Source of the DNA: a virus
DNA length: 64,000 nt
IMG/VR virus record: IMGVR_UViG_3300033407_000002
Coordinates: 1-64,000 of that record
Strand: one strand, 5' to 3'
The translations under genes were made by a program, and so were the position numbers. Positions within the stretch are counted from its first letter, which is position 1; every line of letters starts with the position of its first letter. A model generated the notes under the pieces. That model saw nothing but the letters and a program-made list of their open reading frames with translations, ran no database searches and had not been told where the DNA came from. This document shows positions 1 through 64,000 of the stretch, in pieces.

Positions 1-686
1 GATCTCCTGAACGGCCCGGACCGCCTTGCCAATATCGCCGCTCGTCCATCGGCAGATATCCAATCCGCTCTCTTTCTTGAACTTCGCGATTGCTTCAATA
101 GCCTCCCGCCCAGCCCGCACCTCCCCCTTTAACTGCCACTCCACCCGCTTCTCGACCTCCTTATCGAACCGATCCTTCGCCGATGCGACTCCCTTTGCGT
201 GCGCCTCGCGCACTGCCTTTTGTACCTCGTCCTGCTGGAGACTCCGCCGAAGTAAACAGGCCAGAAAACCGTAGGTCAGCGGCTGCGGTTCCATCGCCGT
301 AGCTGGTCGGCGGACCTTCAGGCCCACTCCGCCCGGCTCGAGCAGTCCCCATGTCGCGGGTAGCTCCTCGAGCTTGACCAGTCCTCGGCCGGCACATATC
401 CACCAGTAGTGACAATGCTTGGCGAATGCTTCGCTCTTATCCGGGTCTTGCAGTTCCTTTAGCCAGTCGGACCGGCTCGCTTTGATCTCGTGACCGTGCA
501 AATGCAGGCCCCGGCTCGGCCACAGCCCCATGGCGATCGCATCGCACGAACGGTTGGCCTCGAACCCTGCCGCATTGCGCACTTCTTCGATGAACGCCCA
601 CCGCTCTGGTCCTCGGCGGATATCCGATGCGTAGCGCGCCTTGAGCAGCCCGCGCAGTTCAGCGGTGGAATGCCTCGCTATCGCCA
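1..686 (-). CDS. PD-(D/E)XK nuclease, MmcB-like DNA-repair family (C-terminus runs off window start)
   Basis: Own translation of the minus strand from ATG 686-684: MAIARHSTAELRGLLKARYASDIRRGPERWAFIEEVRNAAGFEANRSCDAIAMGLWPSRGLHLHGHEIKASRSDWLKEL... It has a D...E-I-K nuclease core and stays open to position 1, so it is absent from the ORF track. Track ORFs 26..274(+) and 161..415(-) are shadow frames. Confidence 0.6.
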
Positions 687-691
687 TACCG

Positions 692-967
692 CTACCGATG
701 GTCCACCGCAGGGTAAATGTGCATGAATTCCTGATCCTCCAGGTCGTTGCGGATGGCTTCAAGCAGCTCTTCCGGCGTGTCGAAGTGCAAGCCCTCGAAC
801 CAATACCCGAGGCCTCTGCCGTCTACCACCTCAGCCGCAATCAGTTTCTCCAGTAACCACTCGTTCGCCGCTTCCTCCGACTCGAAAATGTGAATCGACG
901 GGTCTTCGTCTCCGGCAAGTACGCGAGCAAACCTTGTCGTCTGAGACATGAAAAACAAACCAACCAT
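692..967 (-). CDS. hypothetical protein
   Basis: 91-aa track ORF. Its stop lies 6 nt upstream of the next start. Acidic, balanced composition; no motif recognised. Confidence 0.5.
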   Translation of the reverse strand: MVGLFFMSQTTRFARVLAGDEDPSIHIFESEEAANEWLLEKLIAAEVVDGRGLGYWFEGLHFDTPEELLEAIRNDLEDQEFMHIYPAVDHR

Positions 968-1036
968 CAGTAGTCCTTTCGTATGATTTCAATTGACTAA
1001 ATGTTTCAATCCGCGTCCGCACTTTCTAGCGGACGA

Positions 1037-1261
1037 TTATCGCCACTGCTCTACGTCGATCGGCAGGAAGAACGCGACCCGAAACCTGAATCCACGATAG
1101 AACTTCCGCGTTACGTACTCGCCCTGCGGTGGTAGCGTATGCAGCCGAAACAGCCCCAGGCTGAACCGCCACCATCCGGCACCGTGCAAGTGCGATCGCT
1201 CAAAACCGAATACCGCGTTCCACCTGCCAACCTGCCACCTACCGGGATATCTCCGTATCAT
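1037..1261 (-). CDS. hypothetical protein (Trp/Arg-rich)
   Basis: Track ORF 1037..1303 trimmed to internal ATG 1261-1259, which sits just after the TGA (1265-1263) of the upstream gene. Confidence 0.35.
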   Translation of the reverse strand: MIRRYPGRWQVGRWNAVFGFERSHLHGAGWWRFSLGLFRLHTLPPQGEYVTRKFYRGFRFRVAFFLPIDVEQWR

Positions 1262-1262
1262 T

Positions 1263-1481
1263 TCACGCCATCTCCATGTCAAGCAGTTCTTCGCCGGAAT
1301 CAATGTAATCGCCGGTCGTCATTAGGTCCTCACGCTTGCCGGCAATGACCGCCGCGATGATCAGACCCCCGTCGACTCGCGCGGCCGCTTCCGCCGCTTT
1401 AAGCGGTGACTCGGCGCGGTGATGACGAAGGTACTTCAGGCCCGTGTCGTCATAGAAACCTATCACCGTGTACTGTTTCAT
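1263..1481 (-). CDS. hypothetical protein
   Basis: 72-aa track ORF, tightly packed in a minus-strand operon. Confidence 0.5.
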   Translation of the reverse strand: MKQYTVIGFYDDTGLKYLRHHRAESPLKAAEAAARVDGGLIIAAVIAGKREDLMTTGDYIDSGEELLDMEMA

Positions 1482-1483
1482 GC

Positions 1484-1948
1484 TCAGTAGCCCGCCGCTT
1501 CAAGTCGATCGGCGAACGCTTCGTAGGCGGGGAGGCGCTCAAGATAGTTGTCGTTCGTGAGTTCCGGTAACGCATCACGATCCAAGGCGCAACGACAGAG
1601 ACTCTCGTGCGGTACGCCGAAGTAATTGGCAAGATGAACAAACTGGCCCTTCCGAAGGCTATCGATAACCCACTCGAATCTTCCCATGTCCATCACTTCA
1701 ATGTCGAGCATGATCGACGTTACAGTCAGCTTACCTATCTGGTCCGGGAGGAACCTCTTTCCGGTCGCCTGCTGCACCGCGCATGTAGCGGCGCAGCCAT
1801 AGCAGACGCCACCGATAGAATACCCGAAGGACTCCATGCGGACCCGGAACGTCTCCCCCGGTATCTCTCGCAGCCCATCCACCATCGCCCTGACGGCTGC
1901 CGATGGCTTCTTTAGTATCTCTCGGAATGTCTTGGGTTGATTATCCAC
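1484..1948 (-). CDS. hypothetical protein
   Basis: 154-aa track ORF; no motif recognised. Confidence 0.55.
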   Translation of the reverse strand: MDNQPKTFREILKKPSAAVRAMVDGLREIPGETFRVRMESFGYSIGGVCYGCAATCAVQQATGKRFLPDQIGKLTVTSIMLDIEVMDMGRFEWVIDSLRKGQFVHLANYFGVPHESLCRCALDRDALPELTNDNYLERLPAYEAFADRLEAAGY

Positions 1949-1959
1949 CTACTGTCTCC

Positions 1960-2433
1960 TTATTCGTATTCGACTGCCATTCGGGCAATGATCTCCAGCG
2001 GTACGCCGTGCGTATTCCTGGCCGCGCATGCCCTGATCTCCGAAACCGTTTCCACCTTGCACTCGCGGAATGACACTTCGTACCGTGCCAGCCTTGCCGC
2101 CAGAACGTAGTTCCGGTACTCCCATTCGCGGATGTTCGTATTGTCGACGATGACCAAATTGACGCCGGCGCTCAGCGACTCAAGGAACTTCGACATACAC
2201 GCCGCATGCGCTTCGGCGATCTTGGCCGGGTTGAAGCGGTACACCAACGGACCGCTCGGTTCCTCTCGCACCATGAAGTAATCGTCGGCGCTGCACACAG
2301 CGCACGAATCACCTTCATGGACAAGCCATTTCGCGAGATCGGCCACCATGGTTGACTTTCCACTGCCCGGCACGCCACGCATTATGATCACCCGCCGCAG
2401 TTCTTTATCCACTTGCCACCTCCGTCTTTTCAA
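1960..2433 (-). CDS. P-loop NTPase / kinase-like ATP-binding protein (AAA_33 / polynucleotide-kinase-like)
   Basis: Walker A motif RVIIMRGVPGSGKST followed by a VIVDNTN Walker-B-like strand. The 157-aa size is typical of small phage kinases. Confidence 0.7.
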   Translation of the reverse strand: MKRRRWQVDKELRRVIIMRGVPGSGKSTMVADLAKWLVHEGDSCAVCSADDYFMVREEPSGPLVYRFNPAKIAEAHAACMSKFLESLSAGVNLVIVDNTNIREWEYRNYVLAARLARYEVSFRECKVETVSEIRACAARNTHGVPLEIIARMAVEYE

Positions 2434-2662
2434 ATACCTTGTCGACCATCGCGCCGAACATCTCTTTCATCCGCCGCTGGACCAAACTCTCGACGTACTC
2501 GTCACTGACCGTGATCATGATCGACTTCGGACTATACCCCTCGACCTTCAGGTCAACTACGTCTGGCCTTACAAGCGTTTTGCCGAGCCGGAACCCTATG
2601 TGCGTACTCAGATCCAGATTGCTACTCGACATCAACTTAAATACGTCGTCTAACTTTGCCAC
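2405..2662 (-). CDS. hypothetical protein
   Basis: Track ORF 2405..2833 trimmed to GTG 2662-2660, preceded by GGAGTAGGA and lying 4 nt after the stop of 2667..2963. The upstream part of the track ORF is Arg/Ser-rich shadow. Confidence 0.45.
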   Translation of the reverse strand: MAKLDDVFKLMSSSNLDLSTHIGFRLGKTLVRPDVVDLKVEGYSPKSIMITVSDEYVESLVQRRMKEMFGAMVDKVFEKTEVASG

Positions 2663-2666
2663 GATC

Positions 2667-2963
2667 CTACTCCTCAGGCCAGTGTGGATAATCCTCTCCC
2701 GTTTCAGCGCGGGAGAATACATTGAGCGTCCGCCGCAATTCGCCGCGCGTCGTGACGCAACAGAAATCAATCTCTTCGCCGTCCTCCATGACGCGGTGAA
2801 GCGACCACCAGTACCTCCGTAGACCAGACACATTCCAGTAGAGAAACAGGTCCGTTCCCGGAATCGACCACGTGTTGGGATCCTTCTTCGCCCATCCGCT
2901 CAGCCATTCCCGGTCAATATCCAGTTCGTCTCCGTCGACAGTTGCCGTTGTTTCGGTTTTCAT
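2667..2963 (-). CDS. hypothetical protein
   Basis: 98-aa track ORF; overlaps the next gene by 4 nt. Confidence 0.55.
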   Translation of the reverse strand: MKTETTATVDGDELDIDREWLSGWAKKDPNTWSIPGTDLFLYWNVSGLRRYWWSLHRVMEDGEEIDFCCVTTRGELRRTLNVFSRAETGEDYPHWPEE

Positions 2964-3319
2964 TGACGAAGTCCCTTCAAACTATCCAGTACCGCACTTT
3001 CCACCAACTCAACCGCGCTCTCGGTCTCCAGCATCCGCTCTGGATCGCACTCGGCGGCAACTAGCTCGCGGCAGTTTACCGGCAGATCGTTCTCGATCGA
3101 CTCGACCACGTAACCGGCCAAGTCACGAGCATGCTTGCGGTCGGCTGCCGTTACCTTGCCGCTTGATCCGCCGAGCCGGCTTTTCAGCGACTCCAATTGC
3201 TCGATCAGCGCCCCGATAACGTCGGCTACATTGGCAATCGCGATTCCCGACGCGGCCTGTACGACCTCGCGCTCATAGTCGCGGCGGTCTTCCTCGGTCA
3301 TAGTTAATTGCTGGCTCAT
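2960..3319 (-). CDS. hypothetical protein (first gene of an operon)
   Basis: 119-aa track ORF. RBS AGGAGAG lies 7 nt before the ATG. Preceded by the leader hairpin 3332..3364 and promoter motif 3387..3417. Confidence 0.6.
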   Translation of the reverse strand: MSQQLTMTEEDRRDYEREVVQAASGIAIANVADVIGALIEQLESLKSRLGGSSGKVTAADRKHARDLAGYVVESIENDLPVNCRELVAAECDPERMLETESAVELVESAVLDSLKGLRQ

Positions 3320-3331
3320 CTTTACTCTCCT

Positions 3332-3364
3332 GGCTTGAGGTTTTATTCCCGGCTGGTAAGGCCG
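3332..3364 (-). promoter_or_regulatory. conserved 5'-leader element: hairpin CGGC[CUUACCA]GCCG + AAAACCUCAAGCC
   Basis: Minus strand reads ACGGCCTTACCAGCCGGGAATAAAACCTCAAGCCAGGAG. One of three leader copies (also 8883..8916 and 9006..9044) with a conserved loop and covarying stems. Confidence 0.55.
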
Positions 3365-3386
3365 TGAGTTGTTTTCGTCTCCACAG

Positions 3387-3417
3387 TACCGACTGGATTA
3401 CCGCCGGAATGTGTCGC
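3387..3417 (-). promoter_or_regulatory. promoter-like motif GCGACA-N18-GTC (copy 1)
   Basis: Minus strand: GCGACA CATTCCGGCGG TAATCCA GTCGGTA. It ends 68 nt upstream of ATG 3319. Confidence 0.6.
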
Positions 3418-3454
3418 CGAAACGGTGATTATTCAGAAAGTTTTTGCGTGAGCG

Positions 3455-3925
3455 TCATGGCTTTCCATACCTCCATAATTCGACAACGTAGCCAAGCACC
3501 CACCATTGAGGCTTCTCTTCGCTGTCACCCTTCGGAAAAATGAACGCCATGTAATGATGATGCGGCGGCATTCCCTGGCAAGATTCAGCAGGCGATAGTC
3601 CATAGAATATCCTCGCGCCATCGAACGATCCAAAACGATCAGTTGCGCCGCCCGCTAAATCTGCTACATCGTTTAGGCTGTTAGCGCCCTTAAAATCTGC
3701 CGATGATGAATCGATCGCCGTTTTGCCACTGTGCTTCAAAAAGCCGTATTTGTAACCCTTCTCTGCCAACTTAATAAACTCTTCGTCTGTCCAGTGCATA
3801 CCACTCACTCCCCTGTTTGACTTTAGTTCGTAGCGTACCGAGTTATGAGTCAACCACGCGCGACCGCACTGGCAGGCGATCTCGTGCGAATGGTTTTGAC
3901 ATATCATGTCTGCAAATTTACTCAT
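3455..3925 (-). CDS. hypothetical protein
   Basis: 156-aa track ORF, the last gene before the promoter/leader region. Confidence 0.55.
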   Translation of the reverse strand: MSKFADMICQNHSHEIACQCGRAWLTHNSVRYELKSNRGVSGMHWTDEEFIKLAEKGYKYGFLKHSGKTAIDSSSADFKGANSLNDVADLAGGATDRFGSFDGARIFYGLSPAESCQGMPPHHHYMAFIFPKGDSEEKPQWWVLGYVVELWRYGKP

Positions 3926-4502
3926 CGCTTAACAACTCCGAGTGAACCTTAAACGCCAGAGCAATGCCGCCCTTTTCCACCGTATCGCCAGTGGTGGCGA
4001 ACTCATTGGCGTAGTCGACCGCAGCCTGCCACGGGTCGCCCATGAACGATCTTTGACCCTGCGCCATGCAGATGCTCGCGGCCTGCTCTTCCGTCGCACC
4101 GTGATCGAACAGCCTCTCCGATAGCCATTCCCCGGAATCCCACAGGGACTTCGATCGGTCCGGCATCATCTCGGCGACCTTGAGCACGCTCGGGTCTTCG
4201 CACTCGAGCCGCTCCTTATCCAGCCTCTGGCCGTTCTCCTCGGCCCAACGCTTGGCTTCCTCTACGGTATACGGCGGCTCGGAGTCCGTGACGTTGTCGA
4301 GACGCCAGCGTTCCATGTCGTGCGCCAGTTCGGATGCTGCGCGGCATTTTTCTTCGTCGTGGATTCCGTGCGCTTCGAGTGCCCACGTGCGCACGATCTT
4401 GGGTGCGATCCGGTCCTTCGCCCGGAGCACGAAAATAGGCTCGTCATCGGCTGCCTTGTTCAGGCAGCTCTCAGCGGAAGCTAGTTCGTTTGCTTTGATC
4501 AC
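3918..4502 (-). CDS. hypothetical protein
   Basis: 194-aa track ORF with 8-nt overlap coupling. Confidence 0.6.
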   Translation of the reverse strand: MIKANELASAESCLNKAADDEPIFVLRAKDRIAPKIVRTWALEAHGIHDEEKCRAASELAHDMERWRLDNVTDSEPPYTVEEAKRWAEENGQRLDKERLECEDPSVLKVAEMMPDRSKSLWDSGEWLSERLFDHGATEEQAASICMAQGQRSFMGDPWQAAVDYANEFATTGDTVEKGGIALAFKVHSELLSDE

Positions 4503-4744
4503 GATAAATCCCCTTTCTTAGTCTTCAAATACGCTAGTGACTCTTCGAACGCCTCTTCGTAGCCGCTGCCGAACCGCTCGTATAGCTTGCGCTGCAGGTC
4601 CTTCGGTAGCCGGAAGTAACATGCCCGACAATGACTCTTCATGCTTTGCTTGGCTTTCCCGCAGCCCTCGCACTTCGTTGAGCCCAACGAGTCGAGTATC
4701 TCAATCCGACGATCGACCGGTATGTCAGCCAATTTATTACCCAC
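4499..4744 (-). CDS. hypothetical Cys-rich (zinc-ribbon-like) protein
   Basis: 81 aa containing CEGCGKAKQSMKSHCRAC; 4-nt overlap with the next gene. Confidence 0.5.
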   Translation of the reverse strand: MGNKLADIPVDRRIEILDSLGSTKCEGCGKAKQSMKSHCRACYFRLPKDLQRKLYERFGSGYEEAFEESLAYLKTKKGDLS

Positions 4745-5063
4745 CTTTCTTGCGTTTCATTCCTGGCGTGTTTTTTCGATGCACGCGAACCATCGTTACC
4801 TGCTTCGACCCGTTGAACTGCTCGGCCTTAACCGTCGCGACCATGTTCCGGCTGAACCGCATCCACAGCCAGCGCGCGTCTCCGACGATACGGCATGCTC
4901 CTGGATCATCTCCGTAAAACCGGCACAGCTCGTCGAATACTTCCGTGACTTCTTCCGTCCATGCTCCGAGATTGTTGTCCCAGCCTTCGGAGTAGATGCG
5001 GACAATCCGAGCTGTTAACTGCCGATCCTTGCCGATTCGGAAGAGGGCGTTGAACTGAGTCAT
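4737..5063 (-). CDS. hypothetical protein
   Basis: 108-aa track ORF. Confidence 0.5.
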   Translation of the reverse strand: MTQFNALFRIGKDRQLTARIVRIYSEGWDNNLGAWTEEVTEVFDELCRFYGDDPGACRIVGDARWLWMRFSRNMVATVKAEQFNGSKQVTMVRVHRKNTPGMKRKKGG

Positions 5064-5127
5064 CGCTTAGCCTTCTTCCGAGATACCGGCTTCATCGGCC
5101 TATCGCCACATTCCGGGCACCAGTGAG

Positions 5128-5403
5128 TCATCCAGCTACCCCGAATTCCTTGGCAGCTTTAATACCCGCCTCGGCCATCGACGCGCGGAACGTCGCCTGA
5201 GCTACGTGCGACATATGGCATTCCATCGCTTCCTTGGCGTCCTGCAATGCCTGCGGCAAAGCCAGTTTGACTTCGGCCCGCAAGCACTGACTGGCTACGT
5301 CGTAGTCCGGCACCTTCAGGCCGTTCAAGCGAATGAAATCAGCGGCGGCTCTCGATGCGGCATCGGCGGCGATACCCACCAGTGCGTCTATGTGCTCTGA
5401 CAT
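5128..5403 (-). CDS. hypothetical protein
   Basis: Track ORF 5128..5577 trimmed to ATG 5403-5401 (MSEHIDALVG...). The upstream part overlaps 5388..5834 and is Arg-rich shadow. Confidence 0.5.
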   Translation of the reverse strand: MSEHIDALVGIAADAASRAAADFIRLNGLKVPDYDVASQCLRAEVKLALPQALQDAKEAMECHMSHVAQATFRASMAEAGIKAAKEFGVAG

Positions 5404-5834
5404 GATTGCTCCTTTGGCCAAACGGCCGGATCGACTTCCAGAATGCGGAGCATGTCCAGTACGTCGCGCCGAGTCTGCACCCTGCACAACTTGATACTGG
5501 CGCCGACTAACTCTTTTCTGAACATCCACCACTGTCCGCGACGGTCTCCGGTACGGTAAAAGATAAAGAAGTAACAATGATCATTCACCTCCATCGCGAG
5601 CGTCGAACACTTGCACCATGACGCAAGCCACGTTCCCGTCACCGGTTGATTGCCGTCTTTCGCGGCTTCCAACGCATCATCCAAGCCCTCGAGCCACTCT
5701 TCGAACCTGCCGCCAGTTCGCAGTTCATCCCACGGCGCGATGTCGCCATTGAGGTGCAGCCCAGCCACACCGGTACTGTTAGCCATCAACGTTTCGACGG
5801 CTAGAAGGCCCTCCACTAAACACTGACTTGACAT
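5388..5834 (-). CDS. hypothetical protein
   Basis: 148-aa track ORF. Confidence 0.55.
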   Translation of the reverse strand: MSSQCLVEGLLAVETLMANSTGVAGLHLNGDIAPWDELRTGGRFEEWLEGLDDALEAAKDGNQPVTGTWLASWCKCSTLAMEVNDHCYFFIFYRTGDRRGQWWMFRKELVGASIKLCRVQTRRDVLDMLRILEVDPAVWPKEQSCQST

Positions 5835-5836
5835 GA

Positions 5837-6331
5837 TTACTCCTTGGAAACTTCGGATACTTCGGTTTCTTTACCCGTCGATGCGGGCACCAACACTAGG
5901 CACCCGCTGACTATTGGCTCTTGCGTCTTTTCCACAACCGTAGCGATTGGCCCCGGCTGCACTTGGTAGTCCTCGTCGAACACACGGACGCGACAGCCCG
6001 CCGAGAACGGCCTGATGAATGTCACGTCGCAGGTTCGCCCATCGAGATTCCCTCCGCGAAACAAGCACGTCTGCTTAAACACTTCCCACGTGTCGTCCTG
6101 CACCGGCTTGAGAAAGAGTCCCGACAGGGTCATCAGTACCGGCTCCATCGCGTCCGACATCTTCTCCTTGCACTCCTGCTCAAAAACTGCCGCGTCCTTT
6201 TCGAAAACCGGCTCAATGTGATGGACGAATATATTGCACCCGGTACCACCCGCAGTGGCGCCCAACCAGCGACGGCACCGAACTCCGTCAATCAACATGG
6301 TCCTGTTGGTGTCCGTCATTGATATCTGCAT
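5837..6331 (-). CDS. hypothetical protein
   Basis: Track ORF 5837..6352 trimmed to ATG 6331-6329, preceded by GGGAGGG at an 8-nt spacing. Confidence 0.55.
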   Translation of the reverse strand: MQISMTDTNRTMLIDGVRCRRWLGATAGGTGCNIFVHHIEPVFEKDAAVFEQECKEKMSDAMEPVLMTLSGLFLKPVQDDTWEVFKQTCLFRGGNLDGRTCDVTFIRPFSAGCRVRVFDEDYQVQPGPIATVVEKTQEPIVSGCLVLVPASTGKETEVSEVSKE

Positions 6332-6380
6332 CGCTCTGTCCCTCCCGAACAAGTTTTGGTCGCACGTTAAGTCCCTGATG

Positions 6381-6411
6381 TAACGACCGAATTACTCGGA
6401 CAATGTGTCGC
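6381..6411 (-). promoter_or_regulatory. promoter-like motif GCGACA-N18-GTC (copy 2)
   Basis: Minus strand: GCGACA CATTGTCCGAG TAATTCG GTCGTTA; 50 nt upstream of ATG 6331. Confidence 0.6.
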
Positions 6412-6416
6412 GCAAT

Positions 6417-7508
6417 TTAGATATGACAATCGACGATTGTTACCCACTGATCGCCACGGAGCGATGCAACCAACTTGCCGAACTCTCCATCCCATTCGTT
6501 CTGCTCGTTGGAAGCCATGCCCCACCATCCCATCGTCCCCTTCTCGTACCACTTGCCGTCCATCACGACGGCCCAAGCGCTCAGCGACGGTGCGGACTCT
6601 ATCCACTGACCGACCAGCATGCCTTCTGGAACTTCTGGCAATTCAAAATTCGCCTGGCCAGCCCTTGCCCCAAGCGGCCATCGCACCGACGCCCACTCGT
6701 AATACACACCTCCTCGCGGTCGCTCATCGGGCGGCAACAATAGCCACGCGGCATAAGCCTCACGGTTCTGCACGATGGCAATCTCGAACTCTTGCTCGTT
6801 TAGCTCAGCCCGCTTCATGCACTCGACCACCCACTCGCGCCTTTTATCGACGTTTGCCTGCTTCATCGCTTGGCGATCCATGTCGCCAACGCGAGCCTGG
6901 TCTACTTTCGTTCCCAGAATCTCAAGCCTGCCTTCATAACGTCCGCCTACAGTCCACCAGTCCCACCGTTTATTTGGGTTCGTTCTGCGGACGATCTTGA
7001 CCACTTGCCCGAGATCCACCATCGCGTACCCAAACTTGTGCTTCTCGTTCAGCTTCTCGCCAAAGTACGCCACCTCGCTCTGGCTCTTCGCGAAGTCCAA
7101 GAAACTACCTACCTCTGCGGCTGGCAATTCCACTTCCTCGTACCCATCCGGAACGAACTGCACCTTGGCGCGATATCCCTTTCCGTCGTTCCAGTCGTCC
7201 GACCGCCAGTGCATGCCATTTCCCCAGCCGGTCCCGGCGATCGGTCCGATCGTTACCAGCTCCTCGTGCGTCGGGTCACGAAAGAATCGCTCGTCGCTGG
7301 GCAGATGATACTCGCCTTCGCTATCCCGATACCGGACGACTTTCAACGTCTCGAACTCTTTTCGCGTTTCCTCGGTTTCGTCGATATCCTGCACGTACTC
7401 GTCATCGGTGCCCGTACATTCGAACTCATGCCATGGCTGCAACAGAGCAGTCAAACTCTCGTATGTCGGCTGCTCGTCGGTGACTACCATCACGCTGAAG
7501 TGACTCAT
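6417..7508 (-). CDS. conserved-looking hypothetical phage protein
   Basis: 363-aa track ORF (MSHFSVMVVTDEQP...PWHEFECTG...); no catalytic motif recognised. Confidence 0.65.
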   Translation of the reverse strand: MSHFSVMVVTDEQPTYESLTALLQPWHEFECTGTDDEYVQDIDETEETRKEFETLKVVRYRDSEGEYHLPSDERFFRDPTHEELVTIGPIAGTGWGNGMHWRSDDWNDGKGYRAKVQFVPDGYEEVELPAAEVGSFLDFAKSQSEVAYFGEKLNEKHKFGYAMVDLGQVVKIVRRTNPNKRWDWWTVGGRYEGRLEILGTKVDQARVGDMDRQAMKQANVDKRREWVVECMKRAELNEQEFEIAIVQNREAYAAWLLLPPDERPRGGVYYEWASVRWPLGARAGQANFELPEVPEGMLVGQWIESAPSLSAWAVVMDGKWYEKGTMGWWGMASNEQNEWDGEFGKLVASLRGDQWVTIVDCHI

Positions 7509-7554
7509 TTACTCGGCTCCTTGGACTTGGTTTGCTGATGTAACTTCCTGTCAC

Positions 7555-7585
7555 TACCGACCGAATTCCACGAGAAGTGTGTCGC
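7555..7585 (-). promoter_or_regulatory. promoter-like motif GCGACA-N18-GTC (copy 3)
   Basis: Minus strand: GCGACA CACTTCTCGTG GAATTCG GTCGGTA; 47 nt upstream of ATG 7508. Confidence 0.6.
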
Positions 7586-7593
7586 CGACAAAC

Positions 7594-7620
7594 GAAAAAA
7601 GCCCGGGATAAACCGGGCTC
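7594..7620 (-). terminator. intrinsic terminator
   Basis: Minus strand reads GAGCCCGG-TTTATC-CCGGGCT followed by TTTTTT, 22 nt after the stop of 7642..8202. Confidence 0.55.
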
Positions 7621-7641
7621 ATCGTGATATTTAGCTCTGTT

Positions 7642-8202
7642 CTACTCGCTCGGCATGTCACATTCACTTCTCGGTTTTATGCAACCGTCTTCCATGTCTC
7701 GGCACCAGCCGTCCGGAACCTCGCCTCGACTGACTGCGGATTCATCACGCTTGCGCTGCCGGATGAAATTGCGGAAGCCGCCAAGAGTCTGTCGACTGTA
7801 CCTACCCGTCCCGCGTCCGTAGGCGCCGCGCTCTTCGCGAGCCTCGTACTGTTTTACCCAGCGGCATTGATCCGCCGCCGCCCAAAAATCTATCCCGCCA
7901 TCCAGGACAGTCAGCCGCAACTTCCCCGTGCGCTCGCTCTGTGCGATCACGTAGTACGTCCGCCCCTTGTACTCAACTTTCCCATAGACGGGGCTGTCGG
8001 CTAAGTCCTCTTTGACTTCCTGGCCGTCGAGCTGCCCGACGATGCCTGAAATCTTGTCGGCCTTCGCCGCACCAATCCACCACTGCTTGCGTCCGCCATC
8101 CCAGTGGCAACCGGCACCCTTGAGGCGATCCTTGATCGCATACGTGTTGCCGACTACGTAAATGCGGGCACCAACTTTTTCGGTCGCTACTTCGATTGTC
8201 AT
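7642..8202 (-). CDS. hypothetical protein
   Basis: Track ORF 7642..8376 trimmed to ATG 8202-8200 (MTIEVATEK...), with AGGAAAAAGGA upstream. The N-terminal track extension overlaps the sigma gene and is Arg/Ser-rich. Confidence 0.55.
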   Translation of the reverse strand: MTIEVATEKVGARIYVVGNTYAIKDRLKGAGCHWDGGRKQWWIGAAKADKISGIVGQLDGQEVKEDLADSPVYGKVEYKGRTYYVIAQSERTGKLRLTVLDGGIDFWAAADQCRWVKQYEAREERGAYGRGTGRYSRQTLGGFRNFIRQRKRDESAVSRGEVPDGWCRDMEDGCIKPRSECDMPSE

Positions 8203-8242
8203 CGTTCTGTCCTTTTTCCTAGATTGTTTTGTATCCCAATAC

Positions 8243-8273
8243 ATCCGACCCGATTTCCCGCATGTTGTGTCGG
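8243..8273 (-). promoter_or_regulatory. promoter-like motif (C)CGACA-N18-GTC (copy 4)
   Basis: Minus strand: CCGACA CAACATGCGGG AAATCGG GTCGGAT; 41 nt upstream of ATG 8202. Confidence 0.5.
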
Positions 8274-8299
8274 AAAATCCGGCTACTTTTCGGCCCGAT

Positions 8300-8869
8300 T
8301 TAGAACAGGCTCGGCTGGCTGGCTTCCGCCCGTGCATTGACCAATCCCTTAGTGACCAGCGAGCGAGCTGCGCCAAGCGTCACGCCAAGCTGCTCGGCGA
8401 TCTGCTGATACTCGGCTCCTTCGATGTATCGCAGACGAACCGCCGCCTGTTGCAGTTGCGGCAGCCGGTCCAGTATCCCGAGCACATGACCACACTCTTC
8501 GCGGACAACCATCGATTCGCGTACCTCGCGGTCGTCCGCCGCCGGCTGGTATCCGTCGCGGCTCTGCTCGGTCGCTACTCCGATGGCAACCTGCTCGGAT
8601 CGCAGTGATCGCTTGCCGGCTCCTAGGTGCGTTGTAACGGCTGTCTCGCATGCGCACTTGGCGATCGTCAGTACCCAGTGGCGGAGCTGATCGAGCGACT
8701 CGGCTCGGCAGGCTGCGGCTCCGGTAACCGCTTTGAGGCATACGGTCTGGTACAGGTCGTCGAGGTCGAACCGCTGATTCATGCGGCTTAGACGGCGGCT
8801 GTAGCGGGCGCGGATGGTTGATTCCAGGTCGGCTAGCGTTTCGCAGACGAGGTCCGGGGTGACTTGCAT
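8300..8869 (-). CDS. ECF-type (group 4) sigma-70 family RNA polymerase sigma factor, paralog 1
   Basis: Region 2 (RFDLDDLYQTVCLKAV...LRHWVLTIAKCA) and region 4 HTH (LDRLPQLQQAAVRLRYIEGAEYQQIAEQLGVTLGAARSLVTKGL). Track ORF 8300..9106 trimmed to ATG 8869-8867, just downstream of a leader element. Confidence 0.8.
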   Translation of the reverse strand: MQVTPDLVCETLADLESTIRARYSRRLSRMNQRFDLDDLYQTVCLKAVTGAAACRAESLDQLRHWVLTIAKCACETAVTTHLGAGKRSLRSEQVAIGVATEQSRDGYQPAADDREVRESMVVREECGHVLGILDRLPQLQQAAVRLRYIEGAEYQQIAEQLGVTLGAARSLVTKGLVNARAEASQPSLF

Positions 8870-8882
8870 TTGAGTAGCTCCA

Positions 8883-8916
8883 GGCTTGAGGTTTTCGTTT
8901 CCGTGGTAAGTCGGAA
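8883..8916 (-). promoter_or_regulatory. conserved 5'-leader element: hairpin UUCCG[ACUUACCA]CGGAA + AAAACCUCAAGCC
   Basis: Minus strand: TTCCGACTTACCACGGAAACGAAAACCTCAAGCCTGGAG, directly before ATG 8869. A TATATA -10-like box lies at 8930-8935. Confidence 0.55.
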
Positions 8917-9005
8917 ATGATTTGTGGTCTATATAGAAAGGCTTGTTTTCAGGCGGTTCAGGGCGCGAAAAGCGGTTATTTTCTGAAAGGTTTTCGGCTC
9001 TGGAC

Positions 9006-9044
9006 GCTTGAGGTTTTTCGTCGCTCCGATTGGTAAGGTCGGAG
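9006..9044 (-). promoter_or_regulatory. conserved 5'-leader element: hairpin CUCCGA[CCUUACCAA]UCGGAG + AAAAACCUCAAGC
   Basis: Minus strand: CTCCGACCTTACCAATCGGAGCGACGAAAAACCTCAAGC. This is a second, tandem copy upstream of the sigma gene. Confidence 0.55.
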
Positions 9045-9063
9045 GTGTCTTTCGTATACCTAC

Positions 9064-9092
9064 ATTCTAGCAGATTGCCGCGCGGCGAACAG
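9064..9092 (-). promoter_or_regulatory. sigma70-like promoter with extended -10 (TGcTAGAAT)
   Basis: Minus strand: CTGTTC-N17-(TGC)TAGAAT, about 20 nt upstream of leader element 9006..9044. Candidate host-RNAP early promoter for the phage sigma gene. Confidence 0.4.
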
Positions 9093-9134
9093 AGGTTTGA
9101 GCCCATAAAACGCTCGGATTTCGCGATTATTTGC

Positions 9135-10172
9135 CTACTTACTTATCGGCAAAATCGGGGTTCCGACATGGGGAAATTCGCGGATTTTCAGCTCGTCCGG
9201 AAACGTGGCAAAGTCATTGAATCCCTTCGTGTCGGCCTGCGAGAACTGCTTGAAGTGGAACGGCACCTTGGCGGCCGCGCACTGGTCCCTGAGCGACCGC
9301 GCCCAGTTGATGTCCATGGGCCTTGCCTTGGGGCCGCTTTCTCCGCCAACTATGACCCAGTTGATACCCGCTGTTCGGTCGCCCCACGCCACCGTTCCCC
9401 AATGCGCAGCAATCATGTCGAGTGGTCCCAACAGCGGCTCGCAGCTCAAGAAAAGCACCGGCGACAAATCCCTGCACCTGAGCAGTTCGGGTATCCGTTT
9501 TTCGGCGTACTCTTGGTTCTCCACGCTGGTTCCAAGGAAAACATTCTCGCGGCGCTTTGGTGTGGCCTTCGACGTAAACGCGCTGGCCAAGTCGCCTTGC
9601 CATCCCGGCCACATGCGGCGGATATTCTCCGGGCGTTTCGTCAAAACTAACCAGTCCAGGTTCGGCGTTGCGTCGATCAGCCTAAACAATCGCGACCGAA
9701 CATCGTCCATGGTGACTGGTTCGCCCTCGCACGGAACGCTACTAGCAACCCACTCAGGCTGCGCGTGGTGCCACCGCTGGTACAACTGCTCGCCTTTGTG
9801 ATTGTGGATCGGCCCTTGCCAATCTTCGAAAACGTCGGCCAAACTAGCGCAGAAGACGCGGGGTCGAGATCGGTCTATCCCGTATTCGCACTCCGGGCAT
9901 CTTGGCAGATCATGCTTGGCGTCTGCGCCACACTGGGCGCAAACCGGTATGTAAGCAGGGGCTGCCTCTCGGTTCCACTTCAGCGGCTTCTTCCACATCG
10001 CCTCAGACGCGACGACTCGGGTTCCGTTCGGCCCCCACACGCCAAGCGTCTTAGGGTTGCGTTTCGACATCGTATCCGCATAACACGAGGCACACCCCGC
10101 CGAAACCTTCGTGCAACCGCGGACGTGGTTAAATGTAGAATCACACCAAGAAATTGCCGTGTTCTCAGCCAT
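9135..10172 (-). CDS. phage Gp37/Gp68 family protein (DUF5131)
   Basis: The N-terminus ISWCDSTFNHVRGCTKVSAGCASCYA is the family signature; 345 aa. Confidence 0.8.
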   Translation of the reverse strand: MAENTAISWCDSTFNHVRGCTKVSAGCASCYADTMSKRNPKTLGVWGPNGTRVVASEAMWKKPLKWNREAAPAYIPVCAQCGADAKHDLPRCPECEYGIDRSRPRVFCASLADVFEDWQGPIHNHKGEQLYQRWHHAQPEWVASSVPCEGEPVTMDDVRSRLFRLIDATPNLDWLVLTKRPENIRRMWPGWQGDLASAFTSKATPKRRENVFLGTSVENQEYAEKRIPELLRCRDLSPVLFLSCEPLLGPLDMIAAHWGTVAWGDRTAGINWVIVGGESGPKARPMDINWARSLRDQCAAAKVPFHFKQFSQADTKGFNDFATFPDELKIREFPHVGTPILPISK

Positions 10173-10360
10173 CAGTATCGCCCCTCATACTTCTCGATAA
10201 TCTTCAGAGCCGTCGCCCGCTGTTTCTCGGACAGCTTCCCGGTCCACTTGTACGCCACGGAATCAATGTAGCCAGCTTCCCACTGCGTTACGTCGATATC
10301 GTCGCTATTGTCGATTGCTAGCAGTTCTTCTCGGATTTGTACGTCGGTCATCTCAGCCAT
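10172..10360 (-). CDS. hypothetical small protein
   Basis: Track ORF 10172..10705 trimmed to ATG 10360-10358 (MAEMTDVQIREELL...). TGATG overlap with the Gp37/Gp68 start. Confidence 0.45.
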   Translation of the reverse strand: MAEMTDVQIREELLAIDNSDDIDVTQWEAGYIDSVAYKWTGKLSEKQRATALKIIEKYEGRY

Positions 10361-10751
10361 CGAAACTCTTACCTTCCTCCCCGGTCGGCGGCCAACCACC
10401 GGCAGCCAGCGCGTCCGTACCGTACATCGCCCAATGTTCATGGAACTTCTGGCAATGCGCCACCGGATCAAACGATTCGCCGCGCACCTCGGCGCATGTC
10501 CACGCGATGATAAGCCCGCTAATGTCGTCCGCATGCGCGATACCATAGCTTGCCACCGCGTCACGTTTAAGCGGTGAATCAGCCTCCCAGAACGACCAGG
10601 CGTTCCGCATACCGGTCCCGAGCGTATGGTGGAATACCGTGCCGTCACTCGCGGCGCGGATCGCTCGCTTGTCCTGCTCGTCCATTGCGCTGACAAGCGT
10701 TTCAACGGCGCTCTTGATGGATGACGGGATTATGTCTCCATTGATGTTCAT
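10353..10751 (-). CDS. hypothetical protein
   Basis: Track ORF 10353..10823 trimmed to ATG 10751 (MNINGDIIPSS...). Confidence 0.5.
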   Translation of the reverse strand: MNINGDIIPSSIKSAVETLVSAMDEQDKRAIRAASDGTVFHHTLGTGMRNAWSFWEADSPLKRDAVASYGIAHADDISGLIIAWTCAEVRGESFDPVAHCQKFHEHWAMYGTDALAAGGWPPTGEEGKSFDG

Positions 10752-10774
10752 GCGATGTTCCTTGCTTTCCCAAA

Positions 10775-11236
10775 TTAACTCGCTTGGCGTTTCATCCCAA
10801 GAGAATACGGCACTGTTGCCCAATGGAAGTCAACGCCTTCCGCGCACGCTCGCGACCATCCGAACTCGTCCTCCCACGCACGACGAAGCATTTCGTCATT
10901 TTCTACCCACCTCTCAATTGCCTGCTCCGCCGCCTTGCGGGTCTTGAAGCCGCACTGGCCGCCTCCATCGGATGTTAACACCCACGACTTGCCATTCTTT
11001 TGAATCGAGAACCTAGAGCGGACGCGGACATACGGTTCTCTCGGAACTAACTCCAGAAACCTATGCTCATGCGCCGCCTTCATTGCCGACTCCAGGCATT
11101 CGTGGTCGATGTTTTTGGTCATCTCACCGAACCTAATCTGCACCAACCATCTACGGTCATACGTCCGGCTGATGAACCACTGGGGATGCCTCTCGTCAAG
11201 GACTCGTGCAATCTCGTCAATACTCAGATCGGCCAC
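10775..11236 (-). CDS. hypothetical protein
   Basis: 153-aa track ORF. Confidence 0.55.
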   Translation of the reverse strand: MADLSIDEIARVLDERHPQWFISRTYDRRWLVQIRFGEMTKNIDHECLESAMKAAHEHRFLELVPREPYVRVRSRFSIQKNGKSWVLTSDGGGQCGFKTRKAAEQAIERWVENDEMLRRAWEDEFGWSRACAEGVDFHWATVPYSLGMKRQAS

Positions 11237-11252
11237 CTAACACTCCTATCGT

Positions 11253-11552
11253 TCAATCTTCCCTCTGTACCCCGAGACCTTCGGCAATTACCTCAATCTC
11301 AGCCGCTTCGTACACCAGAAACTGCTGGTCGTAATCGAACATTCCCCAGCGACTCTCAATCAAGTCGACTGCCGGCGCATCGCCGTTGTATGAGCACGCA
11401 ATCAGCGATGCCTCAAAGAAATCCTGCGGCCCGCCGTCGCGCGAAATCACTTCCCCACGTCGATACAAGCCCGCCACAATACATGGCTTCCAATATGAGA
11501 ACACGGTCCCGACTGGAAGCCTGCAAAACTCATCGAACCCGACGATCTTCAT
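11253..11552 (-). CDS. hypothetical protein
   Basis: 99-aa track ORF. Confidence 0.5.
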   Translation of the reverse strand: MKIVGFDEFCRLPVGTVFSYWKPCIVAGLYRRGEVISRDGGPQDFFEASLIACSYNGDAPAVDLIESRWGMFDYDQQFLVYEAAEIEVIAEGLGVQRED

Positions 11553-12294
11553 GTATCGATTCCTCCAACAAGGATGCTAGACGCTTCACCATGAGCGCTT
11601 CATCAAGCGTTCCGTCCACGCGATTCGCAATCGCCGCGATGATTCGATCGCGGATCTTAAAGTCGAGTACGTCATACCCTAGCGCGACCATCACGTCTTC
11701 TGCAATCATCCTCGATACGGAAACACACTTGTCTTTATCTGCCAGCCATACGCCTTCCCCTGTCCTGTATGCGGAAAACGCCACTCTAGGCTTCTCGTCC
11801 ACCGCTGCCTTCTGGCCAGAGGTGCCGTCATCCACTTGCAATGCGGACGACAGCCCGAGACTTCCAACGGCACTCGGAGGCACCCATCCCTTCCATCGGC
11901 TTTCCCGATCCACTGCGGTCGGATCGTCGGTACATGCACCCGCTTGGCGGATCGCCGCCTCCCATGCCGTCTTGATCTGATCCGGCAGTTCGCCCCACGG
12001 AGGCATCGGATCGCCACGAAAATTCTTGTTGCCGGTGCTCCATGAATAAGCACGGTACGCACTGTGCGCTATATCGCTCCATGCCATTCCTGCCGTCGCC
12101 TGCTGCGAGTCAAGCAACAACTCCGCATCATCGCATACGAACATGATTCCCAGCGGCGGCGCGAAGTCATCGTCATCGCCTTCCCAGTCGTTCTCAGCAC
12201 CAACGACAGCTCGCCATCGCTCCTCCGCTTCCGAGTAATTCTTCGCCAGCACATAGGCTGGACGGTCGGCGTCTTGGACGTGAAACAACGGCAT
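11530..12294 (-). CDS. hypothetical protein
   Basis: 254-aa track ORF. The 305-aa plus-strand ORF 11063..11980 over it is Ser/Arg/Pro-rich shadow. Confidence 0.6.
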   Translation of the reverse strand: MPLFHVQDADRPAYVLAKNYSEAEERWRAVVGAENDWEGDDDDFAPPLGIMFVCDDAELLLDSQQATAGMAWSDIAHSAYRAYSWSTGNKNFRGDPMPPWGELPDQIKTAWEAAIRQAGACTDDPTAVDRESRWKGWVPPSAVGSLGLSSALQVDDGTSGQKAAVDEKPRVAFSAYRTGEGVWLADKDKCVSVSRMIAEDVMVALGYDVLDFKIRDRIIAAIANRVDGTLDEALMVKRLASLLEESIHEDRRVR

Positions 12295-12533
12295 GCGTAT
12301 TGTCCCTTCAGGAATTAAGCGGCACTAATAAAAAATGAGCGGAGGATTCAAAGCGACTGGACACGTGCTTAAAGCTTAAATACTTGTCGTCGCGGTGCTG
12401 CTCTTATCCGCTCGGCCTACAGTCCCGGCCATTTCAATCACGACCGATCAAAGCCAGCCTTCCACTGGACCCGAGCATCCGACAATGCCTTGCGGTCGTA
12501 TAAACCCGACCACCTTCGGTGTTTTACCTATAC

Positions 12534-12857
12534 TCAGCCAGGACAGTTTCTCAATGCAACGATGGCCTTTTCAAGCAGCGCTATGCACTCGCCGACTTCA
12601 CCGCGAATCGTGCAATAGTTCATCCTCACCGGCATGTTTTCACCGCCTCCAATTGAAATGCGGAGTATGCCCTGTTCGTCGTTTGGCATAAGGCGGCAAT
12701 GGATGTCGTTCGACTTCCAATCGGCCAATGACTTTTCTCCTGCCGCGCCAGTCGTGATCGTCGACGCGGCCGCCTTCTGTGCTGCGTCCGCCCGCTCGCG
12801 AAGTCGCTTGAGGAATTCGCCTCGGAGGCTGTGCGATTCATCGTCATGCGTTTGCAT
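12534..12857 (-). CDS. hypothetical protein
   Basis: 107-aa track ORF; ATG 12857 lies 22 nt after the U-run of the ncRNA locus. Confidence 0.55.
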   Translation of the reverse strand: MQTHDDESHSLRGEFLKRLRERADAAQKAAASTITTGAAGEKSLADWKSNDIHCRLMPNDEQGILRISIGGGENMPVRMNYCTIRGEVGECIALLEKAIVALRNCPG

Positions 12858-12878
12858 AAGTCATTCCCTAATGAAATG

Positions 12879-13021
12879 AAAAAACAAAAAGATCGGCGGG
12901 GATTACCCTCTCGGCATACTGGCTTACCTGCAATCCATCCCTTCACCCGTTAGCCTCCCGGGAAGCCAACGCGCCTCGTTCGATCGCGCCTCCTCGAAGG
13001 AACTGCACGCGCCACCGATCC
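12879..13021 (-). ncRNA. candidate structured RNA, module C (closing helix + short hairpin + U-run)
   Basis: The 5' GGAUCGGUGG (13021-13012) can pair with CCGCCGAUC (12899-12891). That segment is preceded by hairpin GGG-UAAU-CCC and followed by UUUUUGUUUUUU. It starts with the same 12-mer GGATCGGTGGCG as module A. Confidence 0.35.
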
Positions 13022-13244
13022 AAGCGAGCGCTGCGGATTCGAACCGCTTCCCCAACCTGCTGGCCACGGCCTTAGGCACGCTGGGTTTAACCTGTGGTCT
13101 CCGTGGAAACCCGCTCGTAAGTGCTCTGCCGTCTCTCCGGCTGAGCAGTACGTCAAGCCTTGATTCGGTGGCTTCTCCCTACCCCAATTACTAGACATTT
13201 GAGAGCCGTCTTGAATTGGTAAGTCATCCAGCTCTACGCTTACT
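13022..13244 (-). ncRNA. candidate structured RNA, module B (canonical tRNA T-arm sequence, CUUACCA-loop hairpin)
   Basis: Minus strand carries GCGG-TTCGAAT-CCGC (13047-13033, an exact GGTTCGAATCC T-loop 11-mer). It also carries hairpin AGAGC...TGA[CTTACCAAT]TCA...GCTCT (13235-13202) and a 10-bp hairpin TGCTCAGCCG-GAGAGA-CGGCAGAGCA. No coding potential is convincing. Confidence 0.35.
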
Positions 13245-13430
13245 AAAAGGATCGGGCAGGATTCGCACCTGCACTCAGGGACTCTTCTCAATGCCATAGT
13301 TCGGCCACCTTCGCGCGATGGCGAGTCAGGTTAGCGCCGTTCAGCTTGAGGTTGGTACTTCTGATCGCCTTCGACCGACTTCAATTAGGTCCGCATCTAC
13401 AGGCTAGCGTCTACATGCCGCCACCGATCC
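13245..13430 (-). ncRNA. candidate tRNA-like RNA, module A (acceptor-like helix + T-arm + U-run, ~182 nt)
   Basis: The 5' GGAUCGG (13430-13424) is perfectly complementary to CCGAUCC (13255-13249). That segment directly follows T-arm GCAGG-UGCGAAU-CCUGC (13272-13256) and is followed by UUUU. The 5' end lies about 8 nt downstream of promoter motif 13443..13473. Confidence 0.45.
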
Positions 13431-13442
13431 GGTCTCCAACCA

Positions 13443-13473
13443 CATAGACCGATTTACCCAGCAAGTATGTCGC
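13443..13473 (-). promoter_or_regulatory. promoter-like motif GCGACA-N18-GTC (copy 5), drives the ncRNA locus
   Basis: Minus strand: GCGACA TACTTGCTGGG TAAATCG GTCTATG. Confidence 0.55.
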
Positions 13474-14015
13474 TACCCGCCGCGAATTTTATTCCACCGC
13501 CGTATCCGGCGCTCCTCCTTCGACTCCCGGCACTGCTTGGCGAATTCCATGTCGGCCAACCTATCGTCGGCAAGCACCTCATCCCTACGCTTCCTCTCCT
13601 CCGGCCCCTCGTAGACAACGCCATCGCTCTCATACAGTCCGGCCGGCGAACTACCGGCCACCTGTCCAATACCCACGTACGGCGCTACCTCCCGAATCTT
13701 CGCCAGCGAAAGCAGCCCCACATTGCGGCACGATAGCAGCTCCGAATCCGGCACATTCCTAACCGATCCAATCGTCACATAGCCGCGTGACTCCAGACCG
13801 TTGGCCATCCGGGTCGGCAGCACACTTGCCAGCGGCGTACAGTCCTCCATATTCCACTCGCGCGATGACGCCAGATCCTCGGATCGCTTCCGCCGCGCGT
13901 AACGAATGAACTCCCGGCAGGCTTGCACGTACTTCCGCTGCTGCATTAGCACCCGGACTTCACCCATTACCCTGGAGAAGTCCTCCATCCATGCATAGCC
14001 TACTTCTTTGTGCAT
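13473..14015 (-). CDS. RNA polymerase alpha-subunit C-terminal-domain-like (HhH) protein
   Basis: LPTRMANGLESRGYVTIGSVRNVPDSELLSCRNVGLLSLAKIREV aligns by eye with the alpha-CTD pattern L-V-R-S-A-N-C-L...I-G-D-L...E-L-L...N-L-G-K-K-S-L-x-E-I. Track ORF trimmed to ATG 14015 (MHKEVGYAW), 8 nt after the upstream stop. Confidence 0.6.
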   Translation of the reverse strand: MHKEVGYAWMEDFSRVMGEVRVLMQQRKYVQACREFIRYARRKRSEDLASSREWNMEDCTPLASVLPTRMANGLESRGYVTIGSVRNVPDSELLSCRNVGLLSLAKIREVAPYVGIGQVAGSSPAGLYESDGVVYEGPEERKRRDEVLADDRLADMEFAKQCRESKEERRIRRWNKIRGG

Positions 14016-14023
14016 CTGCGCGA

Positions 14024-14344
14024 TTACTCCTGCTCGTCGTACAGGCGGCGCCAGTCCCGTAGCGTGAACCGCTGCCACATGTGACGCTCATAGGACACTC
14101 GACCGAAGGCCGCTATGCCACGCAAAAGTGACCCTCGATTTCCAGTCTCTATCTCGTCCAGCAACCCCAGTCGGTCCCGGCATGTCCGACTGTTGCAGAC
14201 TAACGCCCAGGCCATCAACCCGAAAAACAACAGCCAGCCGAAACCAGTAAGCACCACTACAGCCATGCGATCACCTCTATCCCGATTAAGAGTAGCCGAG
14301 CACTTCAGCCGTTCAATGCTAGGACCGTAGAGTCGGCCAGACAT
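14024..14344 (-). CDS. hypothetical membrane protein (1 TM)
   Basis: Track ORF 14024..14470 trimmed to ATG 14344 (MSGRLYGPS...). TM segment AVVVLTGFGWLLFFGLMAWALV. The start is uncertain. Confidence 0.4.
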   Translation of the reverse strand: MSGRLYGPSIERLKCSATLNRDRGDRMAVVVLTGFGWLLFFGLMAWALVCNSRTCRDRLGLLDEIETGNRGSLLRGIAAFGRVSYERHMWQRFTLRDWRRLYDEQE

Positions 14345-14375
14345 GTCGCGCCGGATCACGATCTGAGCGGTACTC

Positions 14376-14855
14376 TTACCCGTTGTCCTTGCCGGCCGAT
14401 TCTTCCTCGCGCTTCTTTTTGTTCTCTTCGATCTTCTTTGGATCGGGTTTGTACTTGCCGGTCGATTCAATGCCGGTACCCTCGAGCATCGATTGCTTAG
14501 CGTCGGCCTCGGACATGCCGTGCTCCTGTAGAAACGCGACTAGCTTTTCGGCTTCGTCGATTTCGTCTTCTCCCCAGACAACCTCTGGCTCGCCACCTTC
14601 CGGTTCCTCGGCCTCTTCGGCGGTTTCTTCGATGGGTTTCGTTTCCGTAGCCTCGGTCTCAACTGACTCGGTCTCAACGTCCTCGGGCTTACCCTCCTCC
14701 GCGACTTCGGTTTCATCAGCCATCACGTCCTGCGCCGGGCTTTGTTCGTCACCTTCAACTACCAGATCACCAGCAGACCAAAGCATCTTGTTGCTCTGGC
14801 TTTTTACCGGTGGTGTATCGTCGGCTTCATTTACTTCATCTGCTTTTTCCGTCAT
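14376..14855 (-). CDS. highly acidic protein (scaffold-like or decoy-like; function unknown)
   Basis: 159 aa with long Glu/Asp/Thr-rich tracts; 4-nt overlap with the portal stop. Confidence 0.55.
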   Translation of the reverse strand: MTEKADEVNEADDTPPVKSQSNKMLWSAGDLVVEGDEQSPAQDVMADETEVAEEGKPEDVETESVETEATETKPIEETAEEAEEPEGGEPEVVWGEDEIDEAEKLVAFLQEHGMSEADAKQSMLEGTGIESTGKYKPDPKKIEENKKKREEESAGKDNG

Positions 14856-17800
14856 AGCAATAGCTCCGCTTGTACGACCCAGTATGAACCAACCTGTTTC
14901 CCGTCCGACATTATCGGCTTGCGGTCCACGCCTGTAACCTTGTATTTACTGTTCCGGTTCAAAACGACCTCATGCTGGTGCAATGATTCGTGGCCGAGCG
15001 CTACGTCTGGAGACAGCGCCTTAGTCCCTTTCGGCAGACTGATCTCGAACCTCCCTGTCTGGCCAGAGTCCACATTGTTGGCAAATCCATCGGCCACATT
15101 CTGCATCGTAGACGTCGAACCAAACCCTTTATCCGTGAGCGTCTTACCAATAAAGGACTCAGGATCACTGCCGAGCATGTTTTCAAAATCCCCGCCGCCG
15201 CGATAAACCGTCATCGGCTCGGCCAATTCCGGCGCTCTCTGAAATGCCCCGTCCAGATCCTTGATCTTTTGCTTGTTGTCCGAATCCATTTTCTGCTTGC
15301 CGCGCAGACCGTCGTTCATGTCGGAAAAACTACCGCCGGTATAGACCGCGATCGCGTCAATATCCTTTTCCGATGCTCCCTTGGCCCACTCTCCGAACTG
15401 CTTGTTGTGCAGTTCCGCCGAATCCTTGCCGGTCATCGACGAGGTGCCGATCTGGCTTTCCCACTTATGGCCACTGGCCAGCACAAACTCATTTGCCGTG
15501 CGGTCTACCTTAGGTTTTCCGGTTCCGCCTGACTTTAGATCGTCCGCCTGCGCCCGCATCCTCTTGGCATCACCACTCCATTTCGCCGCCAGTTCCGGGT
15601 TTAACTCGGCAAACTTCTTGGACTTGTCCTCGAGACGATCCGCTTCGGCGGTCAGTCCAGCGATCTCCTTCTTGACCTTGGGCGACAGTTCTTTCGGTGC
15701 CTCCTTTTTCGGTTCACCTGGAGCCTCCTCTTTCGGAGCCTCCTTTGGTTTCTCCTTTGTCTCGTCCTTCTTGCCGGCGGCCGGAGTCTCATCGCCACCA
15801 CCCGCTAATTTCGGAAACAGTTTTTTCGCTGAGGCTATGGACCCCGCAGCGGCTGCCACATTGCCCGACGATACCCATCTGCCGTTTGCGTCTCGCGGCT
15901 GATTCGGGTTGTACGCCTTGGCAAGACTGCCGCCGATGGCATCCACAATCGCCTTGACCAACCCGGCATCGACTCCCTTGCTTGCCCCCGCGTCGTGCTG
16001 CCGGAACTCGCTCTGAAGATGACCGACCACCGCCGACAATTCGCGGATGCTCTGACCGACATCATGCGAGACCGCCGCCTTCTGCAACTCCCTCAGTTCG
16101 GCGGACAGCGATTCGACTTGGCTCTTGATCGCAACGGTCTGCGGATCCTCAAAATCCACCCTCTCGGAAAATGCGGACTTGGCCAGCGCAATCCCCGGAG
16201 CACTGACCGGCTCACGTACCGGCCTGGTCGCGCCGCGCAACGGTACCCGGACCCTCTGCCCCCCAACGACCACGACCGCATAGGACAAGCTCGCCGCCGA
16301 ATTCAGTAGTTCATTACGTGGATCCGGTACAGACCCATGCTTCTGAATGTACCCAAGCGTCACATGCGGCTGATAATCCGGGTACGTTTCCACGACCGGT
16401 AGTGCCGCCAAGAGCCGGTCATGCGCTCCGTGGATCGCGGTACCCAGCACTTCGACCTTCAGTACGTTTTCGTCGTCGTTCTCGAACAGGCCACTTGGTC
16501 CGAATGTCACGTCAATCTGATCCAGCCGACGAACCTGGTCCACCACTTCTTTCAGCGGCGTTCCGACGATTCCATACAAGAGCGTTACGTGCGGCCATTC
16601 TTCCAGACCGTCTCCGACCATCGAGTCGGGATCGATCTTGGCTTGTTCGGCTTTGACCAGCTCCAAGACCGACGGCGGCAATTCGAGCATCACTGCTCCC
16701 GGCTTCTCCTCGGCCGGAGTGCCTCGCAATAAGCGGTCGCGTACTTCCCCCTCGGGCAATAGCGCCGCGATCTCCTCAATGCCCGCACCACCCGCTACCG
16801 CCCGATCGTCCCAGTAAACGTCCGCGAACACCTTGCCGCTTGGCATGTCGTTTAGCGCTACGTCCGGATTCTCGTTGATGCCGTCGTACGGTATCCCATG
16901 CGAATCGAGCCAACCTCGCAATAGTTCGTTGTCCTCCCGACAGGTGAAGATCACGATCCGGCAGCCGGCGCGCTTCAGGCGATGGAGCTTATCGACCGCC
17001 GACGATATCGGTTCACCTATTGTCTCGACATGAAACGAGCCGTCGTACTCGGCCAGCGTCCCGTCGAGGTCAACCGCAACGACTGGTCCGGGGCGCTCTG
17101 ACCTTCCGGGAATCGCCTTGGATAGCGACTTGCCGAACGACCGCGCAAACGGCGACGTGAGCCCGGCGGCACTACCATTGCCATTCGCCGCTCCTCCCAC
17201 TCCACCGTCTAGCGGAGGCTGACCCTGCTTCTTTGGCGGCTGCGGTTCGTCGACAACCAGACCAGTCGATGTGACTCGAGCATCGTCCCGCCAATCTCCA
17301 AACGGCTGTAATCCACGGATCGCCCGCCACTCACGCATGGTCCTAACACCGGCGGTCAAGTCGGTCGTTAACTGCTGCTCGATCAGCGTTGGATCGTCTA
17401 GCGGCTGCGTCTCGAACTCGACGCTGACTGTTGCCCCTTCGTCCTGCGCGAGCATCGTCCATTCGCCGCCAAGTAGGTCCAGGTCCCCTTGCACGACCGT
17501 TAGCGTTTGCATCAACGACGCGGCCAAACTGCCATAAGTCATATTGTCCGATAGACCGGCCGCCGATTCACCGACACCATGTCCGGCCAGTATGGACCGC
17601 TGCAACTGATCGAATGCCTGGACGTACTCCATGTCCACCGGCGCGGTATCGCGGCTCAACGTCGCACCGCCTCCCATCGCTATGGCCGATTGGTCGGTAT
17701 CCTCGTCCTGCAACTTTCGGTTGAGCCGCTTTTCCGCCGCGTCCAGCTCCGGCTCGCTGATCGTCTTATCTTCGAACGACACGAACCCCAGCGGCCGGGG

Positions 17801-18544
17801 TCCTCGCTTGAGCTGTTTCCACCTGGTCATGTCGACCATCAGAGCCGAGTCAATCCACCAGCCAACCGCATCGGTCGGACTCTTGCCGTCGCCCCTAAGG
17901 TAAGGGTGCGGCAGGCGGATCACGCTCAGGGATTCGACCGGCAGTATCGCGCCGGAGAGCATGCGAATGAGCGGATTGACGATGAAACCTAATCCGGCCT
18001 GGTAGTGCAGTAGCCGGATTCCGCCGTTGGGACAGTTCTCATACTGGCCGGGGTAGACCGGCTGAGTCAGCGCCATGGGAATGATATACCGCGCCGCTGT
18101 CCGGCTGCCGTCTTGCGTCGGTCGGTTCCAGATCAGGCAGCATCCGTGCAGGTGCAATTGCTGGATATATTCCCAGCGGAACATGGCTCCTGACTCGGTC
18201 CGGTTTGGCTGGTCGACCATGCGCGCGACCCAGTTATCTTCCGGCACGGTATCGGCTGAGCCGTCTTGCGCCATGGACTTCCAGATCGAGCCCCATTTCT
18301 TTCTGGCGGCCTTGCGCTTGGCGGTTTTGGCCGGTTCGGCGGAGTATACGTAGCCGTGGGCACGCGCGGCTTGTCGGCCAAGGACCGCGATCGCTACGTA
18401 GTTCCAGCCCTGGTAGCTTTTACTTTCCTTATTGTGGTCCGAGCCCCATTGGCCGATATTATGGTGGCCGAGTACGTCGGCTATTGCCTCGTGATAGGCG
18501 GGATCGGACTGGACCTGAAGGCCGGCCGGTAACTTGAATGCCAT
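14852..18544 (-). CDS. portal protein fused to HAD phosphatase, 2H phosphoesterase and ADP-ribosyltransferase domains
   Basis: A single 1230-aa ORF directly downstream of the terminase genes. Residues 1-435 are portal-like. Residues 485-585 are HAD (VAVDLDGTLA, VIFTCRE, KVFADVYWDD). Residues 615-770 are 2H, with two HxT motifs (PHVTLLY, PHVTLGY). A Lys/Glu-rich linker and an NPNQPRDANGRW motif follow. Residues 1015-1230 are an R-S-E ADP-ribosyltransferase (VYRGG, GFGSTS, QHEVVL). Confidence 0.85.
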   Translation of the reverse strand: MAFKLPAGLQVQSDPAYHEAIADVLGHHNIGQWGSDHNKESKSYQGWNYVAIAVLGRQAARAHGYVYSAEPAKTAKRKAARKKWGSIWKSMAQDGSADTVPEDNWVARMVDQPNRTESGAMFRWEYIQQLHLHGCCLIWNRPTQDGSRTAARYIIPMALTQPVYPGQYENCPNGGIRLLHYQAGLGFIVNPLIRMLSGAILPVESLSVIRLPHPYLRGDGKSPTDAVGWWIDSALMVDMTRWKQLKRGPRPLGFVSFEDKTISEPELDAAEKRLNRKLQDEDTDQSAIAMGGGATLSRDTAPVDMEYVQAFDQLQRSILAGHGVGESAAGLSDNMTYGSLAASLMQTLTVVQGDLDLLGGEWTMLAQDEGATVSVEFETQPLDDPTLIEQQLTTDLTAGVRTMREWRAIRGLQPFGDWRDDARVTSTGLVVDEPQPPKKQGQPPLDGGVGGAANGNGSAAGLTSPFARSFGKSLSKAIPGRSERPGPVVAVDLDGTLAEYDGSFHVETIGEPISSAVDKLHRLKRAGCRIVIFTCREDNELLRGWLDSHGIPYDGINENPDVALNDMPSGKVFADVYWDDRAVAGGAGIEEIAALLPEGEVRDRLLRGTPAEEKPGAVMLELPPSVLELVKAEQAKIDPDSMVGDGLEEWPHVTLLYGIVGTPLKEVVDQVRRLDQIDVTFGPSGLFENDDENVLKVEVLGTAIHGAHDRLLAALPVVETYPDYQPHVTLGYIQKHGSVPDPRNELLNSAASLSYAVVVVGGQRVRVPLRGATRPVREPVSAPGIALAKSAFSERVDFEDPQTVAIKSQVESLSAELRELQKAAVSHDVGQSIRELSAVVGHLQSEFRQHDAGASKGVDAGLVKAIVDAIGGSLAKAYNPNQPRDANGRWVSSGNVAAAAGSIASAKKLFPKLAGGGDETPAAGKKDETKEKPKEAPKEEAPGEPKKEAPKELSPKVKKEIAGLTAEADRLEDKSKKFAELNPELAAKWSGDAKRMRAQADDLKSGGTGKPKVDRTANEFVLASGHKWESQIGTSSMTGKDSAELHNKQFGEWAKGASEKDIDAIAVYTGGSFSDMNDGLRGKQKMDSDNKQKIKDLDGAFQRAPELAEPMTVYRGGGDFENMLGSDPESFIGKTLTDKGFGSTSTMQNVADGFANNVDSGQTGRFEISLPKGTKALSPDVALGHESLHQHEVVLNRNSKYKVTGVDRKPIMSDGKQVGSYWVVQAELLL

Positions 18545-18556
18545 GGGGTGGATCTC

Positions 18557-18578
18557 TCTCCGCTAGAGTAAGCGGAGA
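18557..18578 (-). promoter_or_regulatory. perfect 8-bp hairpin overlapping the portal Shine-Dalgarno region
   Basis: Minus strand: TCTCCGCT-TACTCT-AGCGGAGA followed by GAGATCCACCCC-ATG (18544). The 3' arm contains GGAGAGAG. Confidence 0.35.
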
Positions 18579-18632
18579 CGATACCACTGGCGGGGAGCAA
18601 TCTAAAGGTTTACCGGGAGGCGAGCGGTCCGC

Positions 18633-18974
18633 TCAGTAATCTCCGGGCTGCATGATCGTCATTCCGCCCTTGTCGTTGGGCATGATCCACACCGTTCCGG
18701 CGATCGTATCCTCGAGCTTCGCGAAGTCGCAACCGCCACGGCTTTTGGCCGCCTCCATTTGGCGTCTGACCTCCATCACGCAGTCCATTAGCAGCGGTAC
18801 TAAGCACTGGTCATAGTTCCGCGCTCCTTTCTCGGACTCTCCAGCGCAGGCCGCATGGATCGCGCTAGTAATCAGCAGCCACGGGTACCGCTCTGGGTAC
18901 GGGTGGACCAAAACGCCGTCTTCGATGGCGGACTCGGTAGTGTAAAGGCTAACGACATTCATGGCGGGCTCCAA
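18633..18974 (-). CDS. hypothetical protein
   Basis: 113-aa track ORF; promoter motif 26 nt upstream. Confidence 0.55.
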   Translation of the reverse strand: MEPAMNVVSLYTTESAIEDGVLVHPYPERYPWLLITSAIHAACAGESEKGARNYDQCLVPLLMDCVMEVRRQMEAAKSRGGCDFAKLEDTIAGTVWIMPNDKGGMTIMQPGDY

Positions 18975-18999
18975 AGGTTAGTGGATTTGACTGATGCAC

Positions 19000-19030
19000 T
19001 ACCGACTGGATTGCGGCCAGAATGTGTCGC
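19000..19030 (-). promoter_or_regulatory. promoter-like motif GCGACA-N18-GTC (copy 6)
   Basis: Minus strand: GCGACA CATTCTGGCCG CAATCCA GTCGGTA, just after the terminase stop. Confidence 0.6.
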
Positions 19031-19035
19031 GGATT

Positions 19036-20745
19036 CTATCTAGCGTTGAAATGTTTATGCGCTCTCTGGCAGCATTCCTGGGAGTGGTCGACTTTCATAC
19101 TCGGATCTTGGAACTGCGATGTTACCTCGCAGACCGAACAACAGTAGTCGCTACCCGGCGCTACGGGATGCTCGCAACCGGGAGCTGTGCAGATCGTCTG
19201 GACTTTCGCGCTTAGACCGGCCATTATCGCTGCCCTTGGCTTCTTCTTCCCGAGAGTCCCCTCTAGCATCAAGTGAGCGCCGGCTGCGGCGTCTACCTGA
19301 TCCTTGAATTTTCCGTTCGGGAAGAACTGCATTTGCTGCTTGAACACCGGAGTCCATTTGTCGTTCACAATGAACACTCGCCCTAGCCTCACATCCCTAG
19401 CCAGTGGCTTTGCTCGAGCATCCTTGTTGCCTACCGGTCGGACCGATTCGAAATTAACACCGCGCATATGCTTCTCGGTCGATCTCGCCGAGAGCTTGCC
19501 GCCGGAACCTCCCTCCTCCTCCATGCCGAACCGATAGCGGTCGAAACCGTATCGCGCTATGTCAACATCCTTGGCGAGTACAAGCTGAGTCTCCACGTCA
19601 TCCACATCCCACTGTCCGGCAATCACGTTCAGGATGTAGTAGTCGACGTGCTCCTCACCGAACTTATCCCTCCGAGTCTTCTTCCCAACCAAAACAAGAG
19701 CGGTTTCGCAACCCGCACCCTCGGTCGCCGCCTTGTCGACGAACCGCACCACTGCGTCCAGTTCAGGGACATCCTTAGCCTCTATGTCAATCAAGCACTC
19801 TGGCTTGAATATCCTCCCGGCGATTGCCTTGGGGTCCTGTTGCAATTGTGCCGGCGCATCATCCCCAAGCTCCCTCTCCATGTCGTCTACGATTTCGCCG
19901 GTCAGCCGCAAAGGATCCAGTAGCTGCCCGGTTTCCGTCCGCCAGTCTCCACCGTAGCCGTAATCCTTCATTGCCAAACTAGGGTCGAATCGCATCGGAA
20001 AGCGAATGATCGTCCAAGGCTCATCCCTACCCTCGAGCTGTGCCGACTCGTTCGCCTCGTACGCAATGGAACTCGGGTCATCCGGTGCCAATCGCTGTTG
20101 AGAAATGATATGCACAACTCCCTTTGTTCGCCCTCGCGTAGAGAGTTGACGGCGGTAGAACGTCTTCATGTCGTTCTTAACCTTCTCGTCGTAGGCATCT
20201 CGCGCGTTGAGCGGGTCCTCCCAAAGCACGAATCGCGGGTGCTCTCCGGTGACTCGCCCGCGCCGGGTCGTAGCCAGCCGCCATCCACCGGACTTATTCC
20301 GGTAGTTGCTCTTAGCCTTCGTGTCGTCCCGGAACTCCAGGTTATGCCACAGCGTACGAAACCATGGAGACTCCATTAGTGACTTTGCGTCCGATGCGTC
20401 GCGCGATGCCAAGTCTCGGTCGTAGCTAATACTGAGCACCCCGACTCGCGGATCCAGTGACCATATCCACGCTGGAAACACGACCGATATCAGGGACGAC
20501 TTTAGGGTCTCAGGCGGCAGATTGATGCAAAGCCGCGAGATCTTCCGGTAGTAAGCGGCCTCGAGATAGTTGCAAACGACCGGGATATACCCGGACATAA
20601 TGAGATCGCCGTCCACCCTCGGGACCGCTGGCCACGCATACTGAAGGAAATTGACCAGTCGGCGGCATGATCCACGGACGGTCGACCTAAGTTGCGGGTT
20701 CTGAGCTAACTGATCCGCCGTCGGCCTGAACGAGACCAGCTCCAT
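19036..20745 (-). CDS. terL: terminase large subunit
   Basis: 569 aa immediately upstream of the portal. Variant P-loop INLPPETLKS, nuclease-half motifs (VDKAATEGAG...ALVLVGK, EEEGGSGGK, DQVDAAAGA) and a C-terminal Cys cluster. Confidence 0.8.
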   Translation of the reverse strand: MELVSFRPTADQLAQNPQLRSTVRGSCRRLVNFLQYAWPAVPRVDGDLIMSGYIPVVCNYLEAAYYRKISRLCINLPPETLKSSLISVVFPAWIWSLDPRVGVLSISYDRDLASRDASDAKSLMESPWFRTLWHNLEFRDDTKAKSNYRNKSGGWRLATTRRGRVTGEHPRFVLWEDPLNARDAYDEKVKNDMKTFYRRQLSTRGRTKGVVHIISQQRLAPDDPSSIAYEANESAQLEGRDEPWTIIRFPMRFDPSLAMKDYGYGGDWRTETGQLLDPLRLTGEIVDDMERELGDDAPAQLQQDPKAIAGRIFKPECLIDIEAKDVPELDAVVRFVDKAATEGAGCETALVLVGKKTRRDKFGEEHVDYYILNVIAGQWDVDDVETQLVLAKDVDIARYGFDRYRFGMEEEGGSGGKLSARSTEKHMRGVNFESVRPVGNKDARAKPLARDVRLGRVFIVNDKWTPVFKQQMQFFPNGKFKDQVDAAAGAHLMLEGTLGKKKPRAAIMAGLSAKVQTICTAPGCEHPVAPGSDYCCSVCEVTSQFQDPSMKVDHSQECCQRAHKHFNAR

Positions 20746-21079
20746 ACCTATTCAGCCACTCCGTCTGCTCGTCCGGCGAGAGCATCTCGAGAAACTCGGT
20801 CAACGTATCCCGCTGACCAATGTTGTTATTGATGATCACTTGCGGCTTGTGATCCTGGAACATTTCGACCGTTTTCAGATTCTGCCGATGAGCCGTCTGA
20901 ATGCACTTGATCGCACCCAATACATACCGCTCCTTGCCACTGGCCATGATCGCCGCGCACTTATCGATCGCGGTCTTCATTAACTTCTCGTCGACCGGCC
21001 AACCTCGCTTGATCGCCTTAGCCAAAGCTACCAAGTCCGACCGCTCGTGGTGCGGATCCTCCAATAGCCCCTGTGACAC
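20687..21079 (-). CDS. hypothetical protein (small-terminase candidate by position only)
   Basis: 130 aa, GTG start with GGGGAG RBS; overlaps the terL start. Confidence 0.4.
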   Translation of the reverse strand: MSQGLLEDPHHERSDLVALAKAIKRGWPVDEKLMKTAIDKCAAIMASGKERYVLGAIKCIQTAHRQNLKTVEMFQDHKPQVIINNNIGQRDTLTEFLEMLSPDEQTEWLNRYGAGLVQADGGSVSSEPAT

Positions 21080-21271
21080 CGGTTTTCTCCCCTGACCCCT
21101 GACTCTCCAACTGCCCCGTCAATACACGGAACCCTCAAATACTCACGGCTATCTTGAGACACCCCCCTCTATTAGTCAAGCTCGCGATAATCGGTATCGG
21201 CTTAGAACTTGCCGTGTTTCATCACCTACTGGCTACCGCTGAACACCCGCCATATACTTACAGTCGCCGGC

Positions 21272-21574
21272 TCAGCGGCCTTGTGACTGAGACTCCCTGG
21301 CGATCTTAGCCGCCGTTTCCACGTCCGTGATTAGATTCGTCTGCTTGACGATGATCGGCGTTCCCACCCCCAGCGCCTGCGTCATGATGAACTTGATCGC
21401 GGCCTGATCCCCCGCCTTGGCCCGCTCGACCTGCTTGGCCATGATCTCCTTTACGTCCTCGGCGGTGATCGAATTGACCATCGCGGCGCGCAACCCCGCC
21501 TGCCAATTGAGCGTGTCGTTCGTCGTCTCGGCCAACTGCCGGTCGACCTCAGCCAGTTTCAGTGATGTCCCCAT
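21272..21574 (-). CDS. hypothetical protein (weak resemblance to DUF5681 / small-terminase-associated motif)
   Basis: 100 aa. AKAGDQAAIKFIMTQALG resembles the A-x-x-GD-x-x-A-x-K...G motif seen in small-terminase-like phage proteins. Confidence 0.5.
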   Translation of the reverse strand: MGTSLKLAEVDRQLAETTNDTLNWQAGLRAAMVNSITAEDVKEIMAKQVERAKAGDQAAIKFIMTQALGVGTPIIVKQTNLITDVETAAKIARESQSQGR

Positions 21575-22538
21575 GATTCGGCTCCACTCCCGCGTTTAGA
21601 AAATAAAGATCGATGTACTTAAACCGGCTCTTGCGCTTCGACGGATCCGGCGCTTCGCCATGCAGCCGCAAGTCGCCCGCTACCCGGATCGCCTTGGGTA
21701 ACCGCGTTACCAGCCCCTCGGCCTGCAATTCAGCCAGAACGGTTCCGTACCTCCGGCTTATGGGCGCGGTTCTCTTGGCCGACGATACGCCCATAAGTAC
21801 GCACAACTGAGCCCGAGTCAACTGCCGGTGATGCCGGAATAACTCCAGAGCCTGAACAGCCCTAATACTCAGATGCTCCGGCCATCCCTTTTCACGCTTC
21901 CACTGGTTCCAGCGATTGTTGCGGACCTCGGCCAGTGAGTCACAGCCTGCCTCTCGCACGGCTACCATAGTCCGTCGTCCGACCCTCTTACGGGAGTGCT
22001 CGCTACGTCGATTGTTCGGCAACCCTAGTTTCCGGCGCAGCCTGCCGACTCGGTGCCGATCTACGGTCCGTCCCGTCTTGGCTGTTAGCTCGCGGCGGAT
22101 CTCGTTATCACTCCATCCAGCGCGGTGCCGCTTTCGGATACCCGCGATGACCTGAGCATCGGTGGCAGATCTCCGCTTTTGATTCAGTCCCAAGCGGACC
22201 GCCTGCATGTAGACCTGTCTTACGGTTCGCTTGAGTCGCTTAGCGCACCATGGCGCGCCACGCTCCCGGTAGTTCTGCTTCAGTACAGATCTCTGCTTAT
22301 CGGTCCAGTATGTATTGCGGCCGCGCTGTACTCCTATGCGTTTGGCTCGGCTCTTGATGGACGAAACAGAGCGGCCCATGAGCTTGGCTGTTTCGCTTAG
22401 CCTCAGCCTCGGATAGTTGCGGCGCAGTATCGCGTCTTGCTTGGCTGTCCATCGCTCGGGTATCAAAACAACACTCCCTGGCGAGTTCGCTTGCGCACTA
22501 GCGGGATGTACGCCTCGTTCAGCTTGATCATGGGCCAA
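21549..22538 (-). CDS. Arg-rich DNA-binding protein with tandem Myb/SANT-like helix-turn-helix repeats
   Basis: Repeats RWTAKQDAILRRNYPRL...SIKSRAKRIG and YWTDKQRSVLKQNYRERG...QVYMQAVRLG, plus a third degenerate copy; 329 aa. Confidence 0.6.
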   Translation of the reverse strand: MAHDQAERGVHPASAQANSPGSVVLIPERWTAKQDAILRRNYPRLRLSETAKLMGRSVSSIKSRAKRIGVQRGRNTYWTDKQRSVLKQNYRERGAPWCAKRLKRTVRQVYMQAVRLGLNQKRRSATDAQVIAGIRKRHRAGWSDNEIRRELTAKTGRTVDRHRVGRLRRKLGLPNNRRSEHSRKRVGRRTMVAVREAGCDSLAEVRNNRWNQWKREKGWPEHLSIRAVQALELFRHHRQLTRAQLCVLMGVSSAKRTAPISRRYGTVLAELQAEGLVTRLPKAIRVAGDLRLHGEAPDPSKRKSRFKYIDLYFLNAGVEPNHGDITETG

Positions 22539-23017
22539 TGCCGCTATTCAGCCGTCGGCTTTCCTGATAGTACAAATCTAACTCTAGCAATTCCCCTGGC
22601 GTTCGGTGTCGCGGCCCCCATTTGCATGGGTTCATGTTGATATATCGCGCGCGATTCAGTTCACGAACCGCCGCAGTGAGAGCCAATGCGTTGTCCGCCT
22701 GCTTGGCCTTGATCCGGAGGTATGGCAGGCATGGCATACAAGGCGTCGGCAGCGATACGACTCTTGGCCGTCCAGCGAAGCATTAGCCGTGGGTTATTTA
22801 GTTTTTTGAGCTGTCCTGGCGTAGGATGTATCACCATCAGATGCCCGCCGAAAAGCTCCTTGGCAAGTTCGACTGCGGCAGACTCGACTTGCTGAATTGA
22901 TACGTTTACGGCATAACTCACGCCATCGCGGCTCCTGCCGTTGTTTTTTAGACGCTCAACGCGGATGCAGCCATCGGAATCTACGACGCCAGCGAGGTAA
23001 GCGATATCTGTGTTCAT
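22528..23017 (-). pseudogene. free-standing LAGLIDADG homing endonuclease, apparently frameshifted
   Basis: ATG 23017 overlaps the MTase stop (ATGA). MNTDIAYLAGVVDSDGCI... reads to ...AADALYAM, then the family-like continuation LPYLRIKAKQADNALALTAAVRELN lies in the +1 frame (track ORF 22528..22737). The shift is at the ATGCCATGCC tract near 22730-22740. Confidence 0.6.
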
Positions 23018-24240
23018 AATGGCAAACGCATTTGCTGAAGTCGCTTCTTTTGCAGTTCGGTATACGCCTCGCATATCTCGCACCCAATCCAGTCCCGACC
23101 CAGATCCTGCGCGACTTGTGCCGTGGTTCCCGATCCCAAGAAGGGGTCAAGTACGCGACCTCTCCGTGTTGCCCCGCCACACTGACAAGCTGCATGGAAG
23201 CCGCGGTCGATGTAACTAGTGACGTGCCGCTCCGCATCGCGATTGCCGACTACCTGCTCGTAGCGGTCGGACTTGTACTCATCTGAATGCTGCAGATCGC
23301 GGTCTTGAAACTGCCGAGAATTTCTTCCGGGCAGTTTTGTTTTCTCGCCTGGCCTGGTTGGCCTGCGCTCCGAGTCAACGACTCGTACCCATGGCTTTCC
23401 GCATTCGAGGCAGACGGTTTCGGGGCATCCTGCGAGAATGCAGGGTTCTACGAGCTTTCGAGGAAACGCGGCAAAGTGCTGGCCACTATAACTTTCTGCA
23501 GGAATGGTCCAAACCGATCTCTTGTTTCGGCGGTCGACTAAGTCAGTGACATGATCCTGGAAGTGGGCATTCTGCTTCGACTTGGTCTTTCCATTGCGTG
23601 TGTTACTGAGCGCCTTGGGTGCCTGCGCCCGTCCGCGACTATGCGTATTCTCGCTGCACGGCTCGCTGATAGCGTACCAGTCGTAGAAATATTTCCGCCG
23701 CTTCGCCAGAAGAAACAGATACTCATGGGCAGTCGTACAGCGATCCCGGACCGACGATGGCATCGGTGAGGGTTTTTCCCAGATTATGTCCTGTCTCAAA
23801 ACCCAACCAGCATCCTGGAGAGCAAACGCAAGCCTCCATGGAATGCCAAGCATGTTTTTTGGTGCGCGACCTGTGTTTTTCGACGGTCCCGTAATCGCTT
23901 TTCCAAGCGGTGCCGCTTTACATTGCCCGCCAGAAATTGTGCTAAGCCTTGCATTGCCTTCCTGGCCTCGAGATTGAGCGCCCCAACTCCCTGAATAAGT
24001 TTCTCCGATGTTTAGCCATAGCGTGCCATGGTCCGCAAGAACCCGCTTCACCTCAGAAAACACGCTGGCCAGTTCGGCGATGTATTCACCTGGCGTTTGC
24101 TCCAAGCCGATCTGTCCGTCTGCGCCGTAGTCTCTCAGGCCCCAGTAAGGAGGACTCGTGATACAACAGTCGATCGAACTGTCGGGGATCGACTTGAGAG
24201 TCTGCCGATTGTCTCCGATGAGGACTTGATTCAACTCCAT
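23014..24240 (-). CDS. DNA methyltransferase (N6-adenine/N4-cytosine, beta class)
   Basis: Motif IV ITSPPYWGLRDYG near the N-terminus and motif I VLDPFLGSGTTAQVA near the C-terminus; 408 aa. Confidence 0.85.
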   Translation of the reverse strand: MELNQVLIGDNRQTLKSIPDSSIDCCITSPPYWGLRDYGADGQIGLEQTPGEYIAELASVFSEVKRVLADHGTLWLNIGETYSGSWGAQSRGQEGNARLSTISGGQCKAAPLGKAITGPSKNTGRAPKNMLGIPWRLAFALQDAGWVLRQDIIWEKPSPMPSSVRDRCTTAHEYLFLLAKRRKYFYDWYAISEPCSENTHSRGRAQAPKALSNTRNGKTKSKQNAHFQDHVTDLVDRRNKRSVWTIPAESYSGQHFAAFPRKLVEPCILAGCPETVCLECGKPWVRVVDSERRPTRPGEKTKLPGRNSRQFQDRDLQHSDEYKSDRYEQVVGNRDAERHVTSYIDRGFHAACQCGGATRRGRVLDPFLGSGTTAQVAQDLGRDWIGCEICEAYTELQKKRLQQMRLPL

Positions 24241-27200
24241 TAGACCGCCGTCCTTAACTGCAACTGCCTCTGACCCATCGACTCCAGTAGACTCTTTGCG
24301 AGAGCAAGCCCCATGGACTCGCCGGCATCGCTAAGCGAACAAAGACCGTCACTAGAAAAACGGCCGTCAATTGATTCCGATGCCTGGATTTTCGCACCCA
24401 TCAACTCAACCAACCGCTGCTCCATACACGCCTCGTAGTGCATGTGGATTACCTTGCACGGCTCCGACTGTCCGATCCGGTACGCCCGGCCACTGGCCTG
24501 CCGCGTCGTCGAAGTCGATAGCGAATTCTGCCACCAAACTAAAGTCGCGAAGTTGTACTTATATCCGCCGTTCCCATCCCGCAGAAACAAATCGAGCCCC
24601 GTTTCGACCAGACGGGCATTGGAGATAATCACATCGCACCCCGGCGCATTACGAGCTATCCACTCCTCACGCTTCTTGGTCGACACTGCTTGGCTCCTGA
24701 GTACCTTGACCCGTAAACCGACCCTCTCTAGTAAGGACTCCAAGCGGACCTGAACATCACGCTTTTGCGTCATTTCTACAAAGATCCATACCTGACGGCC
24801 GGCCCGCGATTCAGCCCGGACCGTTTCTATCAACTCCCGCTCCTTGGGCCGTATCGTCGTCCGGCTCAAATTGCCCGGCGTTACCAAGTCGCACCACTCC
24901 CCGAACTCATCCTGATACCCGATCGAATCCCAGCCGTATGGAAAATCCGGATATCCGATTAAGCAGTGAACGAGCCGGCTCAAAAGGCTCATATCCTTCT
25001 TCTCCATCGCTACCTTTATCGCCCCCGCCATAGCCCGCTCGAGCTTGCGATACTCGGCCGCTTGCTCGCAGTCCATCGCCACTGACCGGACTGTCTTCTC
25101 CATCGATGGCAGTTCATCCGATACGTCAGCCAGACTGAGGAAAACTGACTTATCCAAGACGTGATCGCCGAACAAACTGGGCATGATTCCCGGCCGTACC
25201 TTGACAGTCGTTCGGCCCTTGCTGCCGCGACTGGTACGGTTCGATTCACCGAGCTTAGAGCGGACCGTCTTCTCCAGCCGGCCGTAGCGGCGAACAAACT
25301 CGGTCGTCTGACTGTAACTAAATCCGAGAGTCTTCAGTGTGGCTGGACTGCTCCGCCATAACAGATGGAAGATTGAATGCGCGTAGCCGTTTAAGTACGT
25401 TCCGGTGAGCGGCAGAACGTGGTCGACCGACTTTACTAATTTCGATGCTGAGCATGCTATCGCACTGGAGGCGGCACACGCAGTGTGCACTTCGTCGAGT
25501 ATCGCGTACTGGAACATCCCCCGCATTTTCTTGTGTATGTAGGTCGCGACCGGCCACCTGTCTAGTTCATGCGTCCACTGCCATAGCGGCGACTTGCACC
25601 CGGCGCAGTCGTGCTTCGTCTTCCCGAGGTCCTCGAGCGTCAGGAACTCGTAGCCGTCATCGCAGTCCTCGTTCCTCTTTCGCGGCTGGATATGACAGAC
25701 GGCGCAGTGCAGCGAACTACCGGTTACCGACTCCACTACGGCCGGCTCCCATGGCGTACCGAGCTTGGCCATCGACTCGCTGACAATGTAATACTCGGAG
25801 CCAGCCGGACTCACCCTGGAGCGTGCTAGTGGTATCAACTCGCGGTAGCGCTCGATGATTCTTGCAGTAGCCGCCGGCACGATAGCCGATATCTCGCGAG
25901 ACCACTTGGCTACCAGGTGCGGCGGACACATCACGATCGCTCGGTAGGGCCGGCAGGCAGCATGCGCATGGACGGCTAGCGTTGAAACAGAGGTGTTGTG
26001 AGTGACAATGCAGTCGTCCGTGACATAGAGATTCCTTTTAGTGCTTACCTTAATGCACTGGCATTCAGCCCAGCCAGCGTCTTGGATGTCACGAATGGAT
26101 CTTGCGGGAAGATACTTGGAGTTTGGCTTCCACTCCTTCTTTTTCCAAGACGATCTCGACGGGCTGATCGTGCTTGGCAGGCTTACGTTGATCCTGTAGT
26201 TCAACTGCCCTTCTTTTCTTTCGCCCTTGTACGAGAAGTACGGAACTCTCTGTGCGATAGAAGCACGACCGCCGATACTCCATACCAAAAATCGCACACC
26301 TTGAGCTAACTGCGGCGATACTGTGCTGTATTCGATGCCGCTTTTATAAAAGAACCCGTCCGTATCCAGCAGCCCCTGGAGCAACTGAACCCGTTGCTTC
26401 CAACTAGCGAACATATAGTCATGTGGAATGAACTTACTTTCAGCCCGCTTTTCCATGAGCCCAAGTGATTTGATTGCTCGAACTACTTCGTTTTTCTGCC
26501 CCTTCGTCTTACTGACAATACCGTAGTTCGCCCGCTCAGGATCTCTCCCTCGCTTCCTGAAAGTCGCTGTGCTTGGCAGCACCAATTCGATTAACTTCAG
26601 AATGTCGGGGTAAAACGTCGTGAAAGAAACAGTGTGATTTGTAAAGTGACCGTCACCAAGCAGCACTCCCAGCAAATACGGATCAAGTGGCAGTTTCTTG
26701 TCCTCTCCCCCTAGATTCAACAAAGGCAGGAAGAACTGACTCTGCAATGCGTAGCCCCCCTTGCCTCGCTTCAGAACACACTTGCCCTGCATTTGCCCTG
26801 CCGAGAGAACCTTGCCACCGGTCCCCCTGAATCGCTCGTTCGGCGTACGAACTAGCCACAAATGCTCATGGCAGCACCGCGTCTTTCCGCCGTCACTGGT
26901 GGTCACTTCAACAATCTGCTTAACGCCCTGGGGAAACACCCCCTCCACAAGCCCGACTCCACCATCAGGATCCACAACTTGGTCGCCGACCTTCATTTCG
27001 CCCATCAACTTCCATCCGGTCGGAGTCAACACCTTACAATCCAGCGGCTGTGCTTTTCCAGCCCCGATCTCGCCGATAAGATTGACGGTCCTTTGACCGG
27101 CGCGCATGGCTTTTACCATCGCGCAGATGGCATCGTACTGACCTCCGATCGGACGGCGGTTCTCAGGCGATAACTCGATAGACCGATCCCCTCGACGATG

Positions 27201-27278
27201 AAGCGGATCAAAGATGCTCTCTATCTTGGCCGATAACTCGTCGGCGTACTCAAGCATGTACTCTGCTACTGCACTCAC
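24240..27278 (-). CDS. SNF2/DEAD-like helicase, interrupted by an intein in the Walker A motif
   Basis: GTG start. GEIGAGK | intein | TSVSTL restores GxGKT. Also DExH (AILDEVH) and SNF2 motif VI (QASGRAYRIGQSEPCKV). The spliced product would be 659 aa. Confidence 0.85.
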   Translation of the reverse strand: MSAVAEYMLEYADELSAKIESIFDPLHRRGDRSIELSPENRRPIGGQYDAICAMVKAMRAGQRTVNLIGEIGAGKAQPLDCKVLTPTGWKLMGEMKVGDQVVDPDGGVGLVEGVFPQGVKQIVEVTTSDGGKTRCCHEHLWLVRTPNERFRGTGGKVLSAGQMQGKCVLKRGKGGYALQSQFFLPLLNLGGEDKKLPLDPYLLGVLLGDGHFTNHTVSFTTFYPDILKLIELVLPSTATFRKRGRDPERANYGIVSKTKGQKNEVVRAIKSLGLMEKRAESKFIPHDYMFASWKQRVQLLQGLLDTDGFFYKSGIEYSTVSPQLAQGVRFLVWSIGGRASIAQRVPYFSYKGERKEGQLNYRINVSLPSTISPSRSSWKKKEWKPNSKYLPARSIRDIQDAGWAECQCIKVSTKRNLYVTDDCIVTHNTSVSTLAVHAHAACRPYRAIVMCPPHLVAKWSREISAIVPAATARIIERYRELIPLARSRVSPAGSEYYIVSESMAKLGTPWEPAVVESVTGSSLHCAVCHIQPRKRNEDCDDGYEFLTLEDLGKTKHDCAGCKSPLWQWTHELDRWPVATYIHKKMRGMFQYAILDEVHTACAASSAIACSASKLVKSVDHVLPLTGTYLNGYAHSIFHLLWRSSPATLKTLGFSYSQTTEFVRRYGRLEKTVRSKLGESNRTSRGSKGRTTVKVRPGIMPSLFGDHVLDKSVFLSLADVSDELPSMEKTVRSVAMDCEQAAEYRKLERAMAGAIKVAMEKKDMSLLSRLVHCLIGYPDFPYGWDSIGYQDEFGEWCDLVTPGNLSRTTIRPKERELIETVRAESRAGRQVWIFVEMTQKRDVQVRLESLLERVGLRVKVLRSQAVSTKKREEWIARNAPGCDVIISNARLVETGLDLFLRDGNGGYKYNFATLVWWQNSLSTSTTRQASGRAYRIGQSEPCKVIHMHYEACMEQRLVELMGAKIQASESIDGRFSSDGLCSLSDAGESMGLALAKSLLESMGQRQLQLRTAV
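25995..27053 (-). mobile_element. intein (353 aa) with LAGLIDADG homing endonuclease; Ala1 / WCT class-3-type
   Basis: Residues 76-428 of the helicase. Block A is AQPLDCKVLTPTGW (Ala at position 1). Block B is ...CCHEHLW (Trp at B:12). LAGLIDADG motifs are LLGVLLGDGH and LLQGLLDTDGF. Block F is ECQCIKVS (Cys at F:4). Block G is IVTHN|T (Thr at G:5; HN with Thr at +1). Confidence 0.8.
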
Positions 27279-27412
27279 TTAGCATCCTCGCTGGCATTCC
27301 TCGCGTTCACACAATCGTCGCAATCGCCGCCCGCCGATTCTGTTCTGCGGCCGCATGTCGGACATACGTAAATGTCGGCATTGTCTTCTTGGTCCGGTTC
27401 GGTCGCGCTCAT
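27275..27412 (-). CDS. small zinc-ribbon protein (45 aa, not in ORF track)
   Basis: Own translation: MSATEPDQEDNADIYVCPTCGRRTESAGGDCDDCVNARNASEDAK. ATGA overlap with the upstream stop and GTGA overlap with the helicase start. Confidence 0.5.
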   Translation of the reverse strand: MSATEPDQEDNADIYVCPTCGRRTESAGGDCDDCVNARNASEDAK

Positions 27413-27951
27413 ACAAAAACCCGCCTTTGTTTAATCAACTTACTCACGATCACATCCACTTCCGCGCTCTCGAACTTCGCCACGTTTACCTCATAGCCAA
27501 AGCCGTTCGTGCCGCCGATCTTCGACCACCGATCCAGCTCCCCGCGTATCTGCGGAAGCCACGCCCTGAGCATCGGCGTGCTAATCCGGCTCGACATCAA
27601 ATACCGCCAGAGCGCCTCGTCAACCGGACCCAATAACAACTGCTCGTCGGCCGCTACGATCAATACCGATGCCGTCGAATAACCCGGCAGCCGAGCTATC
27701 GATACCCGGTAACCATCCTCGGAACACTTACTCACCCCGAACCCGGCCACGCTGACGCGGAACTCATTGCTGCCCCGCACCATCGCGCCAATCGCCCGAG
27801 CCACCATCGCTGGCGCGGCCACGTAAGCCAGTAACATCGCCGAGTCATCCATCCGCTCCGCAAACGCCACGGCCCGACCAGGCAAGTCGACCGCCTTACC
27901 GCTCGCATTCCACCTCTGAAACCTCACCTCCCGAACCGTCGACAATGTCAT
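27409..27951 (-). CDS. hypothetical protein
   Basis: 180-aa track ORF between the methyltransferase and the helicase. Confidence 0.55.
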   Translation of the reverse strand: MTLSTVREVRFQRWNASGKAVDLPGRAVAFAERMDDSAMLLAYVAAPAMVARAIGAMVRGSNEFRVSVAGFGVSKCSEDGYRVSIARLPGYSTASVLIVAADEQLLLGPVDEALWRYLMSSRISTPMLRAWLPQIRGELDRWSKIGGTNGFGYEVNVAKFESAEVDVIVSKLIKQRRVFV

Positions 27952-28825
27952 CTATCACCCCGCTTGCATCAACCTTGCGAATCAATAATTGAATCCGCTC
28001 CTCGATCACCTGCGTTACATAGCCGCCCGCCTTCGTCGTTTCCTTGACCCGCTCCACCTTGCGGCTCGTACCGCGAACCACATGCGGCGGCCGGCCCGGC
28101 TTGGCTACTCTGCCATTGAGATACCCAGCGGCTAACAACAACGCCTTGTGCCCATCCCCAAGCTCCAGTGGCGGCCTCAACTGACGACTCTCCCGATGAT
28201 TGCCAGTCATCGATTCAATCGCTCTATCGGTCCGCATTAACTTCAACAACTCTTGATCGGTGTACTGCTGTTTGCGGAACGCGAACATCACGCCAGCCCG
28301 CGCATCACGAACCGACAATTCGCTGGTCGACCGCAGGAAACCCATGTGAGTAAACTCATCGTTGATCGGCCTACGGCGCTTCGTGGCAATCACTACGCAC
28401 TCGTCGTAATCCCGCAACTCCTCCGGGAAGTCGAACGACTCCACGTCCGCATAGAGGTTATGGACCATCTTTCGCAGACCGCCGCCACGGACCCGAGAAC
28501 GCGGCACGACATAGATCAATATCCCCTGCGCAACCAGTATGTTCGTGGCCCGCGACAAGAACGTAGACTCCAGCCTTTCGGAGTACCCTAACTCACTGTC
28601 GTATGGCGGATTGAGATACAGCACGCTCGCGCCGCCACTCCCGTAAGTAGCCGACAGGAAGTCAACGCTACCCGTTACATGCGCTCGCGGCAGCCGCCGC
28701 ATGAGCGCCTCGGACCGGCCTACCTCAAGCTCAGCCGCTACGATCCGCTCTTGCGGTACTCCCAGCCGGATAGCCATCCGCTCGATCGCATGACCTTCAC
28801 CGGCGCATGGATCACAAAGAACCAT
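27896..28825 (-). CDS. N6-adenine DNA methyltransferase (gamma-like); true start probably upstream of the first ATG
   Basis: Motif I VLCDPCAGEGH and motif IV LYLNPPYD. The frame stays open a further 43 codons upstream (to 28954) and reads ...EKLGFYPCPLPVIDRISQLISPHPQ. Confidence 0.8.
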   Translation of the reverse strand: MVLCDPCAGEGHAIERMAIRLGVPQERIVAAELEVGRSEALMRRLPRAHVTGSVDFLSATYGSGGASVLYLNPPYDSELGYSERLESTFLSRATNILVAQGILIYVVPRSRVRGGGLRKMVHNLYADVESFDFPEELRDYDECVVIATKRRRPINDEFTHMGFLRSTSELSVRDARAGVMFAFRKQQYTDQELLKLMRTDRAIESMTGNHRESRQLRPPLELGDGHKALLLAAGYLNGRVAKPGRPPHVVRGTSRKVERVKETTKAGGYVTQVIEERIQLLIRKVDASGVIDDIVDGSGGEVSEVECER

Positions 28826-28960
28826 TTGCGGGTGCGGACTAATGAGCTGGCTGATTCGGTCGATGACCGGAAGCGGACACGGGTAGAAACCTAACTTCTC
28901 TCGAGCGGCTAAACGGGCGATTGCTTGGGTTCCTTTTCGGTCGACGAATGATCTCTACAC

Positions 28961-28991
28961 GTCAGACCGAAAATCAACTCAAGTATGTCGC
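28961..28991 (-). promoter_or_regulatory. promoter-like motif GCGACA-N18-GTC (copy 7)
   Basis: Minus strand: GCGACA TACTTGAGTTG ATTTTCG GTCTGAC. The predicted start site coincides with the beginning of the open frame of the methyltransferase. Confidence 0.5.
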
Positions 28992-29386
28992 GCCCAGCCG
29001 GATTGCACCGCCTTTAATGCCTCTTCAAATGCTTCGCGGTGATACGGATACTGCGTGTCGAACAACCAGAACGGGCGATCCCGCTGGGAGGTCAGTACGA
29101 AATCAATACACCAATCGCTCACGGCATTCGGCCAAACATGAGAATGGTAGGCGTTGACGAGCTTCCGCATCGTCTCTACGTCGCCGGACACCTTCAGCAG
29201 CCCATCCTCTTCCGTCTCCATGTCAAGCTTTGGAAAGTAGCTCAACTCATTGATTGGCCTGATCGTTCCGTCAGAGTCCAATCCGACAGGCTCCAGTTCA
29301 GGTCCGCTTGGCGGTCGCAATGCCGACAAGCCCAGAAGGCCCGACGCTGCATTGATTAGAAACGTCCGTCGCTCGTACATGCTCAC
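28979..29386 (-). CDS. secreted protein with twin-arginine (Tat) signal
   Basis: N-terminus MSMYERRTFLINAASGLLGLSAL matches S/T-R-R-x-F-L followed by a hydrophobic region. Confidence 0.6.
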   Translation of the reverse strand: MSMYERRTFLINAASGLLGLSALRPPSGPELEPVGLDSDGTIRPINELSYFPKLDMETEEDGLLKVSGDVETMRKLVNAYHSHVWPNAVSDWCIDFVLTSQRDRPFWLFDTQYPYHREAFEEALKAVQSGWARHT

Positions 29387-29396
29387 CTCGTTGCAG

Positions 29397-29558
29397 TCAA
29401 AGCCGTCCCGTCAGAAGCAATATCAACAGAATGATCAGGAGCACTCCGACAAGGCCACCGGGACCGTATCCCCAGTTTCGGCTATGCGGCCAAGTTGGCA
29501 ACGCCCCGAGCAGCAACAGGATCAGAATGATTATGAGAATGGTTGAAAGTGAGATCAT
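29397..29558 (-). CDS. DUF3309-family small membrane protein (53 aa, not in ORF track)
   Basis: Own translation: MISLSTILIIILILLLLGALPTWPHSRNWGYGPGGLVGVLLIILLILLLTGRL. GALPTWP...WGYGP is the family signature. ATGA overlap with the upstream stop. Confidence 0.65.
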   Translation of the reverse strand: MISLSTILIIILILLLLGALPTWPHSRNWGYGPGGLVGVLLIILLILLLTGRL

Positions 29559-29980
29559 GGCTTGTCTCCTTGAGTGGCTCTGAGATACATCAATTCCAGT
29601 AAGCCGGTAATAGCTTCTCTAGCCGCATCGTCAACATCGCCTTTACTTGTTTCGACCGAGCCGATCCAGCGACGTTCAGCTTCACAAGGCACTTCTAAAC
29701 CAAAGAGTTTTCCCGGTAACTTGTTCTGAAACATATACGAGAGTCTCTCTATGTCGGGAGAACCCACAAATCGCAGGCTTCCTCCGAGCGGCGTTAATCG
29801 CATCGCTGCAAACGCGGGCAGTTTATGCCAGCCGTCCCACTTCATGTTGTCCCATTGGTCACGGGACAGGTTTTCCTCAGCGAGAAACCGATCTACGGCC
29901 TTAGCCCGAATGCCGGCTACCATCTCCACGAACGACCGTTTTTCATGTGACATGGTTGCGTCGGCGGAAAGGTGGTTCAT
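29555..29980 (-). CDS. hypothetical protein
   Basis: 141-aa track ORF. Confidence 0.5.
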   Translation of the reverse strand: MNHLSADATMSHEKRSFVEMVAGIRAKAVDRFLAEENLSRDQWDNMKWDGWHKLPAFAAMRLTPLGGSLRFVGSPDIERLSYMFQNKLPGKLFGLEVPCEAERRWIGSVETSKGDVDDAAREAITGLLELMYLRATQGDKP

Positions 29981-29986
29981 GGTTGC

Positions 29987-30295
29987 TCAGCGACCTACGT
30001 AAGGACCAAGTGGCGTCTTGTAACCCACGCCACCAACAGCCTGATGATTCGTGCGAGAGAAATAGAACCCAACAATGAGAAACATTACGTTGACTAAATA
30101 AATGTTTTCTATTTTCATTATCGTCGTTGCGACAACACTGAATGTAATTGTCAATGCAATGAGAGCTTGTGTGTACTCCCAAACCAAACTGACATTACGC
30201 TGTCCCTTTGTGACGCGGTTTTCTTCCGCAGTTGTCGTTGGAGGAAGTGTAGTCTTATCTTCTGAGTCGATGATAGTTTCAGGCGTATCTGTCAT
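29987..30295 (-). CDS. hypothetical membrane protein (2 TM, holin-like topology)
   Basis: 102 aa. TM segments ALIALTITFSVVATTI and VNVMFLIVGFYF. Lies in a locally AT-richer stretch. Confidence 0.5.
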   Translation of the reverse strand: MTDTPETIIDSEDKTTLPPTTTAEENRVTKGQRNVSLVWEYTQALIALTITFSVVATTIMKIENIYLVNVMFLIVGFYFSRTNHQAVGGVGYKTPLGPYVGR

Positions 30296-30681
30296 TGGTT
30301 CTCTGGAAGCCTAGGGACTTCCTCTACTGGATTAACTAAAGGTTCGGGAACAACTAAAGGTTCTTGCTCTCCATTATCTTCACGCTCAGGTAATGTTGAA
30401 GACACAACTTCATTCCGTGCTTCTATCTCTTCGATGGTTTCTCTTGTAAAAAATCGTCGAGGTATAACGACATTTGGATTCGCTTTAAAGAACTGATGCC
30501 ACTTTCGTTCACTTAATTCTTGAGCTGCCGTCAGTGCTTCGCGATGTGCGATGATATCGAGCCGCGTTGCATGAGTGATGTAGCCAGTGATCCCGATCAC
30601 CGACAGTACGATCACGAATACGATCGCGTCAACGATCGGATTCTTCTTCCACCTCGAAACCCAACCCTCTGAATATGGCAC
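30292..30681 (-). CDS. hypothetical N-terminally anchored membrane protein
   Basis: 129 aa. TM segment IVDAIVFVIVLSVIGITGYI followed by an acidic/Pro-rich tail. Confidence 0.5.
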   Translation of the reverse strand: MPYSEGWVSRWKKNPIVDAIVFVIVLSVIGITGYITHATRLDIIAHREALTAAQELSERKWHQFFKANPNVVIPRRFFTRETIEEIEARNEVVSSTLPEREDNGEQEPLVVPEPLVNPVEEVPRLPENQ

Positions 30682-31000
30682 GCAAAACTTTCTTTATTAC
30701 TGTTTTAGCGAACTCCGTGACCTCGAGCGTGAAGTAACCAACGAATACCGCCACGGCCAAATAATAGATAGGACCAACAATGGAATCAGGACTGCGGCCA
30801 ATCCACAAAGCAACGCCTCCAAAACTGACAATTCCAGACGAAAGTATGCTACCGAGGCTGCGATGGAAACCAGGATAAGTTTGATCGCGAAGCAAGCGAG
30901 CCAATCCACCCAGGCAGCCGAACAGAAGCACCGCTGCGTAGTAAACGATTTCCGTTCTTTCAAATTCCACTTCATCGCATCCCGGCCTTCGGAGTTGCAT
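30629..31000 (-). CDS. hypothetical multi-pass membrane protein (holin-like)
   Basis: 123 aa with 3 predicted TM segments. The alternative frame 30697..31020 was judged less likely. Confidence 0.45.
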   Translation of the reverse strand: MQLRRPGCDEVEFERTEIVYYAAVLLFGCLGGLARLLRDQTYPGFHRSLGSILSSGIVSFGGVALWIGRSPDSIVGPIYYLAVAVFVGYFTLEVTEFAKTVIKKVLRAIFRGLGFEVEEESDR

Positions 31001-31003
31001 CTA

Positions 31004-31120
31004 TCACAAGCACGCGGCAACCACCGCCACGATCACAGCACCGACGAGCACGAGCACAATCGCACCAGTTGCCCCAGCGATGGTTCGCACGTCGTCCTCG
31101 TCATCAAAATCCGCGTTCAC
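31004..31120 (-). CDS. small single-TM protein (38 aa, not in ORF track)
   Basis: Own translation from a GTG (GTGA overlap with the upstream stop): VNADFDDEDDVRTIAGATGAIVLVLVGAVIVAVVAACL. Confidence 0.35.
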   Translation of the reverse strand: MNADFDDEDDVRTIAGATGAIVLVLVGAVIVAVVAACL

Positions 31121-31488
31121 TTCCAAACTCGCTTCCGATTTTCGAACGGGTAAACTTGCCGATTGTCACTCTCTGGATTTTGTGTCGTCCATGTTTCCAC
31201 GATGGTATCAGAGTAAATCACCAGTCGCTTTTCACGCTCTGGGTAATGGTCGTAAGCAGGAGGAGCGTAGTGGAAGTACACGGCATCATGGAAGATGGTT
31301 ATGTCTCTCGCTCTCCGGTAGTCCTCGCAAACATAAGTTCCACATTCAGTTCGCCGCCAGCAAATTACCTGTGTAAACTGCGGGAAGCCCACCTCGGTAG
31401 CTAGGTGATTTATCTCGACTGCGTCACAGGACGCAGGTTCCTTTCCCTCGCTGGAAAACAGAGCTAGAAGTAAAATCAGCGATGGCAT
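31117..31488 (-). CDS. secreted protein (signal peptide)
   Basis: 123 aa; N-terminus MPSLILLLALFSS. Confidence 0.5.
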   Translation of the reverse strand: MPSLILLLALFSSEGKEPASCDAVEINHLATEVGFPQFTQVICWRRTECGTYVCEDYRRARDITIFHDAVYFHYAPPAYDHYPEREKRLVIYSDTIVETWTTQNPESDNRQVYPFENRKRVWK

Positions 31489-31530
31489 CGAACTAACCTC
31501 CGCAGCCCAGTCGCTCCGTACACTGCACGC

Positions 31531-31776
31531 TTATCGAACCAACCTCCGCACGAAACTCCTTACCGGCTGCCGAGCAACAATCCGCTGCCGAGTCGCCTGA
31601 ATCGTCGCGGTTACTCTCGTCGCCACAACAGACCGACTGACAGCCGATGACCTGGCAACTACCGGAGCCACCGCGCGAACCCGTATCGAACATTCGCCAT
31701 TGGCGCACTGAGCGTCCGCCTGCGAACAAGTGAAGCTGCAAGCCACCAACGCCGCCAAACAACCTAAACGTCGCAT
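31531..31776 (-). CDS. small secreted Arg/Val-rich protein
   Basis: Track ORF trimmed to ATG 31776 (MRRLGCLAALVACSFTCSQADAQC...), with AGGAA 8 nt upstream. Confidence 0.45.
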   Translation of the reverse strand: MRRLGCLAALVACSFTCSQADAQCANGECSIRVRAVAPVVARSSAVSRSVVATRVTATIQATRQRIVARQPVRSFVRRLVR

Positions 31777-31815
31777 TACCATTTCCTTCCTAGATCCCAG
31801 AACTCCAAAACACCA

Positions 31816-31846
31816 ACCCGACGACCGCAAAAAACACTCAAGTCGC
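31816..31846 (-). promoter_or_regulatory. promoter-like motif GCGACt-N18-GTC (copy 8, weaker)
   Basis: Minus strand: GCGACT TGAGTGTTTTT TGCGGTC GTCGGGT; 40 nt upstream of ATG 31776. Confidence 0.4.
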
Positions 31847-32446
31847 CAGCTCGTAAAACCCTTCAAACCATATCACAGGATCGGACAATGTCACCGGCTC
31901 GTTCAGCATCGCCGCTTCCATGCTCCCGAATAATTTCAAAAGCATTTCGATCATTGCGATAATCTGCGGCATCTTCTCAATGAGTAAATCGATCAACTCC
32001 CGTAGCTTATCGGGGTCTATCTGCGCATCGACGGAGGCAACTGACATACCACCTTCGTTCACGAAATCTAGGCATTGCTCCTCCACCGCTGAGCGTATCG
32101 CTGGCCTCACTGCCATTGTCAATCGCGACAGGAGCTTCTTTCCAAATGGCTCGTTGCTCTCCCGAATCGCTTGCTGCACCGCACCTGAGAACGTCATTCG
32201 ATTCCGGCCGAATATCGCGGTCGCATCCACATCCGTCGTCGTCTCCGCAGATTCAGCAGGCTCGGATCGAGCAGATAAAAGAGCCACTTGCTTCCTGTTG
32301 GCTTCGCATTGCGGACAAGGACATTCGACATGCCGAGCGACCCTGTCAGCTTGCACCCCCTGAGCGTCAACCGCCTGAGCCTTAACCGACTCGCCAAGCG
32401 AACCGATCAGTAAACACGCGCACAGAACACCTATCAAACCACGCAT
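31838..32446 (-). CDS. secreted protein (signal peptide)
   Basis: 202 aa; MRGLIGVLCACLLIGSLGESVKAQA; CPCPQC motif after the signal peptide. Confidence 0.55.
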   Translation of the reverse strand: MRGLIGVLCACLLIGSLGESVKAQAVDAQGVQADRVARHVECPCPQCEANRKQVALLSARSEPAESAETTTDVDATAIFGRNRMTFSGAVQQAIRESNEPFGKKLLSRLTMAVRPAIRSAVEEQCLDFVNEGGMSVASVDAQIDPDKLRELIDLLIEKMPQIIAMIEMLLKLFGSMEAAMLNEPVTLSDPVIWFEGFYELAT

Positions 32447-32471
32447 GAAAAACCCCTTTGATTTTGTTGGA

Positions 32472-33182
32472 TCACTCTTTAACCGCTAAAAAATAAGTAA
32501 GCGTCTGGCCATCAACCTGCCTCTGAACGCGGCTCGCGTCCACATGACTCGGCAGCCGATGCCCCAGCGAAACCACTCTGGTCCCTGACTTGATTTTCGG
32601 CCAAGCGGCTTCAATCAATTCCGGGAATAGGAACATCGTCACAACGTCTGCATCAAATGCCGGCGTGTCCAGAATATCGCGCTCCAGCACGAGCACCCTA
32701 TCCGTCACGCCAGCCTCTATCGCATTGGCTCTTGCGAGTTTCGCTGACTCGGGATTCAACTCCAGACCAACCGCCTGTACCCCATAGCGCACCGCCGCTG
32801 CAATCAGAATCCGTCCATCGCCGCAACCCAAATCAACCAGCAACTCTCCCGGCTCGGGCGACACAATCGCCAACATCGCATCGACGGCACCCTTGGGTGA
32901 AGGTTCCAGTCTCGTATCGGCCAGCGGATTGTGTACCGGCTTCACGGCCTCGGGAAGCCGAGTCTCTCGCCGCTCGGCCTTCGTCACAACCGGCGTAAAC
33001 AACCACTGTTGTCTCTGCGCGGCCAACATCGTTTCGATCCTGTTGCACATCTCGCACCACGGATTCGAGCAGACTCGCGACGTATAAGTACCTCTCCCGT
33101 ATCGCACCGACTGGGCGTGGCCGACGCTGGCGCAGTCTCCCGCGATCACGAGAGCGATCAGTGCCGACAGGAACCTATTCAT
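32472..33182 (-). CDS. class I SAM-dependent methyltransferase carrying an N-terminal signal peptide
   Basis: MNRFLSALIALVIAGDCASVGHAQ, then a Cys motif CSNPWCEMC, then SAM motif I LLVDLGCGDGRI and the post-I segment VGLELN. Confidence 0.7.
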   Translation of the reverse strand: MNRFLSALIALVIAGDCASVGHAQSVRYGRGTYTSRVCSNPWCEMCNRIETMLAAQRQQWLFTPVVTKAERRETRLPEAVKPVHNPLADTRLEPSPKGAVDAMLAIVSPEPGELLVDLGCGDGRILIAAAVRYGVQAVGLELNPESAKLARANAIEAGVTDRVLVLERDILDTPAFDADVVTMFLFPELIEAAWPKIKSGTRVVSLGHRLPSHVDASRVQRQVDGQTLTYFLAVKE

Positions 33183-33364
33183 TCTCCTCCTCCCGCTTCC
33201 CGCTCATCGTCCTGTAGTCGCGAAAACCGATCGAACAATAATGCCACGCGCACGACGAGCAATGCCGGAAACGCGATGGCCAAAACGGAATAAGCCACGG
33301 CACCAACGGCCAGCGACACGAGTGCGATTTTAATCATCTGGCAAGCTCCCAGTCCCAGCCCCAA
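33179..33364 (-). CDS. small membrane protein
   Basis: 61-aa track ORF with 2 hydrophobic segments. The start is uncertain (alternative ATG 33337). Confidence 0.4.
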   Translation of the reverse strand: MGLGLGACQMIKIALVSLAVGAVAYSVLAIAFPALLVVRVALLFDRFSRLQDDEREAGGGE

Positions 33365-33368
33365 ATGT

Positions 33369-33602
33369 TCATAAAACCCTACTACCTACCGCCGCCGCGA
33401 CTTCGACTACATTCAGAAACCAAAATAAATACCACTGCCACTTGCGTTCCTGATGCCACCATGCAACAGCTAACCCACCCATAAACAAATGGGCTACGTC
33501 AACATAAACATGTAACCACGAAAAGGCTTCTGGCTCCACTTCAAACGCTAGCCATATTCGCGATGCAGCCAAGACTAATCCGAAGGCTATTGTTGGTACC
33601 AT
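33369..33602 (-). CDS. small membrane protein
   Basis: Track ORF 33369..33698 trimmed to ATG 33602 (MVPTIAFGLVLAASRIW...); TGATG overlap with the upstream stop. Confidence 0.45.
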   Translation of the reverse strand: MVPTIAFGLVLAASRIWLAFEVEPEAFSWLHVYVDVAHLFMGGLAVAWWHQERKWQWYLFWFLNVVEVAAAVGSRVL

Positions 33603-34348
33603 CACAGCCCCTTTGCAGCCGCGCGCATGATCGCCAAATACGGCCCCGTCTCGGTCGGATTCACCTGATTGATCGCCGCCGCAATGTGCCGTCTCCAACC
33701 CTCAAGCCAATCCGTACTTGGCACCGTGCGCGTTAGCATCACCCGCTCTATCTCCGCGACTATCGCCTGCTTGGCCTCCGCAAGATTCGGACACAAGCCG
33801 CGACTGCACAACTCTTCGAGCCTTTCGCACGTTCCATCGATTGCAGTCTTCAGTCTCGCGGCAGTGGTCGGATCGTTCAGTTCCGCCGATCTCTCTGAAC
33901 TGATCTTTGTTACCCAGTCGAGTTCGGGCACTGGTGGCGGAGGCGGAGGAGGAGGTGGCGGTGGCGGTGGCGGATCAGGCTTACCTTCGATCTCGACCGT
34001 AATCCAGATCGGCAGCCCCTCCCCGCGTTGCGACACGTAAAACCGCTGGCCAGATTCCCCGCGAATCAGAAACTGACCAGGCCGGAATTCCTCGTGCACG
34101 GTCGGCGGAAACGGAGCTGCAACATCATGCACCTCGATCCACTTGACGCCTGGCAACGCATCCAGCAGCACCCCGCGACCCTGCTTCTCCGATAGCTCCT
34201 CGACGAGAATCACCACGCCATCACCATCGGGCGTTACCGTGGCATGCCTGGCGGACAGGAACGTAACCTGATACTGTCCTTCGACCCCAAAAGCCGATGC
34301 AAACAGCGATGCAACCAGAACAATCGCAGAGAAGCCGACTCGTATCAT
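33602..34348 (-). CDS. secreted protein with a 14-residue poly-proline linker
   Basis: Trimmed to ATG 34348 (ATGA overlap with the protease stop). Signal peptide MIRVGFSAIVLVASLFASAFG. The P14 tract is encoded at 33932-33973. Confidence 0.6.
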   Translation of the reverse strand: MIRVGFSAIVLVASLFASAFGVEGQYQVTFLSARHATVTPDGDGVVILVEELSEKQGRGVLLDALPGVKWIEVHDVAAPFPPTVHEEFRPGQFLIRGESGQRFYVSQRGEGLPIWITVEIEGKPDPPPPPPPPPPPPPPVPELDWVTKISSERSAELNDPTTAARLKTAIDGTCERLEELCSRGLCPNLAEAKQAIVAEIERVMLTRTVPSTDWLEGWRRHIAAAINQVNPTETGPYLAIMRAAAKGL

Positions 34349-35289
34349 GTGCCACTTCCCCCGGTAGTTTTTGCAAGAATCCAAGTGATGATATTTTTCG
34401 ACACGATCACTACCCCGTCTCCGAAACGCGGATCGCGACCAACCGGCCCCGCGTCCTTAAGGAACTCTTCGGAGCGCAAGAACGCGACCAGCTCGCGCAT
34501 GCCCATGTAGACGTCCATTCCGAGCTGCTTCATCGCTTGCCGAAGCAACAGCAAATCTCCAGCGGCTGTAGGTGACGCCATGCTCGTTCCTGACATCAGC
34601 ACAAGATCGTTATTCAGGCCGCACGAAATGATTCCACCGCCACCTGCGGCTAAGTCAATCGCCGGTCCACCACTGGAAAATCCCGACAAAGAACCGTCTT
34701 GGTTCGTCGAACTGACCGCTACATTCGTCGGACTGATCGCCGGCGCAATCACCGTATTGGATCCGTTGAACCCCGAATTACCACCCGAAAACAACAGCCA
34801 CTTGCCGGACTCAACGATGCGTTTCATCGCCCTCTCTGTTCCGGAATCAACGGACTGCCCGCCGCCCCAGGAACAGTTCACTACATCGCCTTCTTGATCC
34901 GCTGCCCAGTCCAGACCGGCAATCGTGTTGGAACCGCTGCCGTTATCCCCGAGTACCTTACCGACCTTGATTCCAGCTCCGGGAGCACCACCAATTCCAT
35001 TCCGACCGGCCATACTGCCGATGGTATGAACGCCATGGGAGTGCCTATCCGTGATGTTCGACGAACCGCCGCCGGTGAAATTCTTGCCGTCCAGCGGCTC
35101 GGGCAACGACGGATGAGCTTTCCATCCCGTATCGAGACTAATGCCGATACATCCGCGCCCATCGATCCCCGCATCCCACACCGGTTGCATCAGCGCCGGC
35201 GGCCGGGTCCATGGCGTTGCGCCCTGCATGACCATGACGTTCGTGTGAACGTACGTATCCGGCGGGACCCCGTAAATCGGCTGAGTCAT
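34345..35289 (-). CDS. subtilisin-like serine protease (peptidase S8)
   Basis: Catalytic triad motifs GISLDTG (Asp), HSHGVHTIGSMAG (His) and GTSMASPTAAG (Ser), plus the oxyanion-region NCSWGGG; 314 aa. No obvious signal peptide. Confidence 0.85.
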   Translation of the reverse strand: MTQPIYGVPPDTYVHTNVMVMQGATPWTRPPALMQPVWDAGIDGRGCIGISLDTGWKAHPSLPEPLDGKNFTGGGSSNITDRHSHGVHTIGSMAGRNGIGGAPGAGIKVGKVLGDNGSGSNTIAGLDWAADQEGDVVNCSWGGGQSVDSGTERAMKRIVESGKWLLFSGGNSGFNGSNTVIAPAISPTNVAVSSTNQDGSLSGFSSGGPAIDLAAGGGGIISCGLNNDLVLMSGTSMASPTAAGDLLLLRQAMKQLGMDVYMGMRELVAFLRSEEFLKDAGPVGRDPRFGDGVVIVSKNIITWILAKTTGGSGT

Positions 35290-35320
35290 GCGCGTTTAAA
35301 CCCCTAAACGAAGATGATCG

Positions 35321-35677
35321 CTACGAAAGCTTTTCCAGCAGCAACCGAATCAACTTCTGTAGCAGTGCCACAGCCACCGGATTCATTGCCGCCGATGCTG
35401 CAACCTCATCCGCTCGCGGCGCGTATAGCACCGACTCCAGAGCCGCCGAACATCCCTCGATCGTGTCGGGCGTTGCCGTCGCTACTGCCTCCATTGCCGT
35501 CACCGGCTCCTCTGGCGTCTGCTCTAGATACTCGCCGAGACTCCCCAGCGCGCAGCCGCTGTGCTTGAGGACATCGGCCTTGCGAGCGAGAAAGTCGCCC
35601 GACCTGGCGATCTTGATCAGTTCCAGCGCGCAACTGACCTGCAGAACGGCCGCAAACTTACAGGGGCACTCGGTCAT
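35321..35677 (-). CDS. hypothetical protein
   Basis: 118-aa track ORF. Confidence 0.5.
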   Translation of the reverse strand: MTECPCKFAAVLQVSCALELIKIARSGDFLARKADVLKHSGCALGSLGEYLEQTPEEPVTAMEAVATATPDTIEGCSAALESVLYAPRADEVAASAAMNPVAVALLQKLIRLLLEKLS

Positions 35678-35796
35678 TTAGGATTCCCTTTTGCGATAAG
35701 TCGCTTGAGCAGCACCTCACGCATCGCCGCGGCCTTAGCCCGGTCGGCGCGCCGGATCTTCCGGATCCGCTCAAGCGTTTTCTTTGGTAGCTTCAT
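35674..35796 (-). CDS. small basic protein (40 aa)
   Basis: Track ORF 35674..35913 trimmed to ATG 35796 (MKLPKKTLERIRKIRRADRAKAAAMREVLLKRLIAKGNPK). Confidence 0.35.
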   Translation of the reverse strand: MKLPKKTLERIRKIRRADRAKAAAMREVLLKRLIAKGNPK

Positions 35797-35839
35797 GCGG
35801 TCCAAGTGACGACCGCCGCGCGACAATCGCAAGCCCACG

Positions 35840-36082
35840 CTAGCCGTGCGGTCGCAAATCAACGACCGACCACATGCCGGCGTGCCGCTGCCTACCCCGC
35901 TCGATCCGGACATAGACCATGTCCGGCAGTAGAGAATGACCGGCTACGGTGCCGATCGATCGGATCATCGAAAGATTGCCGGGAGTTCGGCGAACATATA
36001 CCTGCTCACCGACCCCCGGAATCCGATCACTTGCGGGCGACAAGAATGCCCGCTGTCGTGCTGTTCTTGCGGCCACGCTCAA
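35840..36082 (-). CDS. hypothetical protein
   Basis: 80 aa; TTG start overlapping the upstream TGA (TTGA). Confidence 0.4.
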   Translation of the reverse strand: MSVAARTARQRAFLSPASDRIPGVGEQVYVRRTPGNLSMIRSIGTVAGHSLLPDMVYVRIERGRQRHAGMWSVVDLRPHG

Positions 36083-36957
36083 CCCACCAATTCGTATTCG
36101 TACTCCTGGAATTCAACCGGCTCCTGTCCCGGTAGACTCACGATAGCCACGTTGTCATCCCGGACCGTCGCTTCGTACGTATCGCCCGGCTGAAGACTGT
36201 CCGACTGGCCAGCGAAGGTCATGATCTTGATCTTCTTGGTTTCGGCCGGCATCTCTCCCGGTTCAGCCCGGTGCTCGGCAGCCGTACTCGGCAACTGCTG
36301 AACAAGCTTGGCAATCGCCGCGCCTCCGAGCCCCTTGATGGACGCGAACCCCTTGGGGTAGTTCTTCCAGTTCCCGTTGCCCAGGTCTACTAGATCGGCC
36401 ATCGTCAAGGCCCCGGTATTGGCAAGCAGGCCCTTCTGACGCTCGGTCAAGTCGAGCGCCTTGATATCGGTCGGTAGCGGCAACGCCTGGTCCTTCTTGG
36501 TCTCCACCTTCGGAGGATCCTCAACGACTTCAAAGTCCGCATCGATCGCTTCGCCGTATCCCTCCTCGTCCTCAAGGTCGTTGGTACCGACCGCTTCACC
36601 GCGCACACCCTGCCGGACCTCCCGCTTGTCCTGCCGCTGAATCGCACGCTTAACCTCTTCGGCTTCGTCCTCATCGTCCTCCGGCTCGTCCTCCTCATCC
36701 GGCTCATCCTCGCTGGCAAACGGAAGCCTTCCCTGCGGATCCGGCTTGGGCGGTCCGCCGGAAATCAGGTCGTTGAGATCCGCCGACAGCGTATCCATCG
36801 CCTTCTTCTTTTCGAGCGACTTATCCCGCGCATACAGGTAATCGGTCCGGGCCTGCTCCACATGATGGCTCAACGCCCGGATCTGCTGCAAGAACTCATG
36901 CTCTTTTTCGAGTGCCTCCAGTTTCGCCTTGGGCACTTCAATCGTCGGTATATCCAT
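36079..36957 (-). CDS. acidic protein with an alpha-CTD-like / helix-hairpin-helix segment
   Basis: Trimmed to ATG 36957 (MDIPTIEVPK...). Coiled-coil N-terminus, an Asp/Glu-rich linker, then LDLTERQKGLLANTGALTMADLVDL...IKGLGGAAIAKLVQQL. Confidence 0.55.
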   Translation of the reverse strand: MDIPTIEVPKAKLEALEKEHEFLQQIRALSHHVEQARTDYLYARDKSLEKKKAMDTLSADLNDLISGGPPKPDPQGRLPFASEDEPDEEDEPEDDEDEAEEVKRAIQRQDKREVRQGVRGEAVGTNDLEDEEGYGEAIDADFEVVEDPPKVETKKDQALPLPTDIKALDLTERQKGLLANTGALTMADLVDLGNGNWKNYPKGFASIKGLGGAAIAKLVQQLPSTAAEHRAEPGEMPAETKKIKIMTFAGQSDSLQPGDTYEATVRDDNVAIVSLPGQEPVEFQEYEYELVG

Positions 36958-36970
36958 TTCATCCTCGTAA

Positions 36971-37519
36971 TTAAATAATGACCCGAAGGTCGGGCTGAAG
37001 TGTTCGATCTGACTTCCCGAAGAGCGTCCATGGCACCTCGACCCCATGCCGCGCGCAGTCGTCGCGACTCAGTGAACGAAGGTCCGCCGATAGAAACTCC
37101 CGCCATATTTCCATTTCGGGATGAACTGGCATCGCGTACGTTATGGCCGCCTCCTCTTTCGTTTTGAGTATTCTGGCATTCCAGTGGAATAGAAAAAAAC
37201 ACCGCACGTCGTAGAGCGATTTATCAAACATGTAGTTGAGCTGCCGCCGCCGACTACCCCGAGTCTCATCGCGGTACGGCGCAAGATTGAAACTCGCCTG
37301 ACTGCATACCTTGCAGTCGAAGCAGACCGGCACCGGCCCCCTGAACACCCCCTCGAAGTCCGGGCGCGAGGGAATCACCTGCCACTCGCCGCCACTCCGC
37401 ATCGTGGCCTGCACGCCTGAGCGGCGAATGTCGGCGATCTTATTCTGCCGGTACTTCTGCAGCCGGTCCTGAACGATACCCTCAAACTCGGTACCGCTAA
37501 GCTTCGTCATCGTCGTCAT
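36971..37519 (-). CDS. PD-(D/E)XK nuclease, RecU/Holliday-junction-resolvase-like
   Basis: Trimmed to ATG 37519, preceded by GGGAGGAGGGGAG. The core reads PDFEGV...VCFDCKV. Sits next to the RecT/exonuclease module. Confidence 0.6.
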   Translation of the reverse strand: MTTMTKLSGTEFEGIVQDRLQKYRQNKIADIRRSGVQATMRSGGEWQVIPSRPDFEGVFRGPVPVCFDCKVCSQASFNLAPYRDETRGSRRRQLNYMFDKSLYDVRCFFLFHWNARILKTKEEAAITYAMPVHPEMEIWREFLSADLRSLSRDDCARHGVEVPWTLFGKSDRTLQPDLRVII

Positions 37520-38336
37520 CACTCCCCTCCTCCCGCTCGCGGTCCGCGATGATATCCCGGTATTCGTACCGCTCGATCTCGCCACAGCCCTCCGCCTGAA
37601 GGATAGGACTCGGAAAACCCGCCGGCGTTAGCCCGATAACGTAAACATGTCGGCCAATACTTGTTCGGCTGAGCATCCACAGAACATCCACCGCCCGGTC
37701 CATGATCTTCGTATCGCCCCAACAGGCTATGGACTTATCGCAGTACCGTGTCATCCACCGCAGCCAGAGCATGCCGACTCCCGTTACCGGATAGGACAGC
37801 CGCTTGACTTCCGACTCGGCCAGTACGCGCGCACTGAACAGACTGCCGACCGCCACGAACGACGCGCCGCGCGATTCGGCATGCTTTCGAATAGCCGACA
37901 ATTCCCGGTCGGTCGTCTCGCTTTCACCAAAGCTATCGCGGTAACCCGCCGCTGCGGTAATGTAATGCAGCTTCTCGCCATGTCCACCCAGATGGATCCA
38001 TACGCAGTACCGATGGCGCCGGCCCTCTGGGTCCTTGCCAACCACCGCGCCAAACCGCTCATCGCCCACTACGCGATAGTCCACACGCTCATATGCGTAC
38101 TGCGCATCGCCCGCATCGCCGCCGATCCACAGAGCCTGACCGCGACCCAGCCGTTCGATAATGGCCGCTATCTTCTCCGGACTTCCTGGCGGCGACTCGA
38201 CCGGTCTTGGCAATCGCGTCGCCTCATAGCCAAGATCGTCCCCGAAAGCTTTAGACCACTCGAACACGTTTTGAGGGAACCGAATTAGTCCCTTGCGTTT
38301 GCCCATGCGTTGCACTACTCCACACATGTCATTCAA
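37497..38336 (-). CDS. hypothetical protein (possibly DUF1643-like)
   Basis: 279 aa. YCVWIHLGG...TDRELSAIRKHAESRGASFVAVGSLFSAR is loosely DUF1643-like. Poly-Asp C-terminus. Confidence 0.55.
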   Translation of the reverse strand: MNDMCGVVQRMGKRKGLIRFPQNVFEWSKAFGDDLGYEATRLPRPVESPPGSPEKIAAIIERLGRGQALWIGGDAGDAQYAYERVDYRVVGDERFGAVVGKDPEGRRHRYCVWIHLGGHGEKLHYITAAAGYRDSFGESETTDRELSAIRKHAESRGASFVAVGSLFSARVLAESEVKRLSYPVTGVGMLWLRWMTRYCDKSIACWGDTKIMDRAVDVLWMLSRTSIGRHVYVIGLTPAGFPSPILQAEGCGEIERYEYRDIIADREREEGSDDDDDEA

Positions 38337-38499
38337 GCCACGTTTCTCATTGCAGTAAAGACCAGCGCGAGACTGAAGCCCAGTTCCGGATGACGGCTGT
38401 CCACGTAGACGCGCCGTATCGCCATCCCCACATAACTAGGCCAGAAAACGTAGATGAACGTGTGACCTCCCGAGATAAATGAGATCCCTTCCTTGCGAC

Positions 38500-39609
38500 T
38501 CATAGCGCCGCCCGGCGGCTATCAACGGCTCGCTCGAGGAACCTCTTTTCGTCGGGCCCGAGCGACTTGGATTTCTTGATCGACAGCCGGACGATCTCGA
38601 GATCCTCTTCGGAATCGCATGCATCCACTCGCCGGCGGAAGTCGCCGATGATATCCGGCTCATCGTCCGCCACTTGACTTACGTGCTGGTCCGCTGCCTT
38701 CTCAGTCGTCTTCTCGACCGACTTATCAGCGGCCTTGTCCTGCGGCTTATCCTTCCCCGTTTCCGCCGCCTCTTCCTTGCGGTCCCCTTTACCACTCTCA
38801 GCCTGCCGCTGATCCCTGTTCGCCTTCTTCTTTTCCAGATCGTCAGTTAGTCCGTCCATGTCGGTATCGACTTGCGGCTGCTTGGGTACCGCCACTACGA
38901 AATCCGCATCGACCGTATACGCCTCTCCCATGTCCGCCGCGTTGCTGGCATCGATCGCCGCCTGAAGCTCGATCGACTTGGGTAGGTACTTGAGCACCTG
39001 AAGCAGCGCCACTTTGCGCGCGTACATCTCCCAGTTGTTCTCATTCGCGTACGAGTAATGCTTCTTCCCGACCTTGTTGTACCTGTCTCGATGTGTGACC
39101 ACCGACGGCATATTCCACACTTCGATGATTGGCCAGTCGCCCCCCTTGCTCCGACCGATCGCGTAGACGTGCGTGATCTTGTCCTTCGATCCGCATGGCT
39201 TGTGCTTCAGGAACGGCGAATCCCCAAGCTCGCAGTCATACCAGTCCCCGTCGTAAATGGCACCAGTCCAAGCACTGCCTCGACCACTGCGATTGAGCAG
39301 TTCAATCAGTCCCATCCACCCCGGAACGAACGTCGCCGTTGTCCCGTACGGCACAATCCAGCCCTGACCGCCTACCCCAATCTCCAGCCCCATCTGTGAA
39401 GCGACAATGACCGACGCAGCCACCGATTCAAACGTGCATAAATGCAGTTTGGGCTCGGCACTGAACGCCGTCAGTGCCAGCCGAGCCATGCGATCGGGTG
39501 TCATGTGCTTGGGTAGCACTAGACCGATCTGCTTCTTGAGCGTCTCCAAGTGATTGCTGAGCAGTGTCAGCGCGTTCTTCGGTTTCGGTTCCTGAGCTGT
39601 TGCGACCAT
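38500..39609 (-). CDS. recT: RecT-family single-strand annealing recombinase
   Basis: PDRMARLALTAFSAEPKLHLCTFESVAASVIVASQMGLEIG...GWIVPYG...FVPGWMGLIELLNRSG is a typical RecT core. The C-terminal tail is Lys/Asp-rich. Confidence 0.85.
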   Translation of the reverse strand: MVATAQEPKPKNALTLLSNHLETLKKQIGLVLPKHMTPDRMARLALTAFSAEPKLHLCTFESVAASVIVASQMGLEIGVGGQGWIVPYGTTATFVPGWMGLIELLNRSGRGSAWTGAIYDGDWYDCELGDSPFLKHKPCGSKDKITHVYAIGRSKGGDWPIIEVWNMPSVVTHRDRYNKVGKKHYSYANENNWEMYARKVALLQVLKYLPKSIELQAAIDASNAADMGEAYTVDADFVVAVPKQPQVDTDMDGLTDDLEKKKANRDQRQAESGKGDRKEEAAETGKDKPQDKAADKSVEKTTEKAADQHVSQVADDEPDIIGDFRRRVDACDSEEDLEIVRLSIKKSKSLGPDEKRFLERAVDSRRAAL

Positions 39610-40520
39610 TACCCCACCCTTACTTTCCCGTTGTGCGGCTTGAGCTTGCGCTTGCCACCGCGATTTGATTTGAAACTAAACCACTGACCACCAGAGGTAA
39701 CTAGAAATTCCGCGCCTTCCGCCTCTTGAACAAGACGATTGCGGCAGCGCTCCAGCGCCCGTGAGTCCGACTCGATTGACTGCTCGAGCGTTAGCATTTC
39801 GGCGACTAACCCACTGGCTCGCTCGTCTAGGTGCGCGGCGTCCATCGGCACTACTGGATAGACTCTTTTTAAGGCTTCGTGTGTCGCGTCGGAATCATCA
39901 ATTGGCGGTTCGACACCGCCAACCACGTACGCCCAGAACTGCGAATACTCCTCAAGCATCGCGCTGATCAACCCGTCATGCCGTTTGACGGGGACTACAT
40001 GGATATCGAATCCGTGGAGACCGACCAGATATCCCTTACTCCAGCCGGTTACCGCCAATTGGTGCTGAACTTGGATCGAGTTCTTTAGCGGCGCTTTGCC
40101 CGATTTCGAATCCCAGTGCCGCCCCATCCAGCCCGATAAATTCTTGAACTCCAATACAACAGGTTCGCCTTCCTCAGTCATCCAGGCATCGAGCGAAGCG
40201 GTCAGATACGGTAGTTTTATATTGCGCCGGTAACTGTAGTCCGGATCAAACTGGATATCCCAACCGCGCTCAAGTCGGCACAGTCCGGCTATGTATGGCT
40301 CGGCCAATTTGCCTTTCTCGAACATGCGAAGCGTCTCTGCGGTACGCTCCGGCGAAAGACCTTTGCTTTTTTCGGCCCAGAGCGCATACCAACTAGACGA
40401 CGCAGCGTAGCCATGACCAAGGAGACCTGGACCGTCGCTAGATCCGATCGACGCGGCCCTACCATTTAACCATTGCGACTGGTCGCTGTGCTTTACGATG
40501 ATGCTGGATTCGGTCGCCAT
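39609..40520 (-). CDS. YqaJ-like viral recombinase exonuclease
   Basis: N-terminal WLNGRAASIGSSDGPGLLG and ...EKGKLAEPYI...; 1-nt overlap with the recT start. Classic exo/annealase pair. Confidence 0.8.
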   Translation of the reverse strand: MATESSIIVKHSDQSQWLNGRAASIGSSDGPGLLGHGYAASSSWYALWAEKSKGLSPERTAETLRMFEKGKLAEPYIAGLCRLERGWDIQFDPDYSYRRNIKLPYLTASLDAWMTEEGEPVVLEFKNLSGWMGRHWDSKSGKAPLKNSIQVQHQLAVTGWSKGYLVGLHGFDIHVVPVKRHDGLISAMLEEYSQFWAYVVGGVEPPIDDSDATHEALKRVYPVVPMDAAHLDERASGLVAEMLTLEQSIESDSRALERCRNRLVQEAEGAEFLVTSGGQWFSFKSNRGGKRKLKPHNGKVRVG

Positions 40521-40537
40521 GTGTTTTGCTCCACATA

Positions 40538-40568
40538 CTACGACCGATTTTCTGCGAGCTTATGTCAC
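40538..40568 (-). promoter_or_regulatory. promoter-like motif GtGACA-N18-GTC (copy 9)
   Basis: Minus strand: GTGACA TAAGCTCGCAG AAAATCG GTCGTAG; 18 nt upstream of ATG 40520, with GGAG in between. Confidence 0.5.
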
Positions 40569-41105
40569 GTCTTTCGGACCATTTCTCGGATTCTCTTCAT
40601 CAGCGTTGGTAACGATCGTTCCAGACCTCGTAACGCCAACCAGCGGTGGCCTGTTTAGATTGTCCGGGTCGACCTCGAATCGCACCAGCCTTTCCAGCAT
40701 ATCCACGTCAATACTTTTGTAGTTGAGCTTCCCCGTTCGGTCGAACCTTCCCCACCCGAGCATCTCCGTATCACTCGGATCAACACCAACCATCCGCAAT
40801 ACGGACACCCCAAAATGCCTTACGCATATCTGCTCGTTGAACCCAACAGACATCACATGGATTTTCCAAAGTGTGTCTCGCTGCGAGTCTCCTACTTCTC
40901 CTTCTCGCGTCTTTACTTCGATCATCATGATCCCCTGCGCGTCACGAGTTCCCTCTGATCCCACTCGACATAGGAAACGGTGGACATACAAATCAACGTC
41001 AGTGGCGGCTATTCCGCAGTCCCGACCATTCGATGGAAGCCTTTCATTATCCCGAAACCACGCCATGAACGGAACATCACTTCCGAAACGCCTCGAGCGA
41101 GTCAT
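40560..41105 (-). CDS. hypothetical protein, PD-(D/E)XK-nuclease-like
   Basis: Trimmed to ATG 41105 (ATGA overlap with the upstream stop; GGAGGG RBS). The core reads DVDLYV...IMMIEVK. Confidence 0.5.
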   Translation of the reverse strand: MTRSRRFGSDVPFMAWFRDNERLPSNGRDCGIAATDVDLYVHRFLCRVGSEGTRDAQGIMMIEVKTREGEVGDSQRDTLWKIHVMSVGFNEQICVRHFGVSVLRMVGVDPSDTEMLGWGRFDRTGKLNYKSIDVDMLERLVRFEVDPDNLNRPPLVGVTRSGTIVTNADEENPRNGPKDVT

Positions 41106-42610
41106 TTCATTACCCTCCATACGATAATCTCACGAGTCAGAACCAAACAACGCTTATTCTCCTTGGACCACTCGACCATCTGAGCGTTGCATTGCTGCGA
41201 CTCATACGGGACCGAGTAACGCATGTCGACGGGTAGCTTGACTAGCCGCAACATATCGCCGATATGGTCGGTAAACTGACGCCCCGGCGCATTCCATTGA
41301 GTCGGCTGGATAATGAGAGCGATGTAAGCGTCAGCAACGCGAGACCGCTTTAGCTTCTCCGCGTACTGCTTGATGAGGGATGAAAGCGAATCGTTAAACG
41401 CTTCCAATTTCATATTCGACAAGTCGGTCGCGTCCTTGCTGTACCTGCCTTCCGCTTGCTTCCAGTACGGTGGGTCGAGGTAGACCAACCGCACGTCCTT
41501 CCATTGCGGCGGCGACAAGACGCCTTCCGTCACATCGTGCGTCCGAAGGTCGTAGCGAATGTCAACCGGCTTACGGTCGGAAACCAAGTAGCGCCGCAGG
41601 CGAGACTTGCACAGGTCGATTGCCGATCCGCCGCCAGCGAACGGATCGATCACAACGTCGAATGGCTTAGTGTAGAGGTACAACAGATTGTCGAGCCAAG
41701 TGATTTCCGTATTCCCGAAGTGGCTCACTTGGTCGCTGCGGTCCTGTTGCTTCCAGATGTTGTAGACGGGTGGCCTGAAGTGCTCGTCAACGTGGTTGGC
41801 GCGGACCAACAGTCGCTTGTCGAGCTTGTAGACGCCAAGGCTGTTGGAGTCTCCGTCGTCATCGTCCTCGAATTCCATGTCATCCACTGGAGTTTCAGTG
41901 AGTGACCTAGTTTCCGACAACTCTTCGCTTTCGCCACCGGTGGCGTTTCCGAAGAACTGTAGTGTTTTGAGGAACTCACTAACCGGACCGGCAGCATACC
42001 CTACCGCCTCGGCAATCTCCCCCTGCGTGTAGCAGGCCAGCCACATATCGAACGCGGTCTGCCGAAGTTCGGCCTTCAGGTCTTTGTCGATGCGGCTTGT
42101 GGCATCTTTAATGTAACTGATGCTCCGGCTGTAGTCCGCCGCCATTTCCCGCTTCAATTCGGCGCGGCCCGCCTGGTCGAGCTTGTCCATCTTCGCTCGG
42201 TATTCGTCGCGAATCAGCTTACCTAGTTCGCGCTCGGTCTGCGGCAATCCATGCCGAAAGTTAGAACGTGCGGCCTTCCGGCGGATCGCATACATGTCCA
42301 CCGTCCCATCGGAGAGAACGAATCCGCTGGTATCCAGAATCTCCGCGTCGATTGCCTGGAGCTTCTGTTTCTTATGAGCCATCCACCTATGCCAACCGTC
42401 GAGCAAAATATTCTCGTGATTGACGAGGATCGGAGGGAAGCCACCACCTTCTATCGACAAGGCGTATTCGTTAACCTTCTCGGGGCTCTGCGACTCCGAC
42501 CGCGTGTAATACGACTTGTCAAAAACTACGTCATCGACGCCGAGCGTCTTAGTTACAGCCACTGATATATTTCTCCATGCTTTGCGTCCATACCGAACCG
42601 CCATCACCAC
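41102..42610 (-). CDS. ParB-like nuclease domain fused to a DNA N6-adenine methyltransferase
   Basis: ParB N-terminal motif FPPILVNHENILLDGWHRW. MTase motif I VVIDPFAGGGSAID and motif IV VYLDPPYW. The exact start is uncertain (GTG 42610, ATG 42604 or a later GTG). Confidence 0.8.
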   Translation of the reverse strand: MVMAVRYGRKAWRNISVAVTKTLGVDDVVFDKSYYTRSESQSPEKVNEYALSIEGGGFPPILVNHENILLDGWHRWMAHKKQKLQAIDAEILDTSGFVLSDGTVDMYAIRRKAARSNFRHGLPQTERELGKLIRDEYRAKMDKLDQAGRAELKREMAADYSRSISYIKDATSRIDKDLKAELRQTAFDMWLACYTQGEIAEAVGYAAGPVSEFLKTLQFFGNATGGESEELSETRSLTETPVDDMEFEDDDDGDSNSLGVYKLDKRLLVRANHVDEHFRPPVYNIWKQQDRSDQVSHFGNTEITWLDNLLYLYTKPFDVVIDPFAGGGSAIDLCKSRLRRYLVSDRKPVDIRYDLRTHDVTEGVLSPPQWKDVRLVYLDPPYWKQAEGRYSKDATDLSNMKLEAFNDSLSSLIKQYAEKLKRSRVADAYIALIIQPTQWNAPGRQFTDHIGDMLRLVKLPVDMRYSVPYESQQCNAQMVEWSKENKRCLVLTREIIVWRVMK

Positions 42611-42641
42611 CTAGGACCGAATGACTCGCCGCCCATGTCGT
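42611..42641 (-). promoter_or_regulatory. promoter-like motif aCGACA-N18-GTC (copy 10)
   Basis: Minus strand: ACGACA TGGGCGGCGAG TCATTCG GTCCTAG, abutting the ParB-MTase start (leaderless or a later start). Confidence 0.45.
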
Positions 42642-43060
42642 CACTTTTCTGATTTTCCCGCCACTACATCCCTTGGCGATAGATTCAAATGCACCATCAA
42701 CACCGCATCCTGACGGCTCGCATTGAACGCCTTTTCGAAAATAACCACCGCAAGAGACGCGGCAGCCTGACGACTGAACTGAACCTCGTCATCCCCGCGA
42801 ATCCCCGCTAGATCCGCGATCGCCAGCAAGCCGACATCCTTTGCGGACAGCCGCGCGACCGCGCCCAAATGCTCCTCCAGCCAGTGGTGCGATTCGTGAA
42901 AAACGTAGTAGCCGCGCTCATCGGGTTCGCCGCACAGTGCTTGCAAAACGTCCTGGACCTTGAGCCGGCCAGTGGGCCACGTATCTGAACTGAACGCATA
43001 CCCGCCGCTGTCCGTGTGTATGATCAGACTGCCGTAAACCCATGCCGGCGAAATTAGCAT
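42641..43060 (-). CDS. hypothetical protein
   Basis: Track ORF 42641..43090 trimmed to ATG 43060 (MLISPAWVYG...), preceded by GGAGGA at 8 nt. The earlier ATG lies inside the promoter motif. Confidence 0.5.
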   Translation of the reverse strand: MLISPAWVYGSLIIHTDSGGYAFSSDTWPTGRLKVQDVLQALCGEPDERGYYVFHESHHWLEEHLGAVARLSAKDVGLLAIADLAGIRGDDEVQFSRQAAASLAVVIFEKAFNASRQDAVLMVHLNLSPRDVVAGKSEK

Positions 43061-43078
43061 CGTTGTGTCCTCCGGTGG

Positions 43079-43109
43079 CATAGACCGCAAAACGGCGAGA
43101 GTGTGTCAC
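43079..43109 (-). promoter_or_regulatory. promoter-like motif GtGACA-N18-GTC (copy 11)
   Basis: Minus strand: GTGACA CACTCTCGCCG TTTTGCG GTCTATG; 19 nt upstream of ATG 43060. Confidence 0.5.
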
Positions 43110-43555
43110 TACTGGCGACGAAGCGATTCGCGAATCACAGTCTGAAGGATGTCTTGCTCCTCCTGCTCAGCCAGTCCCTTGGCTTGCAGTTCTGCGATTT
43201 TCTGACTGCGAGCCCTTTGTTCATGGATCTCGCACATCCGGCTTGTCAATATTTGCAGTCGAAACGGCGTGTAAATCTGCGAGTACGGATTCTTGGCCCT
43301 GGCTTGTTCGGCCAATGTTGCCACCAATTCCTTAAGCGGGTCGTCGATCGCTTTCAATACGTCGTCGAGTTCCAGCGACTGACCGCTAAACCACAACTGC
43401 TGGTACGCATCCAGTATCTGCCTTGCTGGATCGCTATCCAGCCACTCCAGACACACTTGCTCCAGTGCGACGTGAGCGACACGCGGCAATACGATAATCA
43501 ACTCCAAAAGCTCCCGCTCAATCGACGATAGTTCGCTTAGACGTGCGTTTTGCAT
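43109..43555 (-). CDS. primase C-terminal (DnaB-binding) domain-like protein
   Basis: Trimmed to ATG 43555. ERELLELIIVLPRVAHVALEQV...ARQILDAY resembles the DnaG helicase-interaction domain, and it sits directly after dnaB. Confidence 0.45.
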   Translation of the reverse strand: MQNARLSELSSIERELLELIIVLPRVAHVALEQVCLEWLDSDPARQILDAYQQLWFSGQSLELDDVLKAIDDPLKELVATLAEQARAKNPYSQIYTPFRLQILTSRMCEIHEQRARSQKIAELQAKGLAEQEEQDILQTVIRESLRRQ

Positions 43556-43562
43556 CTTTAAG

Positions 43563-44882
43563 TTACATTTCCTCGTATTCGAAGTCCTCGAACTTGGTTG
43601 CCGAAGCATGCCAGCGCACCTTCAACACCCCTTCGCCACCGTGGCGATTCTTTAAAATGTGCAGTTCCTTCGTCCCCTTGGACTCCTCCGGTGTATGGAT
43701 CGCGATAATCGAATCCGCGTCCTGCTCCAGCGAACCGGACCCCTTGAGGTCCTCCGCCCTGGGAACCCTGCCGCCGCCGTCCCGATTCAACTGACACAAC
43801 AGCAAAACCGGGATCCCAAACTCCCGAGCCACGTTGTTCTTCACTAACTTAGACACCTCTTCTAACTGCTCATGTCGCGGTTTCCGGTAATCGCTCGGAA
43901 CTATTAACTGCACGTAGTCAATCACCACCGCCGCAATCGGTCCCCGGCTCATCGCCAACCGAACCGCCGCCACGATGTTTCGGACCGTCGCCGTTTCCGG
44001 CGCGTAAAACGAAACCGGGTAACTGAGCGAATCGACAAACGCCCCTATCCGGTCCACCTGCTCTTGGGTAATCGTGCCGTTGCGGATCGACTTGGAATCC
44101 ACCCCCGAGACCGCGCACAGTAGCCGAGTCGTTAGCTCCGTGTCCTTCATTTCCAGCGAGACGACCAGTACCTGATTGCCGTCGATCGCCATGTTGGACG
44201 CTATCTGCATCGCCATCGCGGTCTTTCCCTGACCCGGACGCGCGGCGAGTATGATGACCTCCGACTCGCACAGTCCGCCCATCGCCTCGTCCAGACAGCG
44301 AATGCCGGTCGGTATCCCGTGACCGGTCCCGAGCGTTACCGCGTTCTGGATCCGCTGGTGAGTCCGGACAGCCGACTCCCGTAGCGTCAATATCTCGATC
44401 TTCTTCTGAGACTGGATATTGAGAATCTGCGATACCAGTTTCTCCGTGATGCCGTCCACGTCCGGCTTTTCTTCGTATAGTTTGCCGATGGCCTTGGTGA
44501 CGACCTGGATCGTCCGCCGGTGGCGCGACATTTTCGCGACCTCCTCGGCGTAGAACTCGATATTGGACGCTGTCGGCGTGGCGTTAACACACTGAGCGAT
44601 AGCCGCCGCACCAAAGCCCGAGTCCACCAGTCCGTACCGACGGAACTTGGTCAGCAGTAACTGCACGTCGCCAACCGGCTGGCCGAGTTCATGCAGCGAT
44701 ACAATCGCGTCGAACACCTGCCCATGAATGTCGCCGTAGAAATCGCCGCCGGTCAGTAGGGTGCTGGCGATGTCGACCGCGCTGGCCGGATCCAGAATCA
44801 TGGATCCCAGTACGCACTGCTCCAGCGAGATATCGTTGGGCGGCACTCTATCCAGCATGGTGGGAGCCGTGGCGGCCGGCAT
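43563..44882 (-). CDS. dnaB: replicative DNA helicase DnaB
   Basis: N-terminal PPNDISLEQCVLGSMILDP, Walker A AARPGQGKTAMAMQIA, Walker B VVIDYVQL and the RecA-like C-terminus LKGSGSLEQDADSII; 439 aa with no intein. Confidence 0.9.
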   Translation of the reverse strand: MPAATAPTMLDRVPPNDISLEQCVLGSMILDPASAVDIASTLLTGGDFYGDIHGQVFDAIVSLHELGQPVGDVQLLLTKFRRYGLVDSGFGAAAIAQCVNATPTASNIEFYAEEVAKMSRHRRTIQVVTKAIGKLYEEKPDVDGITEKLVSQILNIQSQKKIEILTLRESAVRTHQRIQNAVTLGTGHGIPTGIRCLDEAMGGLCESEVIILAARPGQGKTAMAMQIASNMAIDGNQVLVVSLEMKDTELTTRLLCAVSGVDSKSIRNGTITQEQVDRIGAFVDSLSYPVSFYAPETATVRNIVAAVRLAMSRGPIAAVVIDYVQLIVPSDYRKPRHEQLEEVSKLVKNNVAREFGIPVLLLCQLNRDGGGRVPRAEDLKGSGSLEQDADSIIAIHTPEESKGTKELHILKNRHGGEGVLKVRWHASATKFEDFEYEEM

Positions 44883-44891
44883 CGGCTAGTC

Positions 44892-45512
44892 CTATCTATT
44901 CCGGGTGCGGAAACTGGGCCACTTGCACAGAAACCGAACCGAACCGTGATTGAGCCGGTCCGCGACCTGGAGGCCGATACGTCGATCGAAGTCCATCAGG
45001 TCGTGAGCGTTGGCGGTAACGATAGTCGGCTTCTTATGCCGATACCGATAGTCGACAATGAGATACAGAAACCGCATTTGCCAATCGGTCAGATTCCCGC
45101 TGTTCTCCGCAAGTCCCTTAGGCGGTAGCGGGTCACTAAGCCAGAGTAAGTCGGGCTGGGTGTACCGCCGCGCTGTCTGATACTCGGTATCGCGACTGCC
45201 CATCGCATCCCTGGCTGCGGCGAACAGTTCCTCTCCGTTCTCCCATGCCACGCTGAACCCCGCCTTAAAAACGGCGCTGGCCACGCAGAAGCTCAGGTGA
45301 TCCTTGCCGGTACCCATGGTTCCGATCAGCACGAGCCCACCGCCGCTTTCAATCATCGCCGCTGGATTCGCGGCAACCTCCCTTAGCTTGTCCACCAACA
45401 TGGCCTGCGCGGGCTCATCTCCAACTTGGTAATTGTCGAATGTCGCGCCCGACAACCTCGGACCGATGCGCTCGACTAATGACATCCACGCCGCTTTTTG
45501 AAACTGATCCAT
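44892..45512 (-). CDS. DnaC/IstB-like AAA+ helicase loader
   Basis: Trimmed to ATG 45512. Walker A LIGTMGTGKDHL and Walker B-like LLWLSDP. Confidence 0.65.
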   Translation of the reverse strand: MDQFQKAAWMSLVERIGPRLSGATFDNYQVGDEPAQAMLVDKLREVAANPAAMIESGGGLVLIGTMGTGKDHLSFCVASAVFKAGFSVAWENGEELFAAARDAMGSRDTEYQTARRYTQPDLLWLSDPLPPKGLAENSGNLTDWQMRFLYLIVDYRYRHKKPTIVTANAHDLMDFDRRIGLQVADRLNHGSVRFLCKWPSFRTRNR

Positions 45513-45522
45513 ACTTTGCCTT

Positions 45523-46692
45523 TCATACAAAACCGGATTTAACTTCGTCCCCCGGAACAAACAACGCGCTGTTCCTGTAATCGTTATCCTTCCATGCTTC
45601 TTTGTGGTCCTCCCAGCAGCAGCCGTTTAGCCACGGTTCGGGACCCTTTACATAACGTCCCTGGCCGACCGGACTAGCCGCATACTCCGACGCTCGGCGA
45701 ACCAGATGCGATGCCCACGAACCGTCCTCCTCGGGCGGCTCCACCAGCGCCAGAGAATCAATGGCCCTATTCCACGCGACATAGGCCGCGCCCTTGTTGG
45801 TCCGTCGCTTCGGAGGATAGACCGCCCAGAACTCCTCGAACTCCTCCGAGTACCGTCCGGCTTTCTTAGCCAGCAGGCTTTTCATCAGACCGACCAGTGA
45901 CCGCCGCTGCGAAGTGGGGCAGGCGTCAAATAGAATCCTTGCCACTTGCAATTTGTCTGAATCGCTGATGGCCGCTTTGAGCTGCTCTTGGTCGATCTCC
46001 ATGCCCGAGAGCATGGCTTGACCGCTGCACGAGCATTCCGGCTCACTCGGCTCGCTTGGCTTATCGCCGTACAGGTCCGCTAGCTCGCGTGCCACCTCGC
46101 GCCGCGAACTCTCCGATAGACCGCCGACCATTGCCATAATCTTGGCTCTGACCGCTCGCTCCCGGTCCTCTTGCGTCTCTTCCAGGGTCTCTTCCTCAGC
46201 GTCCCGGGCGGTGTCCTGCGGCTCAACTGGCGGACTGCTTGGTCCGTAGACCGCCTCGATATTCTCAGTGATGCGGCTCTGCTCCGGCCGGCTTGGCCGA
46301 TGCTCCGCGATGACTTCCTCTACCTGCTTGACCGTGACCTTTTCACCGCCGCTGACTCTCTGCTTGACTTCCTCGATGGCCTCCTCGGGAACGTCGGACG
46401 AGGACAATTTCACCATGACAGTCAGTCCCAAATGTCCATTTAGTGGACATTTGCCGAACGTCTCGGCCACCCGCATGTAGTTGTTTGCATTGGATTTCTT
46501 GAGTCCCACGTCCTCCTGGAGCCATCTTTCAAACTGTCCGTGCCCCAGTAATTGCTTGGCCCGGATGAGGGATCGGCCTATGTCGATGGCCTCCTCGGCG
46601 ATGGACCCTAGTGAACTGCGGATGCGCTGTGCCAGGTGGCGTACTTCCGATGCGTGACCATTGAGGGACTCATAGACAGAGATCATTTTCAT
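45523..46692 (-). CDS. DUF3102-domain replication-associated (initiator/organiser-like) protein
   Basis: N-terminal AEEAIDIGRSLIRAKQLLGHGQFERWLQEDVGL is DUF3102-like. C-terminal FEEFWAVYPPKRRTNKGAAYVAWNRAI is a phage replisome-organiser-like motif. Confidence 0.6.
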   Translation of the reverse strand: MKMISVYESLNGHASEVRHLAQRIRSSLGSIAEEAIDIGRSLIRAKQLLGHGQFERWLQEDVGLKKSNANNYMRVAETFGKCPLNGHLGLTVMVKLSSSDVPEEAIEEVKQRVSGGEKVTVKQVEEVIAEHRPSRPEQSRITENIEAVYGPSSPPVEPQDTARDAEEETLEETQEDRERAVRAKIMAMVGGLSESSRREVARELADLYGDKPSEPSEPECSCSGQAMLSGMEIDQEQLKAAISDSDKLQVARILFDACPTSQRRSLVGLMKSLLAKKAGRYSEEFEEFWAVYPPKRRTNKGAAYVAWNRAIDSLALVEPPEEDGSWASHLVRRASEYAASPVGQGRYVKGPEPWLNGCCWEDHKEAWKDNDYRNSALFVPGDEVKSGFV

Positions 46693-46743
46693 AGACTCCG
46701 GCGGATAGAGGTGGACAAGTGACGAGAAAAGCGGGTCTTCAAG

Positions 46744-47085
46744 TTACGCGCCGCTGAGCGAAGTTCCATGTTGCGCCGGGCGCGTAAACCTAATCGCCGG
46801 ATGCGCGTCAATTGCGATCTTGACACCCCTGGATGCCCGACCGATATACATGTAGCAGTCCGCTACATTGAGCCGGCTGCCGATGGTCGCCACAAACTCC
46901 CCCGGCTTATCGGGATAGGCCAGTCCGCCGGTAATCTGGTCGAGCTTATCCAGGACGGTAAACGGCAGCCGACTCAGCACCGCAAGAGAGAACGCGCAAC
47001 CCAGATCCGAAGATCCGCGAAAATGCAGCTCAAAAAGATTTTGAGCTAAAAGAGATTCGTTCGGTCGAATATAGAGATAAAGCAT
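46744..47085 (-). CDS. hypothetical protein
   Basis: 113-aa track ORF. A faint CsrA-like stretch (GVKIAIDAHPAIRFTRP) is not sufficient for a call. Confidence 0.5.
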   Translation of the reverse strand: MLYLYIRPNESLLAQNLFELHFRGSSDLGCAFSLAVLSRLPFTVLDKLDQITGGLAYPDKPGEFVATIGSRLNVADCYMYIGRASRGVKIAIDAHPAIRFTRPAQHGTSLSGA

Positions 47086-47220
47086 GGCACTTCCTTTCTA
47101 AACCCGCTCGGCGCATCCATCGCGCCAAGCGGCTAACCAGTCCATCTGCCACGGCGCATTCCCGAGCGCCACGGCTTCGTGCGGCCAATCTTTGACCGCC
47201 TCCTTACTTCACGCTTTCGA

Positions 47221-47787
47221 TCACTCTTCAAACCCCGGCAGCGAATACTGCCCCAGTTCCGCCCTCGCTTGTCGGACCGCTTGGCATACGCTGGTCCTCG
47301 CGGCCGCTATTGTCACCCCGAGTTCTTCCGCGATCTGTTGATACGACCGCTGCTCGAGGAACCGCATTCTCAGCACGGCCTGACGCTGGGGCGGCAATCG
47401 GTCCAGACATGCCAGCATGTGCCGGCACGCTTCACCATGGACCAGCTCACTGGACTGTTCGCACCACGGCTCCACGTACGGCAGGTCACCGGAAGTGGCT
47501 ACGATGGCTCGCTCCCGCATGGTCGACCGCTTGCCGCTGAGCCGATGGGTCGCGATCGCCGAACGGAACACGTTGGCGGCGATTTTCAGAATCCAGTTCC
47601 GGCACTCGGCTGCGGACTGAGCCTGGCATCGCTCGTGATTCCGGTAAGCTCGCCAGCAGACCGACTGATAGAGGTCGTCCACATCGAACCGATGGCTCAC
47701 TCCCGAGAGCGCGCCGCGGTAGCGTTGTTCGATGATGGGCTGTACTTCCGACAAGACTTCGACAAGATCGTCCGATCCAACAGACAT
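47221..47787 (-). CDS. ECF-type sigma-70 family sigma factor, paralog 2
   Basis: RFDVDDLYQSVCWRAY...CRNWILKIAANVF (region 2) and LDRLPPQRQAVLRMRFLEQRSYQQIAEELGVTIAAARTSV (region 4). Confidence 0.8.
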   Translation of the reverse strand: MSVGSDDLVEVLSEVQPIIEQRYRGALSGVSHRFDVDDLYQSVCWRAYRNHERCQAQSAAECRNWILKIAANVFRSAIATHRLSGKRSTMRERAIVATSGDLPYVEPWCEQSSELVHGEACRHMLACLDRLPPQRQAVLRMRFLEQRSYQQIAEELGVTIAAARTSVCQAVRQARAELGQYSLPGFEE

Positions 47788-47824
47788 GCCACTTCCCTTA
47801 GCTAGTTTCTCTGCTCACCACGAG

Positions 47825-47850
47825 CGCGCGAAGCAATCGAGCTTCGCGCG
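47825..47850 (-). promoter_or_regulatory. perfect 10-bp hairpin between the two sigma genes
   Basis: CGCGCGAAGC-(6 nt)-GCTTCGCGCG with no U-run. Possible processing, attenuation or protein-binding site. Confidence 0.4.
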
Positions 47851-47860
47851 AAACAGTCGA

Positions 47861-48397
47861 CTACCTGGACAGTTCACGCACGTTATCAAGTCCTCTGGTT
47901 ACCAGAGTCCGAGCAGCGCTGACGGTTATTCCCATGCGATCGGCGATTGCCGGGTATCCCAGTTCCTCGAGATATCGCATGCGGATAGCGGCCGCTTGAC
48001 GCTGGGGAATTTGGTCGAGACTCCGCTGTACGATTTGGAACTGACCGGCGGTTTCCTCGGCTGCCTCGATCGCCTGTAGTGGCTGCGGCTCTGGAGCAAC
48101 CGCCTCATCGCCGGCATTGCTCTGGACCAGTACCGGTCGCTTCTGGGTCCCTAGTTCCTTCTGCAGTTCCGAGAGCATCGTGTGTTTGGCGATGACCAAT
48201 ACCCAGTTCCGTAGGTCTTCCATGGACTTGGCGCGGCACGTATCGGCGGCTCGGGTGGCTTTCATCGCGGTAACCTGTACCAGGTCATCCGCGTCAAACC
48301 GCGACTGGATCGGCGATAGACGGTTTCTGGCTCGCCGGCGGACTTCCGGGGCTGTCTGCTCCAGCGCGGCATGAATATCGAGGGGCTCGGATGACAC
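47861..48397 (-). CDS. ECF-type sigma-70 family sigma factor, paralog 3
   Basis: RFDADDLVQVTAMKAT...LRNWVLVIAKHTM (region 2) and LDQIPQRQAAAIRMRYLEELGYPAIADRMGITVSAARTLV (region 4). Confidence 0.8.
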   Translation of the reverse strand: MSSEPLDIHAALEQTAPEVRRRARNRLSPIQSRFDADDLVQVTAMKATRAADTCRAKSMEDLRNWVLVIAKHTMLSELQKELGTQKRPVLVQSNAGDEAVAPEPQPLQAIEAAEETAGQFQIVQRSLDQIPQRQAAAIRMRYLEELGYPAIADRMGITVSAARTLVTRGLDNVRELSR

Positions 48398-48429
48398 TGT
48401 CGGGATTCCTTGAGAAGTGTGGTGGGGGA

Positions 48430-48741
48430 CTACGAAACGTCTTTGGTGACTGGGTTGGATGGTTTGGGACCGCCGAAACCACGCTGGCCGAACTTACCTT
48501 CCGTCATCCGTTCCTGCTCGGTCGTTTTGCCGGCCTTGATGGCCCGCAGCGTTGCGTGATAGCACTTCGGATGGCACTGGCGAATCTGATCCCACTTGAG
48601 GAATTCGCCCTTCTCGCCGAATACAGCGACTAGTGGCTCCAAACATGCCACGCAGAGATGTTCCAGCTCCGCCTTTTCAATCCGCTGCCTTGCTGATTCG
48701 CGCACCTGAAGAACCCTTTTTTCAAACACAGTCACCTGCAT
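48430..48741 (-). CDS. Cys4 zinc-ribbon-like protein, first gene of the leftward early operon (candidate switch regulator)
   Basis: 103 aa. CVACLEP...CHPKCY; paralogous in pattern to the divergent gene 48937..49302. Confidence 0.55.
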   Translation of the reverse strand: MQVTVFEKRVLQVRESARQRIEKAELEHLCVACLEPLVAVFGEKGEFLKWDQIRQCHPKCYHATLRAIKAGKTTEQERMTEGKFGQRGFGGPKPSNPVTKDVS

Positions 48742-48936
48742 GGATGCACCTCAAATGTTGAAACATCCATGCGGAAATTTATTTATCGTCCATATTTTAA
48801 GGAGTGTAAAACAGTTTGTAAACAGGTGTGCAATCGATTTGAGAAAAATGGCTGCAATCTGTTTATTGCTCCGCTCCATAAGTCTTTTCCATACTGGTAG
48901 TTGCGTCCGCGCAAAATAACCCGAAAATGGCCCGTC
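48742..48936. promoter_or_regulatory. AT-rich divergent switch region with operator-like repeats
   Basis: TGTAAAACAG (48805-14), TGTAAACAG (48817-25) and inverted CTGTTTA (48859-65). A 9-bp inverted repeat GCATGGATG/CATCCATGC (48738-46 / 48764-72) spans the leftward start codon. Confidence 0.5.
48794..48822 (-). promoter_or_regulatory. sigma70-type leftward promoter (TTTACA-N17-TAAAAT)
   Basis: Minus strand: -35 TTTACA (48822-17), 17-nt spacer, -10 TAAAAT (48799-94). The -35 overlaps an operator-like repeat. Confidence 0.5.
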
Positions 48937-49302
48937 ATGGACGAACAACAAGTGCTTAAAAAGCTCCTAGCAGCTCAGAAGGCGTTAGACCAAGCGATAG
49001 CCGCCATGCGACCGAAGCCCGCTGTAGCTAATGCATCCGATCCGATTTGCCTGTACTGCGAAGAACCGATCCTTCCGGGCGATAAACTCAAGCGTGGGAT
49101 TCACGATGCCTGCTACCAAGACGCTCGGATACTAGTTAAAGACCCGAATACTCCAGACACATGGAAATCGCTGGAGGAAGAGGGATTCATTCCGCCTCCC
49201 GCAAAGCGTGGTCGCCCCAAGGTGCGACGCAAGGCGACCGCCGCCGCCACGAAGCAGGCCGATCAGGCCGTCAAGAAGTCTCGAGGGAAATCCACCAACT
49301 AA
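48937..49302 (+). CDS. Cys-rich zinc-ribbon-like protein with basic RGRP tail (candidate repressor/regulator)
   Basis: Track ORF trimmed to ATG 48937 (MDEQQVLKK...). CLYCEEP...HDACY, then KRGRPKVRRK. Confidence 0.55.
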   Translation: MDEQQVLKKLLAAQKALDQAIAAMRPKPAVANASDPICLYCEEPILPGDKLKRGIHDACYQDARILVKDPNTPDTWKSLEEEGFIPPPAKRGRPKVRRKATAAATKQADQAVKKSRGKSTN

Positions 49303-49312
49303 GGAACCTCCG

Positions 49313-50146
49313 ATGAGCAAAGTTCCCACGAAAATCGCTGACCGCATTGTGGCTGGCATCAAGCGGTTTCAGCCCATACTCTCCTCAGCCAAGACGCGAG
49401 ACGTCGGGGAATCCGATACGGTCACTATCGTGGTCGACATGCTGGCCGATATCTTCGGCTACGACAAATACGCCGAAATCACCTCCGAGCACGCTATCCG
49501 GGGGACCTACTGTGACCTGGCAACCAAGATCGACGGCGCTCTACAGATGCTCATCGAGGTCAAAGCGGTCGGAACCGACCTGAAAGAATGGCACGTCAAG
49601 CAGGCAATTGACTATGCCGCCAACCAGGGCGTTGACTGGGTCATCCTGACCAACGGCTTATCCTGGAAAGTTTTCAAAGTCACATTCGCCAAGCCGATCG
49701 GACAAGAACTGGTCCTGTTTATCGAATTCTGCTCTCTCAACGCACGGACCGCCAAGGACGTCGAATCGCTCTACCTGCTGTGCAAAGAGGGCTGGATCAA
49801 GTCTGCCCTGGGAGAGTTCCACACGCAGAAGGAAGCCCTCAACCGCTTCTTGCTCGGCGCGATGATCCTGAGCGAGCCGATCCTGCAGGTCTTGCGGCGG
49901 GAGCTGCGCAAGCTATCGCCGGATGTCCGCGTCGATACCCAAGAGATCGCCACCGTCCTTGTCAACGAAGTGCTCAAGCGGGAAGTCACCGAAGGCGATC
50001 AAGCCAAAGACTCCGCAAAGAAGCTTGCCCGGTTCGCTTCCAAACTACTCGCTAAGAAGCCCAAGCCAGCTACAGAAGCCGACGTTCCAGCAACACCTAG
50101 CGACGTTCCGGACGAACCGATACTGACCGATCCAAACGAGCCATAA
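49313..50146 (+). CDS. HsdR-N-terminal-like (HSDR_N_2) PD-(D/E)XK nuclease-domain protein
   Basis: Trimmed to ATG 49313, after AAGGAACC. The core reads DMLADIFGYDKY...YCDLATKIDGALQMLIEVKAVG...QAIDYAANQGVDWVILTNGLSWKVF. Confidence 0.7.
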   Translation: MSKVPTKIADRIVAGIKRFQPILSSAKTRDVGESDTVTIVVDMLADIFGYDKYAEITSEHAIRGTYCDLATKIDGALQMLIEVKAVGTDLKEWHVKQAIDYAANQGVDWVILTNGLSWKVFKVTFAKPIGQELVLFIEFCSLNARTAKDVESLYLLCKEGWIKSALGEFHTQKEALNRFLLGAMILSEPILQVLRRELRKLSPDVRVDTQEIATVLVNEVLKREVTEGDQAKDSAKKLARFASKLLAKKPKPATEADVPATPSDVPDEPILTDPNEP

Positions 50147-50372
50147 AACGGCGGCCGTCCATGGCCGTCCTAGCGTCGTCAGTGAATCAGGTTGGTCCCG
50201 CCCCAACTAACGTCCCCTGTTGCATCCTCGCCTTGAAACTTCGGCGGTCGCCCGTCTTATATCCGTAGGCTCAATTGGATGCCGGCCCGGCATTCTGGAC
50301 GCCCTGTTGGGAACCTAAGTCCCTCTCAGCCGGGAGGTGCGCGTCATCTGGCCGCGCTGCTGATCTACCATT

Positions 50373-50723
50373 TCAGCCCGCCAAACTACGTGAGCCTACC
50401 TGTATTTGCAACTCCGGGGCCCAGTCCGGCCAGTACAGACAGACGGCATGTTCGCTTCTGGCACGGCCATTCCAACTGCGGAACATCTTGGCCGCCTCCC
50501 GGACGGTTAGCCGCTGCTCGATCGTCGTAATCTCCCCGGTCTCCAGGTCGGCCACCAATACCCGCCACTGTCTCTTTGGCTTGCGGCGAATCACCGCTCG
50601 ATGCCCGCTAGCCATTGCCAGTTCCCGTGCCAGTTCCCGCGCCGCGCCGGTCCCCTGGACTTCCACCGTTACACGCTCGCCGCTATGGCGGTCGGTGTAC
50701 TCGATCTCAAACACTACGTTCAT
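50373..50723 (-). CDS. hypothetical protein
   Basis: Trimmed to ATG 50723 (MNVVFEIEY...), preceded by AAGGAG. Confidence 0.5.
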   Translation of the reverse strand: MNVVFEIEYTDRHSGERVTVEVQGTGAARELARELAMASGHRAVIRRKPKRQWRVLVADLETGEITTIEQRLTVREAAKMFRSWNGRARSEHAVCLYWPDWAPELQIQVGSRSLAG

Positions 50724-51061
50724 GTAGAACTCCTTACTCACCCCCGTCATGGGAAATTTAAGACATCAAACCTGCTAAGAATTAACGGTTGCGTCGATTT
50801 TGTCCAGCGCCGCGACACGTTTGGTCACTGATAGCAAAACACTTAAATCCCCTAGCGAACGGACCTTGCGCGCGGTTGAAAAGTTGTCGGCTCCCCGGCC
50901 GGCTTCCCTTTGGTGCCCGACTGTCTACCGGCACTCCACGGAGGTACGCCACCGCTCGAGAACTGCGGCAATGAGTGGCAACGATATGGCAACGACGGCC
51001 CCCAAAACAGCCTCATTTCGTGCCCTGCCTAACATGTTTTCCCTGTGAAAACCGCTACCGG

Positions 51062-51110
<49 letters not shown>

Positions 51111-51271
51111 GCCAAAAACCCTAGGAAATCAAGGACTTTCACGCTTTTTAAGAATCAGCCGCGTGGACCAAAAAGCATGACTGGCAACGCTTTTGGCAAC
51201 ACGCCCTTCCAGTCCCTATAAACTTATCGCTTTCCTGAGACGGATTTTCCGGGGAAGTTGAAAGCGATAAC

Positions 51272-52291
51272 ATGCGCAAGCCGTTCTACCGCAAGAGCCG
51301 CAATAAGTGGTTCGTCGTCAACGCCCACGGCAAGTTTCTCCCCCTGCATGAAGATGAGACCGAAGCCTATCGACTCTGGAATCAGATGCTCGAGCTATCG
51401 CGGCAACCCGGAGACCCGCGACTAACCGTCCTGTCGCTCTGTAGCCTCTTCCTGAGCGAACATGAGGTCTTACTTAAACCCGACCGCTACAAGCACCTGG
51501 AGCACTACGTGACGACGTTTGGCGTCGATAAAGGACATCTACTCTGCCGGGACATCACCAAGGCTACAATCGTCTCCTGGGTAGACTCCCATGCGGCATG
51601 GGGCGACTGGTCCCGGCGCGATGCCATCGCGTCCGCAAAGTATGTCTTCCGCTGGGGACTGAGCCACAAGTACATAGCGGACAACCACATAGCCGAACTG
51701 CCCAACCCACGACCGGAATCACGCGAGCGCGTTCTAACCGATGAGGAACACGCTCTGCTGATAACCGCCGCTCGGAAGCAGAAGGAGAACGGCAAGGAAT
51801 TTACGCTAGTCCTCATTGCCAGCCGCTGCGGAGCGCGACCCAAGCAGATCCGCGAAGTGACCGCCGGCAACGTCTTTGGCAATACGTGGGTCTTCAAGAA
51901 GCACAAGACACGCGGCAAGACAGGCAAACCGCTCGTAGTCTACCTACCGCCCTGCCTGGCCGTTCTGACGGCTATGCTGGTCCGCATGCACCCGACCGGT
52001 CCCTTATTCCGCCAAGCGTCCGGAAGGCCCTGGAGCAAGGACACCATCGCACGGCGGCTACTGAGGCTTCGCCGCTCGATCAATTTAGACGATCAGGTAA
52101 TCATGTACGCTTACCGGCATACTTACGCGACCAATGCCATGATGGCCGGATTATCCACGGCGGAGGTCGCAACGCTCTTGGGACATTCCGACACAAGAAT
52201 GGTCAGCGAAGTCTACGGGCACCTGGACCAGAACAACCAGCACATGCTCGGCGTGGCGGCTAGGAGTTACCGGCGCGCCGCAGAGCCTTGA
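51272..52291 (+). CDS. int: tyrosine recombinase / phage integrase
   Basis: 339 aa. C-terminal catalytic region AYRHTYATNAMMAGLSTAEVATLLGHSDTRMVSEVYGHL (H-x-x-R, LGH, catalytic Tyr). Confidence 0.9.
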   Translation: MRKPFYRKSRNKWFVVNAHGKFLPLHEDETEAYRLWNQMLELSRQPGDPRLTVLSLCSLFLSEHEVLLKPDRYKHLEHYVTTFGVDKGHLLCRDITKATIVSWVDSHAAWGDWSRRDAIASAKYVFRWGLSHKYIADNHIAELPNPRPESRERVLTDEEHALLITAARKQKENGKEFTLVLIASRCGARPKQIREVTAGNVFGNTWVFKKHKTRGKTGKPLVVYLPPCLAVLTAMLVRMHPTGPLFRQASGRPWSKDTIARRLLRLRRSINLDDQVIMYAYRHTYATNAMMAGLSTAEVATLLGHSDTRMVSEVYGHLDQNNQHMLGVAARSYRRAAEP

Positions 52292-52577
52292 CCAGCGCCG
52301 GGTGGAGCGGAACCACGTTTACCTTCGGGGGCGGCTCCACGGCCTCGACCGGATGATAGCCGGTTACCCGCGCGAGTGCTTCTTCGGGTATGCGGTACGT
52401 TTTCCGCTTGGTACCCGAGCCGATTGTGACGCTCGGGAGCTTGCCGGCGGCCACCATATTGCGAACGGTGGCCGCTGAGCACTGTAGTTTTTCGGCCACC
52501 TGAGCCGGTGTAAGCATGTTTTCCACGGCATTCCTCCTAACCTTCCCATGGTTAGGACCTACGATTGCCGTGCTCAT
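52260..52577 (-). CDS. xis: excisionase-family (MerR-like HTH) DNA-binding protein
   Basis: MLTPAQVAEKLQCSAATVRNMVAAGKLPSVTIGSGTKRKTYRIPEEAL is the excisionase HTH signature. Convergent with int. ATGA overlap with the upstream stop supports start 52577. Confidence 0.65.
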   Translation of the reverse strand: MSTAIVGPNHGKVRRNAVENMLTPAQVAEKLQCSAATVRNMVAAGKLPSVTIGSGTKRKTYRIPEEALARVTGYHPVEAVEPPPKVNVVPLHPALVKALRRAGNS

Positions 52578-52954
52578 GTCGTGCGGAACACTTCGATATC
52601 ACCCTCAGGCGGCGGTTCTTCCATGATAAGCACCCGGCTCCGCGTATCGGGAAGCCAGTTGAACCACCGGAAGCCAAGGAAGCCTGCCGCATCGGCTACG
52701 TGGTCTATCGTGATCTCGAGGTTTATCGGGTTCTCCGCGCCACCGCTGATATCGTTGGCTATCAACAGAGCCTGCCGACTTTCCGGCTCACCGCCAAGAT
52801 ACTGAAGTAGGAATACTTCATGCGGCGCATAGACATTCTGGCCGGCATAGACGACCAAAGCCTTCATGCCGAGCTTCATTAGCGGCTCCCTGAGGATGTT
52901 CGCATGCACCCTCGGGATGTCTAGTTCGTCTATCGGAGTCCAGTCTATGATCAT
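52574..52954 (-). CDS. hypothetical protein
   Basis: Track ORF 52574..53281 trimmed to ATG 52954 (MIIDWTPIDEL...), 3 nt after the upstream stop. Confidence 0.5.
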   Translation of the reverse strand: MIIDWTPIDELDIPRVHANILREPLMKLGMKALVVYAGQNVYAPHEVFLLQYLGGEPESRQALLIANDISGGAENPINLEITIDHVADAAGFLGFRWFNWLPDTRSRVLIMEEPPPEGDIEVFRTT

Positions 52955-52956
52955 CG

Positions 52957-53367
52957 CTACCACACTTTGATTCTTGCCTCTACCGTTGTTTGCTCTACCA
53001 CTACCAAGCTCGGGTCCGCCAAGTAAATCATGCCGCCACAATGACACCTTGGCTTCTGTGACACATCCTCCGTTTCCCATGAATTCGCTGAAATTCGGCT
53101 GAGGTGACCGCACAAATAGCACTTTGCGTCCACTATGCCACGCAGTTTCGCTGCCATCGGCAGAACGACTTGCCGCGTACGCTTCTCTCCGCTCTTTTCG
53201 ACGTGACCACGCTTCTTTCCGTCGAGACCACGGCGAAGGATTTCTTGGTGAATCTCCGCTAGAAGTGGGTGGTTCTTCCATGCGTTCGCCATCGCCAAAA
53301 TAGAGGCGTCGGCAAGGGTCGATAACTCTTTGCCCGCATGCTTGCCTGCTGGAATTATCATTTTCAC
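52957..53367 (-). CDS. DUF3820-like protein
   Basis: N-terminus MKMIIPAGKHAGKELSTLADASILAMA resembles the FGK(Y/H)xGxxL...YL motif of DUF3820. Cys cluster at the C-terminus. Confidence 0.5.
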   Translation of the reverse strand: MKMIIPAGKHAGKELSTLADASILAMANAWKNHPLLAEIHQEILRRGLDGKKRGHVEKSGEKRTRQVVLPMAAKLRGIVDAKCYLCGHLSRISANSWETEDVSQKPRCHCGGMIYLADPSLVVVEQTTVEARIKVW

Positions 53368-53406
53368 GTCGCTCCCGTTATTTAGTATCCTGCTCGTTCC
53401 TGCAGG

Positions 53407-53437
53407 AATGGACCAAATATGCCGGGCAATATGTCGC
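53407..53437 (-). promoter_or_regulatory. promoter-like motif GCGACA-N18-GTC (copy 12)
   Basis: Minus strand: GCGACA TATTGCCCGGC ATATTTG GTCCATT; 40 nt upstream of ATG 53367. Confidence 0.5.
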
Positions 53438-53818
53438 TGCTACATGACCCTATATGACATAGTCCTAAATCGCCTAGCGCGCACCGCCCCCTTACATCCC
53501 TGGTTGATGCCACCAGCGTCCGCTGGTAACGGGATAGTTAGTACGCTATAGCTCAGACGATTCAGCCCTGTCCTAGCGCCAGTATGTGTATCAACCGAGG
53601 TCAAGAGTTGTCGGGGTTTGGACAGTGCTCTCACTGGGGTTACTGGCAGTCGGTTTGCTGGGTTGCGATTCCATCACCCAGGGCTTGGGATTTATTAGGT
53701 CCCTCGTGCGATTGGCCGGCCGGTGCTCTTTTCCCCCGCCGTGTTTTAAGAGCTTTCCCTAATTCGCCTATCGCGTTCGCTATTCGTTCGTCGAATCAAA
53801 TTGCTCTACGCGACCTTA

Positions 53819-53853
53819 GAAACGAAAACAGCCACTAGGTGACCCAGCGGCTG
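53819..53853 (-). terminator. intrinsic terminator
   Basis: Minus strand: CAGCCGCT-GGGTCACCT-AGTGGCTG (8 bp, including one G-U pair) followed by TTTTCGTTTC. Confidence 0.45.
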
Positions 53854-54063
53854 CTTTCTATTCTCAGAACCTGATGGTGGGCGTGCGCGGTGAACGTGAG
53901 GAAACCGTGCAGGCACTCAGGTGCGAGCTTCAGATTATACACGTTCGTGCGACAAATCCCACCAAGGATCTTAGGTCACGCGAGAAAAGTTACCGACATG
54001 CGGGACAGACTGCAAGCTCTAGATAGGTCGCATGGACCGGAATACGGAAATTAGTTCTCGGCG

Positions 54064-54303
54064 TCAGCGCGTCTGGACAGTGGCTGGCAAACGCTCACCA
54101 CCCTCCCCGCCGCGTCTGGGCCTAACGTAGCGGTGGCCACTTGCCTCACCTGGACCCGTATAGCAGATCAACCATCGCCCGCCGTCAGTGTCCTCTATCA
54201 AAAGTCGGCTCCCGCTGTGGGTCGCGCACCAAGAGAGGATCTTCAGCACTTTGATCGAGTCGCTGCCGATTGTGATTTTATCGCCGATGGAGAGTTTGGT
54301 CAT
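54064..54303 (-). CDS. hypothetical protein
   Basis: 79-aa track ORF. Confidence 0.45.
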   Translation of the reverse strand: MTKLSIGDKITIGSDSIKVLKILSWCATHSGSRLLIEDTDGGRWLICYTGPGEASGHRYVRPRRGGEGGERLPATVQTR

Positions 54304-54312
54304 CCGATTGTC

Positions 54313-54528
54313 CTATTCATCGTTCCAGCATTGGCACGGCATACCTACCGGCTGAATGCAACCGCATGAACTGCAAAACAGTTGCAATATGTTGAGACGC
54401 TGCTGGGCGGTCATATCCGCCATTTGGTTTGCAACGTCCGCAGTTTCGCTACCGACGGCTTCCCATGGGCCGTTCGGTTCTCTTCGGACCTTGAGTTGAC
54501 CGTCAACAATTCTCGATTCGTAGAACAT
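54313..54528 (-). CDS. hypothetical Cys-rich protein
   Basis: 71-aa track ORF; CSSCGC...CQC. Confidence 0.45.
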   Translation of the reverse strand: MFYESRIVDGQLKVRREPNGPWEAVGSETADVANQMADMTAQQRLNILQLFCSSCGCIQPVGMPCQCWNDE

Positions 54529-54547
54529 AATCAGCCTGACTCCACTA

Positions 54548-54889
54548 CTATGCGTACCACTTCTTAACAGCTTTCCATGCCTCTACGGTCTGATTGCATC
54601 CGAGCGCTAACAGCAATTCACACAGCAATTCATCGGCGATTTGGTGCCCATCCTCGGAGCCTTGGTCTGCCGTCTCCTCCTTGATTTTGTTTGCAAATAC
54701 CGTGTCTTTCACCGGGATAAGCCAATCGTGCCCGCCGGACACTTTGCCCGCCACCCAAGCCGCGGACGCATCCCAGCCTTTCTGGATCTCCGGCGATAAG
54801 TGCTCCCACTGCGGAAGCGGACCGCCGGCGTGATTCGCGTACGCCTCATAGGCTTCTTGGGCTAATAGCATTCCGAGACTCCGTCGCAA
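54548..54889 (-). CDS. hypothetical protein
   Basis: 113-aa track ORF. Confidence 0.5.
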   Translation of the reverse strand: MRRSLGMLLAQEAYEAYANHAGGPLPQWEHLSPEIQKGWDASAAWVAGKVSGGHDWLIPVKDTVFANKIKEETADQGSEDGHQIADELLCELLLALGCNQTVEAWKAVKKWYA

Positions 54890-54964
54890 TTACATGTGCG
54901 TTTTTTGGTCGTTCCCGTGTCGGCAATCGGCACAGCGGCCGGCGCGGGGTGGGTAGGTGATCAT

Positions 54965-55258
54965 CTAAACTAAGCGATACGAAACGTAATAGGTTTTCTG
55001 GCAATAAAAAGAAGTATCCTGATTGCCGCCCGTGCTGCGTCTGAGCAGTCCATCGAGCCACATTCGCCGCAGCGTCGCGGCCAGGTCGGGGCAGGACGCT
55101 GGGCCAATCGTGTACTGCCTCAGCGCAACACCGAATTCGGCAGCGTACGCCTCTTCCATCTCACCCTCGCCCACCATCACACGCTTGTACGATCGCTTGC
55201 CGATGTAGGCCAAGAGCCAATCACGCTTCTGGTGATATTTACGTCGAGTCTTCACCAT
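54965..55258 (-). CDS. hypothetical protein
   Basis: 97-aa track ORF. Confidence 0.5.
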   Translation of the reverse strand: MVKTRRKYHQKRDWLLAYIGKRSYKRVMVGEGEMEEAYAAEFGVALRQYTIGPASCPDLAATLRRMWLDGLLRRSTGGNQDTSFYCQKTYYVSYRLV

Positions 55259-55261
55259 GGT

Positions 55262-55426
55262 TCAGCCTTCGATTGCCTGCAATGCATCCTTAGGTTTGTT
55301 GGCTGGTGCCAGCCAAACTGTATCCATCCACCAGCCGCTTTTAGTGTCGCCCAAAAAATCCTCTTTCTTTTCGAGCTTGGCCCCCATCTCGATCAGTCTC
55401 TCAGTCGCTTCGCGTTCTGTCATCAT
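55262..55426 (-). CDS. small hypothetical protein (54 aa, not in ORF track)
   Basis: Own translation: MMTEREATERLIEMGAKLEKKEDFLGDTKSGWWMDTVWLAPANKPKDALQAIEG. GGAG RBS; a promoter motif ends 54 nt upstream. Confidence 0.45.
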   Translation of the reverse strand: MMTEREATERLIEMGAKLEKKEDFLGDTKSGWWMDTVWLAPANKPKDALQAIEG

Positions 55427-55479
55427 TCTTCTCCAGGTTAGGCCTGCGGGCCGTGCAAGTTAGTGTTCTGTCGATACCC

Positions 55480-55510
55480 TACCGACTAGATTACCAGCAA
55501 TTTGTGTCGT
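55480..55510 (-). promoter_or_regulatory. promoter-like motif aCGACA-N18-GTC (copy 13)
   Basis: Minus strand: ACGACA CAAATTGCTGG TAATCTA GTCGGTA. Confidence 0.55.
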
Positions 55511-55523
55511 CTTGTTGGCGGAA

Positions 55524-55970
55524 TTACCCGGAAATTTCCCGAATACTCACTCCCCGAATCGGATAGTCCCCACGCCGGCGCATGTACCGCTGAACAGCCC
55601 CCACGCATGGCGGCAACATTACCGGCAGTTTCCGGACGCTAAACCGACCCAAGAACTCCCGGTCAAACTGGCCCCAGTCAAAGCGATGCTTAAGCCAGAG
55701 CATCTGTTCCAGTCCCGGACGCTCGACCATCAGGCTCTGCTTGAGCAGGTCTCCGCTCTGCACCCGATGACAGCGGGAACACATTAAAACCACCACCCTG
55801 CGGTCCTCGATTCGCGGCATGCTCACGATATGGCACCGCTCGATCAGCCACGGCGCATGCCACGGCTCCGGCCGGTCCTCCTGGGTCCTCCCGCAGTACC
55901 AACACCATGGGTAGTCGGTGTCCTGCAACATGCTCGCGTAGCCGCGCGGTTCCGCCAGTGCGTGCTTCAT
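55524..55970 (-). CDS. HNH-like zinc-finger endonuclease
   Basis: 148 aa. CWYCG...ERCHIV...CSRCH resembles an HNH/Cys4 arrangement. Confidence 0.5.
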   Translation of the reverse strand: MKHALAEPRGYASMLQDTDYPWCWYCGRTQEDRPEPWHAPWLIERCHIVSMPRIEDRRVVVLMCSRCHRVQSGDLLKQSLMVERPGLEQMLWLKHRFDWGQFDREFLGRFSVRKLPVMLPPCVGAVQRYMRRRGDYPIRGVSIREISG

Positions 55971-55988
55971 CCGTCAATCCTCCGGTTA

Positions 55989-56019
55989 TCTAGACCGGAT
56001 TATTCGGACGGTATGTCGC
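55989..56019 (-). promoter_or_regulatory. promoter-like motif GCGACA-N18-GTC (copy 14)
   Basis: Minus strand: GCGACA TACCGTCCGAA TAATCCG GTCTAGA; 19 nt upstream of ATG 55970, with GGAGGA in between. Confidence 0.55.
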
Positions 56020-56275
56020 GCCAGCGCTTGAGCCATGCCGTGCATTCAGACCACCAGCGGTTGAGCCACGCCTGCCGCTTGCGGCAGCCGCACTGCTTGC
56101 CAGTTAGCCGCTTGTAGAGCCGCTTGAATTGCCGTCCGCCTATCGGGTCGATAACGCGGGCGAACTTCGTCCCTAAACCGTACCTGACGAATTTGCAACT
56201 CGGGCACTTGGGCTCAGTTACGTTTGGCCCTAATCGTAACTGCGTGCCGCACCTTGGGCAGTCAAAGAATAACAT
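56000..56275 (-). CDS. zinc-ribbon protein
   Basis: 91 aa; CPRCG...CPSC. Confidence 0.45.
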   Translation of the reverse strand: MLFFDCPRCGTQLRLGPNVTEPKCPSCKFVRYGLGTKFARVIDPIGGRQFKRLYKRLTGKQCGCRKRQAWLNRWWSECTAWLKRWRDIPSE

Positions 56276-56984
56276 ACGACATGGCCACGCCTGTTAGGTC
56301 GCACCAGTCCTCGTCAGGGGCGATGAATGTGGTTTGATTGGGATATTTCAAATGCAAACTAGAATTATCGCTTGTCTGGCCACTTGTATTGATTGTTGAG
56401 TCGAAAGTATAGCTTTCATCGATAGACTCTTCTTCCAACGTAGGAAATTCGCACCGTACATCCACTCCGAATGTAATATCTTTTATCCATTGGATTACAG
56501 CTCGCGGCACTCCTAGAAGATTAGGTTTTCGTACCCCCGATATTACCTTTGTGATCAGATGTATTTTGTAGGGAAAGGTGCTTGTGTCATTTCCCCAAAA
56601 TATACTGAATTGTCTGTTGTATCTTGTATTGCCCCCGTCCGTGTCGCATAGATTATCAATAAACACTTGGGTTGCTGCTGTATCGCACGACACTTGATAA
56701 ATGCCGTTTATGTTTGCACAGTCGTAGCAATCGACGGTGGCTACTTGCAGTATTCCGGATATGGTTACTTGGACATCAGGTATCGAAAGAAACCAGTTGT
56801 CAATTGGAACGAAGTACTTGCACGAATTTTCTATTGCTGGACATTCCTCCTCGCCGCACTTCGCTAAATGCCCGCTGGCCGTCCGCGTCAAATGCCCACT
56901 CGTCAGCTTCAAGTGGCCCATGAGCAGCCGCGACCAGTCAGGACGCCAGTGCGGTCGATAGCTCGGAAGAATCAATCCGCTCAC
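56262..56984 (-). CDS. tail-fibre / receptor-binding-like protein (hypothetical)
   Basis: Trimmed to GTG 56984 (GTGA overlap with the upstream stop). N-terminal SGHL repeats. The C-terminal two thirds lie in a visibly AT-richer, Asn/Ser/Thr/Cys-rich segment. It is the last gene of the tail block. Confidence 0.5.
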   Translation of the reverse strand: MSGLILPSYRPHWRPDWSRLLMGHLKLTSGHLTRTASGHLAKCGEEECPAIENSCKYFVPIDNWFLSIPDVQVTISGILQVATVDCYDCANINGIYQVSCDTAATQVFIDNLCDTDGGNTRYNRQFSIFWGNDTSTFPYKIHLITKVISGVRKPNLLGVPRAVIQWIKDITFGVDVRCEFPTLEEESIDESYTFDSTINTSGQTSDNSSLHLKYPNQTTFIAPDEDWCDLTGVAMSYVIL

Positions 56985-58561
56985 ACGCAGTCCTCCGCCG
57001 TATCGATGGTCGTGTAAGTCGTGCCGTCCTTGGTTTGCCGGAGGGTTGGATCGACCCATGCGACACCGACAACATACGGGCCAAGTGCGTAGTAATCGTC
57101 GCCCTCCTTAACGCACATGCCGCGGTAGCCGCTCGTCAAGCCGGCAAAGTGGCCAAGCGGATCTTTGAGCGTTGCTCCCGTTTCGATCTCGGTATCATCG
57201 GCTAGATTGCGAATCGTCGCCGTTCCCGTTCCGCCGCTGATCGTTCCAGTGAGCGTGTAAAGGTACGTCGCGTTGCCTGCTGTTTCACCCCGGTAGAAGC
57301 TCGTGATCCGCCACGCCTCATCCCGATAACTGTATTCCGCTTCGCCCTTCTGACCGGATAGGCCGTTGATGACTAGCTTCATCGGATCCGATAGCGTCGT
57401 CGGTACCGGCACGTCTCCCGCCGTGTACTCAGCCGCCTGCAAAACGGTAAAGTCCGTAGTCGTCGTTATCGTCTCCGTCGGCATGTCGTCCGACAACTCG
57501 AACTGAATCCGCCGCTTCTCGACCGGCAAAATCGCGATGAGTTCAAACCACCCCGCATTGTCGTTCCATGCCACAATACCGTCGTCGCCGCTGAGCCCGA
57601 TCAGGTTGTGCGGATTGTGAATCGTCGGTCTTGGCGTTGGCAGGAACGAAAATGGATACGGCGTCAGCGCTACGAAACTGGACGTGGTTATCGGATCCTG
57701 ATCCGCCACCTTTCCCTGCGTCGTGGACCCTACCGAAAACCCGTGCGTATCGGCACTGAACGTGATGAGCGACCACATCGCATATTGGTCAATTTCCGAC
57801 AGCCAATACTCATCCCCAATCTTCACCGCCCATCCCACCGCGCCCACGAACCCCTTCTTGAGCCCCGTGTTGTAAACCGCGATCGGCTCGCCGGCCAATA
57901 TGCCGAACTCGCCGCTAACCGTGATCGTCGCCGCCGCAACCTGACCCACTCCAGCCGCCAAGTTGCTGGTCAAAACGAACACATGCCCCTTGCCAACTCC
58001 GCTCGCCAGATCGGTGAGCTTCGGTATCGGAGCTACCCAGCACAATCCCTCTCGCGCGGTGAGCGAATCGCTACTGAGCATCACCACCTGTTTCTGGTCC
58101 TGCACGTCGCCGTTGGCTACTGCGTACTCGGGCGTGCTAAACCGACTGGCTACTCCTCCGCCGGCTGAGGTGTCCGGATAGAGCACCTTGCCGCGCAGTG
58201 CCGATAGCGGGTTGGTTGCATGACCGACTCTCGCAAGCGCCGGAAAGTCGCTGGTGACGCTGCCGAACCGCTGCGTAGTGTCCGTTGCTCGGCTGCCACG
58301 GATGCGCGCCGGTCCGTTGACGCACAGCACCGCTCGGGACCTGGTCGCATTGCTGCCGTCGGGAGCCTGAGAGGTATACGGCGAAACACCCATCACGTCC
58401 GTCAAGGGATGCCGCTGTGAAGTTAAAAAGTCCTGCTGGAGAGCTGGGAAAATGTAGCACGGTGCAAACGGCTCGATGTCAAACTCACTGCCGTTGAAGA
58501 CCGGAAACCAGCGCGACGACTCGCGATAGGTCGATGGTATTTTTCCATTGAGCGTTGTCAT
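56981..58561 (-). CDS. tail/baseplate structural protein (hypothetical)
   Basis: 526-aa track ORF, translationally coupled within the tail block. Confidence 0.6.
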   Translation of the reverse strand: MTTLNGKIPSTYRESSRWFPVFNGSEFDIEPFAPCYIFPALQQDFLTSQRHPLTDVMGVSPYTSQAPDGSNATRSRAVLCVNGPARIRGSRATDTTQRFGSVTSDFPALARVGHATNPLSALRGKVLYPDTSAGGGVASRFSTPEYAVANGDVQDQKQVVMLSSDSLTAREGLCWVAPIPKLTDLASGVGKGHVFVLTSNLAAGVGQVAAATITVSGEFGILAGEPIAVYNTGLKKGFVGAVGWAVKIGDEYWLSEIDQYAMWSLITFSADTHGFSVGSTTQGKVADQDPITTSSFVALTPYPFSFLPTPRPTIHNPHNLIGLSGDDGIVAWNDNAGWFELIAILPVEKRRIQFELSDDMPTETITTTTDFTVLQAAEYTAGDVPVPTTLSDPMKLVINGLSGQKGEAEYSYRDEAWRITSFYRGETAGNATYLYTLTGTISGGTGTATIRNLADDTEIETGATLKDPLGHFAGLTSGYRGMCVKEGDDYYALGPYVVGVAWVDPTLRQTKDGTTYTTIDTAEDCV

Positions 58562-60306
58562 CGCTTGTCCTTGCTCTCGTCCTGCTTGGCCAGTTGCCGC
58601 GTCAATTTCTCCATCGTCGCCAATCTAGCCACCGCCCTACGCCGCTCCTCATAACTCTGGAGATTGATCAGTCCTTCGATCTCGCGGTAGATCGACGTGC
58701 CGCAAAAACCCTCGGAGTCAATCTCGTAAACCACCTGCGCTATTCGTCCGTCGGGTGATGCCGGCACAATCCACGGATACGTCCCGCTGGCCGGTACCTT
58801 CGGCTCATACTCCCGCAGCGCATGGGCGAGGTATAGGTCTAGCTCCTTGTTGACCTCCGGCAGATTGTCCTTTCTCCCGACCGCCTTGTTGTTCCACTCC
58901 GGGACCACGTCCTCGCGCGACTCCCATGCCACGATTGACTTATCGAATCCCCCCGGAACTATCGCACGCTTGTGATGCCGATAAGCGGCGCGCGTCTTGA
59001 GACTGCGGAAATTACAAGCGACCCTCAACCGGATATCGGGCCAGAACGTAATCCTCGGCATGACAATGAACTGCCACCGCTCGGCCGCTCTAGGATGCAG
59101 CCGGTAAACGGGATCCCCGAACATCACGATCCCCCGATCGTTGTCAATCTGGAATCCCTTGGAGTAGATCAACTTGCTGACCGTTGACGTTACGCTGCCG
59201 TCGTCGTTGATCAGCGGCTTACCCGGCTTATCCAGGTCATCGCTAAAACGCGGTACGTTGTTTTTTCCGCCGTCCTCGGAGTAAAACACGCCGAACACCT
59301 GCGGCGGCTTGCGGGTGACTAACTCCGCGTCAAGCGCCCCAGCGCCACCCGCTACCTGCTGCTCGAGGGTTAGTTTCAGGAAGTCAAGTTGGTGATCCAG
59401 TAGCGGCAGCAATTGCCGAATGGAGGTTACGTCCTCATTGGTTCCCGGCATTTTTTCCATGCCGGTCGGCAGCCGCAAGGCAAACCACTTCCAAACCGTT
59501 TCCGCCGCCAATCTTCGGCCGTATCGCGGCAGACCATGGAAGCTCTCTGGCAGGATGTATCCCCATCCACCCTTGGGCGCGTAACTGAGCTTGTCGATCG
59601 GTTTGATTTTATTGTCGACGTCCAGTCCCACCGGCTCAAGCCGCAAATCCAACTGCCACTGCTGCGGACCGGTCGCGATGGCCACGTAGTACGGCTTGGG
59701 TCCGAAGTCCTGAGCGGTGCTAACGGAACTACTGGGTATGTTCGGCAGATCCTGACCATGGCCGTCGGGGTAGATCACGAACGAGTCGTTGTCGGCGCGT
59801 GGTGCCACATGGGATTCCACCTCTTGGCAAAGCTGGTCCAGTGCGCTATCGACGCGAGTCTCAAACTCCCAGTTTACATAAGGGAATGTACCGTTTGGCA
59901 TGTTGGAAACGTCGTACCTAGTCTCGCCGACTGCCTCGAAACACAGCTCCGCTAATTGCCGTGGAGTCTTGCGCGTCGACTCGATGATCTTGCCGCCTCT
60001 CCGCACGTTATAGGTGCCAGAAACGAAGCCGAACTTCCACTTCCATCGCCGGTCGAATATCGAAACCGTCAGAGTCTGATAACCGCTCCCATCGATTTGA
60101 GGCGACACGTCGGCCATGCGGCACTGGCTGAAAGAGACCTTGCGAACTCCATCCCCGAATGTCATTAAGTGCGGCAGTCGATCGATCTGAGTTCCCGGCA
60201 GAATGGATATCGTACAGACCGACGGCGATACTCCGCGAGACAGCGGAAAGCTCGCCGACTCCACCGCCTTGATATTGCCGAACTGAAAGTAAGGAGTAAG
60301 AGCCAA
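58558..60306 (-). CDS. tail/baseplate structural protein (hypothetical)
   Basis: 582-aa track ORF with 4-nt overlap coupling. Confidence 0.6.
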   Translation of the reverse strand: MALTPYFQFGNIKAVESASFPLSRGVSPSVCTISILPGTQIDRLPHLMTFGDGVRKVSFSQCRMADVSPQIDGSGYQTLTVSIFDRRWKWKFGFVSGTYNVRRGGKIIESTRKTPRQLAELCFEAVGETRYDVSNMPNGTFPYVNWEFETRVDSALDQLCQEVESHVAPRADNDSFVIYPDGHGQDLPNIPSSSVSTAQDFGPKPYYVAIATGPQQWQLDLRLEPVGLDVDNKIKPIDKLSYAPKGGWGYILPESFHGLPRYGRRLAAETVWKWFALRLPTGMEKMPGTNEDVTSIRQLLPLLDHQLDFLKLTLEQQVAGGAGALDAELVTRKPPQVFGVFYSEDGGKNNVPRFSDDLDKPGKPLINDDGSVTSTVSKLIYSKGFQIDNDRGIVMFGDPVYRLHPRAAERWQFIVMPRITFWPDIRLRVACNFRSLKTRAAYRHHKRAIVPGGFDKSIVAWESREDVVPEWNNKAVGRKDNLPEVNKELDLYLAHALREYEPKVPASGTYPWIVPASPDGRIAQVVYEIDSEGFCGTSIYREIEGLINLQSYEERRRAVARLATMEKLTRQLAKQDESKDKR

Positions 60307-60309
60307 CCG

Positions 60310-63189
60310 CTATCCTCCCACGACGCCGCCGCCACCATTGACGAAGCTAGTCGAGTTGTAACTGACCGCCACCGATTGCTCCCGCTTAAAGACGCCCTGC
60401 GAGCCGAAGTCAGCATCCATGAATCCGGGATACGAGTGCCACCGGAGATCGGCAATCGTGATCAGCGGATCTCGGATAACCGCGTCCTCGCTCTGCAGCA
60501 CGATCGGAGCCGGCGCAAACCGGATTAGTCCCAACTCGCTGAAGTCCAGCTCGCCGCCCACACCTATTCGCATGGCATCTGCCAGTCCCCACTTCGCTCC
60601 GTCACTACTGCTGGTCGGCACGTCGCCGCCGCCGCCGAAAAAGTCGTCGAAGAACGCCTCGTCAATCGTACCTTCCGCAATGTACGTTGCATCGCTCCCC
60701 ACCAGCGCGAACGTATCGGCGGTGAGTACCTCGATAATGAAATACTTGTCCGCGAACCCGAATATGCCGCGCACGAATACCAGGTCGCCGCTGGCCAGTC
60801 CATGCGCTACGCTCGTGATGATCAGCCGATCGTTAATGTCCGCCGACAATGTCGTGATTTCTCCTTGCAGTCCCAAGTTCCCGGCCGCCATGTATCGCAA
60901 GATAGCATTGCGCACCGAGAGCTGATTGATATTCCCCACGCCGCGAATCGAGACCGCTCCACCGCTCACGAACATCGCGACCGGCACCGAGCCGCACCGA
61001 AGCGTTCCACCGTTGGATTCGACATACGCGACCGTTGCCGACTCGCCCCACTCAAGTACCGCATTGCTATCGGTCCCCGGAGAAAACCGCAGTTCATCGA
61101 TCGTCGTTACCAGTCCGGTCCGTCCCGAGAACAGCACGCTCGCTGAATTGACCTGCACGCTCGCAAGGTCCCCAGCAAGTCCAATCGTGTAGAGCGTCTG
61201 CGTTCCGGCGGTTGACGAGTAGACTACCGACACATCCGCCTCCTGAGCCTGGGTATTGATGCGCACGACCGTCGGTCCGTCGCCGTCGTCCCCCAGTCCG
61301 ATGCGGATCGCGATCTTGGTCCCCAGATCCGACAGCGACAATTCCTGCGGCAGCGTTTCAGTTGACCCGTCCTCGCGCGTTTCAGGTAGTCCTATCATGC
61401 CTCCGGAGTATCCCCGGTAAACATCTAGTCCAGCGATGGCCGGCACGTTGGCGATTCCATATAGGCACGGGACCGATCCAGATTCAAAGACCGCAGTATC
61501 GGTACTGGCCGGTACGTTCCCCAGCGACCAGTTGGCCGCGTTGGTCCACCAGTTCGGACCGGTCGGCGACGTGATTTCCACCTCGGTCGCCGTGACCGAA
61601 TCGGTGATCGTCAGGCTCGCACCGCTGCCGGTTATCAGGCTCACCGCCTGCGCCGCAAGAGTTCCTTGGAAACTGACCAGCCACGGTCCGCCGTCGTTGC
61701 CATCGACCGCCGCATTGCCCGCTCCGATGCTCGCCAGTGCCTCCAGTGCCGTTTGAATCGTGGCCGCTGAAGCGTTGTAGGCTAGTCCCGCCGTTGTATT
61801 GGCCCCGTAGGTCAGCGTGAACGTGCCGCCGTCCGGATCGCTATGCAGCGCTACCTGCTGGAGTCCGTTGCGTGCCGCGCGGGAGCTTTGAACCGTACGG
61901 ACCTCGATCGCATCGCAGCCGACCAGGGTATGAGTCAGCGTTACAATGCCGGTATCGTACGGCTCATCGGAAGTCAGTTCGATCACGAGCGGCTGATTGG
62001 TTGCCTTGGTCAGCAGCGTAGCCGTCCACGGAATGGCCGCGGTGGTCAATTCCGTGTTGATGTCCCCGATCACGACGGTTGCGATTGGCATGGCGGCGGT
62101 CGATACCCCGTCGTAATTGAGCGTGATATTGCCCGAAGCGAATCGCGGCAGATTATGCACCGTGATTCGGAGCACCGTCTGGACCGGCTCGGTCGCTCCC
62201 GCTGTTTCGGTCAGTGTCGGCGTTGTCTCACCGGCCACCGTTTCGACCGTGAGGGTTTCGACGTCGGTTCCAATCAGGGTCGAGGTCATGGCGATCGACA
62301 GCGATCCATCGGATGCCGCCTGCACGTCCACGTTACCGCTCAGAGCGGGTATCGATTCCAGCGCCGCCTGTACCTGCGCCGCCGATGCCGCGCCGGTAAA
62401 GTAGTGACTTTCCACGCCGCCGAACAGGAACCGCATGAGGTGCTCGGAGTCATCGTCCAGCGCGGTCATGGCGTAAGTTGTGCGAGTGATACCGCCGCGC
62501 ACTGTGACTTCATAAGCCGCCGTAGCCGTGCCGGTACTATCGGTGGAAAACGCAACGAGCAGATCCGCGTCCGTTCCCGCAAGAGATCCCTGGAACTCTA
62601 CGGTGTAGCCGGCCGTGTGACTGCCGCTGACCGCCACGTTACCCGCTCCGATACTCGTCAGTGCCTCCAGCGCGGTCTGGACGGTCGCGGCGGCGGCGTT
62701 GTACGCAACACTCGTGGAGTCATCCTGATACCGCAGCGATAGCGTTCCGGCGGTCGGAGTTCTAGGCCACTTGATAATCTGCTGCTCGTTCTGCGCGGTG
62801 CGACCGGCTTGCAGTTCGATAACTTTGACGCTCGAGGAACTCGCTTCGCTTGCCGATAGCTCCACGTCGATCGGAGCACCCGTACTAACCCCGCGCGCGA
62901 CCAGTGACCATATACCGCTGACCAGTTCGGCGGCCAGGGATTCAATCGTTTGGCTCGAGCCGCCGCCCAGTCCGCCACCGGCGTACGCATCGGAGAGTCC
63001 CTCGCAGACCGTCTCGGCGCGCTCTTGATCGGTCAATCCCACGGGGTCGATCGATGCCGAATAGGTATAGGTGAAATTCTGGCCGCCGACTCTCAGGACC
63101 CATACCGAGCCGGGGGAGATATTCGACGGCTGAAAGGCTTTCACCGCTACGCGCGGCGGCGCGATACCCAGCCATTTGTTCGATGCCAT
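60310..63189 (-). CDS. large tail structural protein with internal ~90-aa repeats
   Basis: 959 aa. Repeats include YNAAAATVQTALEALTSIGAGNVAVSGSHTAGYTVEFQGSLAGTDADLLV, YNASAATIQTALEALASIGAGNAAVDGNDGGPWLVSFQGTLAAQAVSLIT and AASAAQVQAALESIPALSGNVDVQAASDGSLSIAMTSTLIGTDVETLTV. Confidence 0.65.
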   Translation of the reverse strand: MASNKWLGIAPPRVAVKAFQPSNISPGSVWVLRVGGQNFTYTYSASIDPVGLTDQERAETVCEGLSDAYAGGGLGGGSSQTIESLAAELVSGIWSLVARGVSTGAPIDVELSASEASSSSVKVIELQAGRTAQNEQQIIKWPRTPTAGTLSLRYQDDSTSVAYNAAAATVQTALEALTSIGAGNVAVSGSHTAGYTVEFQGSLAGTDADLLVAFSTDSTGTATAAYEVTVRGGITRTTYAMTALDDDSEHLMRFLFGGVESHYFTGAASAAQVQAALESIPALSGNVDVQAASDGSLSIAMTSTLIGTDVETLTVETVAGETTPTLTETAGATEPVQTVLRITVHNLPRFASGNITLNYDGVSTAAMPIATVVIGDINTELTTAAIPWTATLLTKATNQPLVIELTSDEPYDTGIVTLTHTLVGCDAIEVRTVQSSRAARNGLQQVALHSDPDGGTFTLTYGANTTAGLAYNASAATIQTALEALASIGAGNAAVDGNDGGPWLVSFQGTLAAQAVSLITGSGASLTITDSVTATEVEITSPTGPNWWTNAANWSLGNVPASTDTAVFESGSVPCLYGIANVPAIAGLDVYRGYSGGMIGLPETREDGSTETLPQELSLSDLGTKIAIRIGLGDDGDGPTVVRINTQAQEADVSVVYSSTAGTQTLYTIGLAGDLASVQVNSASVLFSGRTGLVTTIDELRFSPGTDSNAVLEWGESATVAYVESNGGTLRCGSVPVAMFVSGGAVSIRGVGNINQLSVRNAILRYMAAGNLGLQGEITTLSADINDRLIITSVAHGLASGDLVFVRGIFGFADKYFIIEVLTADTFALVGSDATYIAEGTIDEAFFDDFFGGGGDVPTSSSDGAKWGLADAMRIGVGGELDFSELGLIRFAPAPIVLQSEDAVIRDPLITIADLRWHSYPGFMDADFGSQGVFKREQSVAVSYNSTSFVNGGGGVVGG

Positions 63190-63198
63190 TGCGCGGTC

Positions 63199-63939
63199 CT
63201 AACCGATTAAATAGTGCGGCTCGCCGATGAGCCGGATTGGGAATTGGTAGTTGTACGTCCAGCTCAGCGGCCGGTTGATGTAAGCGGTATTGCCGCCGGA
63301 GAGCGTTTCGGGTCCAGATCCATCGATATCAGGTAACTGGTCGACCAGTGCATGCGGCCAGATTGGTGGCGGCGGTATGGGGTTACCGACGTAGAGGATC
63401 GAGCTACCCGACTGCGTTGCGAAGCAAGTCGTGTGGGTGCGGAGTTGTTGGCGGACTCCCGGACCGCGATTGACTTCTCGGCAGCCCCATCGCATGCCAC
63501 CGCCGCGGATGGAGAGGTTTTCGGTGAAGTCGATATAGATCGATTGTCCGGCTAGGATTGGCCGAATCCCCTTGACCGCCACGGTATAGGTCCGGTACGA
63601 GACGTATTCACCGGATCCGCCGTCGGGGAATTCCGGGAGCTGCGCTATTCTTGTGCCGCCAAGGCAGTCGCGGCTCAGTAGCGCGTGATGGCTGAGGCTT
63701 CCGGAGGTATGTTCCAGGACGAGGTCTTGTCCGTGGCGGGAGTAGGCTTCCTCGAAAGCGGCGATGATTGGTGCCATGCCGGTCGCGGATCCGGTACGAT
63801 TATGCAAGCGGCCTCGGATACTCCAGGTTTCATCGAAGGAGAGGATTTGGCCGAGCTTGTTTACGTCCCTGGGAGTCCGGCGGATTTGCAGGTTTCCTTC
63901 GGCGATGCGGTGTCGGTAGTTTCCGTATCGGACTCGCAC
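63199..63939 (-). CDS. tail/baseplate structural protein (hypothetical)
   Basis: 246 aa, GTG start; same block. Confidence 0.55.
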   Translation of the reverse strand: MRVRYGNYRHRIAEGNLQIRRTPRDVNKLGQILSFDETWSIRGRLHNRTGSATGMAPIIAAFEEAYSRHGQDLVLEHTSGSLSHHALLSRDCLGGTRIAQLPEFPDGGSGEYVSYRTYTVAVKGIRPILAGQSIYIDFTENLSIRGGGMRWGCREVNRGPGVRQQLRTHTTCFATQSGSSILYVGNPIPPPPIWPHALVDQLPDIDGSGPETLSGGNTAYINRPLSWTYNYQFPIRLIGEPHYLIG

Positions 63940-64000
63940 TCGGGTTTTCCTGGAAACTGCTGGCCATATGGACTTGGATCGCTAGGATTATCAGAGAGGG

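Follow-up and report, generated by a model that had tools for sequence, protein, structure and literature searches.

Among solved structures, the nearest relatives by sequence of the protease considered here are the Bacillus-type intracellular subtilisins, and intracellular S8 proteases also exist as leader peptidases in lanthipeptide clusters. Two kinds of phage envelope system invite comparison, namely holin-released endolysins and the proteins Llp and Cor, which protect progeny from adsorption to debris. The locus described here lies in a window of 64,000 nucleotides (the whole stretch of DNA that was analysed) from a temperate phage with an integrase at 51272-52291, and its core is a subtilase gene paired with a gene for a predicted exported protein, g02. 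This S8-g02 pair is widespread among uncultured phages and previously undescribed; none of the cultured phages carries it.

An earlier note on this DNA had described minus-strand positions 28979-35289 as an island of about 15 exported or membrane proteins behind a signal-less subtilase. A check of the open reading frames (ORFs) of the window found all 15 at the claimed positions, tightly packed and with the subtilase first; that boundary omitted a core gene, u1, so that the features to be considered are as follows.

35321..35677, minus strand: u1, a 118-aa Cys-containing, predicted cytoplasmic protein of the c1 family (c1 HMM, alignment)
34345..35289, minus strand: g01, an S8 subtilase of 314 aa (Pfam PF00082, 102.7 bits)
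33602..34348, minus strand: g02, the predicted exported partner, 248 aa (sequence, AF2 model, HMM)
33369..33602, minus strand: g03, a multi-TM protein of 77 aa (homologues in other loci)
33179..33337, minus strand: g04, a lineage-specific hydrophobic peptide of 52 aa (one to two hydrophobic segments)
32472..33182, minus strand: g05, a methyltransferase of 236 aa (Pfam Methyltransf_25 and CMAS)
31838..32446, minus strand: g06, an exported 202-aa protein of the c24 family (signal peptide, c24 HMM)
31531..31782, minus strand: g07, a small exported protein (ribosome-binding site, similar small proteins)
31117..31488, minus strand: g08, a lineage-specific protein of 123 aa (weak signal-like N-terminus, four Cys)
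31004..31126, minus strand: g09, a putative tail-anchored peptide of 40 aa (short ORF, TTG start)
30629..31000, minus strand: g10, a 3-TM protein with a charged C-terminus and holin-like architecture (three hydrophobic segments)
30292..30681, minus strand: g11, an N-terminal TM segment with a charged helical domain, 129 aa (129-codon ORF, architecture)
29987..30295, minus strand: g12, a membrane protein of 102 aa (orthologue in L011/L174)
29555..29980, minus strand: g13, a soluble protein of 141 aa, lineage-specific cargo (no TM segment)
29397..29558, minus strand: g14, a DUF3309 2-TM peptide of 53 aa (Pfam E 1e-23)
28979..29386, minus strand: g15, a lineage-specific protein of 133-135 aa with an RRTFL Tat-like N-terminus (sequence)

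A signal peptide or TM segment is present in 11-12 of the non-S8 ORFs of the island. The concentration of such proteins behind the subtilase is real, proteins with hydrophobic segments making up 6 of the 11 automatically called island genes but 4 of the 64 genes in the rest of the window (Fisher p 4e-4). By a simple rule, classical signal-peptide N-termini occur in the window only in g02, g04, g05, g06 and g07 and in one plus-strand 51-aa ORF, which is probably spurious. Three genes (g07, g09 and g11) are absent from the calls of a public gene caller. The near-universal translational coupling that had been claimed holds for the 5 of 14 junctions with 1-4-nt overlaps, but not for the remainder, where two larger overlaps hinge on doubtful start codons and the others are gaps of 3-55 nt. 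Likewise, the AT-rich part given as 29990-31500 shrinks to a low-GC patch at ~29.8-30.8 kb (GC 0.43-0.49), since 30.8-31.5 kb has a GC of 0.52-0.53. An internal promoter proposed at 31816-31846 was not recovered by a sigma-70 scan (2 sites vs 3.8 expected, none there), and a motif scan placed none of the five copies of the phage's late-promoter-like motif within the island or just before it.

The idea of a single 15-gene system did not survive comparison with related loci, for which sequence within 10 kb of S8 was covered. Conservation is partial, with S8, g02, u1, g03, g05, g06, g10, g12 and g14 recurring, but g04, g08, g09, g11, g13 and g15 have no homologue there. Because of these six, lineage-specific cargo of a variable slot, the island is a conserved two-to-three-gene core with accessory genes in that slot.

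The protease g01 has the intact triad that had been attributed to it, and its N-terminus is not hydrophobic. Its catalytic positions D53 (35131-35133), H85 (35035-35037), N171 (34777-34779) and S236 (34582-34584) are invariant across 73 homologues, and about 86 homologues, each of roughly 310 aa, were found in all. The protein lacks a signal peptide and an I9 prodomain, and carries a conserved N-terminal motif, PI[YF]G[IV]PPD. Its AF2 model (pLDDT 93.3) reached a TM score of 0.87 to subtilisins in Foldseek, where ISP precursors aligned over the greatest length, and the top PDB sequence matches are the intracellular serine proteases 7y6m and 7xr8. Sequence and model thus predict an active-looking, cytoplasmic subtilisin-fold protease. 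Two distant S8 members carry their own export signal (a Tat-like RRNLL in L235 and an N-terminal TM segment in L250), and therefore the enzyme can work outside the cytoplasm.

Its partner g02 is predicted to be a Sec-type exported protein and not an enzyme. A signal peptide (residues 1-21) is followed by an Ig-like beta-sandwich (~25-119), by the proline run noted previously as a P14 linker (126-139) and by a five-helix bundle (144-247), in which sits the loop C181-SRGL-C186-P (CxxGxCP). The beta-sandwich is variable among relatives and the helical C-domain is conserved. The AF2 model has a pLDDT of 78.7 overall and 84-97 in the helical domain, and Foldseek searches with it against PDB and BFVD gave nothing below 1e-3. 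The g02 family comprises 447 representative clusters. Among S8-bearing phage loci a g02 homologue was found in 65 of 83 by phmmer and in 74 of 84 by HMM, the two genes being adjacent or near-adjacent in about 74 of the 84. The same-strand order S8 to g02 was seen in every gene map inspected. In the window the S8 stop and the g02 ATG overlap as ATGA, and 4-10-nt overlaps were present in four of five directly adjacent pairs called by a public gene caller. Moreover, single proteins made of S8, an internal signal peptide and g02 occur in at least five clusters at 50% identity, and in every fusion cluster the junction has a hydrophobic segment with an AxA|Q-type site at its end.

The pair is usually flanked by u1/c1 or by its exported cousin g06/c24. 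HMM matches to c1 occur in 46 S8 loci, with S8 adjoining every time, and those to c24 in 14, mostly immediately upstream of S8. No signal peptide or TM segment was found in u1, and both proteins end in an amphipathic helix, across which their profiles match (72% probability, E 3e-5). As judged from these matches, u1 is usually a member of the conserved core with S8 and g02.

Cysteine motifs and small membrane proteins accumulate around this core. About 28 of the best 150 g02 relatives have a C-terminal extension, which holds a CxxC domain in the sequences inspected (P0198 matches Pfam Thioredoxin_2 at 4.5e-11), and L011/L174 and L236/L242 have standalone thioredoxin genes after the module. Secreted small CxNGxC proteins, periplasmic thioredoxin-like domains and small proteins with one to three TM segments recur next to the pair. 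Small genes within four genes downstream of g02 encode TM proteins in 39% of cases vs 14% elsewhere (OR 3.9); one recurrent architecture joins a single TM segment to a charged coiled coil, in many cases with a single Cys. A protein of this neighbourhood, c4, matches phrog_2658 'hol-like' at 4e-7, and ten holin- or spanin-like proteins, so labelled for their architecture only, had no informative match in PHROG.

In the island itself, the motifs reported behind signal peptides were confirmed as CPCPQC in g06 (directly after the signal), CANGEC in g07 and CSNPWCEMC in g05. The last is the SAM methyltransferase proposed earlier, of class I and with a hydrophobic N-terminus (signal peptide or anchor); its top NCBIfam match is a protein-lysine N-methyltransferase (3e-22, below cutoff), and its orthologues, with motifs CxNxNC and CINGRC, adjoin S8-g02 in L011/L174 and L257/L258. 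The very basic g07 (net charge +12) could have a lipobox in LVAC; its reality is supported by homologues and by a strong ribosome-binding site, AGGAAGGAA, preceding ATG 31782, and 14 loci have similar small CxNGxC proteins (c42, c61, c157) beside S8/g02. Homologues of g03 are 64% identical in L011/L174 and 62% in L257/L258, with S8-g02 in the same operon or <6 kb away, and L259 and L260 have g03 without S8. The probable start of g10 is GTG 30970; a homologue comes after g02 in L233 (E 2e-20) and is a neighbour of g02 in L257/L258, and the match of g10 to Pfam Phage_holin_3_3 is not significant (E 0.048). In L011/L174, a phage of 32% GC, a 41% identical orthologue of g12 lies two genes upstream of S8, and an orthologue of g14, whose DUF3309 assignment stands, is also upstream of it. 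Each of g03, g05 and g06 accompanies the pair in two further lineages; g10 does so in L233 and in L257/L258, g12 and g14 solely in L011/L174. Among the lineage-specific genes, g04 lacks a homologue in 83 loci and g08, g13 and g15 match no protein family. The signal-like N-terminus of g08 has no basic n-region, and g15 begins ERRTFL, in agreement with the Tat signal claimed for it, a fit judged by eye only. Support for g09 is positional only, a 48-aa TM peptide preceding the g10 homologue in L233, and g11, in the low-GC patch, shares the architecture of proteins following g02 at many loci.

In all groups the pair adjoins terminase, portal, capsid or tail-fibre genes, and in the window it lies 1.7 kb upstream of a TerL-like gene. 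The slot between g02 and a DUF6094 gene is limited to two small genes in L173, a close relative, contains the same plus a SIR2 gene in L009, and looks like a moron or defence hotspot. Family and structure searches bore out that the island has no recognisable endolysin, spanin or capsid gene. None of the Pfam families recorded for contig positions 1-41242 and 59617-100221 (~82% of the genome) is a lysozyme, amidase, peptidase, holin or spanin, and 150 recurrent neighbour clusters yielded no lysis family at E<1e-10; a conventional set of lysis genes could lie in contig 41243-59616 (18 kb), outside this survey.

Judged by its gene neighbourhood, the island is more likely to act late, on the envelope or in lysis, than in envelope remodelling or exclusion or as a protease-processed secreted complex. 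Our preferred reading, held as possible rather than probable, is that the island is a late, envelope-directed lysis or egress module built on the S8-g02 pair, with its other genes as accessory membrane cargo. Coupled synthesis would leave the protease at the membrane's inner face during export of g02, and in fused forms the g02 signal peptide would tether it there. Periplasmic g02 would then use its variable N-domain to bind an envelope component, and its Cys loop and associated reductase-type CxxC domains would act on disulfides. Late in infection, small membrane proteins encoded downstream (g09-g12 in this island, those of c4 type in other loci) would permeabilise the membrane, so that the protease gains access to the envelope and cleaves protein links there, supplementing or replacing the muralytic or spanin step. 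The proposed logic is that of a holin-released endolysin, but with a protease as effector. Against this, no muralytic domain was found in the searches described above, we know of no S8 protease that cuts peptidoglycan, and a SAM-dependent methyltransferase with a signal peptide is hard to fit in a periplasmic role. The fusions, which would keep the protease tethered on the cytoplasmic side, fit a cytoplasmic target as well as release. The lack of a late-promoter-like motif at the island, the hotspot look of the slot after g02 and the lysis genes that the other 18 kb could carry also count against this reading.

It is doubtful, by comparison, that the variable Ig-like domain of exported g02 binds and blocks the receptor of the phage itself or some other envelope component, in parallel to Llp and Cor, with envelope remodelling by the accessory membrane proteins and the genes serving the lysogen or stopping progeny from adsorbing to debris. 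The temperate lifestyle, the variable N-domain beside a conserved C-domain, the tail-fibre-like genes that often adjoin the pair, the low-GC patch and the variable slot after g02 (with a SIR2_2 gene in L009) would all suit such a role. However, it leaves an intact, conserved cytoplasmic protease, coupled and repeatedly fused to g02, without a role. Moreover, structural-gene arrays surround the pair in contigs with DNA polymerase and primase, an integrase was found only in the window and L252, and PADLOC gave no match for S8, g02, u1, g06, g08, g10, g11, g13 or g15.

That S8 instead cuts precursors of its exported neighbours (g02, g06, g07-like proteins, g05) or u1 at the cytoplasmic face, much as a leader peptidase or viral polyprotein protease would, is unlikely. 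The product would be a mature secreted assembly whose own activity matters. The S8-signal-peptide-g02 polyproteins, the CxNGxC motif common to g02, g05, g06-like and g07-like proteins and the precedent of the lanthipeptide proteases agree with this, as do weak NCBIfam similarities, far below cutoff, of g05 to RiPP methyltransferases and of S8 to PatA/PatG. However, the fusion junctions resemble ordinary signal peptidase I sites, so that no phage protease is needed, translocated substrates would be beyond reach of a cytoplasmic protease, and no RiPP maturation enzyme families occur in any locus inspected.

A part for S8 in virion morphogenesis, maturing capsid, tail-fibre or ejection proteins, with g02 and u1 as proteins of assembly or ejection that enter membranes by their hydrophobic N-termini upon infection, is highly improbable even though no other protease family was recorded in the surveyed ~82% of the genome, capsid and tail-fibre genes surround the pair in several groups and PHROG places c13, encoded downstream in one group, among virion structural proteins, since g02 relatives carry classical Sec signals (basic n-region, AxA-type sites) and periplasm-type CxxC domains unsuited to cytoplasmic assembly, S8 is not at the portal-protease-capsid position, and the match of g02 to phrog_24527 spans the proline run only.

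The subtilase that heads the island (S8 or g01, 314 aa, 34345..35289, minus strand) is a subtilisin-type peptidase S8 by its residues, its profile and its fold. Its sole Pfam match is PF00082 (102.7 bits against a cutoff of 21.8), with no I9 propeptide, and D53, H85, N171 and S236, which give the Asp-His-Ser order and the oxyanion-hole Asn, are invariant in 73 aligned homologues; the N-terminus is not hydrophobic, which bears out the earlier description of an intact protease without a signal peptide. The roughly 86 homologues are nearly all 305-325 aa long and without a signal peptide. They are conserved at both ends, with PI[YF]G[IV]PPD as the shared N-terminal motif and, at the C-terminus, an extension comprising FLKDAGxxGRDPRxGxG and a terminal helix. 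Two distant members have an export signal of their own, an N-terminal TM segment in locus L250 and a Tat-like signal in locus L235. In the latter (L235 9863-10864) the N-terminus MINRRNLLMAGASAIL replaces the usual PIYGIPPD extension, and the next gene downstream still resembles that of g02, the 248-aa exported partner of S8.

The best matches of S8 in a PDB sequence search are intracellular serine proteases of the Bacillus type (7y6m at 1e-28, 7xr8), which belong to the intracellular subtilisin proteases (ISPs), with secreted subtilisins behind. The AF2 model (pLDDT 93.3, with the PI[YF]G[IV]PPD segment ordered at about 80) reaches a Foldseek TM of 0.85-0.88 to subtilisin Carlsberg and BPN', and intracellular subtilisin precursors give the longest alignments. 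Like S8, Bacillus ISPs (7y6m, 7xr8, 2wv7, 2x8j) are about 310-330 aa long, have neither a signal peptide nor an I9 prodomain, and combine the true-subtilisin fold with the D/H/S residues and the oxyanion Asn. We take the short proline-containing PIYGVPPD extension of S8 to recall the LIPY/F inhibitory segment of ISPs. However, identity to ISPs is only about 25-28%, and S8 differs from them in being phage-encoded, in its conserved C-terminal extension, and in being always paired with an exported protein, to which it is sometimes fused via a signal peptide. Mycosins of type VII secretion systems (T7SS) and LanP-type leader peptidases are likewise S8 proteases that work at or in the membrane with fixed partners, and the best NCBIfam match of S8 is in fact mycosin (2e-24), although at 86 bits it falls far under the cutoff of 279. 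Mycosins, however, are exported proteins that a C-terminal anchor keeps at the outer face, the opposite topology to S8, and the gene maps and neighbour clusters contain no T7SS or lanthipeptide genes near S8.

The pairing with g02 was already visible in the first relative found (L003), where the S8 ORF continues via a hydrophobic segment into a g02-like domain. In the gene maps of five further contigs S8 is followed, directly or one small gene later, by a 238-261-aa protein, and four of five directly adjacent pairs overlap by 4-10 nt. Across 83-84 S8 loci, g02 is present in 65 by phmmer and in 74 by HMM, and an exhaustive profile search for g02 relatives yielded 447 representative clusters. 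Of these, five or more are fusions of S8 with g02, in which Pfam confirms S8 as the N-terminal half, and in all fusions read the junction retains a signal-peptide-like segment ending at an AxA|Q-type site. Because the junctions keep this segment, the protease is placed inside and g02 outside, and the pair forms a conserved two-protein unit that spans the membrane, with a protease on the cytoplasmic face and an Ig-plus-helical protein beyond it.

The g02 model (pLDDT 78.7) consists of a signal peptide, a beta-sandwich, a proline linker (the P14 linker of the earlier note is indeed a run of 14 prolines) and a very confident five-helix bundle. The conserved part is the helical domain; the N-domain occurs in at least two unrelated sequence types and shows only generic FN3, Ig or CBM-like similarity in Foldseek against PDB and BFVD. 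Neither database gave a match below 1e-3, so g02 holds no hidden muramidase and its model shows no fold like that of an enzyme, and the suggestion that a cryptic muramidase or amidase fold might be found was not borne out for this model. As a single query sequence g02 drew no homologues, probably owing to poly-proline words that flooded the candidate list; an alignment query with the linkers removed recovered only 12 proteins. An assignment of g02 to phrog_24527 ("virion structural protein") was rejected, as the match is confined to the proline run.

The third core component is u1 (35321-35677), a 118-aa protein of the c1 family with conserved Cys residues, a C-terminal amphipathic helix and no signal peptide, which directly adjoins S8 in 46 loci. 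In 14 loci an exported protein of the c24 family, which includes g06, stands in its place with a similar C-terminal helix, and a few of these also carry c1. The resulting S8-g02(-u1) core is an undescribed and widespread phage module. IMG/VR holds 190 S8 relatives, but the pair has no example in a cultured phage and is absent from 50,697 deposited phage genomes, in which the only match to the S8 family is a Moorella phage protease of 33% identity; no earlier description of the pair was found in the literature searched. Among the matches listed from a scan of genome contigs with the S8 alignment there were only generic subtilases (Streptomyces, Bacillus and others), 30-38% identical and without the N-terminal motif, with no prophage copy or host, and a metagenome scan with the same query gave mostly distant matches.

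Re-examination of the island confirmed much of what the earlier note had read from the sequence. All 15 ORFs (g01-g15 in transcription order) are present, as are the Cys motifs quoted there; in g05 a signal-like N-terminus precedes a class I methyltransferase, and g14 is a DUF3309 peptide (PF11752, 83.6 bits against a cutoff of 22.3, profile positions 1-50 of 50). The concentration of exported and membrane proteins is also real, since 6 of the 11 called island genes encode hydrophobic-segment proteins as against 4 of 64 elsewhere in the window (p 4e-4). Simple hydropathy gives signal peptides in g02, g05, g06 and g07 and TM segments in g03, g04, g09, g10 (three), g11, g12 and g14 (two), with neither in g01, g13 and u1. 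Classical signal-peptide N-termini across the 64 kb are limited to g02, g04, g05, g06, g07 and one 51-aa plus-strand ORF that is probably spurious. In the putative Tat protein g15, ERRTFLINAASGLLGLSAL matches the S/T-R-R-x-F-L-K motif by eye, and an AxA site is not evident. For g05, general-domain cutoffs are exceeded (Methyltransf_25 36.8 against 27, CMAS 37.2 against 27), whereas the 79 bits obtained with the protein-lysine methyltransferase equivalog NF041081 lie below its cutoff of 200. The genes for g07, g09 and g11 are missing from the calls of the public gene caller; g07 is supported by a strong RBS and by homologues, and g09 is doubtful as a real gene.

Other parts of the first description had to be narrowed. 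Translational coupling was claimed for nearly all genes, but overlaps of 1-4 nt occur at only five junctions. The AT-richer part, placed at 29990-31500, is a genuine low-GC patch that spans about 29.8-30.8 kb: GC is 0.43-0.49 at window positions of about 29800-30800 against a background of 0.55-0.60, over g11, g12 and the 3' end of g10. The sole known relative of g12 is in a 32% GC phage. An internal promoter proposed at 31816-31846 was not recovered by a sigma-70 scan, and the scan for sigma-70 promoters and terminators gave no excess over shuffled sequence.

Comparison with related loci indicates that the unit of interest is the S8-g02(-u1) core and not the 15-gene island. The close relatives L009 and L173 share their flanks with the window (S8-g02 preceded by YqaJ, RecT and DUF1643 and followed, after the slot, by DUF6094 and terminase), and the number of genes between g02 and DUF6094 varies from two small genes in L173, through the same two plus SIR2_2 in L009, to thirteen (g03-g15) in the window. 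The L009 insertion (13035-14636) encodes a 533-aa protein with the SIR2_2 domain, a defence-type domain. Two lineages are more distant. In the 32% GC phage L011/L174 (contigs of 107 kb and 179 kb) a tight operon joins g03 (64% identity), a g06-like gene, g12, DUF3309, c1, S8, g02, a g05-type methyltransferase, a thioredoxin and two small membrane proteins. In L257/L258 (52% GC) g03, a g06-like gene and a methyltransferase accompany S8 and g02, with a weak g10-like match, and in L233 a g10 homologue follows g02. Thus g03, g05, g06, g10, g12 and g14 belong to the same system as accessory parts, whereas g04, g08, g09, g11, g13 and g15, for which none of the loci read has a relative, look like cargo of a variable slot. 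Conservation of gene order, which the earlier note had proposed to check, therefore holds for the core and for the recurrent accessory genes but not for these six.

Several proteins of the module share a C-x-x-G-x-C motif, which often takes the form CxNGxC with P or an aromatic residue next. It is internal or C-terminal in g02, follows the signal peptide in g06-like proteins, and is found in small basic secreted g07-like proteins and in the N-terminal part of g05-type methyltransferases. Among the best 150 g02 relatives, about 28 continue into a C-terminal stretch, which in the sequences read contains a CxxC domain (CPPC, CEPC, CVPC, CPYC); one extended relative matches Pfam Thioredoxin_2/7 at 4.5e-11. 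In L011/L174 a separate exported thioredoxin follows the module (WCAPC, L011 12482-12865, right behind the methyltransferase), and an Erv1/ALR sulfhydryl oxidase is encoded 5 kb upstream (L011 5147-5581). Directly after g02, L236 (5878-6894; also L242) encodes an exported protein of 339 aa in which a trypsin-like protease (GDSGGP) is fused to a thioredoxin (WCAPC). The two-protein unit is accompanied by cytoplasmic and exported satellites, a periplasmic disulfide theme and adjacent small membrane proteins.

Directly after g02 there is an excess of small membrane proteins (39% against 14%, OR 3.9), with a p-value that is generous since the loci are related. In the commonest type a short N-terminus leads into a single TM segment and a charged coiled coil, and one Cys is often present; g11 is built alike. 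One such family, c4 (27 loci), matches phrog_2658 ("hol-like") at 4e-7, and PHROG searches with ten other proteins of one TM segment and a coiled coil were uninformative. With three TM segments and a charged C-terminus g10 resembles a class I holin, although its match to Phage_holin_3_3 falls short of significance (E 0.048); g11 and the c4-type proteins resemble an i-spanin in their N-terminal TM segment and coiled coil, and g07 has a lipobox-like LVAC site, but neither g11 nor g07 matches a spanin family. The statement that the island has no recognisable endolysin or spanin stands: no island protein has a significant match to an endolysin, holin or spanin family, and Pfam, PHROG and NCBIfam give no muralytic domain (glycosidase, amidase or peptidoglycan endopeptidase) in any of them. 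Pfam matches over about 82% of the contig include no endolysin, holin or spanin family either, and the 150 recurrent neighbour clusters of the related loci include no muralytic family at E<1e-10. These searches are no more than suggestive of a phage that lacks standard lysis genes.

The window belongs to a contig of about 100 kb that was assembled independently from separate samples at least twice (ENA k141_4721222, 100,221 bp; Logan SRR10376053_132468, 100,110 bp), and its source is a temperate tailed phage. Island DNA gave no similarity match to deposited phages. All window genes except a few lie on the minus strand. In transcription order the island is preceded by the integrase, ECF-type sigma factors, DnaB, a methyltransferase, YqaJ/RecT, a RecU-like resolvase and an acidic 322-aa protein, and is followed by a DUF6094 methyltransferase, a 1012-aa terminase-like ATPase, an N6/N4 methyltransferase and, fused to RNA-ligase and ADP-ribosyltransferase domains, a portal, which agrees with its earlier placement between recombination and DNA-modification genes. 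The packaging ATPase lies 1.7 kb downstream of the island. Individual features of the window are as follows.

51272, plus strand: integrase
47861-48397, minus strand: sigma-70 (ECF-like) factor gene
47221-47787, minus strand: sigma-70 (ECF-like) factor gene
24240-27278, minus strand: 1012-aa protein with PHROG matches to terminase large subunit and helicase and a faint LAGLIDADG match
14852-18544, minus strand: 1230-aa unusual portal fusion with Phage_portal, 2',5'-RNA-ligase-like and ADP-ribosyltransferase-toxin (ADPrib_exo_Tox) domains
about 8300-8870, minus strand: sigma-70 (ECF-like) factor gene

From its faint LAGLIDADG match, the 1012-aa protein possibly contains an intein; the RecT of L009 likewise has a LAGLIDADG match. 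A conserved motif, GCGACACATT-N8-AATCCAGTCGGTA, occurs in intergenic positions on the minus strand at window 53437, 19030, 7585, 6411 and 3417, with copies ahead of portal, capsid-like and other structural genes, and may be a late promoter recognised by an ECF-type sigma factor that the phage itself encodes. The motif is absent from the island and from the stretch just ahead of it.

In many different phage backbones the S8-g02 unit lies among late or structural genes. The most economical reading, which we hold tentatively, is a late, envelope-directed module on endolysin logic, in which the protease would build up in the cytoplasm and reach the envelope once the membrane is breached. The island resembles the lysis cassettes of tailed phages in that an enzyme without a signal peptide stands at the head of several small membrane proteins close to packaging and structural genes, and the S8 family, like endolysins, has members with and without an export signal of their own. 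However, the enzyme is a protease, and no muralytic domain or significant holin or spanin family match accompanies it; the obligatory exported partner g02 has no counterpart in known lysis cassettes. Besides the lack of muralytic activity, three points weigh against the endolysin-like reading: the late-promoter-like motif is missing from the island, it is odd for a SAM-dependent enzyme to follow a signal peptide, and with the protease tethered, as in the fusions, a cytoplasmic target fits as well as release.

A more specific and less probable proposal is a protease-based lysis or egress system that replaces or complements the endolysin/spanin step in a large group of uncultured phages, possibly of Bacteroidota. 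Here g02 would act as an exported adaptor that holds the cytoplasmic subtilase at the membrane, or would simply be co-made with it; the phage membrane proteins would free the subtilase, which would cut protein tethers of the host envelope, while periplasmic reductase-type thioredoxin domains and CxNGxC proteins would open disulfide links. Receptor masking or exclusion is somewhat less likely again. Llp of T5 and Cor of T1, phi80 and N15 are small lipoproteins that act alone in receptor blocking or exclusion and are encoded beside tail-fibre genes, and g02, also a phage protein that is exported, is similar to them in its variable target-binding part and in often lying near tail-fibre genes. Such a role accounts for the variable N-domain of g02 and for its tail-fibre neighbours but leaves the protease unexplained, and g02 differs from Llp and Cor in not being a lipoprotein, in its size of about 250 aa and in being locked to a protease gene. 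That S8 is the processing protease of a secreted complex is unlikely, and a role in morphogenesis is more unlikely still. A prohead protease is dismissed by gene position and the exported partner, a RiPP cluster by the lack of maturation enzymes nearby, and a defence system by the absence of PADLOC matches for the core; PADLOC models likewise matched none of g06, g08, g10, g11, g13 and g15, and with g05 only generic methyltransferase models were obtained. The earlier note's three-way interpretation (envelope remodelling or exclusion, atypical lysis, a protease-processed secreted complex) is partly supported. The underlying observation of the island has held, whereas the 15-gene island as a unit has not.

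We know of no tailed-phage lysis system that does not depend on a peptidoglycan hydrolase. If the lysis or egress proposal is true, it would show phages of poorly studied hosts breaching the envelope via a protease and redox partners, and would help to explain why metagenomic phage genomes frequently lack standard lysis genes. If the function is exclusion or processing instead, S8-g02 would still be a new, testable two-protein unit spanning the inner membrane. In either case the pair is common in uncultured phages and serves as an annotation marker for a block of about 3-11 genes now all labelled "hypothetical", and the function of the core is directly testable.

There are also some leads to the host. 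Shine-Dalgarno motifs, whose scarcity is typical of Bacteroidetes, precede only about 10-30% of genes in most loci, with gene starts that are crude. A Q directly after the predicted signal-peptide cleavage site is found in about half of 140 g02 relatives and in g05, g06 and g07 of the window, a bias described as Bacteroidetes-specific in PMC5837995. Together these features fit Bacteroidota hosts weakly, given a window of 57% GC and the crude gene starts. To the left of the window, the same contig (k141_4721222 59617-80081) encodes a DnaJ-domain protein, a DNA polymerase III beta sliding clamp, an RNase T-like exonuclease and an HNH endonuclease.
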